A DNA stretch of 64,000 nucleotides from positions 74,924-138,923 of the IMG/VR virus record IMGVR_UViG_3300036772_000425; one strand, 5' to 3'. The translations under genes were made by a program, and so were the position numbers. The notes beneath the pieces were generated by a model. That model searched no databases. It was not told where the DNA came from and was given only the letters and a program-made list of their open reading frames with translations. The DNA is from a virus. Below, piece after piece: positions 1 to 64,000 of this stretch; position 1 is the stretch's first letter; the number at the start of each line of letters is the position of its first letter.

Positions 1-19
1 ACTTCCGTTCGGCACCACG

Positions 20-2590
20 TTGCAGGTCATCTCAGGTTCAGGTGGATCCGGATCGGATGTTTCTGCATCGTACGTCCTGGTCGGAGCGACCGGTTCCATT
101 CCAAACGGTAGGCAGATCGCGGCAGGTTCTGGCATCACCATCACCGACAACGGCCCCGGTTCGACGTTGATCATCGCAACCAGCGGGTCAGGTGGCGGAG
201 GAGGCGGAGGTACGGTCGATCCGTCGGCCCCGATCGTCGTCACCTTCCCAACATCATCCGTGCCCTCGGGTAGGACGTTGACGGGCAGCAACGGCATCCA
301 GGTGATCGACAACGGTGCTGGAAGCACGGTAGTCGTCAGCCTCCTGAACTTCACCACCGGGTACGCATGGACCGACGGCAACAACCGGATCAACACCACC
401 GGCAGCGTAGCCATCGATTCCCAAGGAAGGTTCGCGAACCAGCTCGGTACCGACGTCTACCTGTTCATCAGCGGCACGAACGGCACCGCTCAGGGCACTG
501 CTGGCCGAAAGGCCGCGGTGCTGCCCGACACCTTTGTTTCCGGAGCGCTGCAAGGAACCAACAGATTCAGCCTTGATTCGTTGGGCAGGTCGGCCGCCGC
601 GATCGGTTCTGACATCTTCATGTGGGTCTCGGGCACCCAGGGGCTGCAGGGTTCACAGGCCCGTAGGGCGGTCATGGGCGGCGATGTGGTGGTATCAGGG
701 TCAATCATGGCCTTGGGTCAGGGCGGGTTCACCGGCAGCCTGACCCAAACGTCGACCGGCAACCCGTACATCGTTGGGATCGGCGGCGTCTCCATCACCA
801 CCAACTCGCTGGGCCAGGTCCTGGTCAGCGGATCCGCAGGGTCCGGGGGCAGCAACAACTTCGTCACCATCATCCTGTCGGGCGTGGCAGCCCAGGGACA
901 GGCTGCGTACTCTGGGTTCACGTCAGCCTCCGTGCACTGGTTGGGTTCGTCCAGCTTCCAACCGTTCGAGGTGGCCCTGAACGCAGGCACCTTCACAGAC
1001 ACGATCAGTGCGAACGTTCTCCGCAGTGGATCAACGTTCACGCTGCTCAATGGAGGTCTGTACTGGTTCCATGCAAACTTCAATGCATCGGGCAGCGCAT
1101 CCTACACCACGCTGCGCTGGCGCAGCCCATCCGGGCAAAGCTTGGTCCGCACGACATATCGGGCAGGTAGCAACGACCAATCACCAATCAGCCTAGACGG
1201 GGTTTTCTCTGCCTCCATCGGTGATGTCTGGACGTTGGAGTACATCTCGTCAGGGACGGTCGCTCCCTGGACTGCATCGAACCCGATACCAACCGACGGC
1301 AGCATGGTCAGTGGAGAGGTCAGCATCTTCATGCTGCCCACCAACCCAGCTCCGACATCGTTCGTCCAGACGGGCAGCTACGTCCAGGGAGATGCCTTCG
1401 ATGTCATGTGGTGGCCCATGCACGAGGTGCAGGGACCGATCGCCTTCAACGTGGGCACGGGCGGAGCGTCGGGCCACCTGACAGCGAGCGCAAACACGGT
1501 CCGGTTCAACCAACCCGGTGCCATCCGGACGTCGGTGGGGCCCAACGTCGCTGGGACCACCACGAACAACTGGCTGGTGACAGCGAACCTGATCACCCCG
1601 CCCGTTTTCAACAGCAGCTCCTTCACTGTTTCAGCGTGGTGCAACCCCACGTCGTTCCCAGCAAGCACCTTCGCCAAGGTGGTTCACAAGGCGTACACCT
1701 CGTCGCAGGTCACCTGGAACTCCCCCTTCGATTCCCTGGGAATCCAGCTGCCCAGCACCTCGCCCGGCCAGGGGGCGTTGCAGTACTTCGTCAACATCAG
1801 TCCAACGTTGGGTTACTCCTTCCAGGCCAACGTCTCACACAGCCTCGGTCTGGGCACCTGGAACCATGTTGGATTGGCGTTCGATGCACCGAACGGGTTG
1901 ATGAGCTGCTACCTGAACGGGAACCTGATCGGCAAGACGGTCATCACAGGAACGGCTGACCACGCTGACACCTCCCAGAACGGTTGGTGGGCCGTGGGCG
2001 GCAATCCGGCCGACGCCACGAACGAGTACTGGCCAGGTTACATCGAGGATGTAAGGGTCGCAAGCACCGTCAGGTCTGCGGCATGGTTCACGCAGGTGTG
2101 GGCATCGGGACGCCCAGATGCATCACCGCAGTTCACCTTGACCGGATCGGGAGGTATGCCCAAGGCCCCGTTGTACCCGCTGCAGATGCTGGCCGGCACT
2201 GTCACAACCAACACAGCCATCAACACGAGCAAACAGTCTCTCGGGATGGGCTACTTCGATCCCAACATAATCCAGGGATTCGGCGGTTCCTCGCGCCGGT
2301 ACTGGTACCGCACTGTCATCGACGTGCAAAGCTTCGAGACCAACATGTCGGCCGCGGTGGACATCTACGATGTCAACGGCATCGTTTCCTTCCCACCGGG
2401 TATGATCAGTGCCAGCATCATGTCGACCTCCAACCCAACGGCCAACCAGTTACAGGTCGACCTGACCAGCATCCTGCAGACCATCACGGGCAGCGGCCTC
2501 TTCGAGGCGCGCCTGTGGAGGACAGTATCGGGCAGCACCAACTCGGTGGCCAACTGCCGTAATGCACGTATCGATGTGGAGTTCAGCTGA
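20..2590 (+). CDS. tail fibre / minor tail protein, Gly-Ser-rich N-terminus, C-terminal LamG/ConA-like lectin signature (5' end may lie upstream of the window; TTG start in ORF track)
   Basis: 856-aa ORF; repeated GSGGSG tracts; motif WNHVGLAFDAPNGLMSCYLNGNLIGK resembles LamG jelly-roll domains. Confidence 0.6.
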   Translation: MQVISGSGGSGSDVSASYVLVGATGSIPNGRQIAAGSGITITDNGPGSTLIIATSGSGGGGGGGTVDPSAPIVVTFPTSSVPSGRTLTGSNGIQVIDNGAGSTVVVSLLNFTTGYAWTDGNNRINTTGSVAIDSQGRFANQLGTDVYLFISGTNGTAQGTAGRKAAVLPDTFVSGALQGTNRFSLDSLGRSAAAIGSDIFMWVSGTQGLQGSQARRAVMGGDVVVSGSIMALGQGGFTGSLTQTSTGNPYIVGIGGVSITTNSLGQVLVSGSAGSGGSNNFVTIILSGVAAQGQAAYSGFTSASVHWLGSSSFQPFEVALNAGTFTDTISANVLRSGSTFTLLNGGLYWFHANFNASGSASYTTLRWRSPSGQSLVRTTYRAGSNDQSPISLDGVFSASIGDVWTLEYISSGTVAPWTASNPIPTDGSMVSGEVSIFMLPTNPAPTSFVQTGSYVQGDAFDVMWWPMHEVQGPIAFNVGTGGASGHLTASANTVRFNQPGAIRTSVGPNVAGTTTNNWLVTANLITPPVFNSSSFTVSAWCNPTSFPASTFAKVVHKAYTSSQVTWNSPFDSLGIQLPSTSPGQGALQYFVNISPTLGYSFQANVSHSLGLGTWNHVGLAFDAPNGLMSCYLNGNLIGKTVITGTADHADTSQNGWWAVGGNPADATNEYWPGYIEDVRVASTVRSAAWFTQVWASGRPDASPQFTLTGSGGMPKAPLYPLQMLAGTVTTNTAINTSKQSLGMGYFDPNIIQGFGGSSRRYWYRTVIDVQSFETNMSAAVDIYDVNGIVSFPPGMISASIMSTSNPTANQLQVDLTSILQTITGSGLFEARLWRTVSGSTNSVANCRNARIDVEFS

Positions 2591-3909
2591 TGCCGGGTGA
2601 TACGGGAATCGGAGCGATCGTGGGGACAGGCAGCCAGGGAGCGACCGACCTGTTCATCACGATGTACAAGTTCCTGGTCAGCAGCGGCTCCACGGTCGCC
2701 GGCATCAAGCTCATCGCCAACAATTTCGGTTCGGTGCCGGGTTCTGGGTTCAACTACTGGAACCAAACGAACCCAGTGGGCAACAATGCCTGGAGCGTCT
2801 TCTGCTTTACGTCAGCTTCGATCCCATTCTACATGCTGCTGCAGTTCGGTACCAGTTCCATCGGTTCTTCGGAAGGCGGAGTCATCGGGCAACCACCGGG
2901 CAATCCCGGCAGCGCGACGAACAATGCATCGAACTACACCCAGAACGGGGGAGTCGGGATCCAGTTCGCCATGCGCTCTGACGGGGGCAACCCGTGGACG
3001 GGCACGACGGGTGCTCTGGGGGCTGACACGAAGAGCAACCCAGTGTGGACAACGGGCAGCAACTACTTCGATCCTGCGGCGGCATTCGTCTGGCCGCGCT
3101 GCAATTCGGTCAGCGGATCAGGGGCGGTGACATTGACCAGCGGCAGCCGTGCAGTCTGCCTCACCATCGCACCGCAGGCGTACATGAACGGAATTAACGC
3201 AAGCGGGATGCGCTTGCACCTCGCGTGCAACTTCGATAACATCGCAATCGCACGTGACATGTTCAGCACGGTCGGAAACTACAACTACATGTGGTTCGGC
3301 AAGTACACCACCTTCACGGGAAGCTGGCCGCAGAACAGCTCGTCAGTTGCACCAGCGGTGCCCTATGCCATGCTGTGGCGGGAACTTGAGAACGCAAGTC
3401 CCACCATCGCGGTGGGCACCGCGAACGTGTACGGTTCCACCAGCGGTGATTCTGAGAGGGAGGGCGGCATCGCGCATCCTTTCCTCAGTGGGCAGGTGGT
3501 GGGATGTTCTGTGGATGCTCCTGCGAACCTGATGGCATTCAATGCAGGCTACCAACCCAACACCATGTACAGCACGCCCCTAACGTACGATGAGTTCCCA
3601 ATGGTGCTCTACATCAATGAGGTGCTGGCACCTGATCGCGGAGGGTCGACGCCTCCGTTGCCTCCCGGAGCGTTGATGGGCCAGACCGACTACCTGAGGT
3701 TCAACTACGGGTTGTTCGTGGGTGACATCGGTTCAGGCTCCAACGGGGTGACGGCAGATGCGTCCGTAGGTTCACTTCGGATCGTGTTGGGAAGCAGCCC
3801 GACCACGGCCAACGTGTCCAAGTACAGCTTCCCATGGAGCCAGAACATCAAGGACAGCTTCCTGTCGGGCGGGAGCGGCTCAGGTTCTCGCACGGGTTCC
3901 TACTTTTGA
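2590..3909 (+). CDS. tail fibre/receptor-binding-like protein, paralog 1 of 3
   Basis: 439 aa; shares motifs FYMLLQ and DTKSNPVWTTGS...WPRCNS with the next two ORFs; start overlaps upstream stop. Confidence 0.55.
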   Translation: MPGDTGIGAIVGTGSQGATDLFITMYKFLVSSGSTVAGIKLIANNFGSVPGSGFNYWNQTNPVGNNAWSVFCFTSASIPFYMLLQFGTSSIGSSEGGVIGQPPGNPGSATNNASNYTQNGGVGIQFAMRSDGGNPWTGTTGALGADTKSNPVWTTGSNYFDPAAAFVWPRCNSVSGSGAVTLTSGSRAVCLTIAPQAYMNGINASGMRLHLACNFDNIAIARDMFSTVGNYNYMWFGKYTTFTGSWPQNSSSVAPAVPYAMLWRELENASPTIAVGTANVYGSTSGDSEREGGIAHPFLSGQVVGCSVDAPANLMAFNAGYQPNTMYSTPLTYDEFPMVLYINEVLAPDRGGSTPPLPPGALMGQTDYLRFNYGLFVGDIGSGSNGVTADASVGSLRIVLGSSPTTANVSKYSFPWSQNIKDSFLSGGSGSGSRTGSYF

Positions 3910-3921
3910 GAGGGTGCTAGC

Positions 3922-5076
3922 ATGGCCGTCCATGGAAGAATTGAGATCAGGATAGATTCAGGGTCGACAGCGAGCACCGATTTCTTCGTCACGCTCCACA
4001 ACTTCCTGCTCGGGCTGCCAGGCGTCACCAGGATCGCCAGCAGCAACGGGTCGGGCGGCACCGGGATCGACTACCGCGACGCACCGACGACGATCGGCAC
4101 CAACGCCTTCGCCGTTTTCAGGTTCGGAAACGCACAGATCCCATTCTATGTCCTGATCCAGTGCGTCAACACCACTGGTTCCGGGACCGCGATCGCAACG
4201 CCAGGAAACTTCTCAACGTACCCTGGTGGTGGTACCACCAGCTTCGGTGTGATGATCGCAATCGCTCAGCGCCTTGACGGCACGAGTCCCTGGGCGGGCA
4301 CCACCACCAACAACGGAACTGACACCAAGAGCTCTCCGGTCTGGACCCCGGGGACCAGCGCGTTGAGCGTCTTCCCAAGGGCGAACGCGGTCGGTGGCGC
4401 TTTCGCCACCAACAGGGAGGCGATGATGATGCTGAACACCGTCAACCTGGGTTCCACCGAGGCGGACCAGGACATCTTTGCGTTCGGGATGCGTGCTCAG
4501 TTCCTGGCCGACGACGATAGTCTGATGATCATGCAGGATCGATCGTCCGACGGTAGCTTCGCCTGGTTCTTCTTCGGACGCTACACCCCCCGGCCGGGCC
4601 TGTCGATCCAGGCGCCCTACGTTTGCCTGCAGCAGCAGAACGGTACCAACGATCCGATCGTACCGTCGTACACGTGGGGATCGACGACCCAGTCGACATC
4701 ATTGACCTGGGTTTCATCAGGTGACGGTGGGATCGCTCACCCAGTCGTTGCCTCCGGCGTCAAGATCGTTGCTACCGATGGCACCAACACCATGTTCAAT
4801 TCCGTGCAGTACAGTCCGAACCGGGCGAGCGGCACAGCCGGTAGGTTCGACCTGGTCCCAGTCTACGTTGTGATCAATGAAACCCCGAACATCGGGTTCC
4901 TGGGAACCATTCCTTTCTTTCGCACAGCCTACAACCTTCCACCGATGTACCTGTCACCGGACAGGAAGCTTGCTGCGTTCGGGAACGGTAGCATCTCATC
5001 CGGGAAGATTGTGGTTCCATGGGATGGGATCACAGCACCCAACAGCGGCATCAACCGGCAGGGCATCAGCTTCTAG
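3922..5076 (+). CDS. tail fibre/receptor-binding-like protein, paralog 2 of 3
   Basis: 384 aa; motifs FYVLIQ, DTKSSPVWTPG shared with its neighbours. Confidence 0.55.
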   Translation: MAVHGRIEIRIDSGSTASTDFFVTLHNFLLGLPGVTRIASSNGSGGTGIDYRDAPTTIGTNAFAVFRFGNAQIPFYVLIQCVNTTGSGTAIATPGNFSTYPGGGTTSFGVMIAIAQRLDGTSPWAGTTTNNGTDTKSSPVWTPGTSALSVFPRANAVGGAFATNREAMMMLNTVNLGSTEADQDIFAFGMRAQFLADDDSLMIMQDRSSDGSFAWFFFGRYTPRPGLSIQAPYVCLQQQNGTNDPIVPSYTWGSTTQSTSLTWVSSGDGGIAHPVVASGVKIVATDGTNTMFNSVQYSPNRASGTAGRFDLVPVYVVINETPNIGFLGTIPFFRTAYNLPPMYLSPDRKLAAFGNGSISSGKIVVPWDGITAPNSGINRQGISF

Positions 5077-5085
5077 GACAACACC

Positions 5086-6393
5086 ATGACCACAAAATGG
5101 CTTTGGGACGCGAGGATGGGTTACTCCTCAAACAGTTCTAGCGATGCTCGTTCAGAACAGGAGGTTTTTGTCAGGTTCTCCAAGTTCCTTGACAACGCCA
5201 CCGCCCTGGGTGTCACAAGGATCGCATCGTGTTACGGGTTGAACCAGTCCGGAACACTGAACCTGGGCACCTCTCCCCCCATCGCGTTGAACGGTCAGGG
5301 CCTGGGATACTGGGACGAGGCTAACAACGCTGGGATCAATGCCTTCGTCGTCTACCAGTTCGCAAACGCCACCGTTCCGTTCTACGTGTTGCTGCAATGG
5401 TCGTTGTTCGACACATCGTCACCACCTCATAACTTCGGTACCGCCCCTGGGGCGCCGGGCTCTCACCCAGACACCTCCTGGGCCGGTGTCGGGATCCAAA
5501 TTGCACTGCGTCCGGACGGTACCAACCCGTGGGGCGGTACCACCAGGAACAATGGGTTCGATGTCAAGTCGAACCCGGTCTGGACGACTGGGAGCACCGG
5601 TACGCTCTTCGTGTGGCCCAGGTGCAATTCTCCGGGCGGTGCACTGTACAACGGTAGCCGGGCAGCATGCTCGGCCATCACCAATGCATCATTGGCCGAC
5701 GGGGGAACCCCCATCAGGCACAGGTTGACGTTGATCATTGATGAGAACAACATCTTCAGCAGCAGCGATTTCCGGGCCCAACAGAACCACGACATCTTCT
5801 TCTTCGGCAAGTACACGCCGTTGAGCGGTACGGTCGCACCTGTGCCGTACTTCAGCTTCTCAGACGGCAACGATCCGCCCTTTGCGACCAACACCGTCTT
5901 CGGTTCAATGACACCAGCCTCAGGATCAGGGATCAGGGACGGAGGGGTGGCATTACCATCCATGGGCCCAAGCGGGACAGTTTCTGGTTTTGCCTACGAC
6001 GTGGCAGACCCAGCCAACTTCTTCAACCGTTTCTTCATGGGGTACATGGACGCAGCCAACACCGGTTCCAACACCCCATCCCTGACGGGTACGTTCAACG
6101 GATCGTTGAACCCAGGGGCAGGTGTCATGCTGGAGCGCCCCATGTTGATCTACTCTGATGAAGCCGCAGCGTCGGGCCCGGTGCCGTTCAACGGTCTGAT
6201 CGGCTATAGCACCGATTTTCTGAGGTTTGCGCATCCAAGTTCGCAGACATTGACCACCCTGTCCGGAGCGACAAGGTTGATCGTGGGCAACATGCTGAAT
6301 GCCGGCGGTGTCGCCGGCAAGTTCACCGTACCGTTCACGTCCTCGCTCGGACCCATGGGAATAGCCTGGAACCGGAACGGGATCGAGATCTGA
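5086..6393 (+). CDS. tail fibre/receptor-binding-like protein, paralog 3 of 3
   Basis: 435 aa; motifs FYVLLQW, DVKSNPVWTTGS, WPRCNSPGG shared with paralogs 1 and 2. Confidence 0.55.
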   Translation: MTTKWLWDARMGYSSNSSSDARSEQEVFVRFSKFLDNATALGVTRIASCYGLNQSGTLNLGTSPPIALNGQGLGYWDEANNAGINAFVVYQFANATVPFYVLLQWSLFDTSSPPHNFGTAPGAPGSHPDTSWAGVGIQIALRPDGTNPWGGTTRNNGFDVKSNPVWTTGSTGTLFVWPRCNSPGGALYNGSRAACSAITNASLADGGTPIRHRLTLIIDENNIFSSSDFRAQQNHDIFFFGKYTPLSGTVAPVPYFSFSDGNDPPFATNTVFGSMTPASGSGIRDGGVALPSMGPSGTVSGFAYDVADPANFFNRFFMGYMDAANTGSNTPSLTGTFNGSLNPGAGVMLERPMLIYSDEAAASGPVPFNGLIGYSTDFLRFAHPSSQTLTTLSGATRLIVGNMLNAGGVAGKFTVPFTSSLGPMGIAWNRNGIEI

Positions 6394-6399
6394 GGAACC

Positions 6400-6891
6400 A
6401 TGGCGACGGTCATCCTCGTCAACAACACCAACTTCATCAGCGGTACTACCGTCGCGTGGAACAGCGATCCGGCCCTTGCGCCGCTGACTCAAGGTTCGGT
6501 TGCGAACTTGGGAACTGTTCGGGGCTACGGATCGCCCATGGTCGACATCTCAAGCTCGTTCGAAACAGGCTACATCGTTCCAAGCAGTAGCATCTACGTG
6601 CCCTGGATCTCGGGCAGCCTCGCCGACATCTCCAGCTCCTTCAGCCTGCTGGGTTTCAGCCTGGGTTCCGGTTTTTTCTTCCAGAACTCCGTCGGTGCTA
6701 GCTTCATCCTTGCTGGAGATTTTTCATCGATCTCGAACGCCAACGCGACCACCTACATCATCAGGGGCTTCTACCTCGGTTCTGGGCAGTACGAATACTG
6801 GGAAAGTCCCACCAGGACTAGCAGCCCGCCCAGCGGACATTCCTTGATAGAGGTGACGGTCGTCGGTGAGATCAAGGGTGGATCGGGCTGA
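6400..6891 (+). CDS. hypothetical structural protein, Ser/Gly-rich
   Basis: 163-aa ORF continuing the plus-strand block; GGAAC 6 nt upstream. Confidence 0.4.
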   Translation: MATVILVNNTNFISGTTVAWNSDPALAPLTQGSVANLGTVRGYGSPMVDISSSFETGYIVPSSSIYVPWISGSLADISSSFSLLGFSLGSGFFFQNSVGASFILAGDFSSISNANATTYIIRGFYLGSGQYEYWESPTRTSSPPSGHSLIEVTVVGEIKGGSG

Positions 6892-7116
6892 CTGGGACGA
6901 CCTGCAGCACAGGAGCCTGCTGCAGGAGATGCTCCAAGAAAAGCTCGTCTGCGGTCGCCGGGCCCCGTGCAGGGTCGTGTTCAGGTTCCGTTCGATCGTC
7001 CACGACGCCAGAGTCCCCGAACAGGTCAATGATGATTTGTCCCATGTGCCCCTCCTGTCATAGCTATCCTGTTCCTCTTGAACAGATCGAACGGCCGTCG
7101 CAGACCGCTCGTTAAT

Positions 7117-8382
7117 TCAGGTCTCCTTTGAGGTGGAAGTCACCAACATGCAATCGATGATTACATCGAGTGACTTGTCGGACAGCTTCCCAGCATCGCA
7201 GGTCTGCCGAATCCAGGTCCGGACGTTGGGGCTTCGACCCTCCCAGATGTTGAAGTAGGGGGCACACCAGGTGCCGCTGGCGAGAACCAGCTCCGCGAAC
7301 CGCTTCCGGGAACCCTGAGCCTCCTTCCGAGCAGATTCGAACACCTCGTCAGCGTGGCGACAGTACTCCCGGTACTCGTCCTGCATCTTCAGGATGCGAT
7401 CTCCCACGTCCTTCGGGATCAGGGGCACGATGTCGTCAGCCTTCTCCAGGATCACAGCCATCAGAGCGTTGCGAGGCGAGGCCGTGACGCTGTCCTTCGA
7501 CCGATGCGCCAGAACGTACGCCTCGCTCTTCAGCTTGATCCTGCGGAAGTGAGAATCGCACACTACAGCACCTTCCAACTCGCTGGGACTGATCGAGTTG
7601 ACGAACGCCGCGAGCACAACAGCGCTGGAGATGGGCCATGATCGCGGACGACGAACGTGCTCCATTCGGATCGAATCGAGCGGTACCTCCTTGCCGCTCG
7701 GCAGGTGCCGCGCTGCGAGCAGGTAGGCACGAGGTTCAGGGTATGAAACCACGATCTGATTGTGGGGTGAGACAAGCTCGAAGACATAGGTCATCTCCTT
7801 GCTGAGATGCACCACCTTGTCCGGACCGTCGACAGACCAGTCCACCGGCTTCCCCGACAGTTCCTCACGGGTCATGATGAGAGCCTTGAGGAAGAGCTGC
7901 GAGAAGGTGGAATCTCCGATCACCAGGTCGTTCGGGTGGATGGGCAGGTCAGCCTCCGACACCGACCTGGTAGCACTGCACCAGGTGCCCTTCGTAGGAT
8001 CCCAGTAGACGATGATGCAGGTGCCGTCCACCTTCTCGTACACCCGGAGTTCAGGATCAGCCCAATCGACCTTCGCGGCTGAAAAATCGCCGTGGTTGTA
8101 GAACCTGCACATGGGCCAAGCCAGGACCTCGGTCCGACCGACAGGCACCAACTTCCAACCATCACGATCGGTGTGCCACACCGCAGAATCAGGTTCGGGA
8201 CGAATGACCAACCCACGACACTGCTCTGACAGCGGATCCCCGCTGCGTGACATGATCTGATCGTAGTTGCAGGAAAACTTGCTGAAATCAGAACTGGGTC
8301 GGGCGCACACTCCGTGCGCATCCTCGAGCTCCTTGAATGAGTGGGTTCGCAGGAATTCCTGGACAAGGAGGTTGGGTGCCAT
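7117..8382 (-). CDS. RNA ligase, Rnl1-like nucleotidyltransferase
   Basis: 421 aa; motif I EKVDGT near residue 118, as in T4 Rnl1-type ligases; sits in the tRNA/RNA-repair gene context. Confidence 0.55.
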   Translation of the reverse strand: MAPNLLVQEFLRTHSFKELEDAHGVCARPSSDFSKFSCNYDQIMSRSGDPLSEQCRGLVIRPEPDSAVWHTDRDGWKLVPVGRTEVLAWPMCRFYNHGDFSAAKVDWADPELRVYEKVDGTCIIVYWDPTKGTWCSATRSVSEADLPIHPNDLVIGDSTFSQLFLKALIMTREELSGKPVDWSVDGPDKVVHLSKEMTYVFELVSPHNQIVVSYPEPRAYLLAARHLPSGKEVPLDSIRMEHVRRPRSWPISSAVVLAAFVNSISPSELEGAVVCDSHFRRIKLKSEAYVLAHRSKDSVTASPRNALMAVILEKADDIVPLIPKDVGDRILKMQDEYREYCRHADEVFESARKEAQGSRKRFAELVLASGTWCAPYFNIWEGRSPNVRTWIRQTCDAGKLSDKSLDVIIDCMLVTSTSKET

Positions 8383-8419
8383 GCATGGCTTATACCTCCC
8401 TCCTTCCTAGACTACATCC

Positions 8420-8845
8420 TCAATCCTCAGCTTCGTTGTCCTTGAAGAGGCTCGGAAGGTCCAACCTTGCCTCTGCGTCGTCGATCGGCACCACTTCGAT
8501 GTCATTGTCAACGTACCTGCGCATCGGCAGCAACCCGCCTGAGACCCAACCGGTGTGCACCGTCACCGACAGCCCAGCCGAGTTCTTGGATTTCTGTGCA
8601 AGCCCCAACCTGATCAGATCGAGTCGTTTATGACGCTGGTTGTCCTCGTACGAGTACTCGAAACCGCGGAGCTCTGCTTCGATGAAATCACCCGGTTCGA
8701 GCAGGATCTCGTTCAGTTCAGGGATGACCGACTGCTCACCCTGTTCCATGGAGCACAGCCAGACGTACAGCGCTTCTGACGTGGGGAACAGGTACAGCTT
8801 CTTCCCATGGGAAGTGGGTCGTAGGGTGATCTTGACTTTTCGCAT
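8420..8845 (-). CDS. hypothetical protein
   Basis: 141-aa ORF in the minus-strand operon. Confidence 0.4.
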   Translation of the reverse strand: MRKVKITLRPTSHGKKLYLFPTSEALYVWLCSMEQGEQSVIPELNEILLEPGDFIEAELRGFEYSYEDNQRHKRLDLIRLGLAQKSKNSAGLSVTVHTGWVSGGLLPMRRYVDNDIEVVPIDDAEARLDLPSLFKDNEAED

Positions 8846-9195
8846 CAGTGGTACTCCGCACCGTCGTGCTTCTTGAGTTCGGTGACATGGTCATCCAGGC
8901 GCCGGATGTGTTCAGCGTTCGGAAGATCGAGCCAATCATCTTCCCGTGAGAGTTCTTGCGCTGTCAGACCCTTCGAGGCCTTGACGATGATCTCCGCGGC
9001 GTGTCGATCGCAGTACTGCACCGGCAATTTCGGATGAGAGATCGTCGCAGGCGATGAACACTCCATGCCGCACCTGGGAACAACTCCCATGATGATACGT
9101 GCATGATCGGAAGCTGCGTTGAGCAGAAGGTTGATCAACGTGGCATTTCGAAGGATGGCCTTCGCCATCAACCTGTTCTCATTGTCGTTGGTCAT
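8845..9195 (-). CDS. hypothetical protein
   Basis: 116-aa ORF; stop overlaps the next gene's start. Confidence 0.35.
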   Translation of the reverse strand: MTNDNENRLMAKAILRNATLINLLLNAASDHARIIMGVVPRCGMECSSPATISHPKLPVQYCDRHAAEIIVKASKGLTAQELSREDDWLDLPNAEHIRRLDDHVTELKKHDGAEYH

Positions 9196-9304
9196 CGAAT
9201 TTGTAGGTCCGTCCGGAGTTGCACCGGACTACGGAACTCTATAACAGCTCCTGGGTCGACTGGTCCCACGGACCCGGATCGACCCTGTATGTTCACGTCT
9301 ACCA

Positions 9305-10006
9305 TCACATCAACGATCGCAGGAGGTCCTTGTTGTCACCGCAATACGTATGTAGCTTGTCGAGCCAGACTCGAGACTTCTGCTTGAACATGATGGGCAT
9401 CTTTGTTCGTTTGTCGTTGGTTCCCTTGCACACCACGCCCTCGAATGTCATCCCAGGTAGTTGAGAACCCCTGACGCTCTCAATGAACTCTGGAGTACAT
9501 GGACCGTTGTACAGGACACGTGCATGGTCCATGTCACCGACGAGCCTGAGGTACCGGTCGGGTTCTAGGAGACCCTGGTTGAACGGTGCCACATCGAACA
9601 GCGTAACATCGAGCGTCTCGTTGAGGTCGTGCATGCCGGCGAACGATGAGGGCCCACAAAGTTCAAAGAAACACATGGCTCGCTGGTGACCCGCATCCTT
9701 CAGTGCTTTCGCAAGCGATTCTCCGTATTTGGTGGTCACCAGGTCGGGCGCGCGACCAAAGATGGGATCGGTTGCATCGACCAGTCGATGCCGAGTGCCG
9801 AACTTGTGCCAACCCTTCTTGCTGGTCCATTCTGCCCTGATGTTGCTGCCGTCCAGCTTGTCAAATGCCACGATCGGAACACGTGACTCTGTTGCGTACG
9901 AGATGCTGGGGTAAGTCTTCACAATGTTCTCCGGTTCATGGCGCTCATCTAGCTCGAAAGCGAGCTTCGGATCGCGTCGCCTGTGGTGTTCACGGATCAC
10001 GTCCAC
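9305..10006 (-). CDS. minimal ATP-dependent ligase (nucleotidyltransferase, KxDG...EGxVxK)
   Basis: 233 aa; motif I FDKLDGSN and motif V EGVVCK of covalent nucleotidyltransferase ligases. Confidence 0.55.
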   Translation of the reverse strand: MDVIREHHRRRDPKLAFELDERHEPENIVKTYPSISYATESRVPIVAFDKLDGSNIRAEWTSKKGWHKFGTRHRLVDATDPIFGRAPDLVTTKYGESLAKALKDAGHQRAMCFFELCGPSSFAGMHDLNETLDVTLFDVAPFNQGLLEPDRYLRLVGDMDHARVLYNGPCTPEFIESVRGSQLPGMTFEGVVCKGTNDKRTKMPIMFKQKSRVWLDKLHTYCGDNKDLLRSLM

Positions 10007-10563
10007 GTCTCCGAACTACCGATGTTCTCCCAGCTGCACAACCCGACAAGTTCATCGCGCCATTCGTCCACCTTCATGTCAGCGAGCGACCCCAACCTGG
10101 CTCGCCAGTTGGCCCGATCCCAACCGAAGGTGTCCCACACGTACGTCTCGAACCCAGTGAGCGGGTTCCCGTTCAGATCGTGCAACCACTCTCCGTGAAC
10201 TCTGTCGTTGAGATGCGCTGGAAGGTACTGAATTTTGCATGTTCCATCGTACAGCGGCCGGGTGCTCAGTTCATCGAGCAGTTCGACGAACGTGAGTTCC
10301 GGATGCACCATCAGATCATCAGCCAGCATGAATTCAGAGAACCCAGACAGGTCATGATCCTGGAAGCTGCCGTAGTACCCCACAACGTAATCGGGCGCCC
10401 GGCACCAAGCGTTCTGTGCCAACCAACCGTTCGTCTGGTCCTCTTGCCAGTCGGCCATCCCAGATTCAGTGAGTTGGTAGAAAGGTTGCAGTAGTTCGGA
10501 GACGCGTGGATACACGTCACGACATCGAACCGGCAACCAACAGACGCCGCCGTCAGCTCCCAT
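9997..10563 (-). CDS. hypothetical protein
   Basis: 188-aa ORF; 10-nt overlap with the downstream ligase gene suggests one operon. Confidence 0.4.
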   Translation of the reverse strand: MGADGGVCWLPVRCRDVYPRVSELLQPFYQLTESGMADWQEDQTNGWLAQNAWCRAPDYVVGYYGSFQDHDLSGFSEFMLADDLMVHPELTFVELLDELSTRPLYDGTCKIQYLPAHLNDRVHGEWLHDLNGNPLTGFETYVWDTFGWDRANWRARLGSLADMKVDEWRDELVGLCSWENIGSSETWT

Positions 10564-11001
10564 ATCGTACCAGCGGAGGGAGTCGAACCCTCAATCCCTT
10601 TCGGGCCCCCGATTTTGAGTCGGAGCTGTATTCCAGTTCCAAGCACGCTGGCATGCGTATTCTGCGCTCCTCAGTTCGAACCCTTGGCTCTCCGATCGTA
10701 CGTGTGTGACAATTCAACCCACAGTCGTGTTGGAGCTCGCACCCGATCATCTTCATCCGTGTCGATCGAGACGACAAGCACCAGCCCAAAGATCCTGAGA
10801 ACCCTGTTGATGGTGTTCAGCTGCATTTGAGTCCAACTCCCGCCCACGGTACGATAGTGCTTTCATCGATGACGATGGCACGTTTGCGGAAGTCCAGGAC
10901 CAGCTTTTCACCAGGTGATTCGAGTGTTCCTTCTCCGTTGAGGAACATTCGCTTCCGGTTGATCGCATCAACCTTCTCCTGGGTCAGCTTGCGTCGTTTC
11001 T

Positions 11002-11328
11002 TCATCCCAACCTCTTCGAGTCCTTTGTGGCCAGATCGTAGGATGATCCGATCAGGATGTACAGGTCGTTCGGAGAGAAACCCGGTACAGGTGTTCCGGT
11101 TGAGTGAAACACTTCCGCCATTTCATGGTGAACCGGGCACAGGCTGATGCCGTTGGAAGCTGCGTAGCCCCCATTCGGCATCAGGTTACGATCGGTGATG
11201 TGGTGAGCGTCCAGATCATCACGTTTGATGAAGCACACCCGACATGCGTTAGAATCACGCTTGAAAACAGCGTCCCTGAAGGCCTGCCGGATCCGCTTCT
11301 TCTCAGATGACATGGAGATGACTTCCAC
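11002..11328 (-). CDS. HNH endonuclease
   Basis: 108 aa; CRVC...DAHHI...N...LCPVHH, an HNH/His-Me finger pattern. Confidence 0.6.
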   Translation of the reverse strand: MEVISMSSEKKRIRQAFRDAVFKRDSNACRVCFIKRDDLDAHHITDRNLMPNGGYAASNGISLCPVHHEMAEVFHSTGTPVPGFSPNDLYILIGSSYDLATKDSKRLG

Positions 11329-11382
11329 CTGAGGCGGTGACGCCGCGCTTCAGCACGGCACCCCACCATTGGACGTTGAGGA

Positions 11383-11697
11383 TCATCGAACCCAGTGACC
11401 CCGCGCGAAGGCCCACCGACGGTGCACGTAGGTGTAGCGCGGGTGGATCCAACGGTACCCAGCGACGATGCGGACGTGGTACCCGGGTGACCAGACCCAA
11501 CGGTTCACAGACCAGCCCCAGTAACCACGTGACCAGATGTACCCGGGACGGACCACGAAGGTCTCCACGATGGGCGCAGGGGCCGCAACGTACTCGCACT
11601 CGGCGCTGTACACCTGCTCATCATCGGCCGAAGCATCCTTTGCAGGGAAGCAGGCAGAACACGCGATTGCAGCGGCAATGATCAGATTCTTCAGCAT
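11383..11697 (-). CDS. secreted protein with YxWGW/PGY repeats (signal peptide)
   Basis: Trimmed to internal ATG at 11697 (MLKNLIIAAAIACSA...); GGAGAGAG RBS; repeats RPGYIWSRGYWGW / WVWSPGYHV. Confidence 0.5.
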   Translation of the reverse strand: MLKNLIIAAAIACSACFPAKDASADDEQVYSAECEYVAAPAPIVETFVVRPGYIWSRGYWGWSVNRWVWSPGYHVRIVAGYRWIHPRYTYVHRRWAFARGHWVR

Positions 11698-11904
11698 TTT
11701 CTCTCTCCATACCTTGGGCGGGTGCCCAGGTGACATTGACATGAGGATGGTACTGCGTCCACGGTTGGGTGTTTCAGACCTTTTCTTCGTTGAAGTGTTA
11801 CGGTCTGTTACGGCAGTGTTACGGTCGGGTTGTAACACCCGGTGTAACACTTTACAGCACCATCACCCATGACATAGGTATCTACGATGTGGGAATTATG
11901 ACGG

Positions 11905-11976
11905 AGCAGTCCACGGGACTCGAACCCGTAACCCTCCGGTTGGGAACCGGGAGCGCTACCGTTGCGCCAGGACTGC
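11905..11976 (-). tRNA. tRNA-Gly(CCC)
   Basis: hand-folded cloverleaf: acceptor gcagtcc/ggactgc, T-arm acggg-actcgaa-cccgt, anticodon loop uucccaa. Confidence 0.7.
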
Positions 11977-12062
11977 AAATTCAAAAAGCGCTTTCACCTA
12001 CGGTCTCGGAGGTTCATGGGATCCCCACGATCTTACCGGACAGACAACGGTTACTGGCGCGG

Positions 12063-12134
12063 AGCGAGCGACGGGGTTCGAACCCGTGACAACCAGAATG
12101 GAAACCTGGTGTTCTACCACTGAACTACGCTCGC
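12063..12134 (-). tRNA. tRNA-Gly(UCC)
   Basis: cloverleaf: acceptor gcgagcg/cgctcgc, T-arm acggg-gttcgaa-cccgt, loop uuuccau. Confidence 0.65.
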
Positions 12135-12219
12135 AAAGCATGTTCACCTCCGGCTTGTCCGCTCCGCGACCCTGCGGTCGCATCACCGCCGACAAGCGCT
12201 TGGGTAGTTACTGATGCAG

Positions 12220-12291
12220 AGCAGGCGGCGGGATTCGAACCCGCGATTTCCTCCATGGCAAGGAGGTGCGATACCACTTCGCTACGCCTGC
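12220..12291 (-). tRNA. tRNA-Gly(GCC)
   Basis: cloverleaf: acceptor gcaggcg/cgcctgc, T-arm gcggg-attcgaa-cccgc, loop uugccau. Confidence 0.7.
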
Positions 12292-12314
12292 ATCATTTTT
12301 TGGTGTTGAGTCTG

Positions 12315-12399
12315 CGGTAGGGAGAGGATTCGAACCTCCGGGTCCTTGCGGACCACCGACTTTCCAGATCGGGCACTTAAACCGCTCGTGCACCCTTCC
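12315..12399 (-). tRNA. tRNA-Ser(GGA)-like, class II
   Basis: 85 nt with long variable arm; anticodon loop cuggaaa; acceptor has one mismatch. Confidence 0.5.
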
Positions 12400-12610
12400 G
12401 TTCATTTCATAGTTGGCGCGCCAGTTCGTACTGCTCCTGCTTCAGGATCTGAACTGCCGCCTCACCGATGTGACATGTGCTGCCTTCATTTTCCTCTGCC
12501 TCGCGCAGCATCGCCTTGATCCTCACCGCCCGTTCCCGAAGTTCCCGACCTGGGTTCGGTCGTTGGCTCAGGATCACATCATCCTTCATGCACAGGTAGC
12601 ACATTTCTTC

Positions 12611-12697
12611 GCGGAAGCGGCAGGATTCGAACCTGCGGGACCCTTTCGGGTCCGCCTGTTTTCGAGACAGGTGTCTTCAACCGCTCGACCACGCTTC
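12611..12697 (-). tRNA. tRNA-Ser(CGA), class II
   Basis: acceptor ggaagcg/cgcttcc; T-arm gcagg-attcgaa-cctgc; variable arm gggaccctttcgggtcc; loop cucgaaa. Confidence 0.7.
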
Positions 12698-12987
12698 CGT
12701 TCTCTCACCAGATCCTGTTCGGATCCCGTCCGATCAGACTGGACCACGACTGACCTACCGACATCATACCAACCGAACTTCCCGCAAACCCAGGGATCCT
12801 CGATCCCATGTAGGTCCCACAGACCGTGAAGGTGCACTTCGCACCGCATCCTGAGCAAACGTGCTCATAGACACCCGGGCTGTAGAACATGTGACTGGGA
12901 GGACTGTGATCCGGGCTCATGCACGGTCGATGACGACGCTCCCAATCGGGATCGGAGATCTTACGGGTCGGCATATTCAATCCTTTG

Positions 12988-13074
12988 CAGAGGAGGAGGG
13001 ATTCGAACCCCCGGATCCCTTTCAGGATCGCCTGTTTTCAAGACAGGAGCCATCAACCGCTCGGCCACCCCTCT
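12988..13074 (-). tRNA. tRNA-Ser(UGA), class II
   Basis: 87 nt; long variable arm; anticodon stem cctgt/acagg with loop cuugaaa. Confidence 0.7.
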
Positions 13075-13150
13075 ATGCTTTCTCAATTATGGGGTGCGAT
13101 GCGATGCTGTTCACCCCATACCTTCCCACCCGTAATTTTCTGGTGGGTCG

Positions 13151-13237
13151 CGGAAGCGGCAGGATTCGAACCTGCGGGACCCTTTCGGGTCCTTCCGGTT
13201 AGCAACCGGACGCCATAGGCCTCTCGGCCACGCTTCC
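13151..13237 (-). tRNA. tRNA-Ser(GCU), class II
   Basis: 87 nt; acceptor ggaagcg/cgcttcc; loop uugcuaa; long variable arm. Confidence 0.7.
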
Positions 13238-13584
13238 AAGATCTTCTACCTCATCAGGAGCCGGATCGACGACCTGATCCTCTGACTCATCGTCAGGTGG
13301 GTCTCCCGTGTCCCTGTAGTACGGGTCGCATACGTTTGGGACCCAAACTGAGCTTTCCGTTCCGTCAACCTCGACGGTCTGCACCGTTCCACCCTCACAA
13401 CCTGTCGGTCCTTCTTCGGGCGACCACAACAGGTCACCGTGTTCATGATGAACCAACGACGGTCCTTCATGCCCTGGAACCCGCGTGGCACCAGCAGAGC
13501 AACCCACCAACATGACCATCGTAGGGAACATGTACCGAAGCATGCTGGAACATACACCACGCGCTCCATGTTTCTACAAGGTCT

Positions 13585-13656
13585 GTCAGCGCAGTGGGAT
13601 TCGAACCCACGACATCCACTTCGTAAGGGTGGCGTCCTGCCTCTGGACGATGCGCT
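13585..13656 (-). tRNA. tRNA-Val(UAC)
   Basis: acceptor cagcgca/tgcgctg; T-arm gtggg-attcgaa-cccac; loop cuuacga. Confidence 0.7.
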
Positions 13657-13669
13657 GGCTGTTGTTGTT

Positions 13670-14065
13670 TCAGAGCAGGCGGAGCGTGCTGGTGATCGGA
13701 TCGATCTCCTCGGCGAGGCACGGTCCGAACGCGGCGCACGTTAGGGTTGGGACTCCGTGGAATTCAGTCCTCCCTGCGTCGACGATCGGGTAGACCTCCA
13801 CGTCTGCAAGTTTGGCACGGAGGATCAGCTGCTGCAGTTCCTCCTCGCTGTCGCACCCAGCAACGATCTTCGTGAAGGATCCGGAGAAGAGCCAGGTTGC
13901 CTCCTCGCGTGACAACTTCACCATGAGCTCATCGTCCCGATCCGCCTCATTGTTGTCGACCAGGAATTTCATGGCAGCGTGGGCGACCTGCGAGGCCAGC
14001 TTTCCCTTCCTCATGTTCAGGTCGCGACGGACGACGATAACCTGCTTGACATCGCTCATGATCAT
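13670..14065 (-). CDS. peptidyl-tRNA hydrolase, PTH2 family
   Basis: Trimmed to ATG at 14065 (MIMSDVKQVIVVRRDLNMRKGKLASQVAHAA...TLRLL); GGAGGT RBS 5 nt upstream; the longer ORF would overlap two tRNAs. Confidence 0.75.
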   Translation of the reverse strand: MIMSDVKQVIVVRRDLNMRKGKLASQVAHAAMKFLVDNNEADRDDELMVKLSREEATWLFSGSFTKIVAGCDSEEELQQLILRAKLADVEVYPIVDAGRTEFHGVPTLTCAAFGPCLAEEIDPITSTLRLL

Positions 14066-14085
14066 TACCTCCAAGGGCGATGCTG

Positions 14086-14157
14086 TGTCCCGCGTTGGGT
14101 TCGAACCAACGAGCTCCACCGTGTGAGGGTGGCGATCTACCGCTGATCTAGCGGGAC
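14086..14157 (-). tRNA. tRNA-Val(CAC)
   Basis: acceptor gtcccgc/gcgggac; T-arm gttgg-gttcgaa-ccaac; loop cucacac. Confidence 0.7.
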
Positions 14158-14192
14158 ATCGGGAGACATCCATCTGCCTCCCGTAGGTAGGA

Positions 14193-14462
14193 TCAGCGTG
14201 CCCGATTCTTGGGTTTGACGATCACTGCCGGCCTCATCTCCTCGATGAGGCCCTTGAGGTGAGCGCGCTGGCGCGCAGCACCAACACCCACCCCCAATCG
14301 AGCGTCCAGAGCAGCGAGCTGCTGTTCCGGGTTCAACCCTCGCCAGGCCACGAGACGTTCGGCGGCCTCCGTTTGCTTGATGGAGGTCTTGTCAGGGCGC
14401 GGACCGCCCTCGCTGTAGCGACGGCCCGAGCTCGACTTACGACCCATCTTCGGCATTTCCAT
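14193..14462 (-). CDS. hypothetical basic protein
   Basis: 89-aa ORF. Confidence 0.35.
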   Translation of the reverse strand: MEMPKMGRKSSSGRRYSEGGPRPDKTSIKQTEAAERLVAWRGLNPEQQLAALDARLGVGVGAARQRAHLKGLIEEMRPAVIVKPKNRAR

Positions 14463-14506
14463 GGTGTTTATGGCCTCTGCTCCCGTGGGAGCTTCACAGG
14501 TTCAAA

Positions 14507-15115
14507 TCACCAGTGATGATCGGGACACGATCCGGAACCGCACCCGCCATCACCGGTACCGCAGTTGCTTGTAAGACAATCGCATGTCTCCTTGCACACC
14601 TCGACGCATTGCAGGTACACGTGGCAGGTGCTTACGTGATCCTTCCCATCGGTGTGTTGGCATGCCGTGTAGCATCCGTCCACACATTCCTCGTGGTCAA
14701 CATACCCATCGCACGTCAACCCTCCGCAGACAGTGCCGCCTCCTGATCCGCTCGACCCTGCGGACGATGTCGAGGTCGTTGAACCGTCAGACGCCGAGCT
14801 TGAGACGTTCGATCCACCTGAACCGGTGACAGTTGGGTTCGACCCACCGGCAGCCCCTGCACCTGATACCGTCGTTGAGCTGGTGACATCGCACCCACCA
14901 TGGCCACCCGCACCAACGGAGGACGTGCTAGATGGGCTGGAAACGCTCGATCCTTGCCCGCCGGCGCCGCCGGAACCACCGGCGCCACCGGTGCCAGTCC
15001 AGGGCGGGCAATCACAACCACCCGTTCCCGATGATTCTGGGAATTCGACCAACTGCGATCCACCGCACGCAGCGAGGACCAGCGCGCTCAGGGCGCACAG
15101 TTTCGTGAACTTCAC
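14507..15115 (-). CDS. putative lipoprotein, Cys- and Gly/Ser/Thr-rich
   Basis: N-terminus MKFTKLCALSALVLAACGGS reads as a lipoprotein signal with lipobox; multiple Cys pairs. Confidence 0.5.
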   Translation of the reverse strand: MKFTKLCALSALVLAACGGSQLVEFPESSGTGGCDCPPWTGTGGAGGSGGAGGQGSSVSSPSSTSSVGAGGHGGCDVTSSTTVSGAGAAGGSNPTVTGSGGSNVSSSASDGSTTSTSSAGSSGSGGGTVCGGLTCDGYVDHEECVDGCYTACQHTDGKDHVSTCHVYLQCVEVCKETCDCLTSNCGTGDGGCGSGSCPDHHW

Positions 15116-16131
15116 TTCGAACCTTCTTTCCTGATGACGAACCTGACGTTGAACTCGACCCTGCGGTTCTCGACCCTACCCGCCTTCTTCCCGTTGTCAG
15201 CGATGGGGCGTGAGTAGCTGAACCCACGAGCTGTCATCCGGTCCGCGGGCAGGCCGGCCGCCTTCAGGCAGTCCAGCACCGCCTGAGCACGCTTCTCAGA
15301 GAGCCGCAGGTTGTGCGGTTCCGGAGGGCCATCGTTGGAGGCATGGCCTTCAACCACCAGCGACCAACCCTTGTGGGCCTTGAGAACATCGATCACGTGT
15401 GCGATGTGCGGCACGGCCGCGGGCAGGATCACCGCTGAATCAGGGCCGAATTGCACCTTCTCGTTCAGCTCGAAGGTCTCCGGTTCCACCACCCGCACGA
15501 CGGGTGCCGGCAGCTCCCTGGGCGGAAGGATGGGTTCGATCAGGGCGGGTTCACGCACTGCCTTCAGGGGTGAGGGTCCGATCTCCAGGCTGAGGCCGAA
15601 GATCAGAACGTGAGCGTCGCTGCCGTCGATCCCAGCTCGAGAGACCTGAGCGATGTCAAGGTACCTGACGTAGGGTCCGAACCACACGTTCCTCCGCTCG
15701 TTGAGCGGCACCGAGGCGCCGAGCGCTGTCGTCAGGGCAACCCGATCGAGCGGTCCGGTACGAGCGTACTGGACGCTGCCGTCGATCCAAGGAGAGACTG
15801 CGGTCAGGCCCGTCCCTGTGTTCGATTCATCATGAGGTCGCTTGAACCTGACAACGGGACCGACAGACCACATCGATCCTGCGTTGATGCCCTGGATCTG
15901 CGATGGCAGCGACAGGAACGATCCGAACGCTCCGACGTCGAAGAACGGCACGACCCCGATCAACGGCTTGAGCGCCAGGGTACCGCCGGTGTCGAACCTG
16001 TCGGTCTGCGGCGTCGCCAACGGAACAGCCACCCCACCTTCGACGGTCAGGGTCGGTGGGTCAGCCGCAAACGCAGCGACAGGCAGCAGGAACGCCGCCA
16101 TCAGGCTCAGGCTTGTCAGGGATGCTTTCAT
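15112..16131 (-). CDS. OmpA-family protein (signal peptide + OmpA C-terminal peptidoglycan-binding domain)
   Basis: Signal MKASLTSLSLMAAFLLPVAAFA; C-terminal NLRLSEKRAQAVLDCL...RVEFNV matches the OmpA_C pattern. Confidence 0.65.
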   Translation of the reverse strand: MKASLTSLSLMAAFLLPVAAFAADPPTLTVEGGVAVPLATPQTDRFDTGGTLALKPLIGVVPFFDVGAFGSFLSLPSQIQGINAGSMWSVGPVVRFKRPHDESNTGTGLTAVSPWIDGSVQYARTGPLDRVALTTALGASVPLNERRNVWFGPYVRYLDIAQVSRAGIDGSDAHVLIFGLSLEIGPSPLKAVREPALIEPILPPRELPAPVVRVVEPETFELNEKVQFGPDSAVILPAAVPHIAHVIDVLKAHKGWSLVVEGHASNDGPPEPHNLRLSEKRAQAVLDCLKAAGLPADRMTARGFSYSRPIADNGKKAGRVENRRVEFNVRFVIRKEGSK

Positions 16132-16208
16132 GTGTTGTGTTTCTCCCGGGATCCAACGGATCCGCGAGGTGAATCCTACAACACACGGTGCACCGTAAAC
16201 CTCACCAG

Positions 16209-16285
16209 CACCCCCGGCAGGGTTCGAACCTGCATGTGTCCGGTTACGGTTCCCACTGCTTAGAAGGCAGAGCCGATACGGAGGT
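16209..16285 (-). ncRNA. tRNA-like element (Arg-type acceptor and T-arm; anticodon arm not foldable)
   Basis: acceptor acccccg/cggaggt and T-arm gcagg-gttcgaa-cctgc nearly identical to tRNA-Arg(ACG) at 17688, but no canonical D or anticodon arm. Confidence 0.35.
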
Positions 16286-16424
16286 GTGACCTGGGTGTGA
16301 GCCTGCTTTCACCTTCCTGGTTCCGCCCAAGGCGGGTGCAACCCACCGCAGGGATTTTCACCCTTATGACAGTTACTCACCGTCAGGGACGCCCACCTCA
16401 CGATGGCTCCGTCCTGACGACCCG

Positions 16425-16498
16425 TCTTCCCGGCGCGATTCGAACGCGCGATCTTACGCTTCGGAGGCGTACGTTCTATCCAGCTGAACTACGGAAAG
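16425..16498 (-). tRNA. tRNA-Arg(CCG)
   Basis: acceptor 7 bp with one G-U; T-arm gcgcg-attcgaa-cgcgc; loop cuccgaa. Confidence 0.7.
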
Positions 16499-16512
16499 AT
16501 TTCAACACTGAG

Positions 16513-16586
16513 CGTCTCTGGGAGGATTCGAACCTCCGACCACCGCGTTAGGAATGCGGTGCTCTATCCAGCTGAGCTACAGAGAC
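16513..16586 (-). tRNA. tRNA-Arg(CCU)
   Basis: acceptor gtctctg/cagagac; T-arm ggagg-attcgaa-cctcc; loop uuccuaa. Confidence 0.7.
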
Positions 16587-16720
16587 AAGCGCACTTTCAC
16601 CTACGGTCCCGGTGGGATTTGCACCCACACCCTCGAAATCATACCTCGATGTGCTCCGTTACACCACGGAACAACTCTTGGCCGGCTGTCCGGCAGTTAC
16701 TCATGTGAGCTGAAGGTACA

Positions 16721-17194
16721 TCAGACGTCCTCGGCCTTACACCGTTCCCTGGTCTCCATGAGCAATTTTCCGAGCCAGTTCTGGCCTGCACCGCGGCACA
16801 CGCCCCAGAAGCGATCGTTCCAGCTGTTTCCCTCGATCAGTTCAGCTTCTTCGGTCGCCAGCAGCATCGCCCTGAGCAACGGGTTCTTGAACTTCTCACT
16901 GAGACACATTCGCATCACCTCCACCTTTCGAGCGTCCCAATCGGGAGCAAGCTGGCAGGATTGACCGAGACGCTTTGCGACACCTGGGCTTCGAGCCTCC
17001 CGGATCATCTTCTGCGTGACGGGATCTGAGGACTTTGCAGCCTGGTACGCATGCTCCACGCTCGGGTACCGAACACCGTCGAGCCAGATCGATGCCTCGT
17101 GGAAGTTGCTGAGGAACCCGAACGTTCCCGTGAAGGAATCGATCACGGGTTCAGCGCATGGCAGTTCAGGTTGCCTCGTGCTGTCCATGTTCAT
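16721..17194 (-). CDS. NADAR (YbiA-like, DUF1768) domain protein
   Basis: 157 aa; FGFLSNFHEASIWLDGVRYPSVEHAYQAAK...RFWGV matches the NADAR/YbiA signature. Confidence 0.7.
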   Translation of the reverse strand: MNMDSTRQPELPCAEPVIDSFTGTFGFLSNFHEASIWLDGVRYPSVEHAYQAAKSSDPVTQKMIREARSPGVAKRLGQSCQLAPDWDARKVEVMRMCLSEKFKNPLLRAMLLATEEAELIEGNSWNDRFWGVCRGAGQNWLGKLLMETRERCKAEDV

Positions 17195-17685
17195 GCACCT
17201 GTCGATGTTGAATGGTGTACCACGTATGGGATGCAGGCAACGATGACCCTGCGGACCATGTCAGCAGTTCCCTTGCTGGACTCCAGGTTGTCGTGGAAGA
17301 CCAGACATTCATCGAGCGGTTCATCTTGCCTGTTCTCGGTGTCAATCATCAGCTGGTTCCTGATCGGGCCAGCGGCCCGCCCGTGCTTGCTCCAATCGGC
17401 TGGGTACCCCCGGACGATGAATCCTAGCGTCTCAGCGACGACGGCACAGGTGTTGTCGGCTCCCTTGCATGCACCGTGCACCAGGATGGTGCCTGGTCGG
17501 TACACCTTGAGCGCCTCGACGATCGACTGCACGTCAGACCAGTTTCGATCACCCGTGATCAGGATCTTCCTGACCGACCGGTCCTCGGGCAGCCTCCTAC
17601 GCTCCTCGGGGTCGCGCCGATCGTTGTGCCGGCGATCGGGCTTGACGCGCCTGATCGTGCCTCCACGTCGAGCTTCATTGTCCAT
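17191..17685 (-). CDS. SLOG/DprA-like Rossmann-fold nucleotide-binding protein (DUF2493-like)
   Basis: Trimmed to ATG at 17685 to avoid the tRNA; motif ILITGDRNWSD...VHGACKGADN...AAGPIRNQLM; ATGA overlap with the NADAR gene. Confidence 0.45.
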   Translation of the reverse strand: MDNEARRGGTIRRVKPDRRHNDRRDPEERRRLPEDRSVRKILITGDRNWSDVQSIVEALKVYRPGTILVHGACKGADNTCAVVAETLGFIVRGYPADWSKHGRAAGPIRNQLMIDTENRQDEPLDECLVFHDNLESSKGTADMVRRVIVACIPYVVHHSTSTGA

Positions 17686-17687
17686 GG

Positions 17688-17761
17688 TGCCCCCGGCAGG
17701 GTTCGAACCTGCGACCTTCTGTTTCGTAGACAGACGTGGTATCCTGCTCCACCACGGAGGC
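17688..17761 (-). tRNA. tRNA-Arg(ACG)
   Basis: acceptor gcccccg/cggaggc; T-arm gcagg-gttcgaa-cctgc; loop cuacgaa. Confidence 0.7.
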
Positions 17762-17770
17762 GACGTTCCT

Positions 17771-18169
17771 TCACCAACCGAAACGGTCCTGGCGCTCGCG
17801 ATCATTCTGCATGATCAGGGACAGGTTGCCGGCTTCTTCTGCTTCTCGCTGGCGTGAGTTCTCCTCACGCGTGCGACGTTCGTGTTCGTCAGACCGCGCG
17901 AGCTCCTTTGCGTAATTCTCTTGCTGGCGAGCCCGAGCGAGCCCAGCGGCGTAACCACGATTGTACGCAACCTCTTCGATCTCTGCCCTGGTCTCTGCCT
18001 CCGTCTTTGTCCGGACAGGTTCGACGGTTTCATCGATGATTTTTTGCCATCGGTCCACGGAGGGTTCGTCCACGTGGCGTTCGTTCCTCATCTGGATGTT
18101 TTCAAGAGCTGTTTTGATCTTTTGTTTCTTTGGAGCGGTCATCAGCATCACCAGTTCCCATCGTACCAT
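17771..18169 (-). CDS. hypothetical coiled-coil/charged protein (start uncertain)
   Basis: 132-aa ORF, R/E-rich. Confidence 0.3.
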   Translation of the reverse strand: MVRWELVMLMTAPKKQKIKTALENIQMRNERHVDEPSVDRWQKIIDETVEPVRTKTEAETRAEIEEVAYNRGYAAGLARARQQENYAKELARSDEHERRTREENSRQREAEEAGNLSLIMQNDRERQDRFGW

Positions 18170-18817
18170 CGGGACAGGCGAAACTTCATGCCCGTCCGAT
18201 GGTCAGTTACCAGGTCGTCCTGTGTCCTGTACGTTCGAACCTTGTCACCGCGTTGACCTGAACCCACCTGGGTCTTCCGTTCTGATTCACGAAGCCTGTT
18301 CATCCTTTCGGATTCAACGTCATGGATCCTGGCTGCAAGGACCTTCAGGGCGGTGGCCCTGTTCTGGTGCTGCGACCTTTCGTTGTCTATCCTGACCTGG
18401 ATTCCTGTGGGGCGATGAACAGCGATCACGCACGACTCTGTCTTGTTCCTGTTCTGCCCGCCCGACCCGGTGCCGCGTGCTGTCGTCACGACAACATCCT
18501 TCTGATCCAGGTGAAAACCAGCAGACATCTCAGGATCCATCACCGCGACGGTGACCGTCGATGTTTGGACCCTACCACGCTTCTCGTTGGGAGGGACCCG
18601 CTGCCATCGGTGACCGCCTGCCTCGTTAGCGTACAGTGACCTGCATCCGGGCCCCTCTACCGTGAAAACGACCTGACCGGGCCTTTGATCGATCAGCTGG
18701 ACGTCAAAGACCCCTCTGGGCCGCAACGTTGCAGTACACGCGAAGCTGATCCTTGACAAGGAGCTTCGCATCGTCGCCGCCCTCGGCGGCCCGGATCTCG
18801 ATGATGATCGTTTCCAT
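18148..18817 (-). CDS. class-I release factor RF2-like (domains 2-4, GGQ motif) with +1 programmed frameshift at CUU UGA C
   Basis: Frame 0 from ATG 18817 (METIIIEIRAAEGGDDAKLL...AAQRGL) stops at UGA 18706-18704 within cagAGGGGuCUUUGAC; the +1 frame continues DVQLIDQRPGQV...SGGQNRNKTESCVIAVHRPTGIQV; the joined product aligns contiguously with RF2 domain 2. Confidence 0.65.
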
Positions 18818-18819
18818 TT

Positions 18820-19281
18820 TCACTCCATGAAATCGTAGTAGTGCTCTTCGAGCAGGGTCCGGTACACCCTCATGTTTGGATGGTACCGACTGAAGAAGTA
18901 CCTATCGTCACCCGTTAGAATTTTCGAGAGGGCTGCGGCAACCCCTGGTGACCTGCTCAGGCCAGCATCGCAGTGCACGATGAGCTCTTCCGCATGCGGA
19001 TGTTGCTTGATCGCGTCGAGCACCTGCCGTGCCTGCACCGGGCTGAAGCACCTGGGTTCGTAGTCCCTGACGGCGTCCGGGTGCCGGGACGAGATCTCGA
19101 TCAGGGCCCGATCGTCGAAATCGTGGAACTGCAGCTGCACCAGGGCACACGTTGCCGTGTTGGTCCTCAGCTGAGCCTCTGGTTCACCCGGTGTGCTGAT
19201 GGAGACGATGAGATGCGGATGCGACGGCATCTCGGCACGTTCAGCCTCTGTTCGGCAGAGGACAGTGAACCTGGTGATCAT
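18820..19281 (-). CDS. Cys-based (CX5R) phosphatase, dual-specificity/PTP-like
   Basis: 153 aa; active-site signature VHCDAGLSRSPG. Confidence 0.55.
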   Translation of the reverse strand: MITRFTVLCRTEAERAEMPSHPHLIVSISTPGEPEAQLRTNTATCALVQLQFHDFDDRALIEISSRHPDAVRDYEPRCFSPVQARQVLDAIKQHPHAEELIVHCDAGLSRSPGVAAALSKILTGDDRYFFSRYHPNMRVYRTLLEEHYYDFME

Positions 19282-19586
19282 GGCTCAACGTTCGTCAGGA
19301 TGCCGAAAACGTTCTTCCGGGTGCACCAACCGTTGATGTGACCGTGGTTGTTGCTGATCTGGTAGCGTTCATCGCTACCGATCGCAGTGACCTTGTGCAG
19401 CATCTGCCGACCGTTCACCTTGCACAGGACCGCATCGCCCACCCTGATCTCCCGATCTCCGATCGGCTCCACGGTCACCAGCTGCCCGCTCTGCACGATC
19501 GGGACCATGCTGCCTCCGTGCGGCCTGAACCTCACGGTCCGGCCTGAGAGCAGTTCCTGCACGTGATTTCGATTTCCGTCAGACAT
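19278..19586 (-). CDS. S24 (LexA/UmuD-like) serine peptidase domain protein
   Basis: Trimmed to ATG 19586 (MSDGNRNH...); RFRPHGGSMVP...GDAVLCKVNGRQMLHKV matches the S24 Ser-Lys dyad pattern. Confidence 0.6.
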   Translation of the reverse strand: MSDGNRNHVQELLSGRTVRFRPHGGSMVPIVQSGQLVTVEPIGDREIRVGDAVLCKVNGRQMLHKVTAIGSDERYQISNNHGHINGWCTRKNVFGILTNVEP

Positions 19587-19591
19587 ATGGG

Positions 19592-19664
19592 TACCGGGAG
19601 AGGGACTTGAACCCTCGCTAACCCTGCTTATGAGACAGGTGCTCTGCCGCTGAGCTATCCCGGC
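19592..19664 (-). tRNA. tRNA-Met(CAU) (elongator, initiator or Ile2 not distinguished)
   Basis: T-arm gaggg-acttgaa-ccctc; anticodon stem ccugu/gcagg; loop cucauaa. Confidence 0.7.
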
Positions 19665-19668
19665 ATGA

Positions 19669-19923
19669 TCATGAGAACCAACTACGAACCCTGGTCGCAA
19701 TGCGCCACACGAGCTCCCTGAAGGGGCCCGGATGCATGTCGAATGAGGGACACTCGACGAACTTCCCCCAAGGACGCAGGTCCAGCCCGCGCTCGTAACC
19801 GAGGGCACATCCGCATGCTGCGAAGTAGCTGCCTGGGCAGTTTACGCAACGATGCCACTGGAAATCTTCCGTCTCCATGGGACGGATGAACCAGCCCAGG
19901 ATCATGTACCACACTCTTTTCAT
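19669..19923 (-). CDS. small Cys-rich hypothetical protein
   Basis: 84-aa ORF between two tRNAs; CVNCPGS...CGC. Confidence 0.3.
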   Translation of the reverse strand: MKRVWYMILGWFIRPMETEDFQWHRCVNCPGSYFAACGCALGYERGLDLRPWGKFVECPSFDMHPGPFRELVWRIATRVRSWFS

Positions 19924-20002
19924 GTGCCAAAGGTGGGACTCGAACCCACACGCTCACGCGCTCCATTCTAAACGGAGTGTGTCTGCCATTTCACCACTCT
20001 GG
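19924..20002 (-). tRNA. tRNA-Leu(UAG), class II
   Basis: 80 nt; acceptor with one G-U; T-arm gtggg-actcgaa-cccac; loop uuuagaa; long D-loop and variable region. Confidence 0.65.
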
Positions 20003-20016
20003 CGCTGTCTGATCCT

Positions 20017-20511
20017 CTACGGACGTGTTCGGGCCACTAGCTCCGATGATGATTGCACCTTGTCATTCCCGCCGACCCCGAAAACCACGCTGCAACCGAT
20101 CCTCGTGCATGCCTCAAATTCGGGCACGACGGCTGAGCTCGATCGATCACCGCCCTTCGCAAAGACGTTCGGCAGCAGTGCCTCGATCGCGCCCGTCACG
20201 AACTGGCCACCATCGTCCCATGTGACCACGTAATCCACGCCCCTGATCGCTGAGACCAGCTCGAGCCTTTCCTCGACCTTCATGAAGGAGTAACCCTTCT
20301 TGCGCGCCAGGAAACCATCACCGTTGACGATCACGATCAGGATGCCGCGTTCTCCCTTCAAACGGGCGGCCTCCTGGATGCAGCGAAGGTGTCCCACGTG
20401 GATGGGATCGAAACCACCCGAGGTTGTGACCACCGTCAGGTCGGGATCTGATTCCCGCTTCGATCGGACGATCCCTGCAGCACGTTCGATGCTCACGATC
20501 TCTGCGTTCAT
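20017..20511 (-). CDS. cytidylyltransferase-fold nucleotidyltransferase (HxGH motif)
   Basis: Trimmed to ATG 20511; VVTTSGGFDPIHVGHLRCIQEAARL matches the (H/T)xGH class-I nucleotidyltransferase motif (TagD/RfaE-II/NMNAT-like). Confidence 0.6.
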   Translation of the reverse strand: MNAEIVSIERAAGIVRSKRESDPDLTVVTTSGGFDPIHVGHLRCIQEAARLKGERGILIVIVNGDGFLARKKGYSFMKVEERLELVSAIRGVDYVVTWDDGGQFVTGAIEALLPNVFAKGGDRSSSAVVPEFEACTRIGCSVVFGVGGNDKVQSSSELVARTRP

Positions 20512-20512
20512 G

Positions 20513-20586
20513 TGCCCCCGGTAGGATTCGAACCTACAACCTCGCGCTTCGAAGGCGCTTGCTCTGATCCGTTGAGCTACGGGGGC
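20513..20586 (-). tRNA. tRNA-Arg(UCG) (tentative)
   Basis: acceptor gcccccg/cgggggc perfect; T-arm gtagg-attcgaa-cctac; anticodon stem gcgc/gcgc with loop cuucgaa. Confidence 0.6.
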
Positions 20587-20939
20587 GTGGAAATGAGGCG
20601 GAGATCTAAGCGGAGTTCTGTCGAGGACGATCATTCATCTTGGGTGCACGTCACCGTGCACCTCTAGCAACAACCCGCATGCTCGGGCGAACAACCCTCG
20701 AGCGCATGCTGTTTGTCTTGCTCCGGGAGGGGCCCCATACCGTCCGCATTGCTGCGTCCGTGGTGGGCTCTTACCCCACCGTTTCAACCTTGCCTGATCC
20801 CTTGCGGGCCATCGGCGGTCTGTTTTCTGTTGAGCCTTCCGACACCTTACGGTGCCCAGTGATTACCTGGTACCCTGTTCTAGGGAGCTCCGACTTTCCT
20901 CTACGCTCTGCAGCGCAGCGATCGTCTTTCCCTGCCTCG

Positions 20940-21023
20940 TGCCATCGGGGGGAGTCGAACCCCCACGCCCTTGCGAGCATCGGCTTCTGAGGCCGACGTG
21001 ACTGCCAGTTCCACCACAATGGC
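20940..21023 (-). tRNA. tRNA-Leu(CAG), class II
   Basis: 84 nt; T-arm ggggg-agtcgaa-ccccc; anticodon stem tcggc/gccga; loop cucagaa. Confidence 0.7.
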
Positions 21024-21030
21024 ATTGTGA

Positions 21031-21531
21031 TCAATCGTGATCACGTCGTGATTGAGAAATCTTAGCTCTCGATTCTTCTGTGTGATGTCGACCTTTGAAT
21101 CCATGAGTGGGTGTCAGAGCATGACAGTTTGGACACAAGTACCGAAGGTTGGTAGGATCAGGATTTGAACTGTTACCATCGATGTGATCGATTTCAAGCT
21201 CAAGAGGTTTTCCATTCCACTCACCGGTGTTTCCGCACTTCACACATCGATATTCACGATCAAGTTCTTGAAGAACTCGACGCAATATCGTCGTACGAAC
21301 TCCGCGTTTAATCGTATGGATGTTTTGGGCGGTGATCTTTTCGGGTCCCCCACGGTGACGCTCACCAGAATTTGCTGAACGCCCCAAGAAGTGAGTTACA
21401 TCGAGCTGAAGTGCTTCAATTTCACGCTTGACAGCATGCCAAGCAGAACCAGAAGTCATTCCCATACGTAGAACAACTTCACGATAACTCTTTGAGGAAG
21501 CCACAACAACGATCAATTTCTCTCGATCCAT
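21031..21531 (-). CDS. HNH homing endonuclease
   Basis: Trimmed to ATG 21531 (MDREKL...); CVKCG...ELEIDHIDGNSSNPDPTNLRYLCPNCH. Confidence 0.65.
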   Translation of the reverse strand: MDREKLIVVVASSKSYREVVLRMGMTSGSAWHAVKREIEALQLDVTHFLGRSANSGERHRGGPEKITAQNIHTIKRGVRTTILRRVLQELDREYRCVKCGNTGEWNGKPLELEIDHIDGNSSNPDPTNLRYLCPNCHALTPTHGFKGRHHTEESRAKISQSRRDHD

Positions 21532-21573
21532 GAGGCAATGGTACTGTTCTTTTAGTACTTGTATTTGCCTAAG

Positions 21574-21659
21574 TGCCATCGAGGGGATTCGAACCCCTAC
21601 ACCCATTACGGGTACAACGTTCTCAACGTTGCGCGCCTGCCTAATTTCGCCACGATGGC
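21574..21659 (-). tRNA. tRNA-Leu(GAG), class II
   Basis: 86 nt; acceptor gccatcg/cgatggc; T-arm agggg-attcgaa-cccct; loop uugagaa. Confidence 0.7.
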
Positions 21660-21664
21660 ATGGG

Positions 21665-21737
21665 TACCCCCAACGGGATTCGAACCCGTATACCCAGAGT
21701 GAAGGTCTGGTGTCCTGAACCGTTAGACGATGGGGGC
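21665..21737 (-). tRNA. tRNA-Glu(UUC) (tentative; C33 in my fold)
   Basis: acceptor with G1-U72; T-arm acggg-attcgaa-cccgt; loop ccuucac. Confidence 0.6.
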
Positions 21738-21894
21738 ATTCACCTGGAGGGTGCCTTACGGGCCTCCCGCTTGTCGAAGTTGACCTTGTAGACGATCATC
21801 CCAGTGACCAGGACCACAAAACCGGTGGCAAGCAGCAGGTTGTGCCTCATACCTGCATCATACCAACAGCCGTGGTCCCAGTACACTGATACGG

Positions 21895-21967
21895 AGCTGG
21901 TGAGGAGAGTCGAACTCCTAACCGCCTGCTTACAAGGCAGGTGCTCTGCCAATTGAGCTACACCAGC
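21895..21967 (-). tRNA. tRNA-Thr(UGU)
   Basis: acceptor gctggtg/caccagc; T-arm aggag-agtcgaa-ctcct; loop cuuguaa. Confidence 0.7.
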
Positions 21968-22065
21968 GTTTGACCTTTCACCTTCGCTCTGGGACTCGCA
22001 CCCAGACCTTCCCAGTTGGCTGCCGGGACTTCATCTCTCCGAATTCGCTTGACAGTTACTCGGTG

Positions 22066-22139
22066 TGTCCCCGGAGGGATTCGAACCCCCAGATCTTCCC
22101 GCTTTAAGGGGGACGCGTTTGCCCTTTCGCCACGAGGAC
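22066..22139 (-). tRNA. tRNA, class-I length, anticodon arm ambiguous (reads UAA with a 4-bp stem)
   Basis: acceptor 7 bp with one G-U; T-arm gaggg-attcgaa-ccccc; anticodon stem only 4 bp. Confidence 0.45.
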
Positions 22140-22143
22140 ATCG

Positions 22144-22215
22144 AGCGAGCAGCGGGGATCGAACCCGCGACGAACAGCTTGGAAGGCTGTCACTCTACCG
22201 CTGAGCTATGCTCGC
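22144..22215 (-). tRNA. tRNA-Gly(UCC), second copy
   Basis: acceptor gcgagca/tgctcgc; T-arm gcggg-gatcgaa-cccgc; loop cuuccaa. Confidence 0.65.
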
Positions 22216-22304
22216 ATTGGTGCGAAGTACGAGGACACCCCTTCGCGTGGATGCTATTGTTCCGGCACCAGAGCAAGGTTGGTTGGGTGCTTCACCGGCC
22301 CTCG

Positions 22305-22375
22305 AGCAGACGACCGGAATCGAACCGGTGTGTTCAGGATGGCGTCCTGATGCCTAACCATTCGGCCACGCCTGC
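22305..22375 (-). tRNA. tRNA (anticodon GCC read, Gly?; C33 in my fold)
   Basis: acceptor 7 bp with one G-U; T-arm accgg-aatcgaa-ccggt; loop acgccau. Confidence 0.5.
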
Positions 22376-22486
22376 GTATTGTCTTTCACCTGCACCGCGC
22401 GGGACTCCCACCCGCTGTTTAGATCAAACCACCTTGCGGTGTGTCCAGACCGGCTGGTCATTTCGACCCTCGAAGTTACTCGACGG

Positions 22487-22558
22487 AGCTGGCGGCGGGA
22501 ATCGAACCCGCGTGATCCTCCGTACCGAGGAGGTGCGTGACCACTACGCTACACCAGC
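22487..22558 (-). tRNA. tRNA-Thr(GGU) (tentative)
   Basis: acceptor with G-U; T-arm gcggg-aatcgaa-cccgc; anticodon stem ccucc/ggagg; loop ucgguac. Confidence 0.6.
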
Positions 22559-22570
22559 ATGTTCGCGCGT

Positions 22571-22670
22571 TCAACTACTGGGATTCGAACCCACATGCCC
22601 TTTCAGGCACCCGGGTTTGAGCCAGGTGCGTCTGCCTGTTCCGCCATCGGATCTCTCCTTGACGAGTTGA
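22571..22670 (-). ncRNA. elongated tRNA-like element (~100 nt) with Leu(CAA)-type anticodon arm
   Basis: acceptor tcaacta/gagttga 6 of 7; canonical T-arm; variable hairpin tgcc-ctttca-ggca; anticodon arm cccgg-gtttgag-ccagg; about 17 nt extra before the 5' acceptor with no canonical D-arm. Confidence 0.4.
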
Positions 22671-22685
22671 CGTTTACTTGCGCGG

Positions 22686-22757
22686 AGTAGAGGGTGGGAG
22701 TCGAACCCACTATCACCTGTTTTGCAGACAGGGTCCTTGCCGTCAGGAATCCACTAC
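22686..22757 (-). tRNA. tRNA-Cys(GCA)
   Basis: T-arm gtggg-agtcgaa-cccac; anticodon stem ccugu/acagg; loop cugcaaa; acceptor has one U-U mismatch. Confidence 0.7.
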
Positions 22758-22924
22758 ATCTTCGGGATTGTCACGGTCCTTCATGGGATCATCCAACCCC
22801 CGATCGTCGCCATCGTCCCGGCTGTTCGGCCCATCTGGCAACCGAAGTTGGTCAACCAGGGCCTCACGGATAATTCTGCGAAGCTCTTGAACAGAGATAC
22901 CGATGCTCACGTCTCTAATTATGG

Positions 22925-22997
22925 TCCCTCACGGTCGGATTTGAACCGACGACGCCCGGGTTTCAGCCGGGTGCTCTACCAACTGAGCTACGGAGGG
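22925..22997 (-). tRNA. tRNA-Phe(GAA) with a bulged nucleotide in the acceptor stem
   Basis: T-arm gtcgg-atttgaa-ccgac; anticodon stem cccgg/ccggg; loop cugaaac; D-arm gctc/gagc; 3' acceptor strand carries one extra nucleotide. Confidence 0.6.
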
Positions 22998-23000
22998 ATG

Positions 23001-23072
23001 GGTGGTCGACGGGATTCGAACCCGCGTAAGCACGGTCACAACGTGCCCCCTGAACCGCTCGGGTACGACCAC
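23001..23072 (-). tRNA. tRNA-His(GUG)
   Basis: acceptor gtggtcg/cgaccac; anticodon stem gcacg/cgtgc; loop uugugac. Confidence 0.7.
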
Positions 23073-23074
23073 AG

Positions 23075-23148
23075 TCGGGAAGGAGGGACTCGAACCCCCG
23101 ATCTCGTGTTTCCAGAACACGCGCGATACCAAACTTCGCTACTTCCCG
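23075..23148 (-). tRNA. tRNA-Pro(UGG) (tentative; loop register ambiguous)
   Basis: acceptor cgggaag/cttcccg; T-arm gaggg-actcgaa-ccccc; anticodon hairpin cgtgt-ttccaga-acacg. Confidence 0.55.
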
Positions 23149-23585
23149 TTTCGTTTCTTGTTTCCGTAGGTCGGCGTTTGAGTGTGACAGTTGGGACACA
23201 AGAATCTCAAATTCTTAATTTCATTGTTGAAATGATCTCCGTCGATGTGATCGAGTTGAAGCGTCAGAGGTTTTCCATTCCAACGTGCTCCAATTCCACA
23301 TAGTTGACAAGAGTAATCACAGCCAGATGCTAGTAAGGCTTTTCTTCTAGATCTACCCGAGGAATCCTTCTGAAAGATCTGTGTGAGTTTTTCAGGCGTC
23401 AAATGAGTTCTGCGATGGCCACCCAAAGCTGAACCTGATTTGAAATCCTTGTCGCATGCATCACATCGATGTTCGATTGATCGGGGTGGTCGTTTAGGAA
23501 GGTCTCCTTTACGAACATGCGAAGAACGATGACCTGCGTATTTTTCCTTCACATCAGTTTTGTAATCACACAGATCACAATTCAT
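23139..23585 (-). CDS. HNH homing endonuclease with two N-terminal C2H2-type zinc fingers
   Basis: 148 aa; CDLCDYKT..HRSSH and CDACDKDF..HRRTH; CQLCG...LQLDHIDGDHFNNEIKNLRFLCPNCH; its stop overlaps the adjacent tRNA-Pro by about 10 nt. Confidence 0.65.
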   Translation of the reverse strand: MNCDLCDYKTDVKEKYAGHRSSHVRKGDLPKRPPRSIEHRCDACDKDFKSGSALGGHRRTHLTPEKLTQIFQKDSSGRSRRKALLASGCDYSCQLCGIGARWNGKPLTLQLDHIDGDHFNNEIKNLRFLCPNCHTQTPTYGNKKRNGK

Positions 23586-23589
23586 AGAG

Positions 23590-23660
23590 AGCTGGCGAAG
23601 GGACTCGAACCCTCACAGGCCTGCTTACGATGCAGGTACCCACCGTTGGGTGACGCCAGC
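23590..23660 (-). tRNA. tRNA-Thr(CGU)
   Basis: acceptor gctggcg/cgccagc; anticodon stem ccugc/gcagg; loop aucguaa. Confidence 0.7.
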
Positions 23661-23735
23661 GTCCTGGTCGCAGTCTCTCCTGCGGTGTCACGCCGTTTTG
23701 CTGACGTTTGCTCCGGTCTTTTTCACCCGGTGTGG

Positions 23736-23809
23736 TCGGAAAGACAGGATTCGAACCTGCGACTTCCACGTCCCGAACGTGGCGCTCTACCAAGCTGAGC
23801 TACTTTCCG
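23736..23809 (-). tRNA. tRNA-Pro(CGG)
   Basis: acceptor cggaaag/ctttccg; anticodon stem ccacg/cgugg; loop uucggga (G37). Confidence 0.7.
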
Positions 23810-23896
23810 ATAGGAACGTCCACGACCCTGGGAGTGTATGCCCAGCGTTACCGTCACCGTCACCTCCTCTTGGTGACCGATCTTGAACGTTAAGTG

Positions 23897-23968
23897 TCAG
23901 GAAGGTGGGACTCGAACCCACGACCTCAGCGATCCCGTCGCCGCCGTCTGCCACTGACTTACTTCCTG
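23897..23968 (-). tRNA. tRNA-Pro(GGG) (tentative)
   Basis: acceptor caggaag/cttcctg; T-arm gtggg-actcgaa-cccac; loop acgggau. Confidence 0.6.
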
Positions 23969-23969
23969 G

Positions 23970-24044
23970 TCGAGTGAGCAGGATTCGAACCTGCGATCCC
24001 CTGGTTCCGGACCAGGTGCGATAACCAAACTTCGCCATCACTCG
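23970..24044 (-). tRNA. tRNA (anticodon CGG read; 5-bp/7-nt versus 6-bp/5-nt loop ambiguous)
   Basis: acceptor cgagtga/tcactcg; T-arm gcagg-attcgaa-cctgc; hairpin cctgg-ttccgga-ccagg. Confidence 0.5.
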
Positions 24045-24051
24045 ATGGTGC

Positions 24052-24167
24052 GTGCAGAAGAGGACTCGAACCCCTTCGTCCCTTGCGTGCTGGGATGCCA
24101 TCCCAGTGCCCGAATCGAACGGGCTGACAACTAGACGGGACTGCTCAACCGGTGAGCACATCTGCAC
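24052..24167 (-). ncRNA. elongated tRNA-like element (~116 nt) with about 45 extra nt between the T-arm and D-arm
   Basis: perfect 7-bp acceptor gtgcaga/tctgcac; T-arm near X; D-arm gctc-aaccggt-gagc near Y; interior holds a GGC-anticodon-like hairpin ctggg-atgccat-cccag plus a second T-arm-like hairpin gcccg-aatcgaa-cgggc. Confidence 0.4.
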
Positions 24168-24208
24168 ATGTCCAATGAACGGAGGTTACACCTCCTGGAG
24201 AGGGATGT

Positions 24209-24910
24209 TCATGCATCCATGATCGCTCTTGGAAAGCGTTGCTGGGCGTACGCAACCCATCGTTCCCTGACGTTCCTGATCACCTGCTTCATGGCCTGCA
24301 TGTCGGCCCCTGCCTTCTTTGCAAGCTTCACGTAGTTCCACAGCAGGCTGTCGACGTGTTCGATGAACGGGATCCTCAGGCGCTTCGCAGCATGGTAGAT
24401 CCCGGCCACGTAGGCTGCAACCTCGGCCGGTGAGGTGAAGTACGCCTCCACTGCCGTCGGATCTGACCAGATGTTCTCGGTAGGACCCAGTGCCCTGTTG
24501 ACCACCTTGGCTCCTGACAGCATCTCGGCAGATTGGGTGCTGTGCTCCAGCTCGTGCCTGACAGTGTCGTAGCATTTCTGTTGGATCAGCGACAGGTGCT
24601 CACCCAACAGGATCCCCTCACTTGAACCGACGGTGATGCTGATCTGCAGGACCCTTTCGTTCTCAGACCACGATCCTGACACGTTGACAGCATCGGTCCT
24701 GGACTTGACAAGCTTGACGTACAAGCGCAGCTCGATCGGTCCTTCCTTTCGGGGGATCGATTTCTTGACGCCCAGGGAACCTCGCTGGTTCAACCGCCCG
24801 GACGATAGCTTGCAAACAGCGATGATGTAACCGACGACCTGGCGTGCCAGGGTGTCGAGCCTGGATTCAGCCAGCAACTTCAGCATCACCCTCTCGTACG
24901 GAACCATCAT
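24209..24910 (-). CDS. putative HExxH zinc metallopeptidase
   Basis: 233 aa; motif TVRHELEHS. Confidence 0.45.
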   Translation of the reverse strand: MMVPYERVMLKLLAESRLDTLARQVVGYIIAVCKLSSGRLNQRGSLGVKKSIPRKEGPIELRLYVKLVKSRTDAVNVSGSWSENERVLQISITVGSSEGILLGEHLSLIQQKCYDTVRHELEHSTQSAEMLSGAKVVNRALGPTENIWSDPTAVEAYFTSPAEVAAYVAGIYHAAKRLRIPFIEHVDSLLWNYVKLAKKAGADMQAMKQVIRNVRERWVAYAQQRFPRAIMDA

Positions 24911-24942
24911 CCTAAGTATTCTCCACAGTCTCCACCTCGGTT

Positions 24943-24958
24943 GGCGTCAGCCAGGTTC
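24943..24958. repeat. perfect 16-bp palindrome AGGTTCGATCGAACCT
   Basis: self-complementary over 16 nt between the tRNA block and the HExxH gene; built from two T-loop-like half sites. Confidence 0.5.
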
Positions 24959-25053
24959 GATCGAACCTAGCCGCACAAGTCGCTTACATCCGGTATTCCG
25001 TAAGAGAGGCGACGACCCAAGGAGCGCAGAAATCTGTGTTACATCTTCATTCG

Positions 25054-25125
25054 TTGGCACCGAGGGACTCGAACCCTCGACATCCGCGGTGTGGGCGCGG
25101 CGCTCTGCCTCTGAGCTAGGTGCCA
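25054..25125 (-). tRNA. tRNA-Val(CAC)-like (C33 in my fold)
   Basis: acceptor tggcacc/ggtgcca; T-arm gaggg-actcgaa-ccctc; anticodon stem ccgcg/cgcgg; loop cccacac. Confidence 0.55.
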
Positions 25126-25142
25126 GTGACTCTTCTCTACGG

Positions 25143-25217
25143 TCGGGGCGACAGGATTCGAACCTGCGACCTCGTGCGCCCAAGGCACGCGCTCTAGCCA
25201 GGCTGAGCTACACCCCG
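25143..25217 (-). tRNA. tRNA-Pro(UGG)
   Basis: acceptor with one G-U; anticodon stem cgugc/gcacg; loop cuugggc (U33, G37); D-arm gctc-tagccaggct-gagc. Confidence 0.7.
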
Positions 25218-25401
25218 TTCTGCTTCTCTTTGCCGGCTGTTTCTTTCCGGCTTGCCACTTTCAACCCCCTGGGGGATGTGGCGTGCGAAACGGCAGCACG
25301 CTCAAGGTGGACGTAAGGCATCCGACGCCGAAGCGCCGTTCCTCTGTCCTGCCTGTCTGCATGCTCAACATCATTTGATGACTCGTTTCGACCTGACTGC
25401 G

Positions 25402-25473
25402 TGATCCCTACGGGACTTGAACCCGTGTCATCACGCTGAGAACGTGATGTCCTAGCCGCTAGACGAAGGGACC
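25402..25473 (-). tRNA. tRNA-Glu(CUC)
   Basis: T-arm acggg-acttgaa-cccgt; anticodon stem tcacg/cguga; loop uucucag. Confidence 0.7.
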
Positions 25474-25547
25474 GCTCTTGTCTACTCTATACAGCTGGCG
25501 TCCTTGTTCACAACTTTTTGTGAGAAATTGAACGCAGGAGCCCATGA

Positions 25548-25793
25548 TCATCCCAACCTGTTCAGACATGCGCACTGGATCCAACCACCGCCGTCAGGGC
25601 ACACGATGTAGACCTCTCCGCACGTCGTTCTATCCTGTGTGATGACCAGGGCAATCTGCCCCACCCTGAACCGAGCTATGATTCGGGCTTTCTCCGGGAG
25701 ATCGCGTCGCGTCGGGAAATTGTACAGGCCGATCCCGGCTGAGACCAGTTCAGGGGCCAGCACCACAAGCTGGCCCGGTCTGAACTGCTTCAT
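25548..25793 (-). CDS. hypothetical protein
   Basis: 81-aa ORF. Confidence 0.3.
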   Translation of the reverse strand: MKQFRPGQLVVLAPELVSAGIGLYNFPTRRDLPEKARIIARFRVGQIALVITQDRTTCGEVYIVCPDGGGWIQCACLNRLG

Positions 25794-25813
25794 GCTCCTA
25801 TGTATGGGGATCG

Positions 25814-26077
25814 TCAGGTTGCAGGCGCAAGAGGGGGCGGCGGATCGTCCTTGTCCTGATCGGGAGGTTCACGGAGGATCCGAAGCGCGTCCAACGCTTC
25901 TTCGATGATCCGCAGGATCGTCCAGCACGTCGCCGCGAGCAACATGACAACGACCGCTTGATCCGATCGGCCCATGCAGTTCCCGATCATGCCGAACAGC
26001 ACGATGATCCCGAAAAGGAGACGGTAGTACAGGGGCAACCTTGACCAGAATTGGTCCCAACGCTTGGGCTGTTCCAT
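25814..26077 (-). CDS. small membrane protein
   Basis: 87 aa; two hydrophobic segments, then a charged and Pro-rich tail. Confidence 0.35.
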   Translation of the reverse strand: MEQPKRWDQFWSRLPLYYRLLFGIIVLFGMIGNCMGRSDQAVVVMLLAATCWTILRIIEEALDALRILREPPDQDKDDPPPPLAPAT

Positions 26078-26377
26078 TCAATCCTTGGAGGTGACGGACG
26101 ACTTGAAGGCGCCGCCGACGGTGGAGACAAAGAGGGACAACCAGAATGCCTGCATGAAGCCGATCTGGTGGCTCAGGTCGAGGGTGGGCACAACACCCCA
26201 GTTCCAACCTGCGTAAAGGAACAGGGTGCCGAGCACCGCGGTGATCAGGATGAGGATGAACGAGACCACGAGGAGAAAGATGAAATTCAGCATGCTTGAT
26301 TCCTTCTTGGGAGTGTTGTTCACGAATCCACGGACAGCTTTTTCTTCCTTGTTCAGACGTGTACGGTACGGACCCAT
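26078..26377 (-). CDS. small membrane protein (two TM helices)
   Basis: Trimmed to ATG 26377 so that it starts after the upstream gene's stop; hydrophobic LNFIFLLVVSFILILITAVLG... Confidence 0.35.
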   Translation of the reverse strand: MGPYRTRLNKEEKAVRGFVNNTPKKESSMLNFIFLLVVSFILILITAVLGTLFLYAGWNWGVVPTLDLSHQIGFMQAFWLSLFVSTVGGAFKSSVTSKD

Positions 26378-26390
26378 GTGCACATCTCCT

Positions 26391-27788
26391 TCAGCGCCAG
26401 GCTTCCGCCATGGGCCGATCCTTCGACAGGAAGATCTGGGTCTCGGGCATCTCGAAGGCCAGCTTACAGCCTTGGCCCAGGACCCAACCCCGCTTGATGC
26501 GGCTGGGGACCGGTGAACCAGCCTGTCCATCGGTCATGATGAGCATGCCGTCCCACCGCCCACGGTTCTTCGGATCATTGACGAAGTTGGTGGGTGCGTT
26601 GAAGTCCGTACCGCCACCTCGCATCCTCTGGAGCTTGGGCCGCATGCCGCGCTTCCACTCGTAGACATCATTCTCACCGCAACCGCAGTCGAAGTGAATC
26701 AGTGTGATGTCGACGCGACGGGTCAGCGAATCGAGCTCGGCGAAGAACATCTCCAGCATGCTGTCGTCCACCGAACCCGATTCATCGATGGCGACAATCA
26801 GCTTGGCGTTGTAGCCGCGCTTGGTCCCTGGGTGGATGTACGGGTACCGCTTGTTGATCCGTTTGATGGTGGTGACCCGTTGTCCACGCACGAGGCTGCC
26901 GACGAACTGACGGAGCACAGTACGCCAGTCGACCACCGTTGACACCGAGCGCCTGATCTCATCCCGAAGTTCGGCGGGGATGTTGCCCCATCCGTCGGCG
27001 CGCTCGTCGGCGTGCCTGACTGCCTTCTCGACCAGTGCCCGGATCCTTCCTGCCACGTACTCTCGAGCCTCCTCCGGAAGACCATCATCCCAACCGCTAT
27101 GGTCATCGAGCGCGACCAGGATGGGATCCTGCCCCTCTCCGGGGTACTTGTCAGGGTTTTTCTTGCGATCCTCCTGAAGCTGCTGGAAGTACCACTCCGA
27201 CGCCTTCTCGGTCGGCATCTTTTCGATCAGGTCGGAGAAGTGCTCGATCGCCTTCTTGCGCTCGGGGGTCAATGCCTCGAACCGGGCGGGATCGACCCAG
27301 GGTCGGGTGCCGGGCACCAGGGCAATTTTGGGCAACGGACCGGTGGGCACGCCGTGGTCCAGGTCACGCGAGTTGCCGTGGTTCTTCACGATCATAGAGT
27401 TGATCGCGAGGTCGGTGGCGATGTTCCAGTCGTCCGCCGGATCATGGCGTCGAACGTTCAGGTGCCCGAAGACCAGGTGGTTGAACTCGTGGGTCAGGAC
27501 CCCTCGGGTCTCCCAGTTGGTCAGCCCGGTCTCCTTGATGATGACATCCTTACCGTTTCGGTCCTTGCGAACGTACTCGCCGCCGCCCATGAAGGCAGGG
27601 TTGACCCACATGATGAGCTCATCAGCCTTCGGATCGAAGGCGACCGCCGCGGTCGGAACGTCGTAGGTGAAGTGCTTGTGAATGTGGCGCGACATTTCTG
27701 CGTAGAAGGGCACGTCCTGCATGAACGGGATCAGGTGACGGCTCAGGTTGTAACTGTGTTCGATCGAGCTCCAGCGCATGCTCACCAT
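26391..27788 (-). CDS. VWA-domain protein with N-terminal HExxH metallopeptidase-like domain (DUF2201-like), a typical MoxR partner
   Basis: 465 aa; HEFNHLVFGH; C-terminal VAIDESGSVDD (MIDAS DxSxS). Confidence 0.65.
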   Translation of the reverse strand: MVSMRWSSIEHSYNLSRHLIPFMQDVPFYAEMSRHIHKHFTYDVPTAAVAFDPKADELIMWVNPAFMGGGEYVRKDRNGKDVIIKETGLTNWETRGVLTHEFNHLVFGHLNVRRHDPADDWNIATDLAINSMIVKNHGNSRDLDHGVPTGPLPKIALVPGTRPWVDPARFEALTPERKKAIEHFSDLIEKMPTEKASEWYFQQLQEDRKKNPDKYPGEGQDPILVALDDHSGWDDGLPEEAREYVAGRIRALVEKAVRHADERADGWGNIPAELRDEIRRSVSTVVDWRTVLRQFVGSLVRGQRVTTIKRINKRYPYIHPGTKRGYNAKLIVAIDESGSVDDSMLEMFFAELDSLTRRVDITLIHFDCGCGENDVYEWKRGMRPKLQRMRGGGTDFNAPTNFVNDPKNRGRWDGMLIMTDGQAGSPVPSRIKRGWVLGQGCKLAFEMPETQIFLSKDRPMAEAWR

Positions 27789-27822
27789 CCTACCGTGTAC
27801 GGGCCGTGCATTGCACAGCGGT

Positions 27823-28098
27823 TCAACTCCGGCTGACCACGACGAAAGATACCACGACGGCGACGACCTGCAGGCCCACGAAGGTCCAACCCAACGTGGT
27901 CCAGCTGGGATCCAGGTGAAGCAGGTTCATGATGATGAACCCGAGTCCCCAGGCGAAACCCGCGGCGCACATCCCAACAAAGGCGCCGACGGTGTGGGCG
28001 AACCCCTTCGGGAACAGCAACCACAGTCCAAGGCACGCAAGGGCGATGATGAGCAGGTGCATGGTACCATCGTAGGCAAATCGCCGAACGTGTTGCAC
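27823..28098 (-). CDS. membrane protein (holin-like?)
   Basis: 91 aa; three hydrophobic helices. Confidence 0.4.
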   Translation of the reverse strand: MQHVRRFAYDGTMHLLIIALACLGLWLLFPKGFAHTVGAFVGMCAAGFAWGLGFIIMNLLHLDPSWTTLGWTFVGLQVVAVVVSFVVVSRS

Positions 28099-28149
28099 TC
28101 GTGCAACACCAGAAAATTCGAAAATTGGTGACCAATGGTTACCTACGAC

Positions 28150-28644
28150 TCATTGGTCGGGTGACACAGCCGGATCACCATCACCCTGCACGGCCGCATC
28201 GAACTCCTGGAGCCTGGACTCGAGGTTGGCGCGCTCGGTGTCGCCGGTGGTCGTGTCGAGCTTCATGTAGGCACCGGCGGATTTGTCCCACGCTGAGTAC
28301 GCAGAGTTGAGGATGTCGGTCCTCTTCTTCGTATCATCATCGGGATCAGTGAAGTTCAGGCCCTCGAAATCGTCGACCTGGTCGGACGACAGCCCATCGA
28401 TCACCGGTTGGAGCACGTCCTTTGCACCTGGTTTCACCACGGTGACCTGCGACGGTTGGCCGGTGGCATCCAGTACGACATTGCCGCCAGAGTCCTTACC
28501 GTAATCACGCTTGCCCGAGCATGCATCGCCGTACGCCGATGCCGCTGAACTGGGATCTGTCGCCGACGAGATGCTGTCCAACAGGGAGCCCAGGTCGCTG
28601 AACGTATCATGGAATTTCGTGAACGGAGGAGGATCGCTCGACAT
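28150..28644 (-). CDS. hypothetical acidic protein
   Basis: 164-aa ORF, Asp/Ser-rich. Confidence 0.4.
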   Translation of the reverse strand: MSSDPPPFTKFHDTFSDLGSLLDSISSATDPSSAASAYGDACSGKRDYGKDSGGNVVLDATGQPSQVTVVKPGAKDVLQPVIDGLSSDQVDDFEGLNFTDPDDDTKKRTDILNSAYSAWDKSAGAYMKLDTTTGDTERANLESRLQEFDAAVQGDGDPAVSPDQ

Positions 28645-28926
28645 GCATCACCGATCAGGTTGGGAACTTCCAATTTTGATCATCTGGGTAGATCACCAGG
28701 GTTTCTACGTGGCAGTTCGACGGTCCTCCCATCAGCATGATGATCACGGTCCAACCGTTCCTACGGGCCTGGGATCGTGCATGTCGACGATTGATGCCTG
28801 GCAGCTGTGCCACGACCATGCACAGCTGCCAATCGAGCTCCTCCGTGGGCAATCTGTACGGATCTTTCCTGAGGAACTTCCTCCTGTGCATCAGGAGACG
28901 TCCCGGGAGGAGGAGGTTCCTTTCCT

Positions 28927-29793
28927 TCATGCAACCGGTGTCACGGCCATGACCCTTTTCTTGAAGAGCCGTGCAGCCAACGATCCGATGGCGCGTCGAG
29001 CGTCCTTGGAATCGATGAACTCACCGGCACCCTCACGCTGCACGTCCTCCAACATGGCCGCGATCACCTTGGGCGTGTCCTTGATGTCCACGTTACCGAG
29101 CTTGTCCAGGACGTGCTCCAACCGGGTCGGCGTGACCCACTCCGCGGCGATGGCCTCAGCGTCCTCAAGGACCTTGAGCTTCGCCGGGTCGCCCACCTCC
29201 CTCACCGTCCTGGTCTCGCGCTCCTCAGCACGCTTGTGCTTGAAGATGAAGCGTTCTCCGTTGGCATCGTAGATCTCTTGCAGGGCTCGGAGAACGACGC
29301 CCTCCCGGGGTTGATCGCCTTCAACTCCGTTGCGGCGTGCCTGCTCGGACGGCGCGTCCCGTTCAGCGTCCAGCGCGGCGATCTCCACCGGAACACGTCG
29401 GTAGTGCACGAACTCGAGACCCAACCTCTGGGCGACCTGGTCAGCATCGGGCACGCTGAGCCAGCGATCGCCCACCTTGACCTCGAAGGCGATGAACTTC
29501 AACTGCTTCCCGTACCGCCAGGACTGTCCCTGTTGCTTTCCACCGTAGGCCTCACCGAAGACGATGATCTCCGGGTGACCGATGGTCTCGAAGGCGACCT
29601 TCAAGGCATCGAGGTCAAAGATCTTGATGAAGCTCGCAAGCGACTCGCCGCCGGCGAAGAGATGCACCTCCCCGTCCTTCCAGGACACGTGCGCGGAGGT
29701 GCCGTGAATCTTCTCCGATGCGTAGCACTCCCTGAGCAGAAAGAAACACTGCGCTTCAGGACGATAAAGGTTCGTCGTGTGCCTGTACCCCAT
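28927..29793 (-). CDS. RNA ligase, Rnl2-like
   Basis: 288 aa; motif I EKIHGTSA matches the Rnl2 K-I-H-G-T signature. Confidence 0.65.
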   Translation of the reverse strand: MGYRHTTNLYRPEAQCFFLLRECYASEKIHGTSAHVSWKDGEVHLFAGGESLASFIKIFDLDALKVAFETIGHPEIIVFGEAYGGKQQGQSWRYGKQLKFIAFEVKVGDRWLSVPDADQVAQRLGLEFVHYRRVPVEIAALDAERDAPSEQARRNGVEGDQPREGVVLRALQEIYDANGERFIFKHKRAEERETRTVREVGDPAKLKVLEDAEAIAAEWVTPTRLEHVLDKLGNVDIKDTPKVIAAMLEDVQREGAGEFIDSKDARRAIGSLAARLFKKRVMAVTPVA

Positions 29794-29996
29794 GTTATCC
29801 TTTCACGTTGATCTTCACCAGAGGGTGAGACCTCGTTGACGCTTCTCGCGTCGTTTCAAGAGCCAGTCCAGCAGCCTGATGAGCTGCCCGAGGCTCATCT
29901 CATCGATCCGCTTCAGGTGCAACCAACGTGCCAACCTACGTACGTTCTCCGGATGCGCCCTACGAAGTTGGTGCTTGGTCAGGCGCTCGGGTGACA

Positions 29997-30257
29997 TCAG
30001 TCGATCTTTCTACCTTCGAGCTTCAGCTGTAGGATGCGCGGAATCTCCGTCGATGGGATGTTCCGCCGTTCCTTGCAGACAGAACACTCGACATGGAAGG
30101 TCCAGTACTCCGGAGTTGATGTTGATTCCCTGGGATCGGAGTACCCAGGATGGTGAGTGCTCCTCAGATCGTTTACATCAGCTTCCAACTTTGAAAGGCA
30201 GGTGACGCACTGGAACTGCAGGTTCCATGCTGTCGTGCCACGCTCGATGACCTTCAT
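29997..30257 (-). CDS. hypothetical Cys-containing protein (Zn-ribbon?)
   Basis: 86 aa; CVTC...CSVC. Confidence 0.3.
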   Translation of the reverse strand: MKVIERGTTAWNLQFQCVTCLSKLEADVNDLRSTHHPGYSDPRESTSTPEYWTFHVECSVCKERRNIPSTEIPRILQLKLEGRKID

Positions 30258-30773
30258 CGAGGGACCTGGAAGTACTTCACGAGAGCCTCCTTCAGCATCA
30301 ACGAATCGGAGGTGTTCAGTGCGAACCGGACTGTACGTCCGGCGTTGGCACGGGCCTGGAGCTCGAAGCAGAACTCCCCGTCGGGGGATGCGGTGCCAGG
30401 GTCGATCAGGTACATCGGGACCTCACGGAGGGTTTCGCTCATGCGGAACAACCTACCCCACGCGGATCCCGATGTACTTCCCCTCATTTCACCAGAGGTC
30501 CCAGGTGCTCAAGGAGGCGACGGTGAAGGGTTCATCCCACCAACGCTCAGGATCGTTCATGATCATGAATGTCAGGTGGTTGAGCTCCCGCCGGTGCAAC
30601 CGGTTCGCCTTACGCTTCTCGTACGTGAATGCTCGTGGAACGCAGCAGGTTCGACGGACCCTGCTGATGTGTGCTTCGACTGCGGGTTTGGTTGCGATCA
30701 TCTCTGGGGACTCCTTGGCCCTAGAGATCTCCCACCCTCACCTGCCGCCTGCGCACCATGACCCTACCTATCC

Positions 30774-31091
30774 CTAGCCGATGATCAGGTGCCAGATGTA
30801 GCCCATCAACAGGCACATCGGGTAGATGACGAGGGTCAGGCTCAGGCTGGTGACGAGCGCGACGTACTTGTTCTCCGGGTACTTCCTTTCGAGCTCCTCA
30901 CGTGCTGAGTTAGCGTAGAGCGGCATGAAAATGAAATTCATGACGAGCAGCAGCCCGATCCCGCGCGCATGGTCGACGGTGGGTACGCTCGGGAACGTTG
31001 GCACCACGAACCACGACCACAGCTTCGACAGGATGAACCCTCCGAACACGATGCCGCCGACGTTGACTGCGAAACTGGCGAGGTGCTTCAC
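30774..31091 (-). CDS. membrane protein
   Basis: 105 aa; three or four hydrophobic helices. Confidence 0.4.
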   Translation of the reverse strand: MKHLASFAVNVGGIVFGGFILSKLWSWFVVPTFPSVPTVDHARGIGLLLVMNFIFMPLYANSAREELERKYPENKYVALVTSLSLTLVIYPMCLLMGYIWHLIIG

Positions 31092-31330
31092 TCGTTGATT
31101 CCCTTTCCGTTGATGATGTTCACGATCTGCCTGGGCTTCACCAGGTTACATTTCTCGATGATCTCAGGGATCCTCCGGCTCGGGATGTCGTAGTGAGGAT
31201 GCCTTGCGTGGTTGTGGAACCAACGTTGGTGGATGTGCAGTTCTCGTGCCATCAGGTGCAGGTTCTCCACCGAGTAGGGAACGCAGACCAGGTGACGTTG
31301 GTCGTCGCAGTAGTAGGTGAGCTCAGGCAC
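31088..31330 (-). CDS. hypothetical protein
   Basis: 80 aa; ATGA overlap with the downstream gene. Confidence 0.3.
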   Translation of the reverse strand: MPELTYYCDDQRHLVCVPYSVENLHLMARELHIHQRWFHNHARHPHYDIPSRRIPEIIEKCNLVKPRQIVNIINGKGINE

Positions 31331-32000
31331 CCGGACCTCGTTTCATGGTGGCGAACGCGATAGCGTCCTTCCAGCCCGTCTCATCGCCCGGGAACCGGGC
31401 ACATGGGCTGGGTGCCACCTTCTTGATGGCGCCTTGCAACGGTCCGCGGAAGTGCGGGTCGATGGTGCGCCAGAAGAAGGCATCCTTCAGCGAAATACCG
31501 CTGTAGACCATCACCTTGGTGCCCTCGTAGGCGCACTTGGCACAGTTCGGGTACCTGACACGCAGGACCAGGAAGGTACCCACCTCGTGCACCGTAAGGA
31601 CCTCGTAGTTCTGGGAGTCAGGGCTCGTTTGCACCATGGACTCAAGCTGCCTGATCTTCGACTGGAGGTCGTTGACGGTCTTGCGGCGCTTCTTCTCTTC
31701 TGACTCATTCTCGAGCTCGTACTGCCGGGCCTGCAGGTTCGAAGGGTGATGGCTGCAGTTGAGATCGTTCGGACCGTGCCTACATGTCATGGTGCTCCTG
31801 GAATTCGGGATCCATCTCGTCGTAACCACCGTTCGGATCTTCGATCCAATCGTTGGGTTCCATGCGGTCAGATCGTTCAGGGTGCGACACCTGCCTGGGT
31901 TTCCTGTTCGGGACCCCGCCACGAGGTGGCCGAGCACGTTGGACGACCCTCCACAGGCCGCCGGTGCAGACGCATGTTCCCGGTGGATGCAATCCATCAC
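31323..32000 (-). CDS. hypothetical protein (start uncertain)
   Basis: 225-aa ORF. Confidence 0.3.
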   Translation of the reverse strand: MMDCIHREHASAPAACGGSSNVLGHLVAGSRTGNPGRCRTLNDLTAWNPTIGSKIRTVVTTRWIPNSRSTMTCRHGPNDLNCSHHPSNLQARQYELENESEEKKRRKTVNDLQSKIRQLESMVQTSPDSQNYEVLTVHEVGTFLVLRVRYPNCAKCAYEGTKVMVYSGISLKDAFFWRTIDPHFRGPLQGAIKKVAPSPCARFPGDETGWKDAIAFATMKRGPGA

Positions 32001-32348
32001 GGTCCCAACGCTTCGATCGCCAGCAGCAAACGCACTCGAGCAGGTACAGCATCAATCGTTGTCCCAGCTCATGCCACAGGCACTGCAGGTGTACTGGCTC
32101 CTGCCCGGATGAGCGCAGAAGGTGCGGATCGTTCTGATCAGTTCCTGTGTCATCCGAACATCAGCGTTCAGGCCTGCCAGGTGCTTCTGCAGCATCGTGA
32201 ACGTGGGTTTGATCTGTTCCTGCTCCAGCGGGAACGTAACGTTCGGAACGCTCATGACGGGATCCCATCCCTCCAGGCGACGTATGCCTTTGAGAAAACT
32301 ATGTTTTTCATACTTCGTTTACAATGGGTTCCCCTACAGTACAAATTC

Positions 32349-32939
32349 ATGATGAAACCCAAAGAAGATCTAGAAATGTTGCTGGCTGAAGCTGAAGACA
32401 TGTACGTCAACCAGATGATGCCAATCAAGGCTGTTGTCAAGAAGTTTCGGGATGAAGGACGTTCCATCACGCTCTGGCGCCTATGTGACAGACTTCATAA
32501 CAAAAACCTCACTCGAACCCCAACACAGACCCTCATTTACCAACGATTGATCGGTAAAGTTTCCAACACCTGTGTCATCAACGGTTGTTCGAACCAGTGC
32601 ATGGGAAGACGAAAGTATTGCCGAACATGCATTCCTGATGGTACCGCTCACATCACCTACTTGCGCCACGGACTTACACATCCTCAAATCGATGCGATGC
32701 TAGCATCGCAAGGTGGTGTATGCGCTGGGTGTTTACAGCTCATGTGTCGTGGTGGAAGGGCTAAAGCTAAAAGTCAGTGTGTTGATCACGATCACATCAC
32801 TGGTGATATCAGGGGGATCTTATGTCGTGGCTGTAACACGACCCTAGGTTCGGCAAAAGATTCCGCAGCAACGCTTCGTAGACTTGCTGCATACCTTGAT
32901 GTTCACTCAGTGATACAAACGACATCGATGCAATCCTAA
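32349..32939 (+). CDS. endonuclease VII-like (T4 gp49 family) junction-resolving nuclease
   Basis: Trimmed to ATG 32349 (MMKPKED...); C-terminal CAGC...VDHDHITGDIRGILCRGCN is the Endonuclease_7 signature; the only plus-strand gene in this region. Confidence 0.6.
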   Translation: MMKPKEDLEMLLAEAEDMYVNQMMPIKAVVKKFRDEGRSITLWRLCDRLHNKNLTRTPTQTLIYQRLIGKVSNTCVINGCSNQCMGRRKYCRTCIPDGTAHITYLRHGLTHPQIDAMLASQGGVCAGCLQLMCRGGRAKAKSQCVDHDHITGDIRGILCRGCNTTLGSAKDSAATLRRLAAYLDVHSVIQTTSMQS

Positions 32940-32944
32940 TGCAT

Positions 32945-34294
32945 CTACTTGTTGAGGGCTACCCATCGTTCGTACGCTACGAGTACTGACTGATCTACAT
33001 CAGCTTCATCACGAAGTCGACAATAGACAGGGAAACGCATTTTGCCCTCGTTCGTCAACCCGTCCTTGGTCAGGGGATCGGGTTGGGCCTCGCACTCCAC
33101 GATCTTCCCGACCCAGGCATCGGGAGTGTCGAGCTGCACCTGCGTGCGCAGGGCGTCGTTGAACCCTCCACCGACACGGGTGATGACACCGTTGGGCAGC
33201 AGGACCTCGAACCCACCGAAAAGCCCTTCACGTTTGGTCCCGCGGCGACCCTCGTACCATCCGACGATGGTGCCTTCGTAGGTCACACACGGTTTCAACT
33301 TCAGGATGTTCTTGGAACGGTCCCACTCGTAGGTGGTGGCAAGCGTCTTCAGCATCACCCCTTCGTAACCCTCGTCCATGCACCTGGCGAAGAAATCCTT
33401 GAGCTCCTCCTCGTTCGTGGCCATGATGTGTGGGACCTGTCGAACATGCTTGTCGTTCGCTGCACCGAGCACCCGCTCCACGAGGTCGCAGCGTTCCCGG
33501 TAGGTGAGCAGGGTGGCCTGCGCGACCCAATCGGCGACAGGCATCGCATCGAAGACGTTGTAGAAGATGTTGGAATCGTCCTTCTTCGTCTTCGACGACA
33601 TCAGGACGCTGGCCGACTCGTTCCAGTCCTCCCCCATCGCCTCCCCGTCGAGAGCGATGTCGTCGATGGCCATGGTCTCGAGCACCGCCCTGATCTTCGG
33701 CAAGGTTTCCAGAACTGTCCCGTTGCGGGTGTAGAAGGTGACCTCTCCTGACTTCTTGACTGCGATGCATCGCAGGCCGTCCAGCTTGGGTTCGACCCTA
33801 ACGGGGTAGCTCACGCTCTCCATGATCCGGATGCCGGTTCCCCGTTCGAACTCGCTCTTCAGTGTGCAAGCAAGGGCGACGCTGAAGCCCTTGATGAGGT
33901 CGGGCCAGACCTTGTTGACTGTGGTGACCTGCACCCCACACCTGAGGTTCCTGAGCAGGATGCGCTGGCACCACTTCTGCTCCAACGCAGTCATCATCCC
34001 GAAGCATGATTCCACCGCGCGCTTGGCCTCGTTGCCCGTCAGCTCGCGAGTTGCCAGGCGATCGTGGATCAGATCCAGGAAACATCGCACCCGGTCATCC
34101 CCGGTCACCACGCCCTGTACGGCGGGAGGCATCTTGAACTTGTTGACGTAGTACACGGTGTACGGATCGAACGCAGAGATGAAGACCCTCTGCAGTAGCT
34201 CGTTGGACCGAGCGACCTGCAGGATGTCCTTCTTGGCGTTGCTGCCCTGGGTGGATTCGAGCTCCTCCAGGAGGGTGATCACATGACGTTCCAT
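32945..34294 (-). CDS. ATP-dependent DNA ligase
   Basis: 449 aa; motif I VEPKLDGLRCIA (KxDGxR); later EGVMLK. Confidence 0.7.
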   Translation of the reverse strand: MERHVITLLEELESTQGSNAKKDILQVARSNELLQRVFISAFDPYTVYYVNKFKMPPAVQGVVTGDDRVRCFLDLIHDRLATRELTGNEAKRAVESCFGMMTALEQKWCQRILLRNLRCGVQVTTVNKVWPDLIKGFSVALACTLKSEFERGTGIRIMESVSYPVRVEPKLDGLRCIAVKKSGEVTFYTRNGTVLETLPKIRAVLETMAIDDIALDGEAMGEDWNESASVLMSSKTKKDDSNIFYNVFDAMPVADWVAQATLLTYRERCDLVERVLGAANDKHVRQVPHIMATNEEELKDFFARCMDEGYEGVMLKTLATTYEWDRSKNILKLKPCVTYEGTIVGWYEGRRGTKREGLFGGFEVLLPNGVITRVGGGFNDALRTQVQLDTPDAWVGKIVECEAQPDPLTKDGLTNEGKMRFPVYCRLRDEADVDQSVLVAYERWVALNK

Positions 34295-34305
34295 TGGGTC
34301 CTATC

Positions 34306-34539
34306 CTAACCCGAGCGCGCCGGGTTTTTCACTTCGCACAGCGCTGAGCGCAGGGAGTCAGCCTGGGCGCGGGTGAGCGAGGTCCTGATGGCCTCGCCTT
34401 CATCGTTCATCTGCGTGAATTCTACCTCGCCCGTCAACGAGTTCATGTGCACCTGCAGCGTGGATCCGGCACCGTGCAGGCTCAGCAGCTCGGTCCACGG
34501 GTACCTGTGATGGTCCAGGACGATGATCTCAGCGCTCAT
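34306..34539 (-). CDS. hypothetical protein
   Basis: 77 aa. Confidence 0.3.
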   Translation of the reverse strand: MSAEIIVLDHHRYPWTELLSLHGAGSTLQVHMNSLTGEVEFTQMNDEGEAIRTSLTRAQADSLRSALCEVKNPARSG

Positions 34540-34555
34540 GGGGAACTCCGGGTGT

Positions 34556-35014
34556 TCAGACCGGCCTGACCAGGTCGATATTGTTCACGATGAACCTTCC
34601 GATGCTTGAGACGAAGGTGTGCTTCCACACCTGCACATCGAGGTACATCGAGGTTGTCATATCCCACTTCCGTTCCACGCTGCGCACCTTACCGGTGAAG
34701 ATCAGCACGGTTCCCACCCCGACCACGGGGTCGCTCATCGTCAATTCGAGCACGGCGAACGGATGTTTCCCCCTAAGCGACCAACCCAAATTAACGAGGG
34801 TCACCACGAGAGCTCCGATCGGCAGCCAGTGCTGCCATTCAACCTCCGAAGGGAGGGTGTAGCGTGCAGGTTCGTCGAGCAGACGTGCCCGAGCAGCTTC
34901 AGGGTCGAGCCAGACAACCGGACCGTCGGCCCTCCTCGGGGTCGTCGCCGGTCGTTTGACCCAATCGATCTGGGTTCCTTTCGCGCGACGGATCGGTTTC
35001 TTCGCACCCCACAT
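34556..35014 (-). CDS. hypothetical membrane-associated protein
   Basis: 152 aa; hydrophobic segments. Confidence 0.35.
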   Translation of the reverse strand: MWGAKKPIRRAKGTQIDWVKRPATTPRRADGPVVWLDPEAARARLLDEPARYTLPSEVEWQHWLPIGALVVTLVNLGWSLRGKHPFAVLELTMSDPVVGVGTVLIFTGKVRSVERKWDMTTSMYLDVQVWKHTFVSSIGRFIVNNIDLVRPV

Positions 35015-35234
35015 GGTTCGTTTCTACCACATCGCCCGGTACGTTGCACTGTGATGCAAGAGGGTGGACCGGCATCCTCGGATTCCCGTTCGATCCGGTC
35101 CTTGTTACTGGCGGGACCAGCGGTGCCCGCTTTCACATTCGACGTGTTGTTCGCGGCAGGTGCATGCTGCCGCCGCCCGAACCCGATAGCAAGGATCTCG
35201 GTGTCTGCACGAGATCCAGGTCATGGAACTTCCC

Positions 35235-35624
35235 TCAGCCACCGACCTTGTCGGTGGCGTTGGGGTTCCGGAAATTCTTGTACATCGGTTCGATCACATC
35301 CCGCCAGAAGGCATCGAAGACGAGCTGCTTCCGTGCGTTCCGTTCCTCACGGCTGGGGTTGATCTTGCCGATACCCACCTTGGCGCGTCTCTGGACGATG
35401 AGTTGTTCCTTGTTCTGGAGCTTCAGGGCGTCCTTCTTCAGGGCCCTTCGCCACAGCTTCCGGAATTTCCGGCGCAGGATCCGAGCCTCCTCGACCGGAA
35501 GCTGGGACAGGGCACGGCGCATGTCAAGGGTGGTCTTCTCCAACGGGAGGATCCCAGCCTGGAACATGACGGCCATGATCATGGCCCGGCTTACTTCGTC
35601 GAACGCGCGCTTGGGTGGGTTCAT
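35235..35624 (-). CDS. hypothetical basic protein
   Basis: 129 aa. Confidence 0.35.
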   Translation of the reverse strand: MNPPKRAFDEVSRAMIMAVMFQAGILPLEKTTLDMRRALSQLPVEEARILRRKFRKLWRRALKKDALKLQNKEQLIVQRRAKVGIGKINPSREERNARKQLVFDAFWRDVIEPMYKNFRNPNATDKVGG

Positions 35625-35689
35625 ACGGGCGATCCTGCACTTCCTGTGGCACCCGCCAGGATCGGTGACCGATCCTGGCGGGTGCAGTT

Positions 35690-37030
35690 CTACTTCTTTT
35701 CCTTCGGTTTGAAGATCCCCGGGATATTGGGCATGATGCCGATCCCTGCTTCACCCATCGGGACCCCGAAGCAATCCATCACGTGCTTGGCGCAGTACTG
35801 GTGTGCGCTCTTGGCCAGGTCGATCTTGTCGATCCCTTCGGCGGTGAGCTTGCCCCACAGGGACAGCTTCAGCTCATCGGGCAGGTCGATGAAGAGCTGG
35901 CCCATGTTCTCGCCCTGCTGGGTGTTCAGCTTGGTGAGTTCCTTGACGGCGTACGCGGCCACCTTGTCGACCACGTCGTTCTGGCGTCCCTGGCCCAGGC
36001 GGAGGACCTTCTTCCGGATCATGGGCTGATGGTACTCGTTCACGATCTCCTCGCCCGTGATGCGGTGATCAGCGCTCTTGCAGTAGTCCCTGAAGGCGAT
36101 GGCCGCCTCCGTCCCGAGGAATCCCATGCAGATGTGGTAGAAGACCTCGCTCTTCGGGTTCTCCAGCAGCCCAGCGTGCTTCAACGCATGGTGCACCATC
36201 TCCCACGAGCGGGGGCTCGGTGAAACCGCGCCGGGCTCTGCCGACTTCGGCCCGTAGAGCCAGTTGTTTCCGTCCGCACGCTTCGTCGTCTGGATGAAGT
36301 CCGGGATGAAGTCGTGCAACGAACCTCCGTGCACCGGGTCGTCGCTCCGTGCCCAGGCCAGGAACTCCTCCACGTCCGGGTTGAGATCGACGGTGAAGAA
36401 CCGATCGAGCAGCGCGGGGTCCATCTCATTGACGGTGTACGCACCGCCGGTGTTGACTGCTGCGTAAACGCGCGTCAGCGGGTGCAGTTGGAAACCGTTC
36501 AGCTCGCGGTCGAGGACGATCTGGAAGGCGGCCTGCATCACCTCGGGCGTGGCCCTGTTCAGCTCATCGAGGAACAGAGCGCACGGGGCGTTGCAGGCCT
36601 GCTTGTACCAGTCGGGAGGGTTGAACCGGGTGGTCTGGCCGTCGGTGCTGGGCAGGCCGACCATGTCGCCCTCTGACATCTGGCTGAGCCGTCGGTCGAT
36701 GACAGGGAAGAAATCGGGCGCGTTCTTGAACCTCGCCATGCTGATGATGCCGTTCCGGACAGGCACGGAATTCCCCTCGTTGGCCTGCTTGATCAGGTCT
36801 TCCCGGATGGTGGAGACCACCTGCCGGATCACCTTGCTCTTGCCCACACCGTGGTTGGCGCGGAGCAGGATCGAGGTCCAAGGGGGCAGCGCAACGGCGA
36901 CACCCTTGAATGAACCGATGGACATGGACGTCAGCGTCGACATTCTTTCAACTCCTTGAGATTTCGTTGCACTTCTAGCTTCTACCATTGATGCGAACGG
37001 ATTTGCACCCGTTCGAACGTAGAGCTGCAA
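35690..37030 (-). CDS. MoxR-family AAA+ ATPase
   Basis: 446 aa; Walker A ANHGVGKS; Walker B ALFLDELNRA; ALLDRF motif. Confidence 0.65.
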   Translation of the reverse strand: MQLYVRTGANPFASMVEARSATKSQGVERMSTLTSMSIGSFKGVAVALPPWTSILLRANHGVGKSKVIRQVVSTIREDLIKQANEGNSVPVRNGIISMARFKNAPDFFPVIDRRLSQMSEGDMVGLPSTDGQTTRFNPPDWYKQACNAPCALFLDELNRATPEVMQAAFQIVLDRELNGFQLHPLTRVYAAVNTGGAYTVNEMDPALLDRFFTVDLNPDVEEFLAWARSDDPVHGGSLHDFIPDFIQTTKRADGNNWLYGPKSAEPGAVSPSPRSWEMVHHALKHAGLLENPKSEVFYHICMGFLGTEAAIAFRDYCKSADHRITGEEIVNEYHQPMIRKKVLRLGQGRQNDVVDKVAAYAVKELTKLNTQQGENMGQLFIDLPDELKLSLWGKLTAEGIDKIDLAKSAHQYCAKHVMDCFGVPMGEAGIGIMPNIPGIFKPKEKK

Positions 37031-37062
37031 TTCGTCGTTCGGTCGTTGTCTGCGACCGGTGC

Positions 37063-37458
37063 TTACGGAGCGAGCAGGCGCTGGCGAGCCTGCGTCGTGA
37101 TGGTCGTGAAACCGTCAGCAAGCTCCTCGTAGATGTCCCAGCTCGATCCCATCAGCCTGTAGCAGGTGTAGTAGGCCTTCCTGGCCACGGTCTCTGCCAG
37201 CTCCCGCTCGATGAGCGATTCAGGCATGCAGACATCGGCAAACAGCACCCAATCACCGACCCTCTGGAAGCCCACAAAAGATCCGGTGTTACGGGCCTGT
37301 TGGTACTCCAGGACAAGTGAGCAATTTGCCAGCGTGGCCTGAGAGACCCTGGATTGGTCCTTCAGGACCCCCGCGATGTACGCGATGGTCTCTGGTCGGC
37401 ACTTGACACCCGCCAACCTTTGGTGGAACCATGGACCCAGACTGGTGATCACCTGCAT
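37063..37458 (-). CDS. hypothetical protein
   Basis: 131 aa. Confidence 0.35.
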   Translation of the reverse strand: MQVITSLGPWFHQRLAGVKCRPETIAYIAGVLKDQSRVSQATLANCSLVLEYQQARNTGSFVGFQRVGDWVLFADVCMPESLIERELAETVARKAYYTCYRLMGSSWDIYEELADGFTTITTQARQRLLAP

Positions 37459-37478
37459 GGTCGAACATTATCTCAGGT

Positions 37479-37862
37479 TCAGACAGGCGATTCTTTCTTC
37501 TGCCGTCGTCGTTTGACAGTCTCTTCTGGTCCGTTCATGATCGACCCTGGCGCCGATCGTTCATCGACGTCGTCGACGAGTTCGTCAACAGGACCAGGAG
37601 GCGCCTCAAGAACTAGGACACCTTCCTGCGGACTGTTGACGAACCGTCCCGCAGGAATGACCTGCTCGAATTCATGTTGGGTCGGTGCGACGACACCCAT
37701 CCTACCGCACCACAGTTCAAGCGCACCGTACGTTGAGATGCCCAACTCTGAGATCAGGACATGCAACGTGCTGCGCCGGCGTCGAAGAACATCGGCCAAA
37801 CGCAACCTGGGTTGGTTCTTGAGAACGATGCGTCCTGGATTTCCTCTTCCGTCCCTGCTCAT
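37479..37862 (-). CDS. hypothetical protein
   Basis: 127 aa. Confidence 0.3.
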   Translation of the reverse strand: MSRDGRGNPGRIVLKNQPRLRLADVLRRRRSTLHVLISELGISTYGALELWCGRMGVVAPTQHEFEQVIPAGRFVNSPQEGVLVLEAPPGPVDELVDDVDERSAPGSIMNGPEETVKRRRQKKESPV

Positions 37863-37870
37863 GCAGGTAA

Positions 37871-38170
37871 CTATTGCGTCGAGCGCCTGCGGGCCTCAAT
37901 GGTCTGGAGGAGTTCTGCGATCCCATGCTGGAAACCGGGATCCTTTGCGATCTCATCGATCTGCTGGTCGGTGAAGCTCCTGTCCATGTCCTCAGTGAGG
38001 GCCTCGACGAACTTTCGCATGACCCTGATGACGTAGTTCCGAGCCGATGAATGGTTCATCCTGAATCCCAGGACTGTCATCACCTCAGCGATCTCACGGT
38101 AGTTATCACCGTCGTCTTCCGCAACGGTTGCGTAACCGCGGTCGATCCGATCACCCTTTCGAAGAGCCAT
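37871..38170 (-). CDS. small HTH protein resembling sigma-70 region 4
   Basis: 99 aa; NYREIAEVMTVLGFRMNHSSARNYVIRVMRKFVEAL. Confidence 0.4.
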   Translation of the reverse strand: MALRKGDRIDRGYATVAEDDGDNYREIAEVMTVLGFRMNHSSARNYVIRVMRKFVEALTEDMDRSFTDQQIDEIAKDPGFQHGIAELLQTIEARRRSTQ

Positions 38171-38461
38171 CTATTCCTCCGGAATTTTTCGTCGGGTGCC
38201 CCTGCTCCCAACCCTGTTTTCCGGATCGTTCTGATCCGGATGGTGTCTCATGATGGGAGCAGCAAACCGGGTTTGCTGGAACTCCTGGAGTTGGTTCATC
38301 AACCGGTTCGGTCCGAACGTGGGACCCGATTGCTGTGGGTTTCCCTGCGCTTCTGGTGTGGGTGTGCGCCTGATCAACCTGATCGACCCAGCAAGGGCCA
38401 GGATGACCAAGCTACACCCAGAACAGTACAGGATGAAATCGAGCGCTGATGGCACCGTCAA
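38171..38461 (-). CDS. hypothetical protein
   Basis: 96 aa. Confidence 0.3.
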   Translation of the reverse strand: MTVPSALDFILYCSGCSLVILALAGSIRLIRRTPTPEAQGNPQQSGPTFGPNRLMNQLQEFQQTRFAAPIMRHHPDQNDPENRVGSRGTRRKIPEE

Positions 38462-38574
38462 TCACCTGACCGTAGCTGAACGGTATGCAGCCATCGTGGT
38501 CTTCCAACCCACGTAGCAACCGACAGCGAAGATGCAGCACGATGATGCCGTGAAGATCGGAACGATCCACCTGA

Positions 38575-39467
<893 letters not shown>

Positions 39468-39477
<10 letters not shown>

Positions 39478-39854
39478 CTCGGACGTCCGCCCGATGCGGC
39501 GTACACGAAGGCCGAGTTGTCGAAGTCACCCGCAGGAAGACCTTCCTCCGAACGTGCGAACGTGTCTGACTCCGACCTCAGGTACGAATCGTGGTGTTCA
39601 CGTCGAACGCGGCGCATCGCGAGCTCACGCCTGACGTAGGCAAGCTCGACCTCCCAAGGTTGGGGATCCATCAGCGAATTCACCGCCTGCAGCCGTTCGT
39701 CATCGAGACCACGGAACCGTGAGATCAGCTCATCGTCGAGCATCACGGCAAGCTGATCCATGCATGCCACGTCCGGGAAGTTCGGGATCGTGGCACGGTG
39801 GGGACGTCGATCGATATCACTGCGCTTGTTCTTCTGCACTGAATTCCCTTTCAA
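39468..39854 (-). CDS. hypothetical protein
   Basis: 128 aa; overlaps the sigma gene start by 10 nt. Confidence 0.35.
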
Positions 39855-40108
39855 GGAACCTGGCCCATACCGGACCCAAGCATCCTAACCACCCAAACAG
39901 AGGACGTACAACCTACTGGACCAGTTCTTGGGCCCAGGGCGTACCCTGCCGTCGGATCTCGCTGATCGCACGTGCGAAGTCGAGCGCCTTGGCGACGGAT
40001 CCAGCCCGCCCAGAGATCACCAGGGTGGTGAGCTCATCGGCGAGCTTCAGGATGTCCTTGATGCGTTGAGAATCATCGTCAATCGACTTGTTCATGCGGA
40101 AAACTCCT

Positions 40109-40477
40109 TCAGTTCATCGCACCCGGACCGCTCTTGGGCCAGGTACGCTTGTCGGCGGTTGAGATCGCCTGCAAGCACGATTCGACCTCTTCTTCGATCA
40201 CATTGAGCACACGGTCCACATCGTTGATCGTGTCACGGGTGTTCTGTTGCAACCGGTCGATCCGGTCCGTCTGCAGCAGGTGCAGAACCAACCCATCCAG
40301 GATGGTACGTGCACGTTCGTGGTGCTCCATGGCCTTCTGCAGGTCAGGCTTCACACCCAGACAATCCAGGGCGCTCTTCGTGCGCTGCGTCATGCAGAGC
40401 ATCACGATCAGCAGATCATCATCAGGTTCCATGCTGCGCTCCGTCGACAGGCATGCGCCACCAGCAACCATTCTCAT
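40109..40477 (-). CDS. hypothetical protein
   Basis: 122 aa. Confidence 0.35.
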   Translation of the reverse strand: MRMVAGGACLSTERSMEPDDDLLIVMLCMTQRTKSALDCLGVKPDLQKAMEHHERARTILDGLVLHLLQTDRIDRLQQNTRDTINDVDRVLNVIEEEVESCLQAISTADKRTWPKSGPGAMN

Positions 40478-40602
40478 CCTTGCAAAGGGCGAACCTGACC
40501 CCGTTGACGTGCTTGCTGTGCACGTATTTCATGGTGGGATTGAGTTGGGAAACGATGTAGACCGGGATGTCAATCCACTCTTGATCCCCGTCATCCCAAA
40601 CC

Positions 40603-40992
40603 TCAAACTTGTTCATGTTCTTCATCTACCTCAGGTGAAGGCAACAGTTCACTCATGGTTCGACGTTCAGGGATCCCACCCATCTTGATGGGACACAGGC
40701 TCTGGAAGCTGCCCGTTCGATCCTTGGCAATGTTCCAGATGCCGGTAAACGGCTCGAAGTGCCAGATGACGTCAGCCGTGTGGCTGAGCATCGTGGGCAG
40801 ACGAGACAGCTCCACCGTCTCCTTACCGATGTAAACGAGATGGATCATGTCATCCGTGAGGACCATGAAGTACTTCGGCAACGTCAAGGCGTTGAACGTT
40901 TCGAGTAGATCGGATCGTCCTTCCGGCGATGCCTGTTTGATCCGAAAGATCAGGTTGCCCAGGAACTTGTTCTTGGCGCTGGAACCCATCAT
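40603..40992 (-). CDS. hypothetical protein
   Basis: 129 aa. Confidence 0.35.
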   Translation of the reverse strand: MMGSSAKNKFLGNLIFRIKQASPEGRSDLLETFNALTLPKYFMVLTDDMIHLVYIGKETVELSRLPTMLSHTADVIWHFEPFTGIWNIAKDRTGSFQSLCPIKMGGIPERRTMSELLPSPEVDEEHEQV

Positions 40993-41035
40993 GTGCTGGA
41001 TCCTACCATCAGGCAGATGTCGGTTGCACCGCAGG

Positions 41036-41108
41036 CTGGCGAGGCCGGATTCGAACCGGCGTCTCCGGGGTCAAAGCCCGGGGTCCTGAACCGCTGGACG
41101 ACCCGCCC
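41036..41108 (-). tRNA. tRNA-Gln(UUG) with G1-A72 mismatch
   Basis: T-arm gccgg-attcgaa-ccggc; anticodon stem ccggg/cccgg; loop cuuugac; D-arm gtcc/ggac. Confidence 0.65.
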
Positions 41109-41250
41109 AGGTTTTCAACAACGTTGGAATGCCACGATGATCAAGAAGGCAAGCATCGGCGAAACACTGAGCAGCATCCTGCCCAATGAACCGAACCTGG
41201 TGCGAGCGCTTGGGTTGATCATGGTCCCTTTTCTACGTTCCAACACGTTG

Positions 41251-41322
41251 CTGGCCTGGAAGGATTCGAACCTTCGTAACCCGGGTCAGAGCCGGGTGCC
41301 CTAGCCGTTAGACGACAGGCCA
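41251..41322 (-). tRNA. tRNA-Gln(CUG)
   Basis: acceptor tggcctg/caggcca; T-arm gaagg-attcgaa-ccttc; loop cucugac. Confidence 0.7.
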
Positions 41323-41328
41323 ATGCGA

Positions 41329-41415
41329 TCACCGTAAACGGAATTGAACCGTTGCGCGCAGTAGCAGCCGCGAGCCAGACTTCCGTGAGTCCACGTGCTT
41401 TCCTCGAATGCGGTG
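41329..41415 (-). ncRNA. class-II-length tRNA-like element with a 6-nt anticodon loop
   Basis: 87 nt; acceptor 6 of 7; T-arm aacgg-aattgaa-ccgtt; variable arm cgcg/cgcg; hairpin ggact-cacgga-agtct; no canonical D-arm. Confidence 0.4.
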
Positions 41416-41420
41416 ATCGG

Positions 41421-41491
41421 CACCAGGAGCAGGAATCGAACCCGCATTAGCCGTTTTGGAGGCGGCAGTCCTACCGTTGAACGATCCTGGT
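41421..41491 (-). tRNA. tRNA-Trp(CCA)
   Basis: acceptor accagga/tcctggt; anticodon loop cuccaaa, as in the E. coli Trp loop. Confidence 0.7.
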
Positions 41492-41505
41492 GTGTCAGCG
41501 AATGG

Positions 41506-41578
41506 CACCTCCAACGGGATTCGAACCCGTATCTTCCGCTAGACAGGCGGATGTCCTAAGCCGTTGGACGATGAAGGT
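41506..41578 (-). tRNA. tRNA-Asp(GUC) (tentative; U37)
   Basis: T-arm acggg-attcgaa-cccgt; anticodon stem tccgc/gcgga; loop cugucua; D-arm gtcc/ggac. Confidence 0.6.
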
Positions 41579-42143
41579 ATGAACTTGCAGCTCTCTTCGA
41601 GCTCTGTTTCTGTTTCCGGGTCTGGGTGTGATTTTCGATCCCTGAAGTACTGAAGCGATTCTTTGGTTCCGAGGATCCTTTGGCACAGATCGCAGCTGCA
41701 CACCCGTAGCTGTTTCTTGAATTTCGGCTCACGCCTGTCAGACCTTGACCTGCTCATGGTGCCGATCCCTGGTTCTGATCCAGGCCAGGCCTCCTGATGC
41801 CGTCTGCAGGGATTCTCTCCCTGGTACGATCAGCTTCGGTGTGGTCCCCGCCGATGTGACGGGTGGGTTTCCCAGCTCCCTCGATCGGTGTGAAGTTCTG
41901 CCCAACGAGCCGGGTCGACACCCGTTGGGAGCGCTTGATCAGCGCTGGCGCCATCACCTGCAAGGACCTTTCCGTCCCCCGACCCGATGGGTTACTGGCG
42001 CGCCGTAATCAGTACGTACCTACAAGTGAAAAATGCCCGGACACAAGTGGGAATTCTCACAGTTAGAATTCATTCAGAATGCTGCAGCGATTCTGATCGC
42101 ATTGTGCCCATCGTCGTAGGCTTACCACGTACTGATCTCGTCG

Positions 42144-42217
42144 TGGAGCACCAGGGATTCGAACCCTGCGCCTCCTGCGTGCAAGGCAGGCGCTCTACCC
42201 AAATGAGCTAGTGCCCC
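42144..42217 (-). tRNA. tRNA-Ala(UGC) with G3:U70
   Basis: acceptor ggggcac pairs gtgctcc (G3-U70); loop cuugcac. Confidence 0.75.
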
Positions 42218-42270
42218 TCTATGATGAGGTCAGCGCTGTTGCGTACCTCATCATCGGCGTTTCTCGCCGG

Positions 42271-42347
42271 TGGAGCTGGAGGGAGTCGAACCCTCGGTCG
42301 TGTGAGGTCCATTGTCGGCTTTCTCAAACGCCCTGCCTTTCAGCCCC
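42271..42347 (-). ncRNA. tRNA-like element with Ala-type G3:U70 acceptor but no foldable anticodon arm
   Basis: acceptor ggggctg/cagctcc; T-arm gaggg-agtcgaa-ccctc; exhaustive 5-7-5 hairpin scan of the interior found none. Confidence 0.35.
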
Positions 42348-42429
42348 GTTGGTTGGGAACAGGATCATGGTCTCCCGCTCCCCGATCGTTGAAGCACCTA
42401 CGACCATGACACGTACCCACGATCGTGGA

Positions 42430-42502
42430 GCACACCGGACTTGAACCGGTCACCTCTTCGTTGCGAACGAAGCGCTCTCCCAGATGAGCTAGTGCCCCAA
42501 GC
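42430..42502 (-). tRNA. tRNA-Ala(CGC) with G3:U70
   Basis: T-arm accgg-acttgaa-ccggt; anticodon stem cttcg/cgaag; loop uucgcaa. Confidence 0.75.
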
Positions 42503-42525
42503 ACAGCAATTTTCAGCAACGTGGA

Positions 42526-42598
42526 GCCAGTCGGACTTGAACCGACCACCTCCTGCATGCCATGCAGGCGCTCTCCCGGATGAGCTATGGCCCCGAAA
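42526..42598 (-). tRNA. tRNA-Ala(GGC) with G3:U70
   Basis: T-arm gtcgg-acttgaa-ccgac; anticodon stem cctgc/gcagg; loop auggcau. Confidence 0.75.
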
Positions 42599-43331
42599 CC
42601 TGCGTGATCGTATCGATCTTTCCTCCACCGCCCCTGATCTTCGACATCCCGAGGTCGATCAGAACAAGCGTTCCATCGTCCCTGACCATCATGTTACCGG
42701 CGTGGTAATCGTGGAAGTCGATGCCCAATTCGGTCAAGGTGTTGAAGATGTCACGGAGACCGTACTTCTTGACCAGATCATTCCAGCTGGAATTGATGCT
42801 TCTGGCGTACTCCTGTGCCTTCGGCGAGTTCAGGTTGTCTCCAAACTTCTTCTTCACCTGGCCGAGGATGTACTCCTTGGTGAGCTTCTTGGCCTCATCC
42901 CAAGAACCCCCTGCCCTCTTGATCCAGATCGGGAGCCCCGTCGCGACGAGCGCATCATTGAACTCCTTCGCTGCTTCTGCGGGTAACGGTTTCAGCTTTT
43001 CCTGGACGATGCCGTAGTTGTCGGTGTCGCCGAACTTGACGACAGCGAAGTACCGACAGACGTTCTGCACGTCCTTGCCCACCAGTGTCGCGGCAGCGCG
43101 AGCTTCCTGTGCATCGTTGGTCACCTTGAGCACCTTGTCACCGAACTCGAAGGCGGTGCCTCGGGTGCCGGTGCCCAGAACCTGGAGTGAATCAACCTTG
43201 CTGGGGGACAGCCCCAACCGAGCGAGTCCCTTGGGGAACTTCTTGAGGAGCTCCTTGGCGTCTGAGTCCGACACCGGTCCTCCATCCTCTAGGATCAAGG
43301 ATCGCAAGCGTCCCATGGTTGTTCGGATCAT
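42585..43331 (-). CDS. protein-kinase-like fold protein (Ser/Thr kinase or aminoglycoside phosphotransferase-like)
   Basis: 248 aa; Gly-rich loop LGTGTRGTAFEF; VLKV; catalytic HDYHAGNMMV; LIDLG; 3' end overlaps tRNA-Ala(GGC) by about 14 nt. Confidence 0.55.
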   Translation of the reverse strand: MIRTTMGRLRSLILEDGGPVSDSDAKELLKKFPKGLARLGLSPSKVDSLQVLGTGTRGTAFEFGDKVLKVTNDAQEARAAATLVGKDVQNVCRYFAVVKFGDTDNYGIVQEKLKPLPAEAAKEFNDALVATGLPIWIKRAGGSWDEAKKLTKEYILGQVKKKFGDNLNSPKAQEYARSINSSWNDLVKKYGLRDIFNTLTELGIDFHDYHAGNMMVRDDGTLVLIDLGMSKIRGGGGKIDTITQVSGP

Positions 43332-43344
43332 ACGACTATCTATG

Positions 43345-43417
43345 TGCGCCCGAAGGGACTCGAACCCTTGACATCCATCGCGTCAGGATGGTGTTCTAGC
43401 CGCTGAACTACGGGCGC
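43345..43417 (-). tRNA. tRNA-Val(GAC)
   Basis: acceptor gcgcccg/cgggcgc; T-arm aaggg-actcgaa-ccctt; loop cugacgc. Confidence 0.7.
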
Positions 43418-43621
43418 ATTGTCCGGTCTCTCCCGGATGTCCTGAAAACCTCACCTGAGCTGATCACCTCTTCTTGTGATGGTAGTGCTTGCGCCAGCAG
43501 GGTCGACACATGTAGAATCGACCGAGCAGGTCAGAAGCAATCCTGCAGAACCTGCACATCTTACGCCTCCTTTCACGATGAAAGGGCGTTACGTATCTTG
43601 GATCATTCTCCCACCTTCGGT

Positions 43622-43690
43622 TGCGGATCCCGGAGTCGCGCCGGATTCTCAAGCTTATGAGGCTTGCGAGTTGCTCTTTCTCTTATCCGC
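43622..43690 (-). ncRNA. tRNA-Met(CAU)-like element with non-canonical T-loop (possible pseudo-tRNA)
   Basis: acceptor gcggatc/tatccgc 6 of 7; anticodon hairpin caagc-ttatgag-gcttg identical in loop to the adjacent tRNA-Met; T-loop agtcgcg lacks the TTCGA pattern. Confidence 0.35.
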
Positions 43691-43692
43691 GG

Positions 43693-43766
43693 AAGCGGGT
43701 GCGGGATTTGAACGCCGCGACCTTCAGCTTATGAGGCTGACGAGCTACCACTGCTCTAACCCGCTA
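43693..43766 (-). tRNA. tRNA-Met(CAU), second copy
   Basis: acceptor agcgggt/acccgct perfect; anticodon stem tcagc/gctga; loop cucauaa; T-stem has a G-G mismatch. Confidence 0.6.
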
Positions 43767-43777
43767 TGAATCTTCGT

Positions 43778-43850
43778 GAACCTGGAGGGACTCGAACCCC
43801 CGGCCAGCACTGCTTAAAAGGCAGCCGTTCTGCCACTGAACTACAGGTTC
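43778..43850 (-). tRNA. tRNA-Lys(UUU)
   Basis: acceptor gaacctg/caggttc; anticodon loop cuuuuaa, as in the E. coli Lys loop; D-arm gttc/gaac. Confidence 0.7.
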
Positions 43851-43857
43851 ATGGTGG

Positions 43858-43979
43858 AGCGTGGTGAAGGATTCGAACCTTCATTTCCGGCTGCGATTGC
43901 CGGCGTTATTTCCCATTCAGGCTTCCGGAGCGAGGTGCGCACCTCGATTTCCCTGGTCGTGAACGTCTACTAACCACGC
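43858..43979 (-). ncRNA. elongated tRNA-like element (~122 nt)
   Basis: perfect acceptor gcgtggt/accacgc 115 nt apart; canonical T-arm gaagg-attcgaa-ccttc; interior hairpins ccggc-tgcgatt-gccgg and cgaggtg-cg-cacctcg. Confidence 0.4.
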
Positions 43980-43983
43980 ACGG

Positions 43984-44062
43984 TGTGCGTAACAGGAATT
44001 GAACCTGTGACCTCCGGCACCCGGTTAACCAGGGCGGTGCTCTTTCTCTGAGCTATACGCAC
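43984..44062 (-). ncRNA. tRNA-like element with tetraloop in place of an anticodon loop
   Basis: acceptor gtgcgta/tacgcac 7/7; T-arm acagg-aattgaa-cctgt; D-arm gctc-tttctct-gagc; anticodon position is cccgg-ttaa-ccagg. Confidence 0.4.
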
Positions 44063-44064
44063 GG

Positions 44065-44136
44065 TGGGGGAGGGTGGACTTGAACCACCGACCTTCGTCC
44101 TCAACGGACGACGCTCTTTCTCTGAGCTACTCCCCC
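44065..44136 (-). ncRNA. tRNA-like element, copy A of a duplicated pair (anticodon loop cguugag with G33, or a 5-nt loop)
   Basis: acceptor gggggag/ctccccc; T-arm ggtgg-acttgaa-ccacc; D-arm gctc-tttctct-gagc; body identical to the element at 45379. Confidence 0.45.
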
Positions 44137-44240
44137 ATGTTTTCGCTGTTCACCTGCCGCTTCCGGACTTTCACCGGACCTTACGAATTCGAAGTTCGCC
44201 GTGCGTGTACCACACTGCCGCGCTTGGGTTACTGGGACGG

Positions 44241-44315
44241 TGGGAGAGGAAGCGATCGCATCTTCGACCTCCAAGATTTCAAATCCTGGCGCTCTGCTAC
44301 CTGAGCTACTCTCCC
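44241..44315 (-). ncRNA. tRNA-like element with non-canonical T-loop and 6-bp/7-nt anticodon arm reading UGA
   Basis: acceptor gggagag/ctctccc 7/7; D-arm gctc/gagc; anticodon hairpin ccagga-tttgaaa-tcttgg; T-loop gatcgca. Confidence 0.35.
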
Positions 44316-44439
44316 GTTCCATGACGGTACCAGGTTGTGCGCCCGAGTACAATCAGAATCGAAGCATTTTTCACCTTCACGGTTCTGTACCGTCTGGCTC
44401 ACCCTTTGCCCTCACGGGCATGTAGGCAGAAATTGAATT

Positions 44440-44500
44440 CCTGCTGGAGCCCATGCTGGGATTCGAACCCAGTCCTGAATGAATGGTTACTGTTCTGCCA
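44440..44500 (-). ncRNA. tRNA fragment-like (T-arm ctggg-attcgaa-cccag without a matching 5' acceptor)
   Basis: canonical T-arm, but no complementary acceptor strand found within 100 nt. Confidence 0.2.
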
Positions 44501-44505
44501 CGAAG

Positions 44506-44581
44506 CGGGGGAGGATGGGCTTGAACCACCGTCTTCGGACCTATTGCGGTCCGACGCTGAAGTCTACTGAGCTACTCCCCC
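44506..44581 (-). ncRNA. tRNA-like element with 8-nt (or 6-nt) anticodon loop
   Basis: acceptor gggggag/ctccccc; T-arm gatgg-gcttgaa-ccacc; anticodon hairpin cggac-ctattgcg-gtccg. Confidence 0.4.
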
Positions 44582-44643
44582 AAAACAGCTGCGGTTCCCT
44601 GAAGGAACACGAACGGAACGATTTCCCGCTCTCACAACCACTG

Positions 44644-44716
44644 CGGATCCGGTGGGACTCGAACCCACGGCAATCAGGGTAAGGGCCTGACGTTCTAGCC
44701 GCTGAACTACGGATCC
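44644..44716 (-). tRNA. tRNA-Lys(CUU) (tentative; C33 in my fold)
   Basis: acceptor ggatccg/cggatcc 7/7; T-arm gtggg-actcgaa-cccac; anticodon stem tcagg/cctga; loop cccuuac. Confidence 0.6.
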
Positions 44717-44758
44717 ATGCGAACGAGAGCTACATTGAAAGCGTAGGACCACGTTCGG

Positions 44759-44829
44759 CTGTAACGGAAGGAATCGAACCTTCTTCCAAGGGTCTAACAG
44801 GCCCGTGCTCGCCATTGAGCTTCGTTACA
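44759..44829 (-). ncRNA. tRNA-like element, anticodon arm not foldable
   Basis: acceptor tgtaacg/cgttaca 7/7; T-arm gaagg-aatcgaa-ccttc; D-arm gctc/gagc; interior lacks any 5-7-5 hairpin. Confidence 0.4.
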
Positions 44830-45418
44830 ATGCTCTCCAGTCATTTCTGACTGAAATGTCCAGACCCAAGTCTTGGAGATCAGTGCCAGACAGGACGATC
44901 AGTTTCTTTGTGAATTGTGACCACTTTGCTTCATCCTTGAGCGTCTTCCAACCCTTCACTTCGACATAACAGTCTAGTTCAGGCAGGTAGAAATCTGGGA
45001 CGTAGCGTCTTGGTTTGTCAAACTCATACGTGAAACTCTGTTTGTTCCTGACCCAGGGAACCTGATGCTGATCGAACCAGATGGCTAGCTTCAGTTCCCA
45101 CGTACCATCGAATGATTCGTTTCGATACGAATATCGCCTACTACGTGCAAACGAATTGTGCCATGTGCCCGCTTCAACACGTTGGCTGATCGTCCTTGAC
45201 AATTTTGCTCTGGTTTCAGGAGACAAGAACTTTCCAGTCATGCGAAACGAAACTTTTTTGTTGATTTCGTCACGTTTTGGGTTATTCTTGCAGCGAACTG
45301 CGTGTCCTCCCAGACTTTGCCCTTTCTGGAATTCACGATCACAGAATTGACATGTAAACACATGTGATTCTACATCGGCGCGGGAGGGTGGACTTGAACC
45401 ACCGACCTTCGTCCTCAA
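44825..45418 (-). CDS. putative homing endonuclease: C2H2 zinc finger + PD-(D/E)XK nuclease motif (start uncertain; annotated ATG lies inside a tRNA-like element)
   Basis: 197 aa; FTCQFCDREFQKGQSLGGHAVRC; C-terminal RYVPDFYLPELDCYVEVKGWK; AT-richer than the flanks. Confidence 0.5.
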   Translation of the reverse strand: MRTKVGGSSPPSRADVESHVFTCQFCDREFQKGQSLGGHAVRCKNNPKRDEINKKVSFRMTGKFLSPETRAKLSRTISQRVEAGTWHNSFARSRRYSYRNESFDGTWELKLAIWFDQHQVPWVRNKQSFTYEFDKPRRYVPDFYLPELDCYVEVKGWKTLKDEAKWSQFTKKLIVLSGTDLQDLGLDISVRNDWRAL

Positions 45419-45450
45419 CGGACGACGCTCTTTCTCTGAGCTACTCCCGC
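45379..45450 (-). ncRNA. tRNA-like element, copy B of the duplicated pair
   Basis: acceptor gcgggag/ctcccgc 7/7; body identical to 44065..44136, including the D-arm and aberrant anticodon arm. Confidence 0.45.
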
Positions 45451-45456
45451 ATCTGC

Positions 45457-45525
45457 TCCGGCGCAGGGATTCGAACCCCGATGAGCTGGTAAACAGCCAG
45501 CCGTCCTCCCGTTGAACGACACCAG
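45457..45525 (-). ncRNA. tRNA-Asn(GUU)-like element lacking a pairing acceptor stem
   Basis: T-arm caggg-attcgaa-ccccg; anticodon hairpin gctgg-taaacag-ccagc gives loop cuguuua; no complementary 5' strand found. Confidence 0.3.
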
Positions 45526-45531
45526 AATGTG

Positions 45532-45602
45532 CTCCCAGAGCTGGCCTTGCACCAGCACCTCCGTGCGTTCTAGCACGGCGCTCTGCCTTGAGCTACCCGG
45601 GA
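45532..45602 (-). ncRNA. tRNA-like element with non-canonical T-loop and 6/8-nt anticodon loop
   Basis: acceptor 7 bp including two G-U; T-arm-like gctgg-ccttgca-ccagc; hairpin ccgtgc-gttcta-gcacgg; D-arm gctc-tgcctt-gagc. Confidence 0.35.
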
Positions 45603-45648
45603 ATGTTGGAACGTAGGTTGTCAAAGAAGTGAGGATTGAACCTCACGG

Positions 45649-45732
45649 TGGGGTACCACGGTATCGAACCGTGCGGGCCTTTTGGACGACAGATTTACAG
45701 TCTGTCCCGTCTCCTTAGCGGTCTAGTACCCC
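45649..45732 (-). tRNA. tRNA-Tyr(GUA), class II
   Basis: 84 nt; acceptor ggggtac/gtacccc 7/7; T-arm cacgg-tatcgaa-ccgtg; anticodon stem acaga/tctgt; loop cuguaaa; long variable arm. Confidence 0.7.
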
Positions 45733-45947
45733 GTGATTTGTGTCGAAACGTATCGTCGCCGGTTCCTTTCGGTTCCGGCGACACCCTGACGTTCAGCTTC
45801 TGCTTTCGCGTTCAGGTGCTCCGGAAGCGGACAGAGCACCTATGTGCTCGTCACCGCCCAGTATTATCCTGGGCAACGGCATACTGCCATTGCTTGGTCT
45901 GTTTGGTGATAGCTGCGTTGAAGTTCATGTTGATTCTCAGTGAATCG

Positions 45948-46022
45948 TGGGACTGGGCGGAATCGAACCGCCGACTTCCCGCTCATCAGACGGGCGCTCT
46001 AAAACCCCTGAGCTACAGTCCC
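45948..46022 (-). tRNA. tRNA-Ile(GAU)
   Basis: acceptor gggactg/cagtccc 7/7; T-arm ggcgg-aatcgaa-ccgcc; loop cugauga; D-arm gctc-taaaacccct-gagc. Confidence 0.7.
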
Positions 46023-46115
46023 AGTCAGGGCAGCCTCAGTGGCTGTGTTGAATACCTTATCACTGTCAGCGCCATCGGTACACAATTTTTTCCGTAGAGC
46101 GACACTTTGTTGTCG

Positions 46116-46472
46116 TCACGCCGTCCGTGCAAAATCGTCGTCGAGCCTGACCACATCGTCCAGTTCGGGCGTGGAAACCTCGCCCAAGGTGCAGCCCTGG
46201 GGACCTGCACAGATCCGGTGAACGGTCCCTGCCTCGCAGTGGAAGGATGAGCCCAACGGCATCTCCAGTGTATGGAAGGAACCGTGCTTGGGATCTCCGA
46301 CCTCCAGGACCATCGAACCGTTCAGGACGATGAATGTTTCAGTCTTCTTCTCGTGGTACTGCCTCGACAACCTGCATGCGGGTTTGACGACGAGCAGCTT
46401 TCCCACGTACGTAGAGGTCCTTGCCCACAGGACCTCATGACCCCAGGGCTTCTGGACGATGATCTGTTCCAT
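46116..46472 (-). CDS. cupin-fold protein
   Basis: 118 aa; PWGHE...H...ETFIVLNG...G pattern of the cupin barrel. Confidence 0.5.
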   Translation of the reverse strand: MEQIIVQKPWGHEVLWARTSTYVGKLLVVKPACRLSRQYHEKKTETFIVLNGSMVLEVGDPKHGSFHTLEMPLGSSFHCEAGTVHRICAGPQGCTLGEVSTPELDDVVRLDDDFARTA

Positions 46473-46532
46473 GCTGGCAATTATTGGCCGCGCGCGGCCA
46501 ATGGAAACCCTGTTTTGGTACTATCGAATTTT

Positions 46533-47279
46533 CTAGGGACAGCTCCCGGAGCAGGGTGCAGCCATTCGGTCCGTCGCAGGGACGTCAAAAAGCTTCGTCA
46601 GCATCGTGCTGACGAGCACCGGAAGCGATGGGAACGGCCACGATTCATCGTTGTTCACGACATGTTCCACGTCAGCGTCCGCCGCGAGCCTGTTCTCGCT
46701 CGGGTGTTGGCGCCAGGCCTCGTCCGGCCGCGCGCGGCGTGCCCGACGGGTCCGAACGTCGACCCTGCGCGCACCCAACCAGCGGTGCAGGTTGTCACGG
46801 TCGTTGTCGTTGCGTGCGTCGTTGATGACGATGCGAGCTCCCGCTGCAAGCATGCCCTCCAGTTCGGGCCTCGCCCGCATCGTCAGGGCATCAACATGGA
46901 TCATCTGGCGCATCCACTCCTCGCCCAGGAGCTGCAGGATCCGACGGGGAGAGTTGTCGTTGATCGATCCAACACCTTCACAGTCCTCGCACGGACTGTA
47001 ACGGTAGACAATCTCGGATCCTTGAAGCTCAGAGCCCCAGCACACGCTGCCCGTCTGCTTGCAGAACATACACGGGCGCGCCCAACGAGGATCGGGAGCG
47101 TTCCGAGCGGAGCTCGGTCCGTATAGCTGTTCCTTGGTGAACCCAAACATGTCGCCGACGAAGCGCTTCATGGGGGCCGCGAGCGAGTACGGAACCCAAC
47201 CGTGCTGCTCGACAAGCAGTTTCGCGACGGCATCCTTGCCCGCTCCGGCAACCCCAGACAGTACGATGAGCTGTGACAT
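46533..47279 (-). CDS. deoxynucleoside monophosphate kinase (T4 gp1-like)
   Basis: 248 aa; N-terminus MSQLIVLSGVAGAGKDAVAKLL...YSLAAPMKRFVGDMFG parallels T4 gp1 MKLIFLSGVKRSGKDTTADFI...YQLAGPIKDALAYAWG. Confidence 0.75.
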   Translation of the reverse strand: MSQLIVLSGVAGAGKDAVAKLLVEQHGWVPYSLAAPMKRFVGDMFGFTKEQLYGPSSARNAPDPRWARPCMFCKQTGSVCWGSELQGSEIVYRYSPCEDCEGVGSINDNSPRRILQLLGEEWMRQMIHVDALTMRARPELEGMLAAGARIVINDARNDNDRDNLHRWLGARRVDVRTRRARRARPDEAWRQHPSENRLAADADVEHVVNNDESWPFPSLPVLVSTMLTKLFDVPATDRMAAPCSGSCP

Positions 47280-47311
47280 GTGTTCATCGTACCATCAAAG
47301 GCTTCGAACTT

Positions 47312-47803
47312 TCACCCGTTGAAGGTTGAGAGGTGCCCAGGCGCTGCATCACGCCAGCGTTCTGCCCGTTTCTGGAGCAGCGCTGCCACCACCTCGTCTG
47401 AGCGCGGGCAACGCCCGACCTTCCGATCGTGCCTGATGCCCTTAGCATTGTTGCACGCTGAACACGCCAGCGCGAGGTTACGCGGATCGTCAGAGCTGCC
47501 GCCGGCGCACAGTGGCCGGATGTGTTCCAGGGTCGCGGTCGTTGAACCATCGAGCATGACGCAAACAGGTGAACTGCAATGGATGCACTTGCCGCGCCAG
47601 TAGGCCTGTTCGACAGCGACGATCCGGAAACTACTGTCTGTCACCACGATCAGTTCGACCAGCTTTGTCCTTGCCTTGCCCCGGGGCCTCGTCGCCTTCA
47701 TCAGGCTCAGCTCCCGATTTCTCCTGCTTTTCTTCATGGTCGTCCGTGTCTGAACCTTCCTCCTCATGATCATCACCACCCGAGCTGGGTTTGGCATCCG
47801 CAC
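47312..47803 (-). CDS. HNH endonuclease (true start probably an internal Met)
   Basis: CIHCSSPV...ATLEHIRPLCAGGSSDDPRNLALACSACNNAKG. Confidence 0.55.
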   Translation of the reverse strand: MRMPNPARVVMIMRRKVQTRTTMKKSRRNRELSLMKATRPRGKARTKLVELIVVTDSSFRIVAVEQAYWRGKCIHCSSPVCVMLDGSTTATLEHIRPLCAGGSSDDPRNLALACSACNNAKGIRHDRKVGRCPRSDEVVAALLQKRAERWRDAAPGHLSTFNG

Positions 47804-48407
47804 CCAGCACCTTGGACGTATCAGACCCTGCGCTCAGCTGCCAGATCGCAGGAGCCCTCCTTGCAGCGATCCCTCCCGTGCCCGCCGCGGCGGGTGGGGT
47901 GGTGGTCGGATCTGTGTCCTTGGGGTGCATCCCGATCTGGGCGTTCGGATCCTCCCCCCTGTACGGATCACCGCTGGTGCCTGCCTCCCGTCCGGGCGAA
48001 CGGTACCAGGTCGCGGAAATGTCGTCGGTGCCGGTATGGTCACGGACCATGTCGAACGGCGCGTACGCTCCCTTGGCGTCCCTCGGGTCTGAACCGCTGG
48101 CACCTGCCGGGCCTTCCTGCAGGAAGAAGTCCAGGAACTCCAGCTCGAGCCCCAACGATTCAGCGACAGGGTCGCCCAGGCCGCGCCCTTCCTCATCGTC
48201 GACAAGGTGCTCTGCCACATCGTCGTCAGGGTTCCCACCCGGCCCGCGATCGTCACCCTCGATCCGGGCGTCTGACTCGGAAACTCCCGGATCGAGACGC
48301 TCTGATTCAGGACCGCTCACCGGTTCACCGTCAGACGGGAGCCAGCGACCTGGCATCCATGCCTGTTCTCGGATGTATTCCCTAAGGATCCGGAGCCTGA
48401 CCTTCAT
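47631..48407 (-). CDS. hypothetical highly acidic Asp/Glu/Gly-rich protein
   Basis: 258-aa ORF; its 3' end overlaps the HNH ORF in another frame. Confidence 0.3.
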   Translation of the reverse strand: MKVRLRILREYIREQAWMPGRWLPSDGEPVSGPESERLDPGVSESDARIEGDDRGPGGNPDDDVAEHLVDDEEGRGLGDPVAESLGLELEFLDFFLQEGPAGASGSDPRDAKGAYAPFDMVRDHTGTDDISATWYRSPGREAGTSGDPYRGEDPNAQIGMHPKDTDPTTTPPAAAGTGGIAARRAPAIWQLSAGSDTSKVLGADAKPSSGGDDHEEEGSDTDDHEEKQEKSGAEPDEGDEAPGQGKDKAGRTDRGDRQ

Positions 48408-48416
48408 GGTGAGTAA

Positions 48417-48884
48417 CTATCCGGGATGTTCCGCCCATCGCATCCCTGGCAACCATTCAGCGAGCTCCATGAACCCAGACAAACGCTCTCCAGAAAGCAT
48501 GCACGGACCGAACAGGAGCGTTTCCTTCGCCTCCTTTGGCACCGAGCGGCCCGGTACGGGTGCATTGAGCCATTCAAAGAACGATCGATCGCCCATCGAC
48601 CGGCGGCGGCCAAGCAGCATCCGGTTCGCATCAACCAGGCTCAGGGTCCCACGGTGCTGGTTGCAGTGGTAGTGCGACGGACCGACGTTGTCGACAGCTC
48701 GGCGGCTGCCTCCCATCGATTGGGGGACGAGATGCTCCCTGGTGACGCAGGCCAGGTTCTTGAATGAATGACCGCAGACGATGCACTGGTTGCCCCATCG
48801 CTCGACCAACCTGCGGAATGCTCGCAAGGTTGTGGCAGACATCGTGTTCGGCGGTGGCCGAGTCTTTCCCATGCTCAGTGCCAT
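48417..48884 (-). CDS. HNH endonuclease
   Basis: 155 aa; CIVCGHSF...TREHLVPQSMGGSRRAVDNVGPSHYHCNQHRG. Confidence 0.6.
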   Translation of the reverse strand: MALSMGKTRPPPNTMSATTLRAFRRLVERWGNQCIVCGHSFKNLACVTREHLVPQSMGGSRRAVDNVGPSHYHCNQHRGTLSLVDANRMLLGRRRSMGDRSFFEWLNAPVPGRSVPKEAKETLLFGPCMLSGERLSGFMELAEWLPGMRWAEHPG

Positions 48885-48921
48885 GGTACCACGGCACCTA
48901 CCGGTGATTCACCGAACACGA

Positions 48922-50214
48922 TCAACCTGCAAAGATCTGGATGTGCTTCTCCGCGACGCGTTCCCATGAATTCTCGTTGATGAATTTCAGCTGACGTTCG
49001 ACCTGCTCCTTGCGTGCCAACCTGTTCGAGAACATCCGATCCAGCGCGTGGGCGATCTCCTCCGGAGTGTCAGCCTTGATGGTTGGGATGTCGGAGAAGT
49101 GGTTGACGCTGGTGGTCACCACGGGCGCGCCCTTCGACATGGCCAACCGTGCGGCACCCGAGGCTCCGAAGACCTCGTGCTGTGGGTGTGAGACGTACGG
49201 GAAGACGATGGCCTGGTTCGTCCTCATGTACGAATCAAGGGCTGCATCGGACTGGTACCCTCGGATGATTGCTACGTTGTCCTGGATGCCCAGGGACTCG
49301 ACCTCCCGCATCAGGCTCTCGTAGTACAGCTGGTGATCTGCTGTGTTGAAGGATGATTCGCTGTACAGGCCGGTGAAGAAGACGTCCGGGTACCTTTCAC
49401 GCAGGATCGCAGCTGCTCGGATCGACTTCTCCCAGCCCTTGTACCTGAACCCGAACCCGAACTGCATGAACGTCCGATCGCTGTGGTAGAAGTTCCACAA
49501 CCTCTCCGGTTCAGCTATGGGTTCGCAACCGTGTGGGACCACGTGCACGGGTGAGGCAATCCCCTTCTCTGATTGCAGGACATCACGGGCGCCCTGCAGG
49601 TGGACGATGATCTCGGGCATTGCAGCCTCCACGATCGTCTTGTCCAGGTGGTGGAAGACGGAGTGCATGGTGACGATGGTCCGGTAGCTGTCCAACCGGT
49701 TCATCAACGACAACCAGTGGCCTGCGTTGGGCCAGATGCCGAACTCGTGTTGGATCCAGACGATGTCTGGGTCGTATTCCCTGACCGCGCGCGCCAGGTC
49801 ACCGAGCGGCGCGCCCCGGTTCCAGCACGGGATCACGCGATCGTGGCCCACCACCACATCACCGATCATGTTGACGGGTCCCGTCGGTGTGTCATTGCGC
49901 TCGATGAAGAGCTTGAAATCACCGAACCTCCGCGCGACGTGCGGCAGCAGGTTCTCAGAGTAGGTGGAGATGCCGCATTGCATCTTCCAGTTGCCGATGA
50001 ACGCAAGCTTCAACCGGTCCACCGGACCCGACGTTCGTCTGGGACGAAGCCTGCCGGCCCTGACCTGCAATTGGGTCACCAGTTCACTGGGTGCCAGGTG
50101 CACGTACTCGCTGGGCACCTCTAGCACCTTCACCGCTGGGTCGTCGTCGGTGATGGGTGATGATGATACTACGAAGATGCTACCGTCACGGATCGCGACA
50201 AACCTACTCAACAT
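48922..50214 (-). CDS. glycosyltransferase, GT-B fold (family 1/4-like)
   Basis: 430 aa; C-terminal HEVFGASGAARLAMSKGAPVVTT resembles the GT1 E-x-FG...PVV motif. Confidence 0.6.
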   Translation of the reverse strand: MLSRFVAIRDGSIFVVSSSPITDDDPAVKVLEVPSEYVHLAPSELVTQLQVRAGRLRPRRTSGPVDRLKLAFIGNWKMQCGISTYSENLLPHVARRFGDFKLFIERNDTPTGPVNMIGDVVVGHDRVIPCWNRGAPLGDLARAVREYDPDIVWIQHEFGIWPNAGHWLSLMNRLDSYRTIVTMHSVFHHLDKTIVEAAMPEIIVHLQGARDVLQSEKGIASPVHVVPHGCEPIAEPERLWNFYHSDRTFMQFGFGFRYKGWEKSIRAAAILRERYPDVFFTGLYSESSFNTADHQLYYESLMREVESLGIQDNVAIIRGYQSDAALDSYMRTNQAIVFPYVSHPQHEVFGASGAARLAMSKGAPVVTTSVNHFSDIPTIKADTPEEIAHALDRMFSNRLARKEQVERQLKFINENSWERVAEKHIQIFAG

Positions 50215-51194
50215 TTTTCACCCTCGATGGCAGAAACAACCTGGTCAACGAAACCATCGTAGGCCGCGCGTACAGCCCGTTGGTCAATTCCCGGCAAAAA
50301 AGTGCGTGACCTGATCACCGCCTCATGGATCAATGCCTTGGTCGCCCCATGGTACTTCACGGAAGAATGGTTGACGGGGTGCAGGTCTCGGAGCTTATCA
50401 TGGTGGTCGATCACCACGCAAGGAACTCCCGCCATCGCGGCGACAACTGCACCGTGGAAGCGCTGGGTGATCACCAGCCTGCACCTGGACATCTCTGACA
50501 CCAGCCCGTCGATGTCGGGCATGCCCTGCAGGACACGCATGTGGGTGGACCGACGGTCCATTCGAGCCAGTATCTCATGAGCGGGCCAGGTATCGTCCAT
50601 CGCTGGGTTCCTGCACAGCGTCATGAAACAGACGTCAACTTGGGCCAGCACGAGCGAGTCCAGGTACTGTGCGAGCTCATCCTTCCAGCGATCCCATGCA
50701 ACATGGCTCCAGTGTGGGGCGCGCCAGGTCGGTACGACCTCCACGTTCGGGATCACCATGACCGGCCCATCGTCTGCGTAACCCGTGGACGCGACCGTGA
50801 GCAGGTTGACCAGGTCGGGTACCACGATCGCATGGGGGGCCCAAGCAGGCGCGCGGGGTGACCTGGTGAAGATCGCGCGGGCTTCTGCGGCGAGGGCAGC
50901 ATGGACCGGATCCACCGCAGTCTCTGTGCCCACCCCCACGTAGAAGATCGGCCGGCGATGGGCGCTCGTCAGCATGGCAAGCGCACCGTCGGTGATGTCA
51001 GGTCTCCCGTGGAGCATGCTGCCCCCGCCGACGATGACGGCTGCGCAGCCCTGCAGTGCCTGCTCGTCGACACGGTCCACGAACCTGAGCTGAACCTTCG
51101 TGCGGGCAAAGATCGCCCGTAGGGCCTGGGCCATCAGTTCATCACCGACATTGCCCCTGCCGTACCACCCGTAGACCAGGACGGACGGTTCCAC
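50208..51194 (-). CDS. polysaccharide pyruvyl transferase family protein
   Basis: 328 aa; N-terminal LVYGWYGRGNVGDELM matches the pyruvyl-transferase (CsaB/WcaK-like) signature. Confidence 0.55.
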   Translation of the reverse strand: MEPSVLVYGWYGRGNVGDELMAQALRAIFARTKVQLRFVDRVDEQALQGCAAVIVGGGSMLHGRPDITDGALAMLTSAHRRPIFYVGVGTETAVDPVHAALAAEARAIFTRSPRAPAWAPHAIVVPDLVNLLTVASTGYADDGPVMVIPNVEVVPTWRAPHWSHVAWDRWKDELAQYLDSLVLAQVDVCFMTLCRNPAMDDTWPAHEILARMDRRSTHMRVLQGMPDIDGLVSEMSRCRLVITQRFHGAVVAAMAGVPCVVIDHHDKLRDLHPVNHSSVKYHGATKALIHEAVIRSRTFLPGIDQRAVRAAYDGFVDQVVSAIEGEKC

Positions 51195-51209
51195 GATCGA
51201 CGATTCCTC

Positions 51210-51527
51210 TCAGGTTGGGATCTTGATCTGCCAGATCACGGTCCGCGGCGTCGATACCTTCCAGCGGATCCTGAGCCGCAGCTCCTCCTCCGGATGGTTC
51301 GCCCTTGGTTCTCGAACATGGTGCATGTAGAGCTCCCAGTCCACCTCATCGACCATCCGGTGATGGCCGCACGGTGGCGGGTGATGATCGTGCGGATCGA
51401 AGCACACGCTGACGTAGTCAGCCGGGTGCACCAGGAGCGCACGGCTCTTGGGCACCATTTCTTCGATGTTGACCTGGCCTTCACCCGTGACCAGAAGACG
51501 ACCGTCCGTGAAGATCCGAGAGCTCAT
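51210..51527 (-). CDS. hypothetical protein
   Basis: 105 aa. Confidence 0.3.
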   Translation of the reverse strand: MSSRIFTDGRLLVTGEGQVNIEEMVPKSRALLVHPADYVSVCFDPHDHHPPPCGHHRMVDEVDWELYMHHVREPRANHPEEELRLRIRWKVSTPRTVIWQIKIPT

Positions 51528-51530
51528 GCA

Positions 51531-51935
51531 TTAGGTATTCACCTTGACGCAGATCCGGATGCTGTCAACTGGGACGGTGGGCACCACCATCGCGCTAACG
51601 TTCACGGTGATATTTTGAGCTCCGGTCGAAGCAGAACGTAGGAACGCCCCGTGGCCATCTCCGTCGACCTGGACCAACAGGCCCAACTCGCCCGTGCTCG
51701 ACCGGTGCATGTCTCCCGGCCATGCGGACGGTGCCAGGTCAGAGACCGGCACCAGGAGGTGCTCACGTGTGACAGAGGCCCGGATGTCACCGTGAGCGGT
51801 GATGATACCCTGGCTCAGGAACGAGTCCAGGACCGTCCTGATGCATCCCTTCGCGGCGCTCGCCTTCATCGGGTTGGTCGCCACGATCCTGTTCCGGATG
51901 GCGGAGGCGATCAGCTCCGCCGCGTTACGACCCAT
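51531..51935 (-). CDS. hypothetical protein
   Basis: 134 aa. Confidence 0.3.
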   Translation of the reverse strand: MGRNAAELIASAIRNRIVATNPMKASAAKGCIRTVLDSFLSQGIITAHGDIRASVTREHLLVPVSDLAPSAWPGDMHRSSTGELGLLVQVDGDGHGAFLRSASTGAQNITVNVSAMVVPTVPVDSIRICVKVNT

Positions 51936-52250
51936 CAGGATCGGATCCTGGTGTCCGCACCGTACGTGATGACACCGCTAGCCCAACCGATCGTCTGCAG
52001 GACGGAGTCCTCGTCCGCATGGACATGCCCATCATCGATTGTGAACCACCAGCGTTCATCGTACGACATGGACCCGGTCGAGTGGCTGACGTGGTTCATG
52101 CAATGCAGCCCAAAGTCCACAAAGCATCGTCCGTGCAGCGGGTGCTGCCTGTCGACAGACACGAGCGCGATCCATCCCCATCCATCAGGTGACGGACATG
52201 CATCGCAAACCGCTAGGCCGCATTGGAAGGTGGTTCTCACGATCTTCCCC

Positions 52251-52826
52251 TCAGCGGGGGAGGAACTTCGCAGCCCGGCGTAGCGCAGCCGCGACCACCT
52301 TTGAACGTTGCTTGTACTGGGCGGTGGTGCACGCGCGTTTGTGGTCGCAAACACCGTCGTTGATCCCAGGGATCCTGTCGAGGGCATCCCGGAAGCTCTC
52401 CTCTGAGCTACCGTCGTACCATCCCTCCACATCTTCATCCACGGCGAGGAAGAACCTGCTCCGGAGCTCCGGCGGAACATGCATCTTCTTGATCCGTGCC
52501 TTCATGTCAGCCACGGCGCGGGCCCTGAGGTTGTTCAGGGGCGACAGCTGCACGGCCAGGTCGACCACCTCTTCTTCGTTGATGCGGGTCCGTTCTGGTT
52601 GCTTCCCGGTCATGGCGAAGTACAGCTCACCCAGGCCGCAGTGCATGGAGCGCTTCCCGTCAGTCGGATCTGGACCGTTCTTCAGGGTCCCGCTGCACAG
52701 GCGGAGAAAACGTTTGTTCTTCCCGTCATAGATGGTACGGGCCAGCTCGACCAAGAACCGACGGTCGACGGTGACAGTGGGTTTCCTGGCGCTGCGGTTG
52801 CCCTTCGGTGACTTCCTGATCTTCAT
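52251..52826 (-). CDS. hypothetical basic protein
   Basis: 191 aa; overlaps ORF 51935..52480 in another frame, so one of the two is mis-started. Confidence 0.3.
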   Translation of the reverse strand: MKIRKSPKGNRSARKPTVTVDRRFLVELARTIYDGKNKRFLRLCSGTLKNGPDPTDGKRSMHCGLGELYFAMTGKQPERTRINEEEVVDLAVQLSPLNNLRARAVADMKARIKKMHVPPELRSRFFLAVDEDVEGWYDGSSEESFRDALDRIPGINDGVCDHKRACTTAQYKQRSKVVAAALRRAAKFLPR

Positions 52827-52879
52827 CGTTCTACCACTCCTTCAGTGCAGCCGATCCTACGCATCCGGTGCTACGAAGT

Positions 52880-53101
52880 TCAAGTGATGTTGATGCTCGA
52901 GCCGCCCCTGAAGAGCTGCGCCTCCACCTCACCCCTCTCCACCGACTCCCGGATGACGTACACGTGGGTGGAGCTGACAGCACCCGTGCAGTCCAGGAAC
53001 TGGCACCTGGAACCGACGACCGACAGCACCAGGTACCCATACCAGACATTGTTCCTGATGGGCCCGATCCAGCGCATCACCAGCATGTCACCCGGCAGCA
53101 C
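52880..53101 (-). CDS. small hypothetical protein, PGDML paralog 1
   Basis: 73 aa; MLPGDMLVMRW. Confidence 0.3.
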   Translation of the reverse strand: MLPGDMLVMRWIGPIRNNVWYGYLVLSVVGSRCQFLDCTGAVSSTHVYVIRESVERGEVEAQLFRGGSSINIT

Positions 53102-53312
53102 GGTGGCTGACCAACACCGCTGAACCGTAGTACAACCTGTCCGCCACCGGCATCAGGTTGCGCCGGTGCACCCTGCCGTCGCCCAGGATCCAGAGGGTGT
53201 CGCCCTGCACCTGCAGGACCAGCTCGGTCGTACCGACAGTCGAATCGAGCAGCATGTCGCCCGGGTGCAGCACCATGATCGGGATGAGCCTTCCGGCCAT
53301 GTCAACCCGCAT
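53088..53312 (-). CDS. small hypothetical protein, PGDML paralog 2
   Basis: 74 aa; VLHPGDMLLDS; tandem with paralog 1. Confidence 0.3.
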   Translation of the reverse strand: MRVDMAGRLIPIMVLHPGDMLLDSTVGTTELVLQVQGDTLWILGDGRVHRRNLMPVADRLYYGSAVLVSHRAAG

Positions 53313-54258
53313 GCTTGCCCAATCCCAGCACCAGCAGTCCCTCTGCTGCGTATGACTCTGCGTTCAGGTCCGACGACAGCTGCCCACCCGCCATCGCAGC
53401 CTCCAGCTGTTCCTTGAGCTCGCCTAACCAGGGTCCGGGCGCTGCGCCCGAACGGGCCAGGATGATGCCCATGGTGCCCTTCGGCAACCGCGGTAGGTTG
53501 TCAGCGGCGTACAGTTCCCGGACACGAGCCTCCAGCTCATCGCCCCGGCGCATCGCCGCGGCACGCTTCCGTGGGTTCTTGGTGGTCAGGTCGGCACGTG
53601 ACAGAGCCAGCAACCGCTCGAAACCCCGCATCCCGTCCAGGTCGGTGAGCAACCGGCGGACAGCGCTGTCGGTCCATCCGCTGCTGTAGCCCGCCGGGCG
53701 CAGGTGGTTGAGGACGAGCGACCGGACGGTGCGCAGCAAGGCCACATCCTTTCCGAACAGGCCCAACCTGCGCTCGATGGAACCCACCGCCCGCGCACCG
53801 ACCACATCGTGGTTGTGGAAGCTGACACGGCCCTGCCGGTCGACGGCCCGGGTCTGCGCCTTCCCCACGTCGTGCATCAAGGCGGACCAGCGCATCTCCA
53901 CCGTGGCGGGCACCCCGAGGACCACCTTCTTGGTGTGATCCCAGACGTCCTTGTGGAGCGCAGCCTCCGGGTCGTCGCCCAGGTCACGCAGGGCCTGCAG
54001 CTCCGGGATCAGCGCGGCCAACGCGCCCGACCTGAGGAGCAGCTCCAGGCCTGCGTCCGGGAAGGGTCCGGTCAGCAGGGCGTCAAGGATCGCGCGCACC
54101 TGCACGGGGTGACGCCGCCAGGCATTCTGGTAGTCGCCCTGCCCGAAGATGCGGGGAACCTGCACGTCATCTGGGACGCCCTGCTGGGCACCCAGGGCGC
54201 ACAGATCCAGGACCTCGAGGGCGTCCATCAGTCCCTCCTGTCGCCCCGGGGGTCGCAC
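53302..54258 (-). CDS. HD-domain phosphohydrolase (resembles the C-terminal HD domain of bacterial CCA-adding enzymes)
   Basis: 318 aa; LHKDVWDHT...ALMHDVGK...HNHDV. Confidence 0.55.
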   Translation of the reverse strand: MRPPGRQEGLMDALEVLDLCALGAQQGVPDDVQVPRIFGQGDYQNAWRRHPVQVRAILDALLTGPFPDAGLELLLRSGALAALIPELQALRDLGDDPEAALHKDVWDHTKKVVLGVPATVEMRWSALMHDVGKAQTRAVDRQGRVSFHNHDVVGARAVGSIERRLGLFGKDVALLRTVRSLVLNHLRPAGYSSGWTDSAVRRLLTDLDGMRGFERLLALSRADLTTKNPRKRAAAMRRGDELEARVRELYAADNLPRLPKGTMGIILARSGAAPGPWLGELKEQLEAAMAGGQLSSDLNAESYAAEGLLVLGLGKHAG

Positions 54259-54464
54259 TGGCCCTCGGTGCCGAAGTAGTCCTCGTCCAGCAACCGGTCC
54301 AGCATCCGGTCGAACTCTGCGCAGGCCTGCCGGGCACCCTCGTCCTTCTGCACCCTGTCGGACGTACCGTGGTCGAGCACGTGGGCCACGAACAGCGTGG
54401 CGCGCTCGGCCAGGTTCTTGGGCGTGGTGCTCGCGATCTTCTTCTTCATGCTGTTCTCTCCCGT

Positions 54465-54935
54465 TCAGAGCATCGCGATGACGGTGGGCAGGGAATCCGC
54501 CGCGCCGGAGTAGCTCCGGAGTTCCACGGAGGCGCCCGCCCTGATCAGGGCCTCGGCTGCCTGGCGCGCGAACTCGGCAGAGCCGGCCACCATGATGGGG
54601 GTGCCCAGGGGCGACTCCACCGCCTCCTTCGCCTCCTTCAGGCCCAGGCCCGTCAGCTCCCGGATCACCTTGATGACGTTGATCTTGGCCGTGCCGACGG
54701 CCTGCAGCGACACCGCCTGGCGCCCAGCCGGGACCATCAGCAGGGTCGAGGCCCGGCAGAAGCGGTCGAACAGGTCGGACAGGTGTGCCACGGGCACCAC
54801 CTCCGACATCCGGATGCCCCGGGGTTCCTCGTCCGGCGGGAGCTCTGACCCATCCTCGGCGACCTCCCTGACCACGAAGTCGACCCGGATCCTCGAGAGG
54901 GGTTGGCGGCTGCGCATGCTCTCCATGTTAACCAC
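54465..54935 (-). CDS. protein with ribosomal bL12 (L7/L12) C-terminal domain
   Basis: 156 aa; [56 protein letters not shown] parallels the bL12 CTD ([27 protein letters not shown]...). Confidence 0.55.
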   Translation of the reverse strand: [156 protein letters not shown]

Positions 54936-54959
54936 CCTACCACCGGTGCATCCCAGGTT

Positions 54960-55517
54960 TCACAGCTCCACGATCCATTTGCCGCCGCTCCCCGTGGGCA
55001 CAGCCCCCGCTGCACGGAACAGGGCCCGACCACGTTCGCTCCATGGGAAGCACAGGAAGCGCCGGGCGCCGAGCGCCCGGGACACCTCGATCGCCCGGTC
55101 GACCAGGTGCCGGCCCAGGCCGGCGCCGCGGTGGGGGGCAGAGACGTACACAGCGACCTCCATGTCCCTCGGATCCGATCCCGGAACGACCAGGGCCCAG
55201 GCGATGGGTTCCGCCGGCCTGATGACCCACCCGCACGGTGCTGGGCAACCGTCCAGGGCACGTTCCAGGTGCATCCGCATGTCTGACTCCAGCTCACAGG
55301 TCCCGACCGAGCCCGACGGGAGCTCCCCATCGTCGGGCGCGCGGTTGGTCAGGGGCAGCAGGGCATGCAGCTCATCGGGCACCAACGTACCCAACCCGAC
55401 GACGCGGAGGGCGGGACGGGGCGCCCCGATGGCCTCACGTGAACCCAGGCTGACTGTGATGGGGGGAACAACGGCCGCGCGCGGGCGATTGACGGTGGGC
55501 CTCACGGTGGAGATCAT
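54960..55517 (-). CDS. GNAT family N-acetyltransferase
   Basis: Trimmed to ATG 55517 (MISTVRP...); VAVYVSAPHRGAGLGRHLVDRAIEVSRALGARRF matches GNAT motif A. Confidence 0.5.
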   Translation of the reverse strand: MISTVRPTVNRPRAAVVPPITVSLGSREAIGAPRPALRVVGLGTLVPDELHALLPLTNRAPDDGELPSGSVGTCELESDMRMHLERALDGCPAPCGWVIRPAEPIAWALVVPGSDPRDMEVAVYVSAPHRGAGLGRHLVDRAIEVSRALGARRFLCFPWSERGRALFRAAGAVPTGSGGKWIVEL

Positions 55518-56495
55518 GCTTTCCTTTTCATCCCTTTCAGAGCAGGTGACCGGCGGTGCCGACGGTCGGTGGAATACAGCCGGACGGGCCCAGCTGGTCG
55601 TGCACGGCACGCAGGGCGGTGACCAGGAGCTCGCATGCCGCGGCGAGCTCGGGTTCACCTGAGCCCCGGAGCATGTCGGGCAGCCCAGCGAGCGGCAGAT
55701 CCTGCAGGCGGACCCGCAGGCGAAGCCCGGCCAGGTCGGCAAGCGATCGTTGCAGGGCCCGGAGCTCGCGGGGGTCGAGCTCCATCAGCCGCTCCACCGG
55801 GTCCACATGACCGCGGTGCCCTCGGGACCGTGGGAGACGACCAGGCCCAACCGGTGGTGCGGGGGCTGGTGCTTCGCCGAACGGTGCTGGACCAGGGCGC
55901 CCGGTTGCAGGCACGGGAAGCAGGTGACCAGGCAGGAGGCGAAGAACCCTCCTGCCTGGGCATCGTACCGCTTGAGCTCGGTGCCGGCGGTCAACGGTCG
56001 ACCACCACGCGTTCCAGCAGGGCCTGCAGCTCAACGTGGGCCCCGGGGGCCGCCCGGGTCGGGTACACGCTGACGATCCGCTCGCCGGGCAGCAGCGCGG
56101 CGGCGACCGCCATCACGTCGGGCTCACCGTTCGGGTGGGCCGGGACGGCGACCGTCCGGTACGGGCACGGCCGGAAGGTGGCGGACGACCGGCGCAGGCG
56201 ATCCGGGATGCCGGGGACAGGGGGAACGCTCATGTTCAGAGGATCCTCGGGTCAGCACGGTGGACATTGAGCTCACGCAGGCGTGGGCCGATACGCGCGA
56301 GCAAGGCGATCGCCCGGTGTTGACTGTCGGCGCGCCCGTGGTACCCGGCCACGAGAGCCAGGCGGACGACGCGGCACGCGGCCAGGAGGTCAGGGTCGGG
56401 CAGGTCGGCGAGGGAGAGCCTGCTCGCCAGGTCCCAGAACCCGGCGGCGGGCAGCAGGAACAGGGCATCGCCCAGCTGGGCTGCCGCGCTCCGGT

Positions 56496-56831
56496 TCATC
56501 GACCACCGTCGGCTGCATCAGGGAGCGCCCAGCGAACGCACGGGCAGCGCTGTTCGTATTCCTGGCGCCAGCGAGAGCACCACTGCTGCGGGTAGGCCCC
56601 GGCGTTGCCGTAGTTCCCAGCGGTGAGATTGTTGGTGCGGGTCTCGGTGCACGTCAACCCCGATGGGCGTTCGGTGCAGGGACCCCGCTCTGCGCAGGTC
56701 GGAGCAGGCGCCGCGGGAACCGAGGGGGTGGCTGCGGTCGACGGCCCGGTGTCGGCCGGCATGTCGCCGCAGCCGACCATGCACGCCAGGACGATGATGG
56801 TGAGGTGAGCGAGGGTGGTACGACTGTCCAT
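56496..56831 (-). CDS. putative Cys-rich lipoprotein
   Basis: Trimmed to ATG 56831 (MDSRTTLAHLTIIVLACMVGCGD...); very GC-rich region, frame uncertain. Confidence 0.35.
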   Translation of the reverse strand: MDSRTTLAHLTIIVLACMVGCGDMPADTGPSTAATPSVPAAPAPTCAERGPCTERPSGLTCTETRTNNLTAGNYGNAGAYPQQWCSRWRQEYEQRCPCVRWALPDAADGGR

Positions 56832-57156
56832 ACTCAGCAGGGTACCACGGATGGGCCCAGGGTTGCACTGCCCAGGATCCGGAAGGTGCACCGGCGTGCC
56901 TGGTGGCCCAACCTCAGCTGTGTCTTCATGCGGGTACGTATGGTCGCCCGGCGGAAAACAGTGCACCGGCAGCAGGGATCCCGCGCGGGTCCGGAATTTC
57001 ACGCGTGATTTGTGTGCATACCCCAAGCGGGAGGCCGCCCGAGACCTTCGACAAAGGTTGCCAGCGGGCCGGGGCGGCCCCCCACCCCCTAGAAGGGGCC
57101 GTTTAGGGGGCCGTCGATGGGGCCCTGTGAGGGGCCCCGGGGCCGGGGCGGCCCGT

Positions 57157-57453
57157 TCAGTACAGCGGGTACTCCACGATCGCCCAGTACGGGCGGGTGG
57201 ACAGTTCCGTCCCCGACCACTCGCAGGGTTCGCCCCCGTCCTCCTCCATGTGCTCGCCCTCCGGCTCGCCGTCGAAGTGGGCGAGCAGCTCGGCGTCCTT
57301 CCGGACCTTCATCGCCTCCACCGTCGCCCGGTCGAGCGACACCATCGCCACCTCCAGGGTGACCCCGCTGCCCATCGACACGTCGCCCTCCAGCTGGAGG
57401 ACGTAGGCGTACTGGGACCCGTTCTTCTTGGTCGACTTCTTGGTGGTTTCCAT
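57157..57453 (-). CDS. small protein of the motif-preceded gene array (starts METTKK)
   Basis: ATG 57453 abuts conserved upstream motif copy 1. Confidence 0.5.
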   Translation of the reverse strand: METTKKSTKKNGSQYAYVLQLEGDVSMGSGVTLEVAMVSLDRATVEAMKVRKDAELLAHFDGEPEGEHMEEDGGEPCEWSGTELSTRPYWAIVEYPLY

Positions 57454-57495
57454 GGTCCTAGTATATCCTCCGCGCATCCGAGGTTTCACAGTCGA
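57454..57495 (-). promoter_or_regulatory. conserved promoter-like motif, copy 1
   Basis: coding strand CTGTGAAACC-N18-GGATATACTAGGACC then ATG. Confidence 0.5.
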
Positions 57496-57499
57496 ACTC

Positions 57500-57796
57500 T
57501 CAGGCGATGGCGGTCGCGGTGACCCGCAGGCGGGTCGTGCGGCCGACGATCCGCTCGTCGACGGAGATGAAGCAGTGGCAGTCGGGCAGGGCGAAGCTGA
57601 GGTCACCGTTGACGTAGCCCTTCGACGCCAGGAACCGGCCCAGCGCGCTCTCCGGGTCGAAGTACGCGACCAGCTTGGTGTACGGGTCGTCCTTCGGGCC
57701 CGTGGTGGTGGAGGACACGGTGGGGGAGGCCTCCAGCAGGGCCGCGATGCGGCAGCCGAGCATGGGGGAGATTGCGGTGTGCTTGTTGGTTTCCAT
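57500..57796 (-). CDS. small protein of the array (starts METNKH)
   Basis: internal Met 93 of ORF 57500..58072 coincides with the motif; ATG GAA ACC. Confidence 0.5.
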   Translation of the reverse strand: METNKHTAISPMLGCRIAALLEASPTVSSTTTGPKDDPYTKLVAYFDPESALGRFLASKGYVNGDLSFALPDCHCFISVDERIVGRTTRLRVTATAIA

Positions 57797-57838
57797 GGTT
57801 CCAGTATAACCCCGACGGGATCCCGGATTCACCGGGAT
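57797..57838 (-). promoter_or_regulatory. conserved promoter-like motif, copy 2
   Basis: GGGATCCCGGTGAATCCGGGATCCC...GGTTATACTGGAACC then ATG; -35-like element sits inside an inverted repeat. Confidence 0.5.
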
Positions 57839-57855
57839 CCCTGTCGAGGCCGGCG

Positions 57856-58167
57856 TCAGACCGCGTAGCGGGAGTTGAAGTCGTCCAGCAGGCTGCGCTC
57901 GGTGCGGACCATGCCGACCTCCCTGAGGTGCGACAGCGTCCGCGTGATCGACAGCGTCAGGGTCAGCGGAGCGGCGGGCGCGTTGCCGCTCATGAGGGTG
58001 ATGAACTCCATGACCACCTCGTTGCGGGGCGTGATCCCCACGACCCTGAGGGTCAGGCGCTCGAAGGTCCACTCGTCCCCCACGTTGAGGTGTTCCTTGT
58101 CCAGGCGGCGTTGGACGCGCTCGGTGAGGACGGGGGCCGTGCGGTTGCAGCTGCAGTTGGTTTCCAT
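57856..58167 (-). CDS. small protein of the array (starts METNCSCN)
   Basis: ATG 58167 abuts motif copy 3. Confidence 0.5.
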   Translation of the reverse strand: METNCSCNRTAPVLTERVQRRLDKEHLNVGDEWTFERLTLRVVGITPRNEVVMEFITLMSGNAPAAPLTLTLSITRTLSHLREVGMVRTERSLLDDFNSRYAV

Positions 58168-58209
58168 GGTCCTAATCTACCAGGATCGGGACCGTGGATT
58201 CACCGACGA
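58168..58209 (-). promoter_or_regulatory. conserved promoter-like motif, copy 3
   Basis: GGTGAATCCACGGTCCC...GGTAGATTAGGACC then ATG. Confidence 0.5.
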
Positions 58210-58356
58210 TTCAGACAGCGTCCAGGAAGCGGACCGCCGCCCGGTGCACCCGGTAGTCGTGGGGGCGCAGGGCCTCGCCCCTCTCGGAGGCGGAGATGAC
58301 CTGGTCCAGCGCATGGAGGGCGACGTTCCGCAGGAAGGAGATGATGAGGTGTTCCA
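58177..58356 (-). CDS. small protein of the array (59 aa, MEHLIISFLRNV...)
   Basis: ATG 58356 abuts motif copy 4; TAG stop lies inside the next motif; below the ORF-track cutoff. Confidence 0.4.
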   Translation of the reverse strand, partial: WNTSSSPSCGTSPSMRWTRSSPPPRGARPCAPTTTGCTGRRSASWTLSESSVNPRSRSW

Positions 58357-58398
58357 TGGTGTCCAGTCTACCTTCCGCGCATCCGAGGTTTCACAGCG
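58357..58398 (-). promoter_or_regulatory. conserved promoter-like motif, copy 4
   Basis: TGTGAAACC...GGTAGACTGGACACC then ATG. Confidence 0.45.
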
Positions 58399-58592
58399 TT
58401 CCGAGGGCCAGGCTGACGACCCAGAGCCACAGCACCGTCGCCAGCACGGTGGCGAGGGCGGTCAGTTCATCGTGCTCGACCGAGCGGTCGATCCGGACCA
58501 GCGTACCCTTCAGCATGTCCCATCCTACCTTCTGCGTGCCCCCGGATTCACCCTTGAGAATCCGGGAGGGCTGGGAGGTTTAACCCCTCAGA

Positions 58593-58898
58593 TCAGAGCT
58601 CGCCGCACTCGGTGACCGCACCGGAGCCCTGGACCAGCTCGCGGGGAGCGTGGCATCCCCACACCTTCCGCGACGGGCGGGCGGCGGGGGCGACCGGGCG
58701 TTGGCCGACGATGACCATGTTCCCCATGACCTGGACGGGAGCGACCGGCGCCTGGACCGCCGCCGCGACCGGGCGGTGGGTGACGGGCGCCTCGGCTGCC
58801 GCGACCGGGGTGGGTGCGGCGAAGGCGAGGAAGGCGAAGGACGCCGTGGCGATCAGGGAGAGGACGGTGCCGAGAACCTGCTTGGTGGTGGTCTTCAT
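58593..58898 (-). CDS. small secreted protein of the array (signal peptide MKTTTKQVLGTVLSLIATASFAFLAFA)
   Basis: internal Met 118 of ORF 58593..59249 coincides with motif copy 5. Confidence 0.5.
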   Translation of the reverse strand: MKTTTKQVLGTVLSLIATASFAFLAFAAPTPVAAAEAPVTHRPVAAAVQAPVAPVQVMGNMVIVGQRPVAPAARPSRKVWGCHAPRELVQGSGAVTECGEL

Positions 58899-58940
58899 GG
58901 TATCAGTATACCTCCGTTGGGATGGGGTTTTCACTGGGAA
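58899..58940 (-). promoter_or_regulatory. conserved promoter-like motif, copy 5
   Basis: AGTGAAAACC...GGTATACTGATACC then ATG. Confidence 0.45.
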
Positions 58941-58968
58941 ACTTGGGGGCGCTCGGTGCGGACCATGC

Positions 58969-59391
58969 TCACTGCCAGTACTCCCACCCGGTGAGGTCCT
59001 TCGTGGACACCATCCACCCGCCGGGGGTGCTGGGGATGAAGAGGAGCGGGTACACCGTGTCGCCGGGCACGTACTGGGTGGGCCCGTGGGGTGAGACGCA
59101 GCAATCCTCGTTCTCTGCCCACCAACCGATGAGGACGGCGTCCTCAGATCGGGTGTTGAAGATGAGGAACTTGGGTTCGCTGTCATCGAACCAGGTGTCC
59201 TGAGCCTCGTGGACGATCCCACGGAGCAGGAGGTACGGGCACCAGTCACCCTCCTCGTTGACGGTGAATGCGCCGTAGGTGTCCGGGATGACCGGATGGG
59301 CGAAGAGGTGGGTCACCGTGACGGGTCCCGGGTTGAGGGAATCCGGGGTGATGGAAGAGTTGATGAGGGCCTGAGCTGCGGTGGTGTCCAT
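58969..59391 (-). CDS. small protein of the array (starts MDTT)
   Basis: ATG 59391 abuts motif copy 6. Confidence 0.5.
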   Translation of the reverse strand: MDTTAAQALINSSITPDSLNPGPVTVTHLFAHPVIPDTYGAFTVNEEGDWCPYLLLRGIVHEAQDTWFDDSEPKFLIFNTRSEDAVLIGWWAENEDCCVSPHGPTQYVPGDTVYPLLFIPSTPGGWMVSTKDLTGWEYWQ

Positions 59392-59433
59392 GGTCCTAAT
59401 CTACCACGAATGGGATCCCGGATTCACCGGGAT
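59392..59433 (-). promoter_or_regulatory. conserved promoter-like motif, copy 6
   Basis: GGGATCCCGGTGAATCCGGGATCCC...GGTAGATTAGGACC then ATG. Confidence 0.5.
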
Positions 59434-59447
59434 CCCATTGGGAGGTC

Positions 59448-59810
59448 CTAGGCCCGGGCGCACCTACGACCGGCGGGCGTCAGGGAGTACGTCAGGCGAC
59501 CCGTGGAGGTGCGCCCGGTGATCCTCACCAGCCCGTTGACGATGACGGAGTAGCGCGCCTCGTCGTGGAACCCTCGGGGCCCACCGTCGTGCATCCTCCG
59601 GAAGTAGCACCGGTTGGAGTCGCCCGACAGCTCCGGGTTCACCCTCCCCATGATCTCCAACCGGGTGCTCCCGGGGTGGGAGAGGAGGTCCTCACAGATC
59701 GACTTCATCTTGGGGGACCGGTGCTGGAGACCCCTCGGGAGACTCCTCCGGTGCTCGAGCGCGGGGTGGGAGAGGTAATTCGAAGGGGTGATGGGGGTGT
59801 TGGTGTCCAT
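59448..59810 (-). CDS. small protein of the array (starts MDTN)
   Basis: ATG 59810 abuts motif copy 7. Confidence 0.5.
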   Translation of the reverse strand: MDTNTPITPSNYLSHPALEHRRSLPRGLQHRSPKMKSICEDLLSHPGSTRLEIMGRVNPELSGDSNRCYFRRMHDGGPRGFHDEARYSVIVNGLVRITGRTSTGRLTYSLTPAGRRCARA

Positions 59811-59852
59811 GGGTCCAATCTACCTCAGATGGGATCCGGGATTCACTCCTGA
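59811..59852 (-). promoter_or_regulatory. conserved promoter-like motif, copy 7
   Basis: AGTGAATCCCGGATCCC...GGTAGATTGGACCC then ATG. Confidence 0.5.
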
Positions 59853-60070
59853 TCCAGGTCGATCAGCTGCCCAACCACCGTCACCGTGTACTCGACGCGC
59901 AGGTTGGGCGCCGTCGGGTGGTGGTTGAACATGGTGAAGCTGGCGACCTCACCGGTGGGGGTCTGCACCGTCGTCGGTTCATGGTCGCTCGAGTCGGTGT
60001 CGACCGGGATCCGGTGCTGGGAGAACGCGTTGATGATCTGCTGGGCGATCAGGGTGGGCTTGATTTCCAT
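59843..60070 (-). CDS. small protein of the array (starts MEIK)
   Basis: ATG 60070 abuts motif copy 8. Confidence 0.5.
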   Translation of the reverse strand: MEIKPTLIAQQIINAFSQHRIPVDTDSSDHEPTTVQTPTGEVASFTMFNHHPTAPNLRVEYTVTVVGQLIDLDQE

Positions 60071-60112
60071 GGTCCTAGTCTACCACAACCGGGACCATGG
60101 ATTCACCCCGAT
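60071..60112 (-). promoter_or_regulatory. conserved promoter-like motif, copy 8
   Basis: GGTGAATCCATGGTCCCGG...GGTAGACTAGGACC then ATG. Confidence 0.5.
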
Positions 60113-60113
60113 G

Positions 60114-60317
60114 TCAGCGGGGGAGGCTGCGCACCCGCTTCAGGATGGCGGCGATCTCCCCGTACGCCTTGTTCCAGTCCTCGGCGTTGAGGCCCTGATC
60201 GTCCAGCGCGGAGATCACCTGCGTTGCGGCACCCTCCGCGTACTGCAGCTTCTCCTCCACGTCGGCGGCGGCCTCACGGCGTTGCGTCAGCAGGTCGGTC
60301 TTCTTGGTTCCAGGCAT
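60114..60317 (-). CDS. small protein of the array (MPGTKKTDLL...)
   Basis: internal Met 20 coincides with the variant motif GGTACAACCGATCATG. Confidence 0.45.
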   Translation of the reverse strand: MPGTKKTDLLTQRREAAADVEEKLQYAEGAATQVISALDDQGLNAEDWNKAYGEIAAILKRVRSLPR

Positions 60318-60359
60318 GATCGGTTGTACCTCAGATGGGGGTTTGGGTTCACCCGGTGA
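60318..60359 (-). promoter_or_regulatory. conserved promoter-like motif, copy 9 (variant)
   Basis: GGTGAACCC...GGTACAACCGATC then ATG. Confidence 0.4.
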
Positions 60360-60627
60360 CGGGTTGAGCTTCACCGAGCCAGCGCATCTGCAGCGAGAAC
60401 ATCTCCTCGTCGGTCATCTGCTGGTCACCTCCCAAGCACTCCGGGCACGTCCAGAGGCGGAGGTCCAGGCCGTGTTCGCAGCAGGAGCACACCTGGTCGA
60501 ACGGGTCCACGTGGATGTCGGAACCGGAGCCCAGCTCCTTCTCCGACATGGCGAAGAGGCCGAAGAGCTCACGCTCCTCGTCGTTGGACAGGACGGTGAG
60601 CTTGCAGTTGGGGCACTTGGTGTCCAT
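60349..60627 (-). CDS. small Zn-ribbon-like protein of the array (CPNC...CPEC)
   Basis: ATG 60627 abuts motif copy 10. Confidence 0.5.
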   Translation of the reverse strand: MDTKCPNCKLTVLSNDEERELFGLFAMSEKELGSGSDIHVDPFDQVCSCCEHGLDLRLWTCPECLGGDQQMTDEEMFSLQMRWLGEAQPVTG

Positions 60628-60669
60628 GGTCCTAGTCTACCTCGGTTGCAGAACGGGTTTCACCCTCGA
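60628..60669 (-). promoter_or_regulatory. conserved promoter-like motif, copy 10
   Basis: GGTGAAACCC...GGTAGACTAGGACC then ATG. Confidence 0.5.
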
Positions 60670-60692
60670 GCGGGCGCTCGGCACGCGTGTCC

Positions 60693-60887
60693 CTAGGGCT
60701 GTGCCATCATCTGGAGGCACTCCGTCCAGGCGTGTCTGTACGCCCGAACCTCGGACGTGCTGGGTGCATGGCCCAGGGCACGGGTTGCGGCCTCCCAATC
60801 GGGCGTCTCCGAATCGTTCCCGGCTCCGATGGACGCATCGTGCGCCGTCCGTTCCAGGAGACGCTTCACTGCGGGGGTGATTTCCAT
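60693..60887 (-). CDS. small protein of the array (starts MEIT)
   Basis: ATG 60887 abuts motif copy 11. Confidence 0.5.
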   Translation of the reverse strand: MEITPAVKRLLERTAHDASIGAGNDSETPDWEAATRALGHAPSTSEVRAYRHAWTECLQMMAQP

Positions 60888-60929
60888 GGGACCAGTCTAC
60901 CCCTTTCGAACCCGATCATTCACCGGTGC
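60888..60929 (-). promoter_or_regulatory. conserved promoter-like motif, copy 11
   Basis: GGTGAATGATCGGG...GGTAGACTGGTCCC then ATG. Confidence 0.45.
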
Positions 60930-61067
60930 CAGCCTGACGATCTCGCCCCGCTGCGTCCGGACCATCGCCACCGTCAGCTCGTAGGTCAGGTGGGACCTGA
61001 CCACGATGCGCTCCTGGGTGCCCGGGGAGCGGGTGAAGATGACCTCGAAGGGTTGGAAGGTGTTCAT
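60897..61067 (-). CDS. small protein of the array (MNTFQPFEV...)
   Basis: internal Met 32 coincides with a variant motif. Confidence 0.45.
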   Translation of the reverse strand: MNTFQPFEVIFTRSPGTQERIVVRSHLTYELTVAMVRTQRGEIVRLAPVNDRVRKG

Positions 61068-61109
61068 GATCCTGTTGTACCCTGGATGATGGGTTGGGTT
61101 CACCCCTGC
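61068..61109 (-). promoter_or_regulatory. conserved promoter-like motif, copy 12 (variant)
   Basis: GGTGAACCCAACCC...GGTACAACAGGATC then ATG. Confidence 0.4.
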
Positions 61110-61513
61110 GGATGGACGCCGTCGTTGAAGCTGTGGAACATCACGCCGCCGATCACCCACCGCGGGTTCGCAGGAGCGTACGCTCGCCAGTCGCTGCGGG
61201 TCCGGCGGGTGAACTCGGTCCGTGCATGGAAGGTGACGATGTCGTCACGGTCCGCAGCGATGGTGGCGATCAGGTCCTCCGTGGTGACCGAGCCCATGTC
61301 CAGCAGCACCTTCAGGTGCCCCGCCGGGCACCAGTACCCGTCCGCGGTCAGGACCTGGACGGTGCCCACCTCGTCCACCAGTGCATCCACCACCGTGGAG
61401 GAGCGCCCGGCGGTCGGACCGGTGACCTGCCTGACGCGCTTGCCGATGAGCTGTTCTGACTCCTCGGAGATCATGACCTCGATGCCGCCGACGACCTTGG
61501 TGTTCGTGTTCAT
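61100..61513 (-). CDS. small protein of the array (starts MNTNTK)
   Basis: ATG 61513 abuts motif copy 13. Confidence 0.5.
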   Translation of the reverse strand: MNTNTKVVGGIEVMISEESEQLIGKRVRQVTGPTAGRSSTVVDALVDEVGTVQVLTADGYWCPAGHLKVLLDMGSVTTEDLIATIAADRDDIVTFHARTEFTRRTRSDWRAYAPANPRWVIGGVMFHSFNDGVHPQG

Positions 61514-61555
61514 GGTCCTACTCTACCCAGGATGGGATCAGGGTTTCACGGTGTG
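61514..61555 (-). promoter_or_regulatory. conserved promoter-like motif, copy 13
   Basis: GTGAAACCCTGATCCC...GGTAGAGTAGGACC then ATG. Confidence 0.45.
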
Positions 61556-61813
61556 ATTGCCACCGCACACGTAGCACATGGAACCGGGTCCGGCAGGGAG
61601 GCGGCACGAGCACTCGCGTTCCTGGAAACCGGGAGCCACGTACCTGAAGGGCATGCTGAAGTGGGCGGACCGCAGCTCCACGCCCACCCGGTCTGGGGCA
61701 CCCTCCATGGGCTCCACCGTGATCTCGATGCTGTGGATGTCCGATCCGGGGTACCGGACCTTGTGCTCTTCGATGATCGCCCGGGCCCGTTCCAGCATGG
61801 TGTCGGTGTGCAT
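61538..61813 (-). CDS. small Cys-containing protein of the array
   Basis: ATG 61813 abuts motif copy 14. Confidence 0.5.
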   Translation of the reverse strand: MHTDTMLERARAIIEEHKVRYPGSDIHSIEITVEPMEGAPDRVGVELRSAHFSMPFRYVAPGFQERECSCRLPAGPGSMCYVCGGNHTVKP

Positions 61814-61855
61814 GGTACCAGTCTACCCCGGTTGCGGTTCAGATTTCACCGCGTC
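61814..61855 (-). promoter_or_regulatory. conserved promoter-like motif, copy 14
   Basis: GGTGAAATCTGAACC...GGTAGACTGGTACC then ATG. Confidence 0.45.
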
Positions 61856-62301
61856 CTGAGGAGCGCCTGCGCGGCCGTCACCCGGCGGCACAGGTCCTGC
61901 TCCCGACCCGTGAAGTGGTGCCGGGTGGAGATCCGCAGCTCCTTCCCGCAGTGCGGGCAGGAACGCGTGTACGGCGAGGCGCTGGAGAGCTCGATCACCT
62001 CCAGCGCCAGGAGGTCTCCCAGGTTCGGGTTGAAGGTCCGGTAGGCTCCGGGCGTCCCGGCTGCGTTGTCACGTTCGTTGACGATCAGGGTGAAGACCAC
62101 CTCACCCCGGGAGGTGAACCACAGCGACGACAGCGCGCCGGTGAAGTGGTGCCGGCTGATCCCCTCCGCCTCCGCGCGCTTCGCCTGCTGCTGGGCCAAC
62201 GGGGTCGCCGGGCGTCCGGCCAGGTAGGAGACGAAGAGCTCTGAGCCCGGGGGGACGTGCCGCAGCTTCAGGAAGGCATCGACGGGGCTGATGGTGTCCA
62301 T
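61846..62301 (-). CDS. small protein of the array with internal RHHFTG duplication
   Basis: ATG 62301 abuts motif copy 15. Confidence 0.5.
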   Translation of the reverse strand: MDTISPVDAFLKLRHVPPGSELFVSYLAGRPATPLAQQQAKRAEAEGISRHHFTGALSSLWFTSRGEVVFTLIVNERDNAAGTPGAYRTFNPNLGDLLALEVIELSSASPYTRSCPHCGKELRISTRHHFTGREQDLCRRVTAAQALLRTR

Positions 62302-62343
62302 GGGTCCAATCTACCTCCTTTGGGCCCTGCGCTTCACCCTAGA
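62302..62343 (-). promoter_or_regulatory. conserved promoter-like motif, copy 15
   Basis: GGTGAAGCGCAGGGCCC...GGTAGATTGGACCC then ATG. Confidence 0.45.
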
Positions 62344-62623
62344 ACCGGAGCCTGCCGCTGGCGGGCGGCCACGACGCGAACTGTCCCTCTTCCAACCAGC
62401 GATCCACCGCCTCCGGCGTCAGGCGACGGGCCGTGTCGCGCCAGTGCGCCAGCAGGACGAAGTCCACGACCTGGTCGGCCGTCTTCGGTGCGGGGCTCCA
62501 GGGACGGACGGTGGCACGGATGGCGTACGATCCGTCGACGGCAGGGTCAGACTCCAGCAGCAGCTCCTGCACCTGCAACCCAGTGTACAGTTCCACGCCC
62601 AGCTTGATGGTGTCCTTGATCAT
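62339..62623 (-). CDS. small protein of the array (starts MIKDT)
   Basis: ATG 62623 abuts the variant motif GGTACAACAGATCATG. Confidence 0.5.
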   Translation of the reverse strand: MIKDTIKLGVELYTGLQVQELLLESDPAVDGSYAIRATVRPWSPAPKTADQVVDFVLLAHWRDTARRLTPEAVDRWLEEGQFASWPPASGRLRF

Positions 62624-62665
62624 GATCTGTTGTACCTCAGATGGGGGTAGGGTTTCACTCAGGCC
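62624..62665 (-). promoter_or_regulatory. conserved promoter-like motif, copy 16 (variant)
   Basis: AGTGAAACCCTACCCCC...GGTACAACAGATC then ATG. Confidence 0.4.
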
Positions 62666-62825
62666 TGATGTCAGCGAGCGCGATGCCGATCACCTCATCG
62701 CAGACACCGCTGCACCGGAGCAGTTCCTTGATCTCAGCTGCCGAACTGTCGGCGTCTGCGTGCTTGGCGATCAGGTCGTATGCCCTGGAGAGCTCCGCGG
62801 CGAGCTCGACACGCGTGCTAGACAT
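62655..62825 (-). CDS. possible translationally coupled small ORF (56 aa)
   Basis: ATG overlaps the TAG stop of the upstream gene (ATGTCTAG); no motif of its own. Confidence 0.25.
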   Translation of the reverse strand: MSSTRVELAAELSRAYDLIAKHADADSSAAEIKELLRCSGVCDEVIGIALADIRPE

Positions 62826-63144
62826 CGAGGTACACCACCAGGTTCTGCTTGCACAGCTTCCGGGACGAGAAGATGATGTACCCGTCCTGGGCCTCCACCC
62901 CCTTCGACGCCTGGAGCTCCCGCAGCACCTTGGTCACCTCCACGTCCGAGACGTCACGGTCCTCGTAGGCGTAGCCACGTTCCTTGTCGGCCGCCGCGCG
63001 CTTGTCAGCGCGGACGAAGTACCGGCCCTTGCACCCGCACATGCAGGCGTGCTTCCCACGGTACGCCTTCAGGATCTGCTCCGGCCTGATGGCCTGGAGA
63101 ACGCTGTGGGGGACGGGACCTGCCGGGATGGTGTTGGTTTCCAT
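62818..63144 (-). CDS. small Cys-rich protein of the array (starts METNTIPAG)
   Basis: ATG 63144 abuts motif copy 17. Confidence 0.5.
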   Translation of the reverse strand: METNTIPAGPVPHSVLQAIRPEQILKAYRGKHACMCGCKGRYFVRADKRAAADKERGYAYEDRDVSDVEVTKVLRELQASKGVEAQDGYIIFSSRKLCKQNLVVYLDV

Positions 63145-63186
63145 GGTTCTAGTCTACACCTTGGGTTCCTTGGGTTTCACCGCGAT
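63145..63186 (-). promoter_or_regulatory. conserved promoter-like motif, copy 17
   Basis: GGTGAAACCCAAGG...GGTGTAGACTAGAACC then ATG. Confidence 0.45.
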
Positions 63187-63405
63187 CGGGACCATGTGGA
63201 GGCCACGCTTGATCGCCTCCGCTTCTACGTGCGGGAGCCAACGGGTGACGTTGCGGAAGAAGATGTCGCGCTGGGGCACGCCGTCGATGTCCGGACACTC
63301 AGTCCAGATCTCATCGAACTGCCCCTCCCACGCCATCTTCAGGCCGGTGTGGCCCAGCGTCACGGACTCCCTCAGGGTCTCATCATCCAGGTCGGAGGTT
63401 GCCAT
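63154..63405 (-). CDS. small protein of the array (starts MATSDLDDE)
   Basis: ATG 63405 abuts motif copy 18. Confidence 0.5.
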   Translation of the reverse strand: MATSDLDDETLRESVTLGHTGLKMAWEGQFDEIWTECPDIDGVPQRDIFFRNVTRWLPHVEAEAIKRGLHMVPIAVKPKEPKV

Positions 63406-63447
63406 GAGTTCCAGGGTACCTCCAATGCCCTCACAGCTTCACCCACG
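63406..63447 (-). promoter_or_regulatory. conserved promoter-like motif, copy 18
   Basis: GGTGAAGCTGTGAGG...GGAGGTACCCTGGAACTC then ATG. Confidence 0.4.
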
Positions 63448-63476
63448 TTTATTCGATGGGCCGGTGTCCGTGGCTC

Positions 63477-63995
63477 CTACCCCTCGACGACCTCGATTTC
63501 AAAGTCCATCAGCATCAGCCGGCGCCCCGATGCATCCTGCACGTAGTAGCAGACGACGGGGCAGTCAGCGCCCGGGTTCGTTGGGACGTAGGCGATGGGG
63601 GTGCCGCCCAGCGCGTTCACCTTCACGTCGCACCCGTCCTCGACCAGGTTGCCCACCACGATGCCCAGGAACCCCACGTCCTCCGGGCCCGGGTGCAGCT
63701 CGCGGCCGCAGAACCCGTTGGGGTCGACGTTGGTGCACCGGACGACGGTCCCGTACCGGTGAACCCGGGTGATCTCCAGGCCGCAGCCCCGCGCATGCTT
63801 GCTGTCCAGGTACGCCTCGCCGTACTCCTTGACGGGGTTGACGAAGCGCCTGCTGGTGGCGTCGAACTGGGGCTCGGTGATGCACACCCCGTCGAACATG
63901 AAACCCTCCCCGTCCTCGGAGGCCTCGCAGTCGCAGTCACTGACCCGGCGGGCATCGCAGAAGAAGCACCGCTTCTGGTTGGTGTTGGTTTCCAT
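63477..63995 (-). CDS. Cys-rich protein of the array (starts METNTNQKRCFFCD)
   Basis: ATG 63995 followed by CCATGG at the window edge, so the motif is truncated. Confidence 0.5.
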   Translation of the reverse strand: METNTNQKRCFFCDARRVSDCDCEASEDGEGFMFDGVCITEPQFDATSRRFVNPVKEYGEAYLDSKHARGCGLEITRVHRYGTVVRCTNVDPNGFCGRELHPGPEDVGFLGIVVGNLVEDGCDVKVNALGGTPIAYVPTNPGADCPVVCYYVQDASGRRLMLMDFEIEVVEG

Positions 63996-64000
63996 GGTCA

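What the first reader, a model, noticed from the sequence alone, without database searches (positions are those of the whole stretch)
43858..45602. Cluster of aberrant tRNA-like elements with intact acceptor, T and D arms but destroyed, shortened or lengthened anticodon loops
At least nine elements have 7/7 acceptor complementarity and canonical T and D arms, yet their anticodon position is a tetraloop, a 5-, 6- or 8-nt loop, absent, or a non-TTCGA T-loop. They are found at 43984, 44065, 44241, 44506, 44759, 45379, 45457 and 45532, plus 16209, 41329 and 42271 elsewhere. Retention of compensated acceptor stems argues against simple decay. Candidate roles are decoys for tRNA-targeting host nucleases, substrates that titrate anticodon nucleases, tRNA-like regulatory RNAs, or frameshift-capable tRNAs.
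Basis: seen in the sequence. Interest (0 to 1): 0.8.

Follow-up and report, generated by a model that had tools for sequence, protein, structure and literature searches.

The report
Anticodon-less tRNA look-alikes in phage
A phage-like genome carries, among about 50 ordinary tRNA genes, a conserved set of tRNA-shaped genes that keep every part of a tRNA except a working anticodon loop; they belong to a widespread phage family that seems undescribed, so they are probably tRNA mimics and not dead genes.

Summary
All the elements lie on the minus strand, inside a tRNA island of 56 ARAGORN calls plus an RNase P RNA.

- **Aberrant (six of the eight listed in the cluster):** 43984, 44065, 44241, 44506, 45379 and 45532 have perfect acceptor and T stems. 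Their anticodon arms are 17-24 nt hairpins with 3-8 nt loops, lacking U33 or of the wrong length. Four D loops lack G18G19 and two T loops are non-canonical.
- **Mis-registered (two):** 44759 and 45457 have ordinary 7-nt GUU loops.
- **Conservation:** five syntenic relatives keep the same slots. The body is conserved and the stems covary (97% paired against 73% in shuffles). The anticodon-arm sequence and loop length differ between every pair of orthologues.
- **Wider family:** the same D arm marks 84 distinct sequences in IMG/VR. Acceptor and T stems are intact in 80 of them, CCA is encoded in 63 of those 80, anticodon arms run 12-39 nt, and none has a canonical loop. About a quarter of the occurrences sit beside a divergent PTH2-like peptidyl-tRNA hydrolase gene.

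Simple decay is refuted. Conserved frameshift or suppressor decoding is not supported. The best reading is non-decoding tRNA mimics, but their mechanism is inferred only.

The parts
45532..45602 (-). tRNA-like element 'A', directly after tRNA-Tyr. Acceptor 7/7 including 2 G.U pairs. Anticodon arm CCGUG-CUAGAACG-CACGG (8-nt loop, or 6 nt with the C-G closed). T loop UGCAAGG.
   Evidence: ARAGORN '???(agaa)'. Rfam tRNA 40.2 bits. Positional orthologues are L001 1803-1874 (loop AUGAUA) and L009 2269-2338 (loop CUUUAC).
45456..45526 (-). tRNA-Asn(GUU) variant with a normal 7-nt loop CUGUUUA that has U37 in place of a purine.
   Evidence: CUGUUU is conserved in L001 1880-1951 and L011 3449-3524, with different, compensated stems.
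45379..45450 (-). Anticodon-less family member (acceptor GCGGGAG, D loop AGAGAAA, arm UCGUC-CGUUGAG-GACGA). It is a duplicate of 44065-44136.
   Evidence: Rfam 54.7 bits. The 77-nt repeat is 96% identical, and its only differences are the discriminator and the compensated pair 2:71. It matches the D-arm pattern family.
44825..45370 (-). Endonuclease-like ORF (C2H2 zinc finger plus a phage endonuclease family), inserted between the duplicate element and tRNA-Asn. It is absent at this place in L001.
   Evidence: Pfam zf-C2H2_6. PHROG 15137 'endonuclease', E 6e-18. Translation. Synteny.
44759..44829 (-). tRNA-Asn(GUU) with a canonical loop CUGUUAG but a 3-bp anticodon stem flanked by two mismatches, and A8. 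It is probably a decoding tRNA.
   Evidence: The orthologues in relatives carry CUGUUAA plus a long variable arm.
44506..44581 (-). Slot-1 element. Acceptor GGGGGAG. D loop of 11 nt without GG. Arm UCGGAC-CGCAAUAG-GUCCGA.
   Evidence: ARAGORN '???(caat)'. Rfam 46.2 bits. Orthologues are L001 2354, L009 2542, L010 2729 and L012 11445, with the body 73-85% identical and the arms unrelated.
44241..44315 (-). Slot-2 element. Acceptor GGGAGAG. Arm of 19 nt (CCAGGA-UUUGAAA-UCUUGG). T loop UGCGAUC.
   Evidence: Rfam 42.1 bits. In every relative the slot-2 orthologue also has a T loop that is not UUCRA: UGCAAUU, UGGAAGU, UUAAAGG and UGCAAGU.
44065..44136 (-). Anticodon-less family member. Acceptor GGGGGAG, D loop AGAGAAA, loop CGUUGAG with G33, or 6 bp plus GUUGA.
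   Evidence: Rfam 56.3 bits. The same loop CGUUGAG sits on a different stem in L010 2953-3025.
43984..44062 (-). Slot-3 element. Acceptor GUGCGUA, D loop AGAGAAA. The arm is a 24-nt extended hairpin ending in UUAA.
   Evidence: Rfam 52.7 bits with a 12-nt insertion in the loop. The flanks 'GAGC A CCG...CCGG AGGUC' are shared with L001 2718-2787.
43857..43978 (-). A 122-nt tRNA-like RNA. Acceptor GCGUGGU/ACCACGC, T arm GAAGG-UUCGAAU-CCUUC, encoded CCA, hairpin CCGGC-AAUCGCA-GCCGG, and about 65 structured nt where the D arm should be.
   Evidence: RNAfold. No Rfam match at E<=1. A comparable D-loop insertion occurs in L009 2873-2979.
42271..42347 (-). A 77-nt element resembling a tmRNA tRNA-like domain (GGGGCUG...CAGCUCCA, G3.U70), with no mRNA-like domain.
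   Evidence: Rfam tmRNA 39.8 bits, below the gathering score of 47. The orthologue L009 4609-4685 has a compensated 6:67 pair and a conserved core GAGAAAGCCGACAAUGGA.
16604..16673 (-). tRNA-like gene missed by ARAGORN. Loop GUAUGAU (anticodon AUG), T loop UGCAAAU, U1.C72 mismatch.
   Evidence: Rfam tRNA 41.2 bits.
13670..14080 (-). PTH2-type peptidyl-tRNA hydrolase gene inside the tRNA island, between two tRNA-Val genes.
   Evidence: Pfam PF01981, 97-98 bits.
20591..20938 (-). Bacterial class A RNase P RNA inside the tRNA island. This is the likely 5'-processing activity for the array.
   Evidence: Rfam RF00010, 255 bits, E 5e-82.

Best explanation
The elements are expressed, non-decoding tRNA mimics.

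**Probable path (inferred).**
1. They are transcribed together with the neighbouring tRNAs and cut out by RNase P, which this genome encodes itself, and by 3' processing.
2. They fold into a tRNA-like L shape and end in CCA, which is encoded in most family members and would have to be added in this window.
3. Their anticodon arm is only a stabilising hairpin, so they cannot read codons.

**Most likely role (inferred).** They act in trans on proteins that recognise tRNAs by shape or by the acceptor end. They could be decoys or competitors in the conflict over the tRNA pool, or partners or substrates of acceptor-end enzymes such as the PTH2-like hydrolase encoded next to them in other phages.

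**What is shown.** The structure, its conservation and covariation, the hypervariable arm, the family's spread among phages, and its gene neighbourhood.

**What is inferred.** Expression, processing, CCA status in this genome, and the trans-acting role.
For: - **tRNA-likeness.** Rfam scores of 40-56 bits for all eight elements.
- **Scaffold under selection.** Acceptor, D and T stems are 97.4% paired against 73% in shuffles and about 50% in slid controls, and 12 of 16 pairs changed on both sides. RNAalifold recovers a cloverleaf with 16 of 20 covarying pairs. U8, A9, G10, C11, U12 and A14 are invariant, and AGAGC and AGGUC are nearly so.
- **Recent compensated change.** The 44065/45379 duplicates differ by a compensated pair 2:71 change plus the discriminator.
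- **Synteny.** Six genomes whose flanking kinase is only 58-63% identical in protein keep the three slots between Lys(CUU) and Lys(UUU).
- **Body conservation.** Identity is 78-94% in the GGGGGAG group, against 58-92% for decoding orthologues.
- **Anticodon arms.** They are always hairpins: median z -4.1 against shuffles. Their sequence is unrelated between orthologues, their length is 16-24 nt, and their loops are 3-8 nt.
- **Family in IMG/VR.** 84 distinct sequences; 80 have at most one mismatch in 12 pairs; arms are 12-39 nt; 0 of 80 are canonical; CCA is encoded in 63 of 80; T-loop position 56 is free, as expected if G19 is missing. As a control, chance matches to the same D-arm pattern in cellular genomes have 2-5 mismatches.
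- **Context.** 81 of 100 occurrences have a same-strand tRNA within 1 kb, none has an opposite-strand tRNA there, and 19 are isolated.
- **PTH2-like neighbour.** A PTH2-like gene (profile against PDB PTH2, E 5e-8) lies in 26 of the fetched IMG/VR loci that carry the element, mostly within about 100 nt on the same strand. In the reverse direction, all 14 loci fetched through that protein have a same-strand tRNA or tRNA-like, abutting the gene in 12 and 280-410 nt downstream in two.
- **Signs of tRNA conflict in the window.** Eight otherwise normal tRNAs carry C33, two carry a pyrimidine at 37, and the island also holds an Rnl1-type RNA ligase, a PTH2, an RF-domain ORF and endonucleases.
Against: - No expression, processing or charging data exist.
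- In this window PTH2 lies about 30 kb from the cluster and is flanked by ordinary tRNA-Val genes, so the neighbourhood argument comes from other phage lineages.
- Acceptor stems are diverse across the family. That argues against one specific trans partner and fits a role purely as RNase P/Z processing signals.
- Anticodon-specific nucleases should not recognise these loops, which limits the decoy idea to factors that read the body or the 3' end.
- Detection by ARAGORN, by the covariance model and by the D-arm pattern favours well-folded copies. Decayed copies do exist, at 44450-44520 and L010 3173-3280.
- The family's D arm was the search key, so its invariance in the IMG/VR set is by construction.
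Confidence: 0.4

Rival explanations
1. They are cis-acting processing or punctuation elements. Only the RNase P/RNase Z substrate shape is selected, so that the long tRNA-island transcript and adjacent mRNAs (for example the PTH2-like mRNA in other phages) are cut correctly. The released RNA would have no function of its own.
For: - They are always on the same strand as their neighbours and often abut tRNAs or ORFs by 0-100 nt.
- Acceptor sequences are diverse and the arm is arbitrary.
- The genome encodes its own RNase P RNA.
- An encoded 3' CCA also improves recognition by bacterial RNase P (established knowledge).
Against: - Inside dense arrays the ordinary tRNAs already supply cleavage sites every 75-300 nt, yet 3-6 extra elements are kept in syntenic slots.
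- RNase P needs only the acceptor/T minihelix and the elbow, yet the D stem, the core nucleotides, the AGGUC variable region and a stable anticodon hairpin are all kept.
- The 7-mer GGGGGAG recurs as the acceptor strand in phages ranging from 37% G+C (L064) to 58-60% (L060, L063, the window). A purely structural constraint does not predict that.
- The association is specifically with PTH2-like genes, not with arbitrary ORFs.
Confidence: 0.22
2. They are tRNA pseudogenes. Duplicates in a fast-evolving array lost the anticodon loop and are on their way to decay. The apparent conservation would come from recent duplication, gene conversion or endonuclease-driven transfer.
For: - The array is dynamic. 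It contains a 96% identical duplicate next to an endonuclease gene, a different GIY-YIG endonuclease in L011, and truncated copies.
- SegB-type endonucleases are known to amplify tRNA segments (PMC13096335).
Against: - Stems are 97% paired with abundant double substitutions.
- Bodies are as conserved as those of decoding tRNAs, while the anticodon arm alone is replaced and still forms a hairpin. Uniform neutral decay or recent transfer would not give that pattern.
- 84 distinct members occur in unrelated phages, 75 of them with 12 of 12 pairs intact.
Confidence: 0.08
3. They are specialised decoders: nonsense suppressors, quadruplet (+1) or other frameshifting tRNAs, or nuclease-resistant isoacceptors whose odd loops still read codons.
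For: - Some loops are 8 nt (44506, 45532).
- By my reading of the loops listed, about half of 24 contain UUA, UCA or CUA.
- CGUUGAG is conserved on different stems in the window and in L010.
- CUGUUUA (Asn, U37) is conserved in three genomes.
- C33 variants of decoding tRNAs are common in the window. Point-mutated nuclease-insensitive phage tRNAs are a published idea (PMC10264068).
Against: - Loop length and sequence differ between orthologues in every slot, across 3-8 nt.
- Family-wide, loops of 4-5 nt are the most common, arms reach 39 nt, and 0 of 80 have a 5+7+5 arm with U33 and R37.
- Long ORFs with recognisable domains read through under the standard code, so I infer no recoding that would need suppressors.
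- No CUA-anticodon tRNA occurs in the window.
- This reading plausibly applies only to 45456 and 44759, and perhaps to 44065/45379.
Confidence: 0.1
4. The fast turnover of the anticodon arm is driven at the DNA level. The arm region would be the cleavage target of the homing endonucleases that live in these arrays, and variants would be selected because they escape cutting while keeping a foldable RNA.
For: - Endonuclease genes of at least three kinds sit inside the arrays.
- One abuts the duplicated element.
- T4 SegB prefers to cleave within tRNA genes (cited in PMC8421152 and PMC13096335).
Against: - No cleavage site is known for these enzymes.
- Most family members have no endonuclease gene nearby; the endonuclease-like clusters cover only about 9 loci each.
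- The idea does not explain why non-decoding copies are kept at all.
Confidence: 0.08

Closest known systems
Ordinary phage-encoded tRNAs in large arrays (Rfam RF00005; for example the arrays of T4, T5 and XacN1, PMC5852040)
   Same: - Same cloverleaf, size, strand and spacing.
- Co-located with tRNA-processing and repair genes.
- They pass the Rfam tRNA gathering score.
- The body is closest to bacterial tRNA-Ile: the best cultured-phage match is annotated tRNA-Ile.
   Different: - No 7-nt anticodon loop with U33 and R37.
- The arm has variable length.
- The D loop lacks G18G19 and T-loop position 56 is free.
Nuclease-insensitive phage tRNAs with anticodon-loop point mutations (van den Berg et al. 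2023, PMC10264068; T5 tRNA-Lys against PARIS, PMC11464382)
   Same: - The part of the tRNA that changes is the anticodon stem-loop, in phage tRNA arrays.
- The window also has decoding tRNAs with C33, G33 or U37 that fit this concept directly.
   Different: Those tRNAs keep a 7-nt loop and their anticodon, and they still decode. Here the loop is shortened, lengthened or replaced by a hairpin, so decoding is lost.
Bacterial tRNA mimics: the tmRNA tRNA-like domain and YrlA (Y-RNA-like)
   Same: - Acceptor/T-arm module with a CCA end and no anticodon.
- Non-standard D region.
- The window holds a separate tmRNA-domain-like mini RNA at 42271-42347.
   Different: - The family keeps a full D stem and an anticodon-arm hairpin.
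- It has no G3.U70, no mRNA-like domain and no Ro-binding stem.
- Rfam scores for YrlA and tmRNA are far below threshold.
Viral and cellular tRNA-like non-coding RNAs made by tRNA processing enzymes: the gammaherpesvirus MHV68 vtRNAs and MALAT1 mascRNA (recalled from memory, not tested here)
   Same: Cloverleaf-like RNAs cut by RNase P/Z, CCA-ended, and not used for decoding.
   Different: - Those are eukaryotic systems with no sequence relation.
- The mascRNA Rfam model gives only sub-threshold hits here.
Phage T4 stable RNAs 'species 1 and 2' (RNA C and D) in the T4 tRNA cluster (recalled from memory, not tested here)
   Same: Non-tRNA stable RNAs encoded within a phage tRNA cluster, with tRNA-like termini and unknown function. 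In size they are most like the 122-nt element at 43857-43978.
   Different: No sequence comparison was made. The T4 RNAs are longer than the 70-79-nt family members.
Frameshift-suppressor tRNAs with 8- or 9-nt anticodon loops (sufD-type; established knowledge)
   Same: Two window elements have 8-nt loops by ARAGORN.
   Different: The loop length is not conserved in orthologues, and the closing C-G pair can reduce both loops to 6 nt.

Membership tests
Canonical decoding tRNA | Cloverleaf with a 7-bp acceptor stem, a D stem, a 5-bp T stem, and a score above the Rfam RF00005 gathering threshold | tested here: met
   40.2-56.3 bits against a gathering score of 29 for all eight elements. Stems are shown.
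Canonical decoding tRNA | 5-bp anticodon stem with a 7-nt loop carrying U33 and a purine at 37 | tested here: not met
   - Not met by 43984, 44065, 44506, 45379 and 45532. 44241 has a 7-nt loop with U33 and A37, but on a 6-bp stem.
- 44759 meets the loop criterion (7 nt, U33, A37), but its stem has two mismatches.
- 45456 has a 7-nt loop with U33 but U at position 37.
Canonical decoding tRNA | Elbow formed by G18G19 of the D loop with psi55-C56 of the T loop | tested here: not met
   - No GG in the D loops of 43984, 44065, 44506 and 45379.
- T loops UGCGAUC (44241) and UGCAAGG (45532).
- Family-wide, position 56 is C in 51, U in 19, A in 8 and G in 2.
tRNA pseudogene (decaying copy) | Mismatches accumulate in all stems, and no conservation beyond neutral expectation | tested here: not met
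   - 97.4% paired, with no shuffle of 500 as high.
- A compensated change between 96% identical duplicates.
- Body identity of 78-94% across genomes.
Frameshift-suppressor (quadruplet-decoding) tRNA | Expanded 8-9-nt loop conserved among orthologues, with U33 and an in-register 4-base anticodon | tested here: not met
   - The orthologues of 44506 have 6-nt loops (AUUUAA, GUCAAA, GUUAAA) or an irregular arm.
- The orthologues of 45532 have 6-nt loops.
Nonsense-suppressor tRNA | 7-nt loop with the anticodon CUA, UUA or UCA in register after U33 | tested here: not met
   ARAGORN finds no such call among the 56 window genes. Stop-complementary triplets do occur in some odd loops, but out of register and in loops of the wrong length.
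Nuclease-insensitive phage tRNA (anticodon-loop point mutants; PMC10264068) | Decoding tRNA with anticodon and 7-nt loop retained, and substitutions at loop positions flanking the anticodon relative to the norm | tested here: inconclusive
   - It fits 45456 (U37), 44644 Lys (C33) and seven other C33 tRNAs elsewhere in the window, and possibly 44065/45379 (G33).
- It does not fit the length variants.
- The host tRNAs and host nucleases are unknown.
tmRNA (for 42271-42347 only) | tRNA-like domain with G3.U70, plus an mRNA-like domain with a tag ORF and pseudoknots | tested here: not met
   Only the two ends of RF00023 match (39.8 bits, below the gathering score of 47), with about 45 nt between them. 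ARAGORN calls no tmRNA.
Anticodon-less phage tRNA-like family defined here (D arm GUAGCUCAGNGAAAGAGC) | That D arm, a 7-bp acceptor stem, a 5-bp T stem, a variable region ending in GGUC, and an anticodon arm that is a hairpin of non-canonical length or loop | tested here: met
   - 44065 and 45379 match the pattern exactly.
- 43984 differs only at position 7 (A instead of G).
- 44506, 44241 and 45532 share the scaffold but have other D loops (44506 without GG); they are joined to the family by synteny and by covariance model R1 at 57-71 bits.
PTH2-linked module (seen in other phages) | Element within about 100 nt of a PTH2-like gene on the same strand | tested here: not met
   The window's PTH2 (13670-14080) is a canonical PF01981 member flanked by tRNA-Val genes, about 30 kb from the cluster.

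The most novel reading that the evidence does not exclude
Large phages encode a dedicated class of anticodon-less, CCA-ended tRNA mimics. These would work at the acceptor end together with a divergent PTH2-like hydrolase and, in some lineages, with a second tRNA-like family carrying the conserved 9-nt loop AGUAAUGAC or with CUA-anticodon tRNAs. The module could be codon-independent, either rescuing or terminating stalled translation or neutralising host toxins that attack tRNA 3' ends. The window's cluster would be an expanded, array-embedded version of it.
Probability: 0.25. Interest if true: 0.85.

Novelty: new variant of a known kind. Interest (0 to 1): 0.7.

Why it matters
Phage tRNA genes are now read mainly as replacements for tRNAs destroyed by host defences. 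A conserved, widespread set of phage RNAs that look like tRNAs but cannot decode does not fit that picture or the codon-supply picture. Annotation pipelines would call these genes odd tRNAs, 'undetermined' or pseudogenes, so they are currently invisible.

If they are mimics that engage tRNA-binding proteins such as defence nucleases, 3'-end-modifying toxins or PTH2-like hydrolases, they would be an RNA-based counter-defence or translation-control layer. The sequence signature is simple, which makes the question directly testable in any cultured phage that carries it.

Tried and rejected
- **BLAST against cultured phages.** Searching the 2.5-kb region against 50,697 phage records gave only single-tRNA-length matches. 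A family member as query found only a Synechococcus phage tRNA-Ile at 76% identity and T-arm fragments in Thermus phages. No cultured close relative was identified.
- **Other Rfam families.** At permissive thresholds, YrlA, RAGATH-21, mascRNA, Plastid-ycf2 and permuted tmRNA all stayed far below their gathering scores. I rejected them.
- **Intron reading of the long arms.** ARAGORN with introns allowed only proposed a 2-nt 'intron' in 43984. Arms shorter than 17 nt cannot be explained by introns at all. Rejected.
- **Promoters and terminators.** The scan of 40.9-47.4 kb found no more than shuffles give.
- **The 9-nt-loop motif.** TAATGAC is absent from the window.
- **Reverse search with the full PTH2-like alignment.** It failed because the alignment was too divergent. 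A three-sequence subgroup worked.
- **Stop-anticodon triplets in the odd loops.** I counted them by eye (about 12 of 24). They were neither in register nor tested statistically, so I give them no weight.
- **Literature.** Searches found no description of loop-length-variable or anticodon-less tRNA-like families in phages. The cluster M mycobacteriophage paper that I recalled as mentioning odd anticodon loops was not available.

Full report
**Setting**

The window is phage-like. It encodes a T4 Rnl1-type RNA ligase, an ATP-dependent DNA ligase, a dNMP kinase, HNH and other endonucleases, a PTH2 hydrolase and an RF-1-domain protein. Its closest relatives are an IMG/VR viral contig and metagenome contigs.

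ARAGORN finds 56 tRNA genes. All are on the minus strand, in two blocks at 10.5-25.5 kb and 41-46 kb. Rfam adds a class A RNase P RNA at 20591-20938, at 255 bits.

**Checking the observation**

All eight elements listed inside 43858-45602 pass the Rfam tRNA threshold, at 40-56 bits. Their acceptor stems are 7/7.

Six are truly aberrant:
- 43984 has a 24-nt anticodon arm, an extended hairpin capped by UUAA.
- 44065 and its copy 45379 have CGUUGAG with G33. Because C32 and G38 can pair, this is effectively a 6-bp stem with a 5-nt loop.
- 44506 has CGCAAUAG and 45532 has CUAGAACG. Both are 8 nt, or 6 nt if the closing C-G pair forms.
- 44241 has a 19-nt arm and the T loop UGCGAUC. 45532 has the T loop UGCAAGG.

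44759 (CUGUUAG) and 45456 (CUGUUUA) have 7-nt GUU loops. They are the only Asn genes in the window. The first has a weak stem and the second has U37.

The D loops of 43984, 44065, 44506 and 45379 lack G18G19.

Outside the cluster:
- 42271-42347 is a 77-nt look-alike of the tmRNA tRNA-like domain.
- 16209 is weak.
- 41329 has no Rfam support.

**Relatives show selection, not decay**

A dNMP-kinase gene next to the array led to five syntenic relatives with 58-63% protein identity: L001, L009, L010, L011 and L012.

In all six genomes the order is Tyr, Asn variants, Lys(CUU), three odd slots, Lys(UUU), Met. An odd element directly follows Tyr in three of them: the window, L001 and L009. The three slots are:
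- Slot 1 has the acceptor GGGGGAG or a close variant.
- Slot 2 has a purine-rich acceptor and a T loop that is never UUCRA: UGCGAUC, UGCAAUU, UGGAAGU, UUAAAGG or UGCAAGU.
- Slot 3 has a variable acceptor, and its T loop is UUCAAYU in most genomes.

I aligned 22 such elements (A2).
- RNAalifold recovers a cloverleaf in which 16 of 20 pairs have compensatory changes.
- For the acceptor, D and T stems, 97.4% of cells are paired, against 73% in shuffles (0 of 500 as high) and about 50% in slid controls.
- With the anticodon arm excluded, body identity within the GGGGGAG group is 78-94%. Decoding tRNAs of the same genomes are 58-92% identical to their window orthologues.

The anticodon arm, by contrast, shares no sequence between orthologues. 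It ranges from 16 to 24 nt with loops of 3-8 nt, yet it nearly always forms a stable hairpin: median z is -4.1 against shuffles.

Within the window, the 77-nt duplicates 44065 and 45379 are 96% identical. They differ only at the discriminator and at both sides of pair 2:71, which changed from G-C to C-G. That is a compensated change after a recent duplication. The duplicate sits beside an endonuclease-like ORF that L001 lacks at that place. L011 carries a GIY-YIG endonuclease in the same array. Endonuclease-driven amplification of tRNA segments has been demonstrated for T4-type SegB (PMC13096335).

**A larger family**

The D arm GUAGCUCAGNGAAAGAGC, shared by 44065 and 45379 and by 43984 apart from position 7, occurs in 96 stretches of IMG/VR. 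By their listed lengths, more than twenty of those contigs are 200-480 kb.

I parsed these into 84 distinct sequences:
- 80 have at most one mismatch in the 12 acceptor and T pairs, and 75 have none.
- The variable region ends in AGGUC in 52 of the 80.
- T-loop position 56 is free (C 51, U 19, A 8, G 2), as expected if its partner G19 is gone.
- CCA is encoded in 63 of 80.
- The anticodon arm is 12-39 nt, often a hairpin with a 4-5-nt loop or a branched extension.
- None of the 80 has a 5+7+5 arm with U33 and R37.

The same pattern gives 36 matches in 596 Gb of cellular genomes. About half of those fold, and they lie mostly on MAG contigs, several with many tRNAs in the fetched 8 kb. The rest have 2-5 mismatches, which serves as a chance control.

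The family is therefore real, old and mainly viral, and its defining feature is the lack of an anticodon loop. My literature searches found no description of it.

**Context of the family**

Of 100 occurrences, 81 have a same-strand tRNA within 1 kb, none has an opposite-strand tRNA there, and 19 are isolated.

I clustered the neighbouring ORFs. The top cluster is a small protein present in 20 loci, always on the same strand.
- A 12-sequence profile of it (22-51% identity to the first sequence) matches solved PTH2 peptidyl-tRNA hydrolases over its full length: E 5e-8, 1e-6 and 4e-6.
- Pfam PTH2 is only sub-threshold for single sequences.
- The profile detects the protein in 27 loci: 26 IMG/VR loci that carry the element, plus L015.

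In those loci the gene is flanked by the element, by a second odd tRNA-like with a conserved 9-nt loop AGUAAUGAC, or by CUA-anticodon tRNAs.

In the reverse direction, all 14 loci fetched through a PTH2-like subgroup have a same-strand tRNA or tRNA-like of one of these three kinds. It abuts the gene in 12 of them and lies 280-410 nt downstream in two.

In the window itself the PTH2 gene (13670-14080) is a canonical Pfam member flanked by ordinary tRNA-Val genes, 30 kb from the cluster. The neighbourhood link is therefore family-level evidence, not evidence from this locus.

**Interpretation**

Shown:
- The elements are tRNA-shaped.
- They are under purifying selection for the whole scaffold and for a hairpin in place of the anticodon arm.
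- They are conserved in syntenic slots.
- They are part of a widespread phage family.

Inferred:
- They are co-transcribed with the array. There is no internal promoter or terminator signal above chance.
- They are excised by RNase P and end in CCA.

Simple decay is refuted.

Conserved special decoding is not supported for the length variants, because neither loop length nor loop sequence is conserved between orthologues. It remains plausible for 45456, for 44759 and perhaps for 44065/45379, whose loop CGUUGAG recurs on a different stem in L010.

The window also has eight otherwise normal tRNAs with C33 and two with a pyrimidine at position 37. That fits the published idea that phage tRNAs change their anticodon loops to escape host nucleases (PMC10264068).

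My best reading is that the anticodon-less elements are non-decoding mimics acting in trans on proteins that recognise the tRNA body or the acceptor end. They could be decoys or competitors, or partners of acceptor-end enzymes such as PTH2-like hydrolases. I give this a confidence of about 0.4.

The main rival is a purely cis role as RNase P/Z processing signals. It explains the diverse acceptors and the tight spacing. It does not explain the following:
- The retention of the D stem, the core and the arm hairpin.
- The recurrence of the same GGGGGAG acceptor in phages of very different base composition.
- The specific PTH2-like neighbourhood.

**Novelty and score**

This is a new variant of a known kind, tRNA-derived mimics. 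It is not a new category. It would surprise specialists in phage tRNA biology, and it is directly testable through a simple sequence signature. Interest 0.7.

Noticed in passing
window 20591-20938 (-): A complete bacterial class A RNase P RNA (255 bits, E 5e-82) is encoded inside the tRNA island of a phage-like genome, between tRNA-Arg(UCG) and tRNA-Leu(CAG).
   Followed up: no
window 42271-42347 (-); L009 4609-4685 (+): A 77-nt mini RNA matches only the two ends of the tmRNA model (G3.U70, tmRNA-type T arm, no mRNA-like domain). It is conserved in a relative with a compensated 6:67 pair and a conserved internal core GAGAAAGCCGACAAUGGA.
   Followed up: partly
window 44644-44716, 25054-25125, 23970-24044, 23897-23968, 23075-23148, 22487-22558, 22305-22375, 21665-21737 (-): Eight otherwise normal decoding tRNAs (Lys CUU, Val CAC, Pro CGG/GGG/UGG, Thr GGU, Gly GCC, Glu UUC) carry C33 instead of the near-universal U33. 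For Val CAC, Pro CGG, Pro UGG and Gly GCC a second gene with the same anticodon and U33 lies elsewhere in the window. Asp(GUC) at 41503-41578 and Asn at 45456-45526 have U37.
   Followed up: partly
L001 1981-2064, L010 2296-2381, L011 3556-3639, L012 11126-11209: Four relatives share an 84-86-nt tRNA with a canonical Asn anticodon loop (CUGUUAA), a long stem-loop variable arm (class II-like) and discriminator G. That combination is not expected for bacterial tRNA-Asn. The window's positional counterpart (44759-44829) lacks the long arm.
   Followed up: no
window 43857-43978 (-); L009 2873-2979 (+): These are oversized tRNA-likes. The window element (122 nt) has acceptor, T arm, encoded CCA and about 65 structured nt where the D arm should be. 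The L009 element (107 nt, acceptor GGGGGAG) has a roughly 35-nt insertion with its own hairpin in the D loop and a CUGUAAA loop.
   Followed up: partly
L071 2421-2498 and 2580-2655; L096 8950-9028; L108 493-571; L101 1534-1611; L155 1365-1445; L161 1291-1369: A second odd tRNA-like family in other phages, called 'tRNA-Ile(aat)' by ARAGORN, has a conserved 9-nt loop (A/C)(G/C)UAAUGAC. It sits next to PTH2-like genes and to the anticodon-less elements. The motif TAATGAC is absent from the window.
   Followed up: partly
L162, L164-L167, L068, L072, L076, L141, L146: PTH2-like genes in phage contigs are also repeatedly flanked by tRNAs with a canonical loop and the amber-suppressor-type anticodon CUA.
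   Followed up: no
window 44825-45370 (-), 21031-21606 (-); L011 4161-4682 (+): At least three different endonuclease types sit inside these tRNA arrays: C2H2 zinc finger plus PHROG 15137, HNH plus NUMOD3, and GIY-YIG. The first is next to a freshly duplicated tRNA-like gene.
   Followed up: partly
window 18148-18771 (-), 13670-14080 (-), 7117-8382 (-): Translation-rescue and repair genes lie in or beside the tRNA island: a 207-aa protein with a partial PCRF domain plus an RF-1 (GGQ) domain, a canonical PTH2, and a T4 Rnl1-type RNA ligase.
   Followed up: no
window 16604-16673 (-): A tRNA-like gene is found by Rfam (41 bits) but not by ARAGORN. Its loop is GUAUGAU (anticodon AUG, with A34). 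Its T loop UGCAAAU is of the same U-G-C-A-A type as 45532 and the slot-2 elements. It has a U1.C72 mismatch.
   Followed up: no
window 44450-44520 (-): A T arm CUGGG-UUCGAAU-CCCAG is followed by CAUGGGC-U-CCA. The only possible 5' acceptor partner (GCCCAU) lies inside the T arm of the upstream element 44506-44581. This is either a truncated copy or an overlapping gene.
   Followed up: no
window 16209-16286 (-): This is the only UCU (Arg AGA) anticodon-like hairpin in the window (CUGC-CUUCUAA-GCAG). It sits in a weak tRNA-like context: 7/7 acceptor, a good T arm, no proper D arm and a long variable region. It scores 24 bits against the tRNA-Sec model only.
   Followed up: no

Follow-up and report, generated by a model that had tools for sequence, protein, structure and literature searches.

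Neither phage promoter arrays that serve single genes nor leaderless mRNAs are new. Promoter/stem-loop cassettes (PeSLs) have been described in T4-type phages, and T4 gp55 and other known phage sigma factors devoid of region 4 use promoters without a -35 element (see also PMC7824862). The placement of a -10 hexamer next to an open reading frame (ORF) is an experimentally established route to leaderless mRNA both in Deinococcus-Thermus (PMC12340547) and in mycobacteria (PMC3898074), and the start-associated 13-mer of actinophages includes a Shine-Dalgarno core (PMC3203893).

The window considered here, a stretch of 64,000 nucleotides analysed as a whole, belongs to a very large uncultivated phage and carries a hypervariable block made up of small orphan genes. 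A two-box motif recurs along this block, almost always directly before a start codon. We argue that each copy is probably a transcription promoter, and the array a series of single-gene transcription units.

A repeated two-box motif

The motif GTGAA-N17-GG-TAnnnT-N5-7-ATG occurs in 19 complete copies on the minus strand, from 57454 to 63442, where about 0.01 would be expected by chance, in agreement with an initial annotation that had counted about 19 genes with an abutting promoter-like motif. Allowing up to 3 mismatches, GGTAGAYTAGGACCATG has 13 matches against 0.18 expected, and the exact pattern GTGAA-N17-GGTAGAYTRGNMCCATG has 8 against 0.00. When the ATG had to open an ORF of 40 aa or more, GTGNA-N19-TANNNT-N5-7-ATG was found 22 times on the minus strand, never on the plus strand, and 0.01 times in shuffled sequence. 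One copy precedes each gene, as originally described, with a single exception at 62655-62825. The array comprises the following features.

57157-57489, minus strand: unit 1, GTGAAA-N16-GA-TATACT-N6 (57454-57489), 98-aa gene, ATG 57453
57500-57832, minus strand: unit 2, GTGAAT..TATACT, 98-aa gene, ATG 57796; -35 box is the loop of palindrome 57817-57841
57856-58203, minus strand: unit 3, GTGAAT..GGTAGATT, 103-aa gene, ATG 58167
58211-58394, minus strand: unit 4, GTGAAA..GGTAGACT, 7-nt gap, 48-aa gene, ATG 58357; spacer nearly that of unit 1
58391-58551, minus strand: unit 5, GTGAAT..GGTAGGAT, 5-nt gap, gene for a 41-aa hydrophobic product, ATG 58516
58593-58934, minus strand: unit 6, GTGAAA..GGTATACT, 101-aa gene, ATG 58898
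58969-59427, minus strand: unit 7, GTGAAT..GGTAGATT, 140-aa gene, ATG 59391; second perfect palindrome, 59412-59436
59448-59846, minus strand: unit 8, GTGAAT..GGTAGATT, 120-aa gene, ATG 59810
59843-60106, minus strand: unit 9, GTGAAT..GGTAGACT, 75-aa gene, ATG 60070
60114-60352, minus strand: unit 10, variant GTGAAC..GGTACAAC, 5-nt gap, 67-aa gene, ATG 60317; family D6
60349-60663, minus strand: unit 11, GTGAAA..GGTAGACT, gene for a 92-aa Cys-rich product, ATG 60627
60693-60923, minus strand: unit 12, GTGAAT..GGTAGACT, 64-aa gene, ATG 60887; TAG of the -10 hexamer is the upstream gene's stop codon
60897-61103, minus strand: unit 13, variant GTGAAC..GGTACAAC, 56-aa gene, ATG 61067
61100-61549, minus strand: unit 14, GTGAAA..GGTAGAGT, 137-aa gene, ATG 61513
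61538-61849, minus strand: unit 15, GTGAAA..GGTAGACT, 91-aa gene, ATG 61813
61846-62337, minus strand: unit 16, GTGAAG..GGTAGATT, 151-aa gene, ATG 62301; homologues in contigs L007 and L093
62339-62658, minus strand: unit 17, variant GTGAAA..GGTACAAC, 5-nt gap, 94-aa gene, ATG 62623
62655-62825, minus strand: 56-aa gene without its own motif; 8-nt overlap with the upstream gene, to which it is probably translationally coupled
62818-63180, minus strand: unit 18, GTGAAA..TGTAGACT, 108-aa gene, ATG 63144; TAG of the -10 hexamer is the upstream gene's stop codon
63154-63442, minus strand: unit 19, GTGAAG..GGTACCCT, 7-nt gap, 83-aa gene, ATG 63405
63477-64000, minus strand: unit 20, 172-aa gene (63477-63995), ATG 63995, opening ATGGAAACC; motif GTGAAA..CTTACAAC just past the window end, at 9967-10006 of contig L001

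While the copies within 57454-64000 are as first reported, the array does not end at 64000: contig L001, from the same sample, extends it by about 5 kb and about nine more copies to around L001 position 4749, giving roughly 28 copies over 12 kb.

The two boxes are spaced like a -35/-10 pair, as had been proposed, with a fixed 18-nt spacer and a TANNNT hexamer ending at -7. Within the array, GTGAA and TA are separated by 17 nt plus GG in every copy, and the spacer length is constant across about 100 copies from this phage and its relatives. The hexamer (TACAAC in 3 of the 19 array copies) mostly lies 6 nt from the ATG, with 5 or 7 nt in a few copies; the 6-nt gap is found in 23 of 31 copies in the window's phage and 63 of 69 in relatives, where position -1 is C in 61 of the 69 and +1 is the A of ATG. 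Of 91 sites collected without bias, with TANNNT-N6-ATG plus an ORF as the sole definition, 74 have GTGNA at the exact position. The -35 box reads GTGMAA in all motif copies and TTGACA in none. The conserved block reaches about 12 nt, or four codons, into the coding sequence, and five genes do begin ATG GAA ACC, as noted earlier (ATGs at 57453, 57796, 58167, 63144, and 63995). In about half of the copies, GAGG or GGAGG lies 12 nt upstream of the ATG; on read-through transcripts it could serve as a Shine-Dalgarno sequence, though a weak and distant one. Stop codons stand in all three frames of the consensus as well (TGA within the -35 box, one TAG within the -10 hexamer, a second within CTAGG), and in 10 of 27 cases a motif-borne stop codon ends the upstream gene.

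The array ORFs are real coding genes and unrelated orphans, with a GC fraction of 0.72-0.96 at third codon positions versus 0.38-0.57 at second positions. No paralogues were found among them, Pfam and PHROG searches of their products returned no significant match of known function, and one array protein compared with 5.8 billion proteins matched only itself. No canonical terminators were found between the genes. By analogy with T4 and SPO1, the array genes are most likely early or host-takeover genes.

Copies outside the array

A search elsewhere in the genome, which the initial annotation had suggested, found eight weaker copies before other genes of the window, including the ligase gene and the sigma operon.

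56832-56868, minus strand: weak copy GTGCAA..GGTACCCT, upstream of a 111-aa ORF
54927-54963, minus strand: copy GTGAAA..GGTAGGGT, upstream of a ribosomal L7/L12 C-terminal domain protein gene (54465-54926)
47280-47315, minus strand: copy GTGAAA..GGTACGAT, upstream of a 248-aa gene heading a block into the tRNA cluster
40993-41029, minus strand: copy GTGCAA..GGTAGGAT, head of the operon with the sigma gene
40617-40652, minus strand: weak copy GTGAAC..GGTAGATG, within the operon with the sigma gene
34295-34332, minus strand: copy upstream of a 449-aa ligase-like gene, kept at the orthologues in contigs L002, L005, and L011
27780-28098, minus strand: two copies, GTGCAA at 27816 and 28098, upstream of a VWA/metallopeptidase gene and a 79-aa ORF

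The motif is also found in related metagenomic contigs, some longer than 300 kb, and the same -35 box is present in relatives spanning GC contents from 45-48% up to 65%.

Leaderless and leadered genes

Across the phage and its relatives, 89 of 108 strict matches lie 5-7 nt from an ATG and have no Shine-Dalgarno sequence. The start codon lies 8-95 nt downstream in 16 others, about nine of which have AGGAGG-like Shine-Dalgarno sequences and leaders of 17-50 nt; the remaining 3 have no such start codon. Array genes without an abutting motif have Shine-Dalgarno sequences, whereas those with one do not. Individual genes keep their arrangement across phages: four have a leaderless ligase gene, and three have a KaiC-like ATPase gene whose leader, about 35 nt long, includes a Shine-Dalgarno sequence. 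Folding of the first 36 nt of each gene gives -3.6 kcal/mol versus -9.5 for internal windows (p = 1e-13), and codons 2-5 of motif-led genes show an excess of A and C and a shortage of G, features that would suit leaderless translation.

The abutment of motif and ATG implies leaderless mRNAs, as the initial annotation had concluded, with a start site that we infer from geometry alone. The promoter would consist of a -35-like GTGMAA, the fixed 18-nt spacer, two G residues (-14 and -13), and the -10 hexamer TAGNNT; RNA polymerase with a sigma of the primary type would start 7 nt past the hexamer, at the A of ATG, and yield an mRNA with neither leader nor Shine-Dalgarno sequence, whose 5′-end AUG ribosomes would recognize. 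Because leaderless initiation would reach only the first gene on a transcript, each small gene would require its own start site, hence the layout of one promoter per gene.

It is extremely unlikely that the motif acts instead at the RNA level, as a translation-initiation element of the start-associated type, or as a processing site where a long polycistronic RNA would be cleaved just before each AUG. Such a role would accord with the adjoining start codon, the conservation through the first four codons, and the GAGG that about half of the copies have 12 nt ahead of the ATG. However, the two boxes, rigid 18-nt spacer, invariant TA...T, and C(-1)/A(+1) are promoter geometry, and the motif also stands 17-50 nt ahead of genes equipped with a Shine-Dalgarno sequence of their own. 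Further, no RNA hairpin is conserved (23 of 28 copies have unremarkable fold z-scores), Rfam gives no match, and there is no enrichment of the start-associated 13-mer. The likeness to actinophage start-associated sequences, raised at the outset, was not supported, as the 13-mer has 4 matches versus 1.9 expected; those sequences contain a Shine-Dalgarno core, which the array's motif sites lack. The present analysis gave no sign of an actinobacterial host. Nor is the motif a fragment of coding sequence or of a mobile element, an origin considered in the initial annotation, since the genes are unrelated and the motif also precedes leadered genes with Shine-Dalgarno sequences.

Palindromes and possible shuffling of cassettes

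A perfect 25-nt palindrome, GGGATCCCGGTGAATCCGGGATCCC, is centred on the -35 box in two copies (57817-57841 and 59412-59436); no others were found within 3 mismatches. The palindrome thus exists as annotated, but with 2 of about 28 copies a role as a general operator is not supported. That the GGGATCCCGG...CCGGGATCCC palindrome is the operator for a repressor controlling the array is very unlikely: both instances are perfect, centred on the -35 box, and form very stable hairpins (z-scores -3.8 and -5.9), yet an unusual hairpin of any kind is present in only 3-5 copies, the palindrome is absent from relatives' copies, and a duplicated cassette or the 3′ hairpin of an upstream transcript explains it equally well.

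A tentative possibility, somewhat short of even, is that the repeats are mainly or additionally portable regulatory cassettes, between which recombination shuffles, gains, and loses orphan genes. Sub-families of copies are alike well outside the functional boxes: the spacers of units 1 and 4 are nearly identical, units 2 and 7 share the identical palindrome, and a 38-nt stretch of units 10 and 17 has 89% identity, although recent duplication alone could yield similar spacers. Gene content is hypervariable, with only about four array or junction genes having homologues in relatives' arrays, unlike the conserved flanking ATPase, ligase, and sigma genes. One array gene, that of unit 16, has a homologue in the unrelated phage contig L093, behind a Shine-Dalgarno sequence and with a TTG start. 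The three-frame stops, one of which ends 10 of 27 upstream genes, would likewise suit a portable cassette. The PeSLs of T4-type phages provide the model, but most array copies lack the stem-loop half, and a near-identical genome pair differing by a single cassette was sought and not found. Cassette shuffling is compatible with promoter function.

Candidate readers of the motif

The phage has a sigma gene of its own, listed here with the gene next to it.

38575-39477, minus strand: RpoD-like sigma factor, 300 aa, with regions 2, 3, and 4.1 and no region 4.2 recognition helix
37871-38170, minus strand: conserved 99-aa helical protein, encoded beside the sigma gene across the whole clade; 273 homologues

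The initial annotation had put forward the phage sigma as reader, a candidate we disfavour. In this protein, as in all of its close orthologues, the sequence ends ahead of the region 4.2 helix, the part that recognizes -35 elements, and the operon with the sigma gene is headed by the same motif (40993-41029). Canonical sigma-70 promoters are not above chance at 34-50 kb, and none is visible for the sigma operon. For these reasons the host RNA polymerase holoenzyme is the most likely reader, with about an even chance of being so; the phage sigma is about half as likely, and some other reader takes up the remainder.

Were an ordinary host primary sigma the reader, a -35 box that is GTGMAA and never TTGACA would be odd. 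None of 185,579 species genomes of bacteria and archaea contains the strict motif, which counts against a host reader.

It is conceivable, though doubtful, that phage factors read the motif as a private promoter code, the reader being the truncated sigma, perhaps together with another phage protein that reads GTGMAA. The invariant GTGMAA box, the rigid spacer, and the missing genomic matches favour such a code, and retention of the same box in relatives of widely varying GC content fits a reader carried by the phage. Motif and truncated sigma co-occur on one contig (with an L002 sigma of 65% identity and an L006 array of 15 copies), and the sigma neighbourhoods of close relatives have the motif, whereas 45 canonical full-length sigma loci (240 kb) have 0; shared ancestry alone, however, could give this co-occurrence. 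Without the region 4.2 helix, moreover, the usual way of reading a -35 box is closed to the sigma, and known sigmas without region 4 (T4 gp55) use promoters lacking that element. The sigma operon, too, follows the motif and shows no alternative promoter, so its first transcription must depend on something else.

Implications

If phage factors read the motif, the array genes would be of the middle class, switched on after the sigma is made. With host polymerase, which we prefer, or a phage factor as reader, nearly every gene in a 12-kb orphan block would have its own unusual promoter, the mRNA start being predicted at the start codon itself, and this promoter would be common to related giant phages.

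A Two-Box Motif Repeated Before Small Genes

Nineteen genes at 57157-64000, all on the minus strand, lie directly behind a copy of the pattern GTGAA-N17-GG-TAnnnT-N5-7-ATG. The ATG of a 20th gene is at 63995, with its motif past the end of the window, and gene 62655-62825, which overlaps its upstream neighbor, has no motif. Enrichment is far above chance by three independent counts: 13 matches to the ATG-proximal 17-mer versus 0.18 expected, 8 to the full two-box pattern versus 0.00 expected, and 22 to a loose pattern with a required downstream open reading frame (ORF) versus 0.01 expected, the last on the minus strand only. The window sequence is present on Logan contigs of run SRR11832861. 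One contig from the same sample, L001, matches the window without any difference along the shared 10.5 kb and adds 10 kb beyond position 64000, where the array runs on with about nine further copies until a divergent junction at L001 4507-4836, giving a total of ~28 copies over 12 kb.

The distance between the two boxes is constant, with 18 nt from GTGAAN to TANNNT in all copies, and falls within the 16-19 nt that separate hexamers of the sigma-70 type, while the gap from hexamer to ATG is 5-7 nt overall, 86 of 100 copies having 6 nt. The second box conforms to the TANNNT form of a -10 hexamer, in which position 2 is A and position 6 is T. Its TA is invariant, and its last base is T in 25 of the 31 copies of the window phage and C in the TACAAC variants, three copies that constitute their own sub-family (D6). 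Upstream of the hexamer, G at -14 is near-invariant (27/31 in the window phage and 65/69 in its relatives), and T occupies -15 in about one-third of copies. The first box, with the consensus GTG[A/C/T]A[A/T/C], agrees with TTGACA at three to four of six positions and is not TTGACA-like; a simple sigma-70 scan recovers just 2 of the 19 array copies. The palindrome that the initial annotation had described around the -35-like element is real, and perfect, at 57817-57841 and 59412-59436, and is confined to these two copies. A hairpin as a general feature of the motif was rejected, an unusual one being present in only 3-5 of 28 copies, and Rfam gave no match to a known RNA family.

Whether the motif recurs outside the array was a point raised by the initial annotation, and it does so, both in related phages and as weaker copies in the window:

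54963, minus strand, weaker motif copy preceding the gene with a ribosomal L7/L12 domain
47315, minus strand, weaker motif copy preceding a 248-aa gene
41029 and 40652, minus strand, weaker motif copies at the head of the sigma operon
34332, minus strand, weaker motif copy preceding a ligase-like gene
27816, minus strand, weaker motif copy preceding the VWA gene

Since these weaker copies precede other genes, the motif is taken to be the promoter class in general use along the long minus-strand block, densest in the array. The first of the genes listed (54465-54926, minus strand) encodes a 153-aa protein with a ribosomal L7/L12 C-terminal domain (Pfam E = 2e-17) behind its own leaderless-type promoter, and a homologue is found in the related locus L004; huge phages carry genes of the ribosomal L7/L12 type (PMC7162821).

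Conservation Among Uncultivated Relatives

In IMG/VR, the two-box pattern matched loci on contigs of 4-369 kb. Each larger locus holds small-gene arrays with the motif, the first box of which reads GTGAA, GTGCA, or GTGTA, and the relatives' loci together hold 69 copies in ~68 kb. A 19-nt exact core was too strict a query and matched nothing among viral contigs. Locus L002 is syntenic with the window at 32.9-40.1 kb (ligase at 66% and sigma factor at 65% identity), L004 is syntenic at 48.9-54.9 kb, and L006 and L007 carry a KaiC/RecA-like ATPase at 62-63% identity beside their arrays. Of 91 sites chosen without bias, by TANNNT-N6-ATG and an ORF only, 74 have GTGNA at the exact position and 0 have TTGACA.

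Motif copies also occur in more distant relatives that had been binned into three MAGs. These phage relatives (L090, L091, and L092) were deposited in MAGs labelled Paceibacterota and Bdellovibrionota, and three MAGs labelled as one or the other hold homologues of a 99-aa protein encoded beside the sigma gene. The entries are most likely mis-binned phage contigs, and the labels are therefore not to be taken as host.

None of 185,579 species genomes contains the strict motif. In a search of 50,697 phage records, the array DNA has no match at either near or distant sensitivity, nor has an 856-aa tail-like protein; the sigma factor and the VWA protein have distant relatives only, at ≤43% and ≤26% identity, respectively, and no WhiB-like protein is found in the window. 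The window phage is without a cultured relative, and there is no annotation to borrow. Its exact 99-aa protein is recorded on a 340,433-bp JGI contig, and from this contig and the 56 tRNA genes of the window we infer a jumbo phage. The 856-aa ORF (window 20-2590) forms the C-terminal portion of a larger protein of 1874 aa, which a protein of 1422 aa precedes almost without a gap (L088 61-10001, upstream of window position 1); both are presumably giant structural or tail proteins.

A Probable Promoter Rather Than a Ribosome-Binding Element

A strict search with the two boxes alone, in the window phage and its relatives, gave 108 matches, 89 of which are 5-7 nt from an ATG; a start codon lies 8-95 nt downstream of another 16, and the remaining 3 have none. 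In ~9 of the 16 leadered matches, with leaders of 17-50 nt, an AGGAGG-like Shine-Dalgarno sequence stands ahead of the start codon. Genes with an abutting copy have no Shine-Dalgarno sequence at -5 to -12, a position occupied by TAGACTAGGACC, while genes with a leader or without an abutting copy carry AGGAGG, GGAAGG, or similar. Two traits expected of leaderless genes are found, namely, a hexamer within the range of 5-8 nt before the start and no Shine-Dalgarno sequence where leadered genes of the genome have one. The arrangement is also conserved gene by gene: the ligase gene keeps the leaderless form in four phages, and the KaiC-like ATPase gene has promoter, ~35-nt leader, and Shine-Dalgarno sequence in three:

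L001 2399-3257, minus strand, KaiC/RecA-like ATPase (Pfam PF06745) adjoining the array junction
L006 8290-9135, the same ATPase adjoining the array junction
L007 11536-12373, the same ATPase adjoining the array junction

In 61 of 69 copies C occupies position -1, with the A of the ATG at +1, as in the usual pyrimidine/purine pair of a transcription start. At the level of sequence, the split among the strict matches, the gene-by-gene conservation, and the -1/+1 bases support the motif being a promoter and not a ribosome-binding element. Judging from its geometry, transcription is predicted to start on the A of the ATG, ~7 nt past the hexamer, which would yield a leaderless mRNA. The 5′ ends of the genes look suited to leaderless translation, with the first 36 nt folding at -3.6 kcal/mol versus -9.5 for internal windows (p = 1e-13) and with codons 2-5 containing much A and C and little G. 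Lacking a Shine-Dalgarno sequence, a gene would be translatable solely where its own transcript begins, at the 5′ end, and each such gene would therefore need its own start site.

Orphan Genes and Cassette-Like Behavior

All small ORFs of the array exhibit strong coding bias (GC3 0.72-0.96, GC2 0.38-0.57). All-against-all BLASTP of their proteins gave nothing significant, and the repeat is therefore not a duplicated gene. The proteins have no significant match of known function in Pfam or PHROG, and the one protein searched against 5.8 billion proteins, of 172 aa, matched only itself. Because the genes are mutually unrelated and without known matches, the repeat is best described as a noncoding signal before unrelated orphans instead of a duplicated gene fragment. 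Canonical terminators are absent between array genes. The GC content is ~0.70 at 54000-58000 versus 0.55-0.62 in most of the window, and ~0.65 in the array itself; the GC-rich stretch is possibly more recently acquired DNA.

Some motif copies are alike well past the functional boxes and form sub-families. The consensus contains stops in all three frames (TGA in GTGAA, TAG in TAGACT, and TAG in CTAGG), and in 10 of 27 cases (57454-63442; L001 4749-16548) the stop codon of the upstream gene is the -35 box's TGA or the -10 box's TAG. Gene content varies between relatives, the array flanks are conserved, and few homologues occur in the relatives' arrays. Array gene 61846-62301 has a homologue (41% identity) at 9990-10321 of L093, an unrelated contig of 45% GC, where it stands behind GGAGG with a TTG start and no promoter motif; the gene travels without the signal. 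A near-identical array was sought in a single metagenome scan, which returned only an unrelated 45% GC contig. The array resembles the T4-type promoter/stem-loop cassettes (PeSLs), and the shared sub-families are suggestive of recombination; no recombination event between cassettes was observed.

Candidate Readers of the Motif

The -10 part of the motif, G at -14 followed by TAGNNT, is typical of primary sigma factors, whereas the -35 part is not. The initial annotation had put forward the phage's own RpoD-like sigma factor (38575-39477, minus strand) as reader. A phage-encoded reader would be consistent with a -35 box that is both invariant and non-canonical, with the absence of the strict motif from bacterial genomes, and with its persistence over relatives of widely differing GC content. 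This sigma factor, however, has regions 2, 3, and 4.1 and lacks the recognition helix of region 4.2: its match to the RpoD C-terminal model extends only as far as position 195 of 238, and the protein and all its close orthologues (L002, L008-L014) stop where the helix should start, with the C-terminus ...LRLRFGLVED..YPITEEE..MEGRGLT followed by the stop. Ordinary RpoD-like phage sigmas, such as that of L021, keep the helix (TRERIRQIE...), and a conserved sigma clade devoid of its -35-reading helix is unusual. Moreover, the sigma operon is itself behind copies of the same motif. With the helix missing and the operon so placed, the phage sigma is a rather doubtful reader.

Reading of the motif class by the host polymerase, to which we assign about an even chance, is the simplest account, because the sigma operon lies behind the motif and no canonical sigma-70 promoters around or upstream of it occur above chance. 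The truncated sigma would then serve another, probably late, promoter class; intergenic regions are lacking among the late genes within reach.

Adjacent to the sigma gene, at 37871-38170 on the minus strand, is encoded the 99-aa all-helical protein, which is found near the sigma gene in all relatives that were examined. The protein is highly conserved: its metagenomic homologues number 273, with 62-86% identity among those listed or aligned, and it has an invariant stretch, MNHSSARNYV.R.M.KF; searches of Pfam, PHROG, PDB, and folds gave no explanatory match. The protein was tested as a source of the missing region 4.2 of the sigma factor, its model being confident yet without structural or profile similarity to region 4. 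A distinctly improbable scenario is that the giant-phage clade possesses its own promoter code, in which a phage factor replaces region 4.2 and reads GTGMAA in place of a host sigma. The 99-aa protein would be the candidate partner, and the truncated sigma and its partner would make up a two-piece sigma factor launching dozens of leaderless single-gene transcripts, although the structure and profile comparison with region 4 lent it no support. It is also possible that GTGMAA is read in the manner of T4 middle promoters, where an activator box substitutes for the -35 element and a phage activator together with an anti-sigma factor re-targets region 4 of the host sigma.

Comparison With Known Systems

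That a -10 hexamer beside the ORF gives rise to leaderless mRNAs has been established by experiment in Deinococcus-Thermus (PMC12340547) and mycobacteria (PMC3898074). As in the leaderless genes of Deinococcus-Thermus (PMC12340547), Mycobacterium tuberculosis (PMC3898074), and Deinococcus deserti (PMC4007540), TANNNT stands a few bases before the start in the array, and both share the lack of a Shine-Dalgarno sequence and a start of transcription on the start codon, which is predicted here. In contrast to the bacterial promoters, most of which are without a recognizable -35 element, the array has a strong, invariant, non-canonical GTGMAA at a fixed distance, and its promoters are near-identical repeats, one per gene, in a phage.

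The array shares with the T4-type PeSLs (PMC2839356, PMC4122927) a conserved strong promoter repeated between small non-essential orphans of a hypervariable region, here in ~28 copies, and cassette-like copies that are similar beyond the functional boxes. PeSLs, however, combine the promoter with a working terminator hairpin and produce leadered mRNAs, whereas the array has no stem-loop terminator per cassette, its copies mostly being without any hairpin (apart from the unusual one in 3-5 of them), and leaderless mRNAs are predicted.

Start-associated sequences of actinophages had been suggested as a parallel in the initial annotation. Like the SAS/ESAS of Cluster K mycobacteriophages (PMC3203893), the motif is an asymmetric, one-orientation repeat a few bases before the ATG of non-structural genes of different families, and is absent from host genomes. 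However, the SAS is a 13-mer, GGGATAGGAGCCC, which holds a Shine-Dalgarno core in ribosome-binding position (PMC3203893), whereas the motif spans 36 nt, consists of two boxes, lacks a Shine-Dalgarno sequence, and is found also far upstream of leadered genes. The parallel does not hold, as GGGATAGGAGCCC is not enriched in the window (4 matches with ≤2 mismatches versus 1.9 expected, none at array starts) and the abutting copies have no AGGAG at -5 to -12, and so no SAS core.

The SPO1 host-takeover module and the T4 early promoters likewise involve clusters of many small genes without known function, all or nearly all of them strongly promoted. The host polymerase reads this early class as infection begins, and later gives way to a phage sigma. 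In SPO1, early transcription depends on host sigma A (PMC13401047). Unlike the array motif, which is non-canonical and predicted to give leaderless mRNAs, the SPO1 and T4 early promoters are canonical for the host sigma and their mRNAs are leadered. The promoters of the middle and late classes in Thermus phage P23-45 are reportedly leaderless, according to 2011 work by Berdygulova and colleagues. They are of the extended -10 type (PMC7403470). They form a phage promoter class, as the motif does, and the host lineage of P23-45 commonly has leaderless mRNAs; the P23-45 promoters, however, have no -35 element and depend on remodelling of the host sigma by gp39 and gp76, whereas the motif here keeps a -35-like box. 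A survey of huge phages (PMC7162821) makes no mention of a promoter motif of this sort.

Per-gene promoters in orphan blocks (T4 PeSLs, SPO1) and leaderless mRNAs from a -10 hexamer beside the ORF are already known. What is new is the combination of a non-canonical -35 box with leaderless starts, as predicted, in one near-identical promoter that is used ~100 times, the conservation of this promoter over a clade of uncultivated giant phages, and its coexistence with a sigma lacking the -35-reading helix.

Other Features of the Window

The 56 tRNA genes form two clusters (10567-46022, minus strand). Two of the calls have four-base anticodons (44505-44581, caat; 45531-45602, agaa) and could be frameshift-suppressor-like tRNAs or prediction artefacts. 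Because two RNA-ligase genes adjoin the clusters, one of the T4 Rnl1 type (7117-8382, minus strand) and a second, weaker RNA-ligase-like gene (9305-10006, minus strand), a tRNA-repair function is suggested. Between an AAA_5 gene and the next, at 35649-35685, lies a perfect stem of 17 bp closed by a 3-nt loop (GCACCCGCCAGGATCGG-TGA-CCGATCCTGGCGGGTGC), which could be a terminator or a protein-binding site.

Implications

The motif provides a testable promoter definition, GTGMAA-N16-GG-TAGNNT-N6-ATG, for widespread uncultivated very large phages, and for annotation it fixes the true start codons of ~100 small genes. These promoters are compact (~36 nt) and offer parts to try for leaderless expression. 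The need of leaderless translation would simply explain the layout of one promoter per gene. The question raised is which factor serves a -35 box that is never TTGACA-like in phages whose sigma has no -35-reading helix. Finally, the motif delimits a hypervariable orphan block where host-takeover or anti-defense functions are expected.
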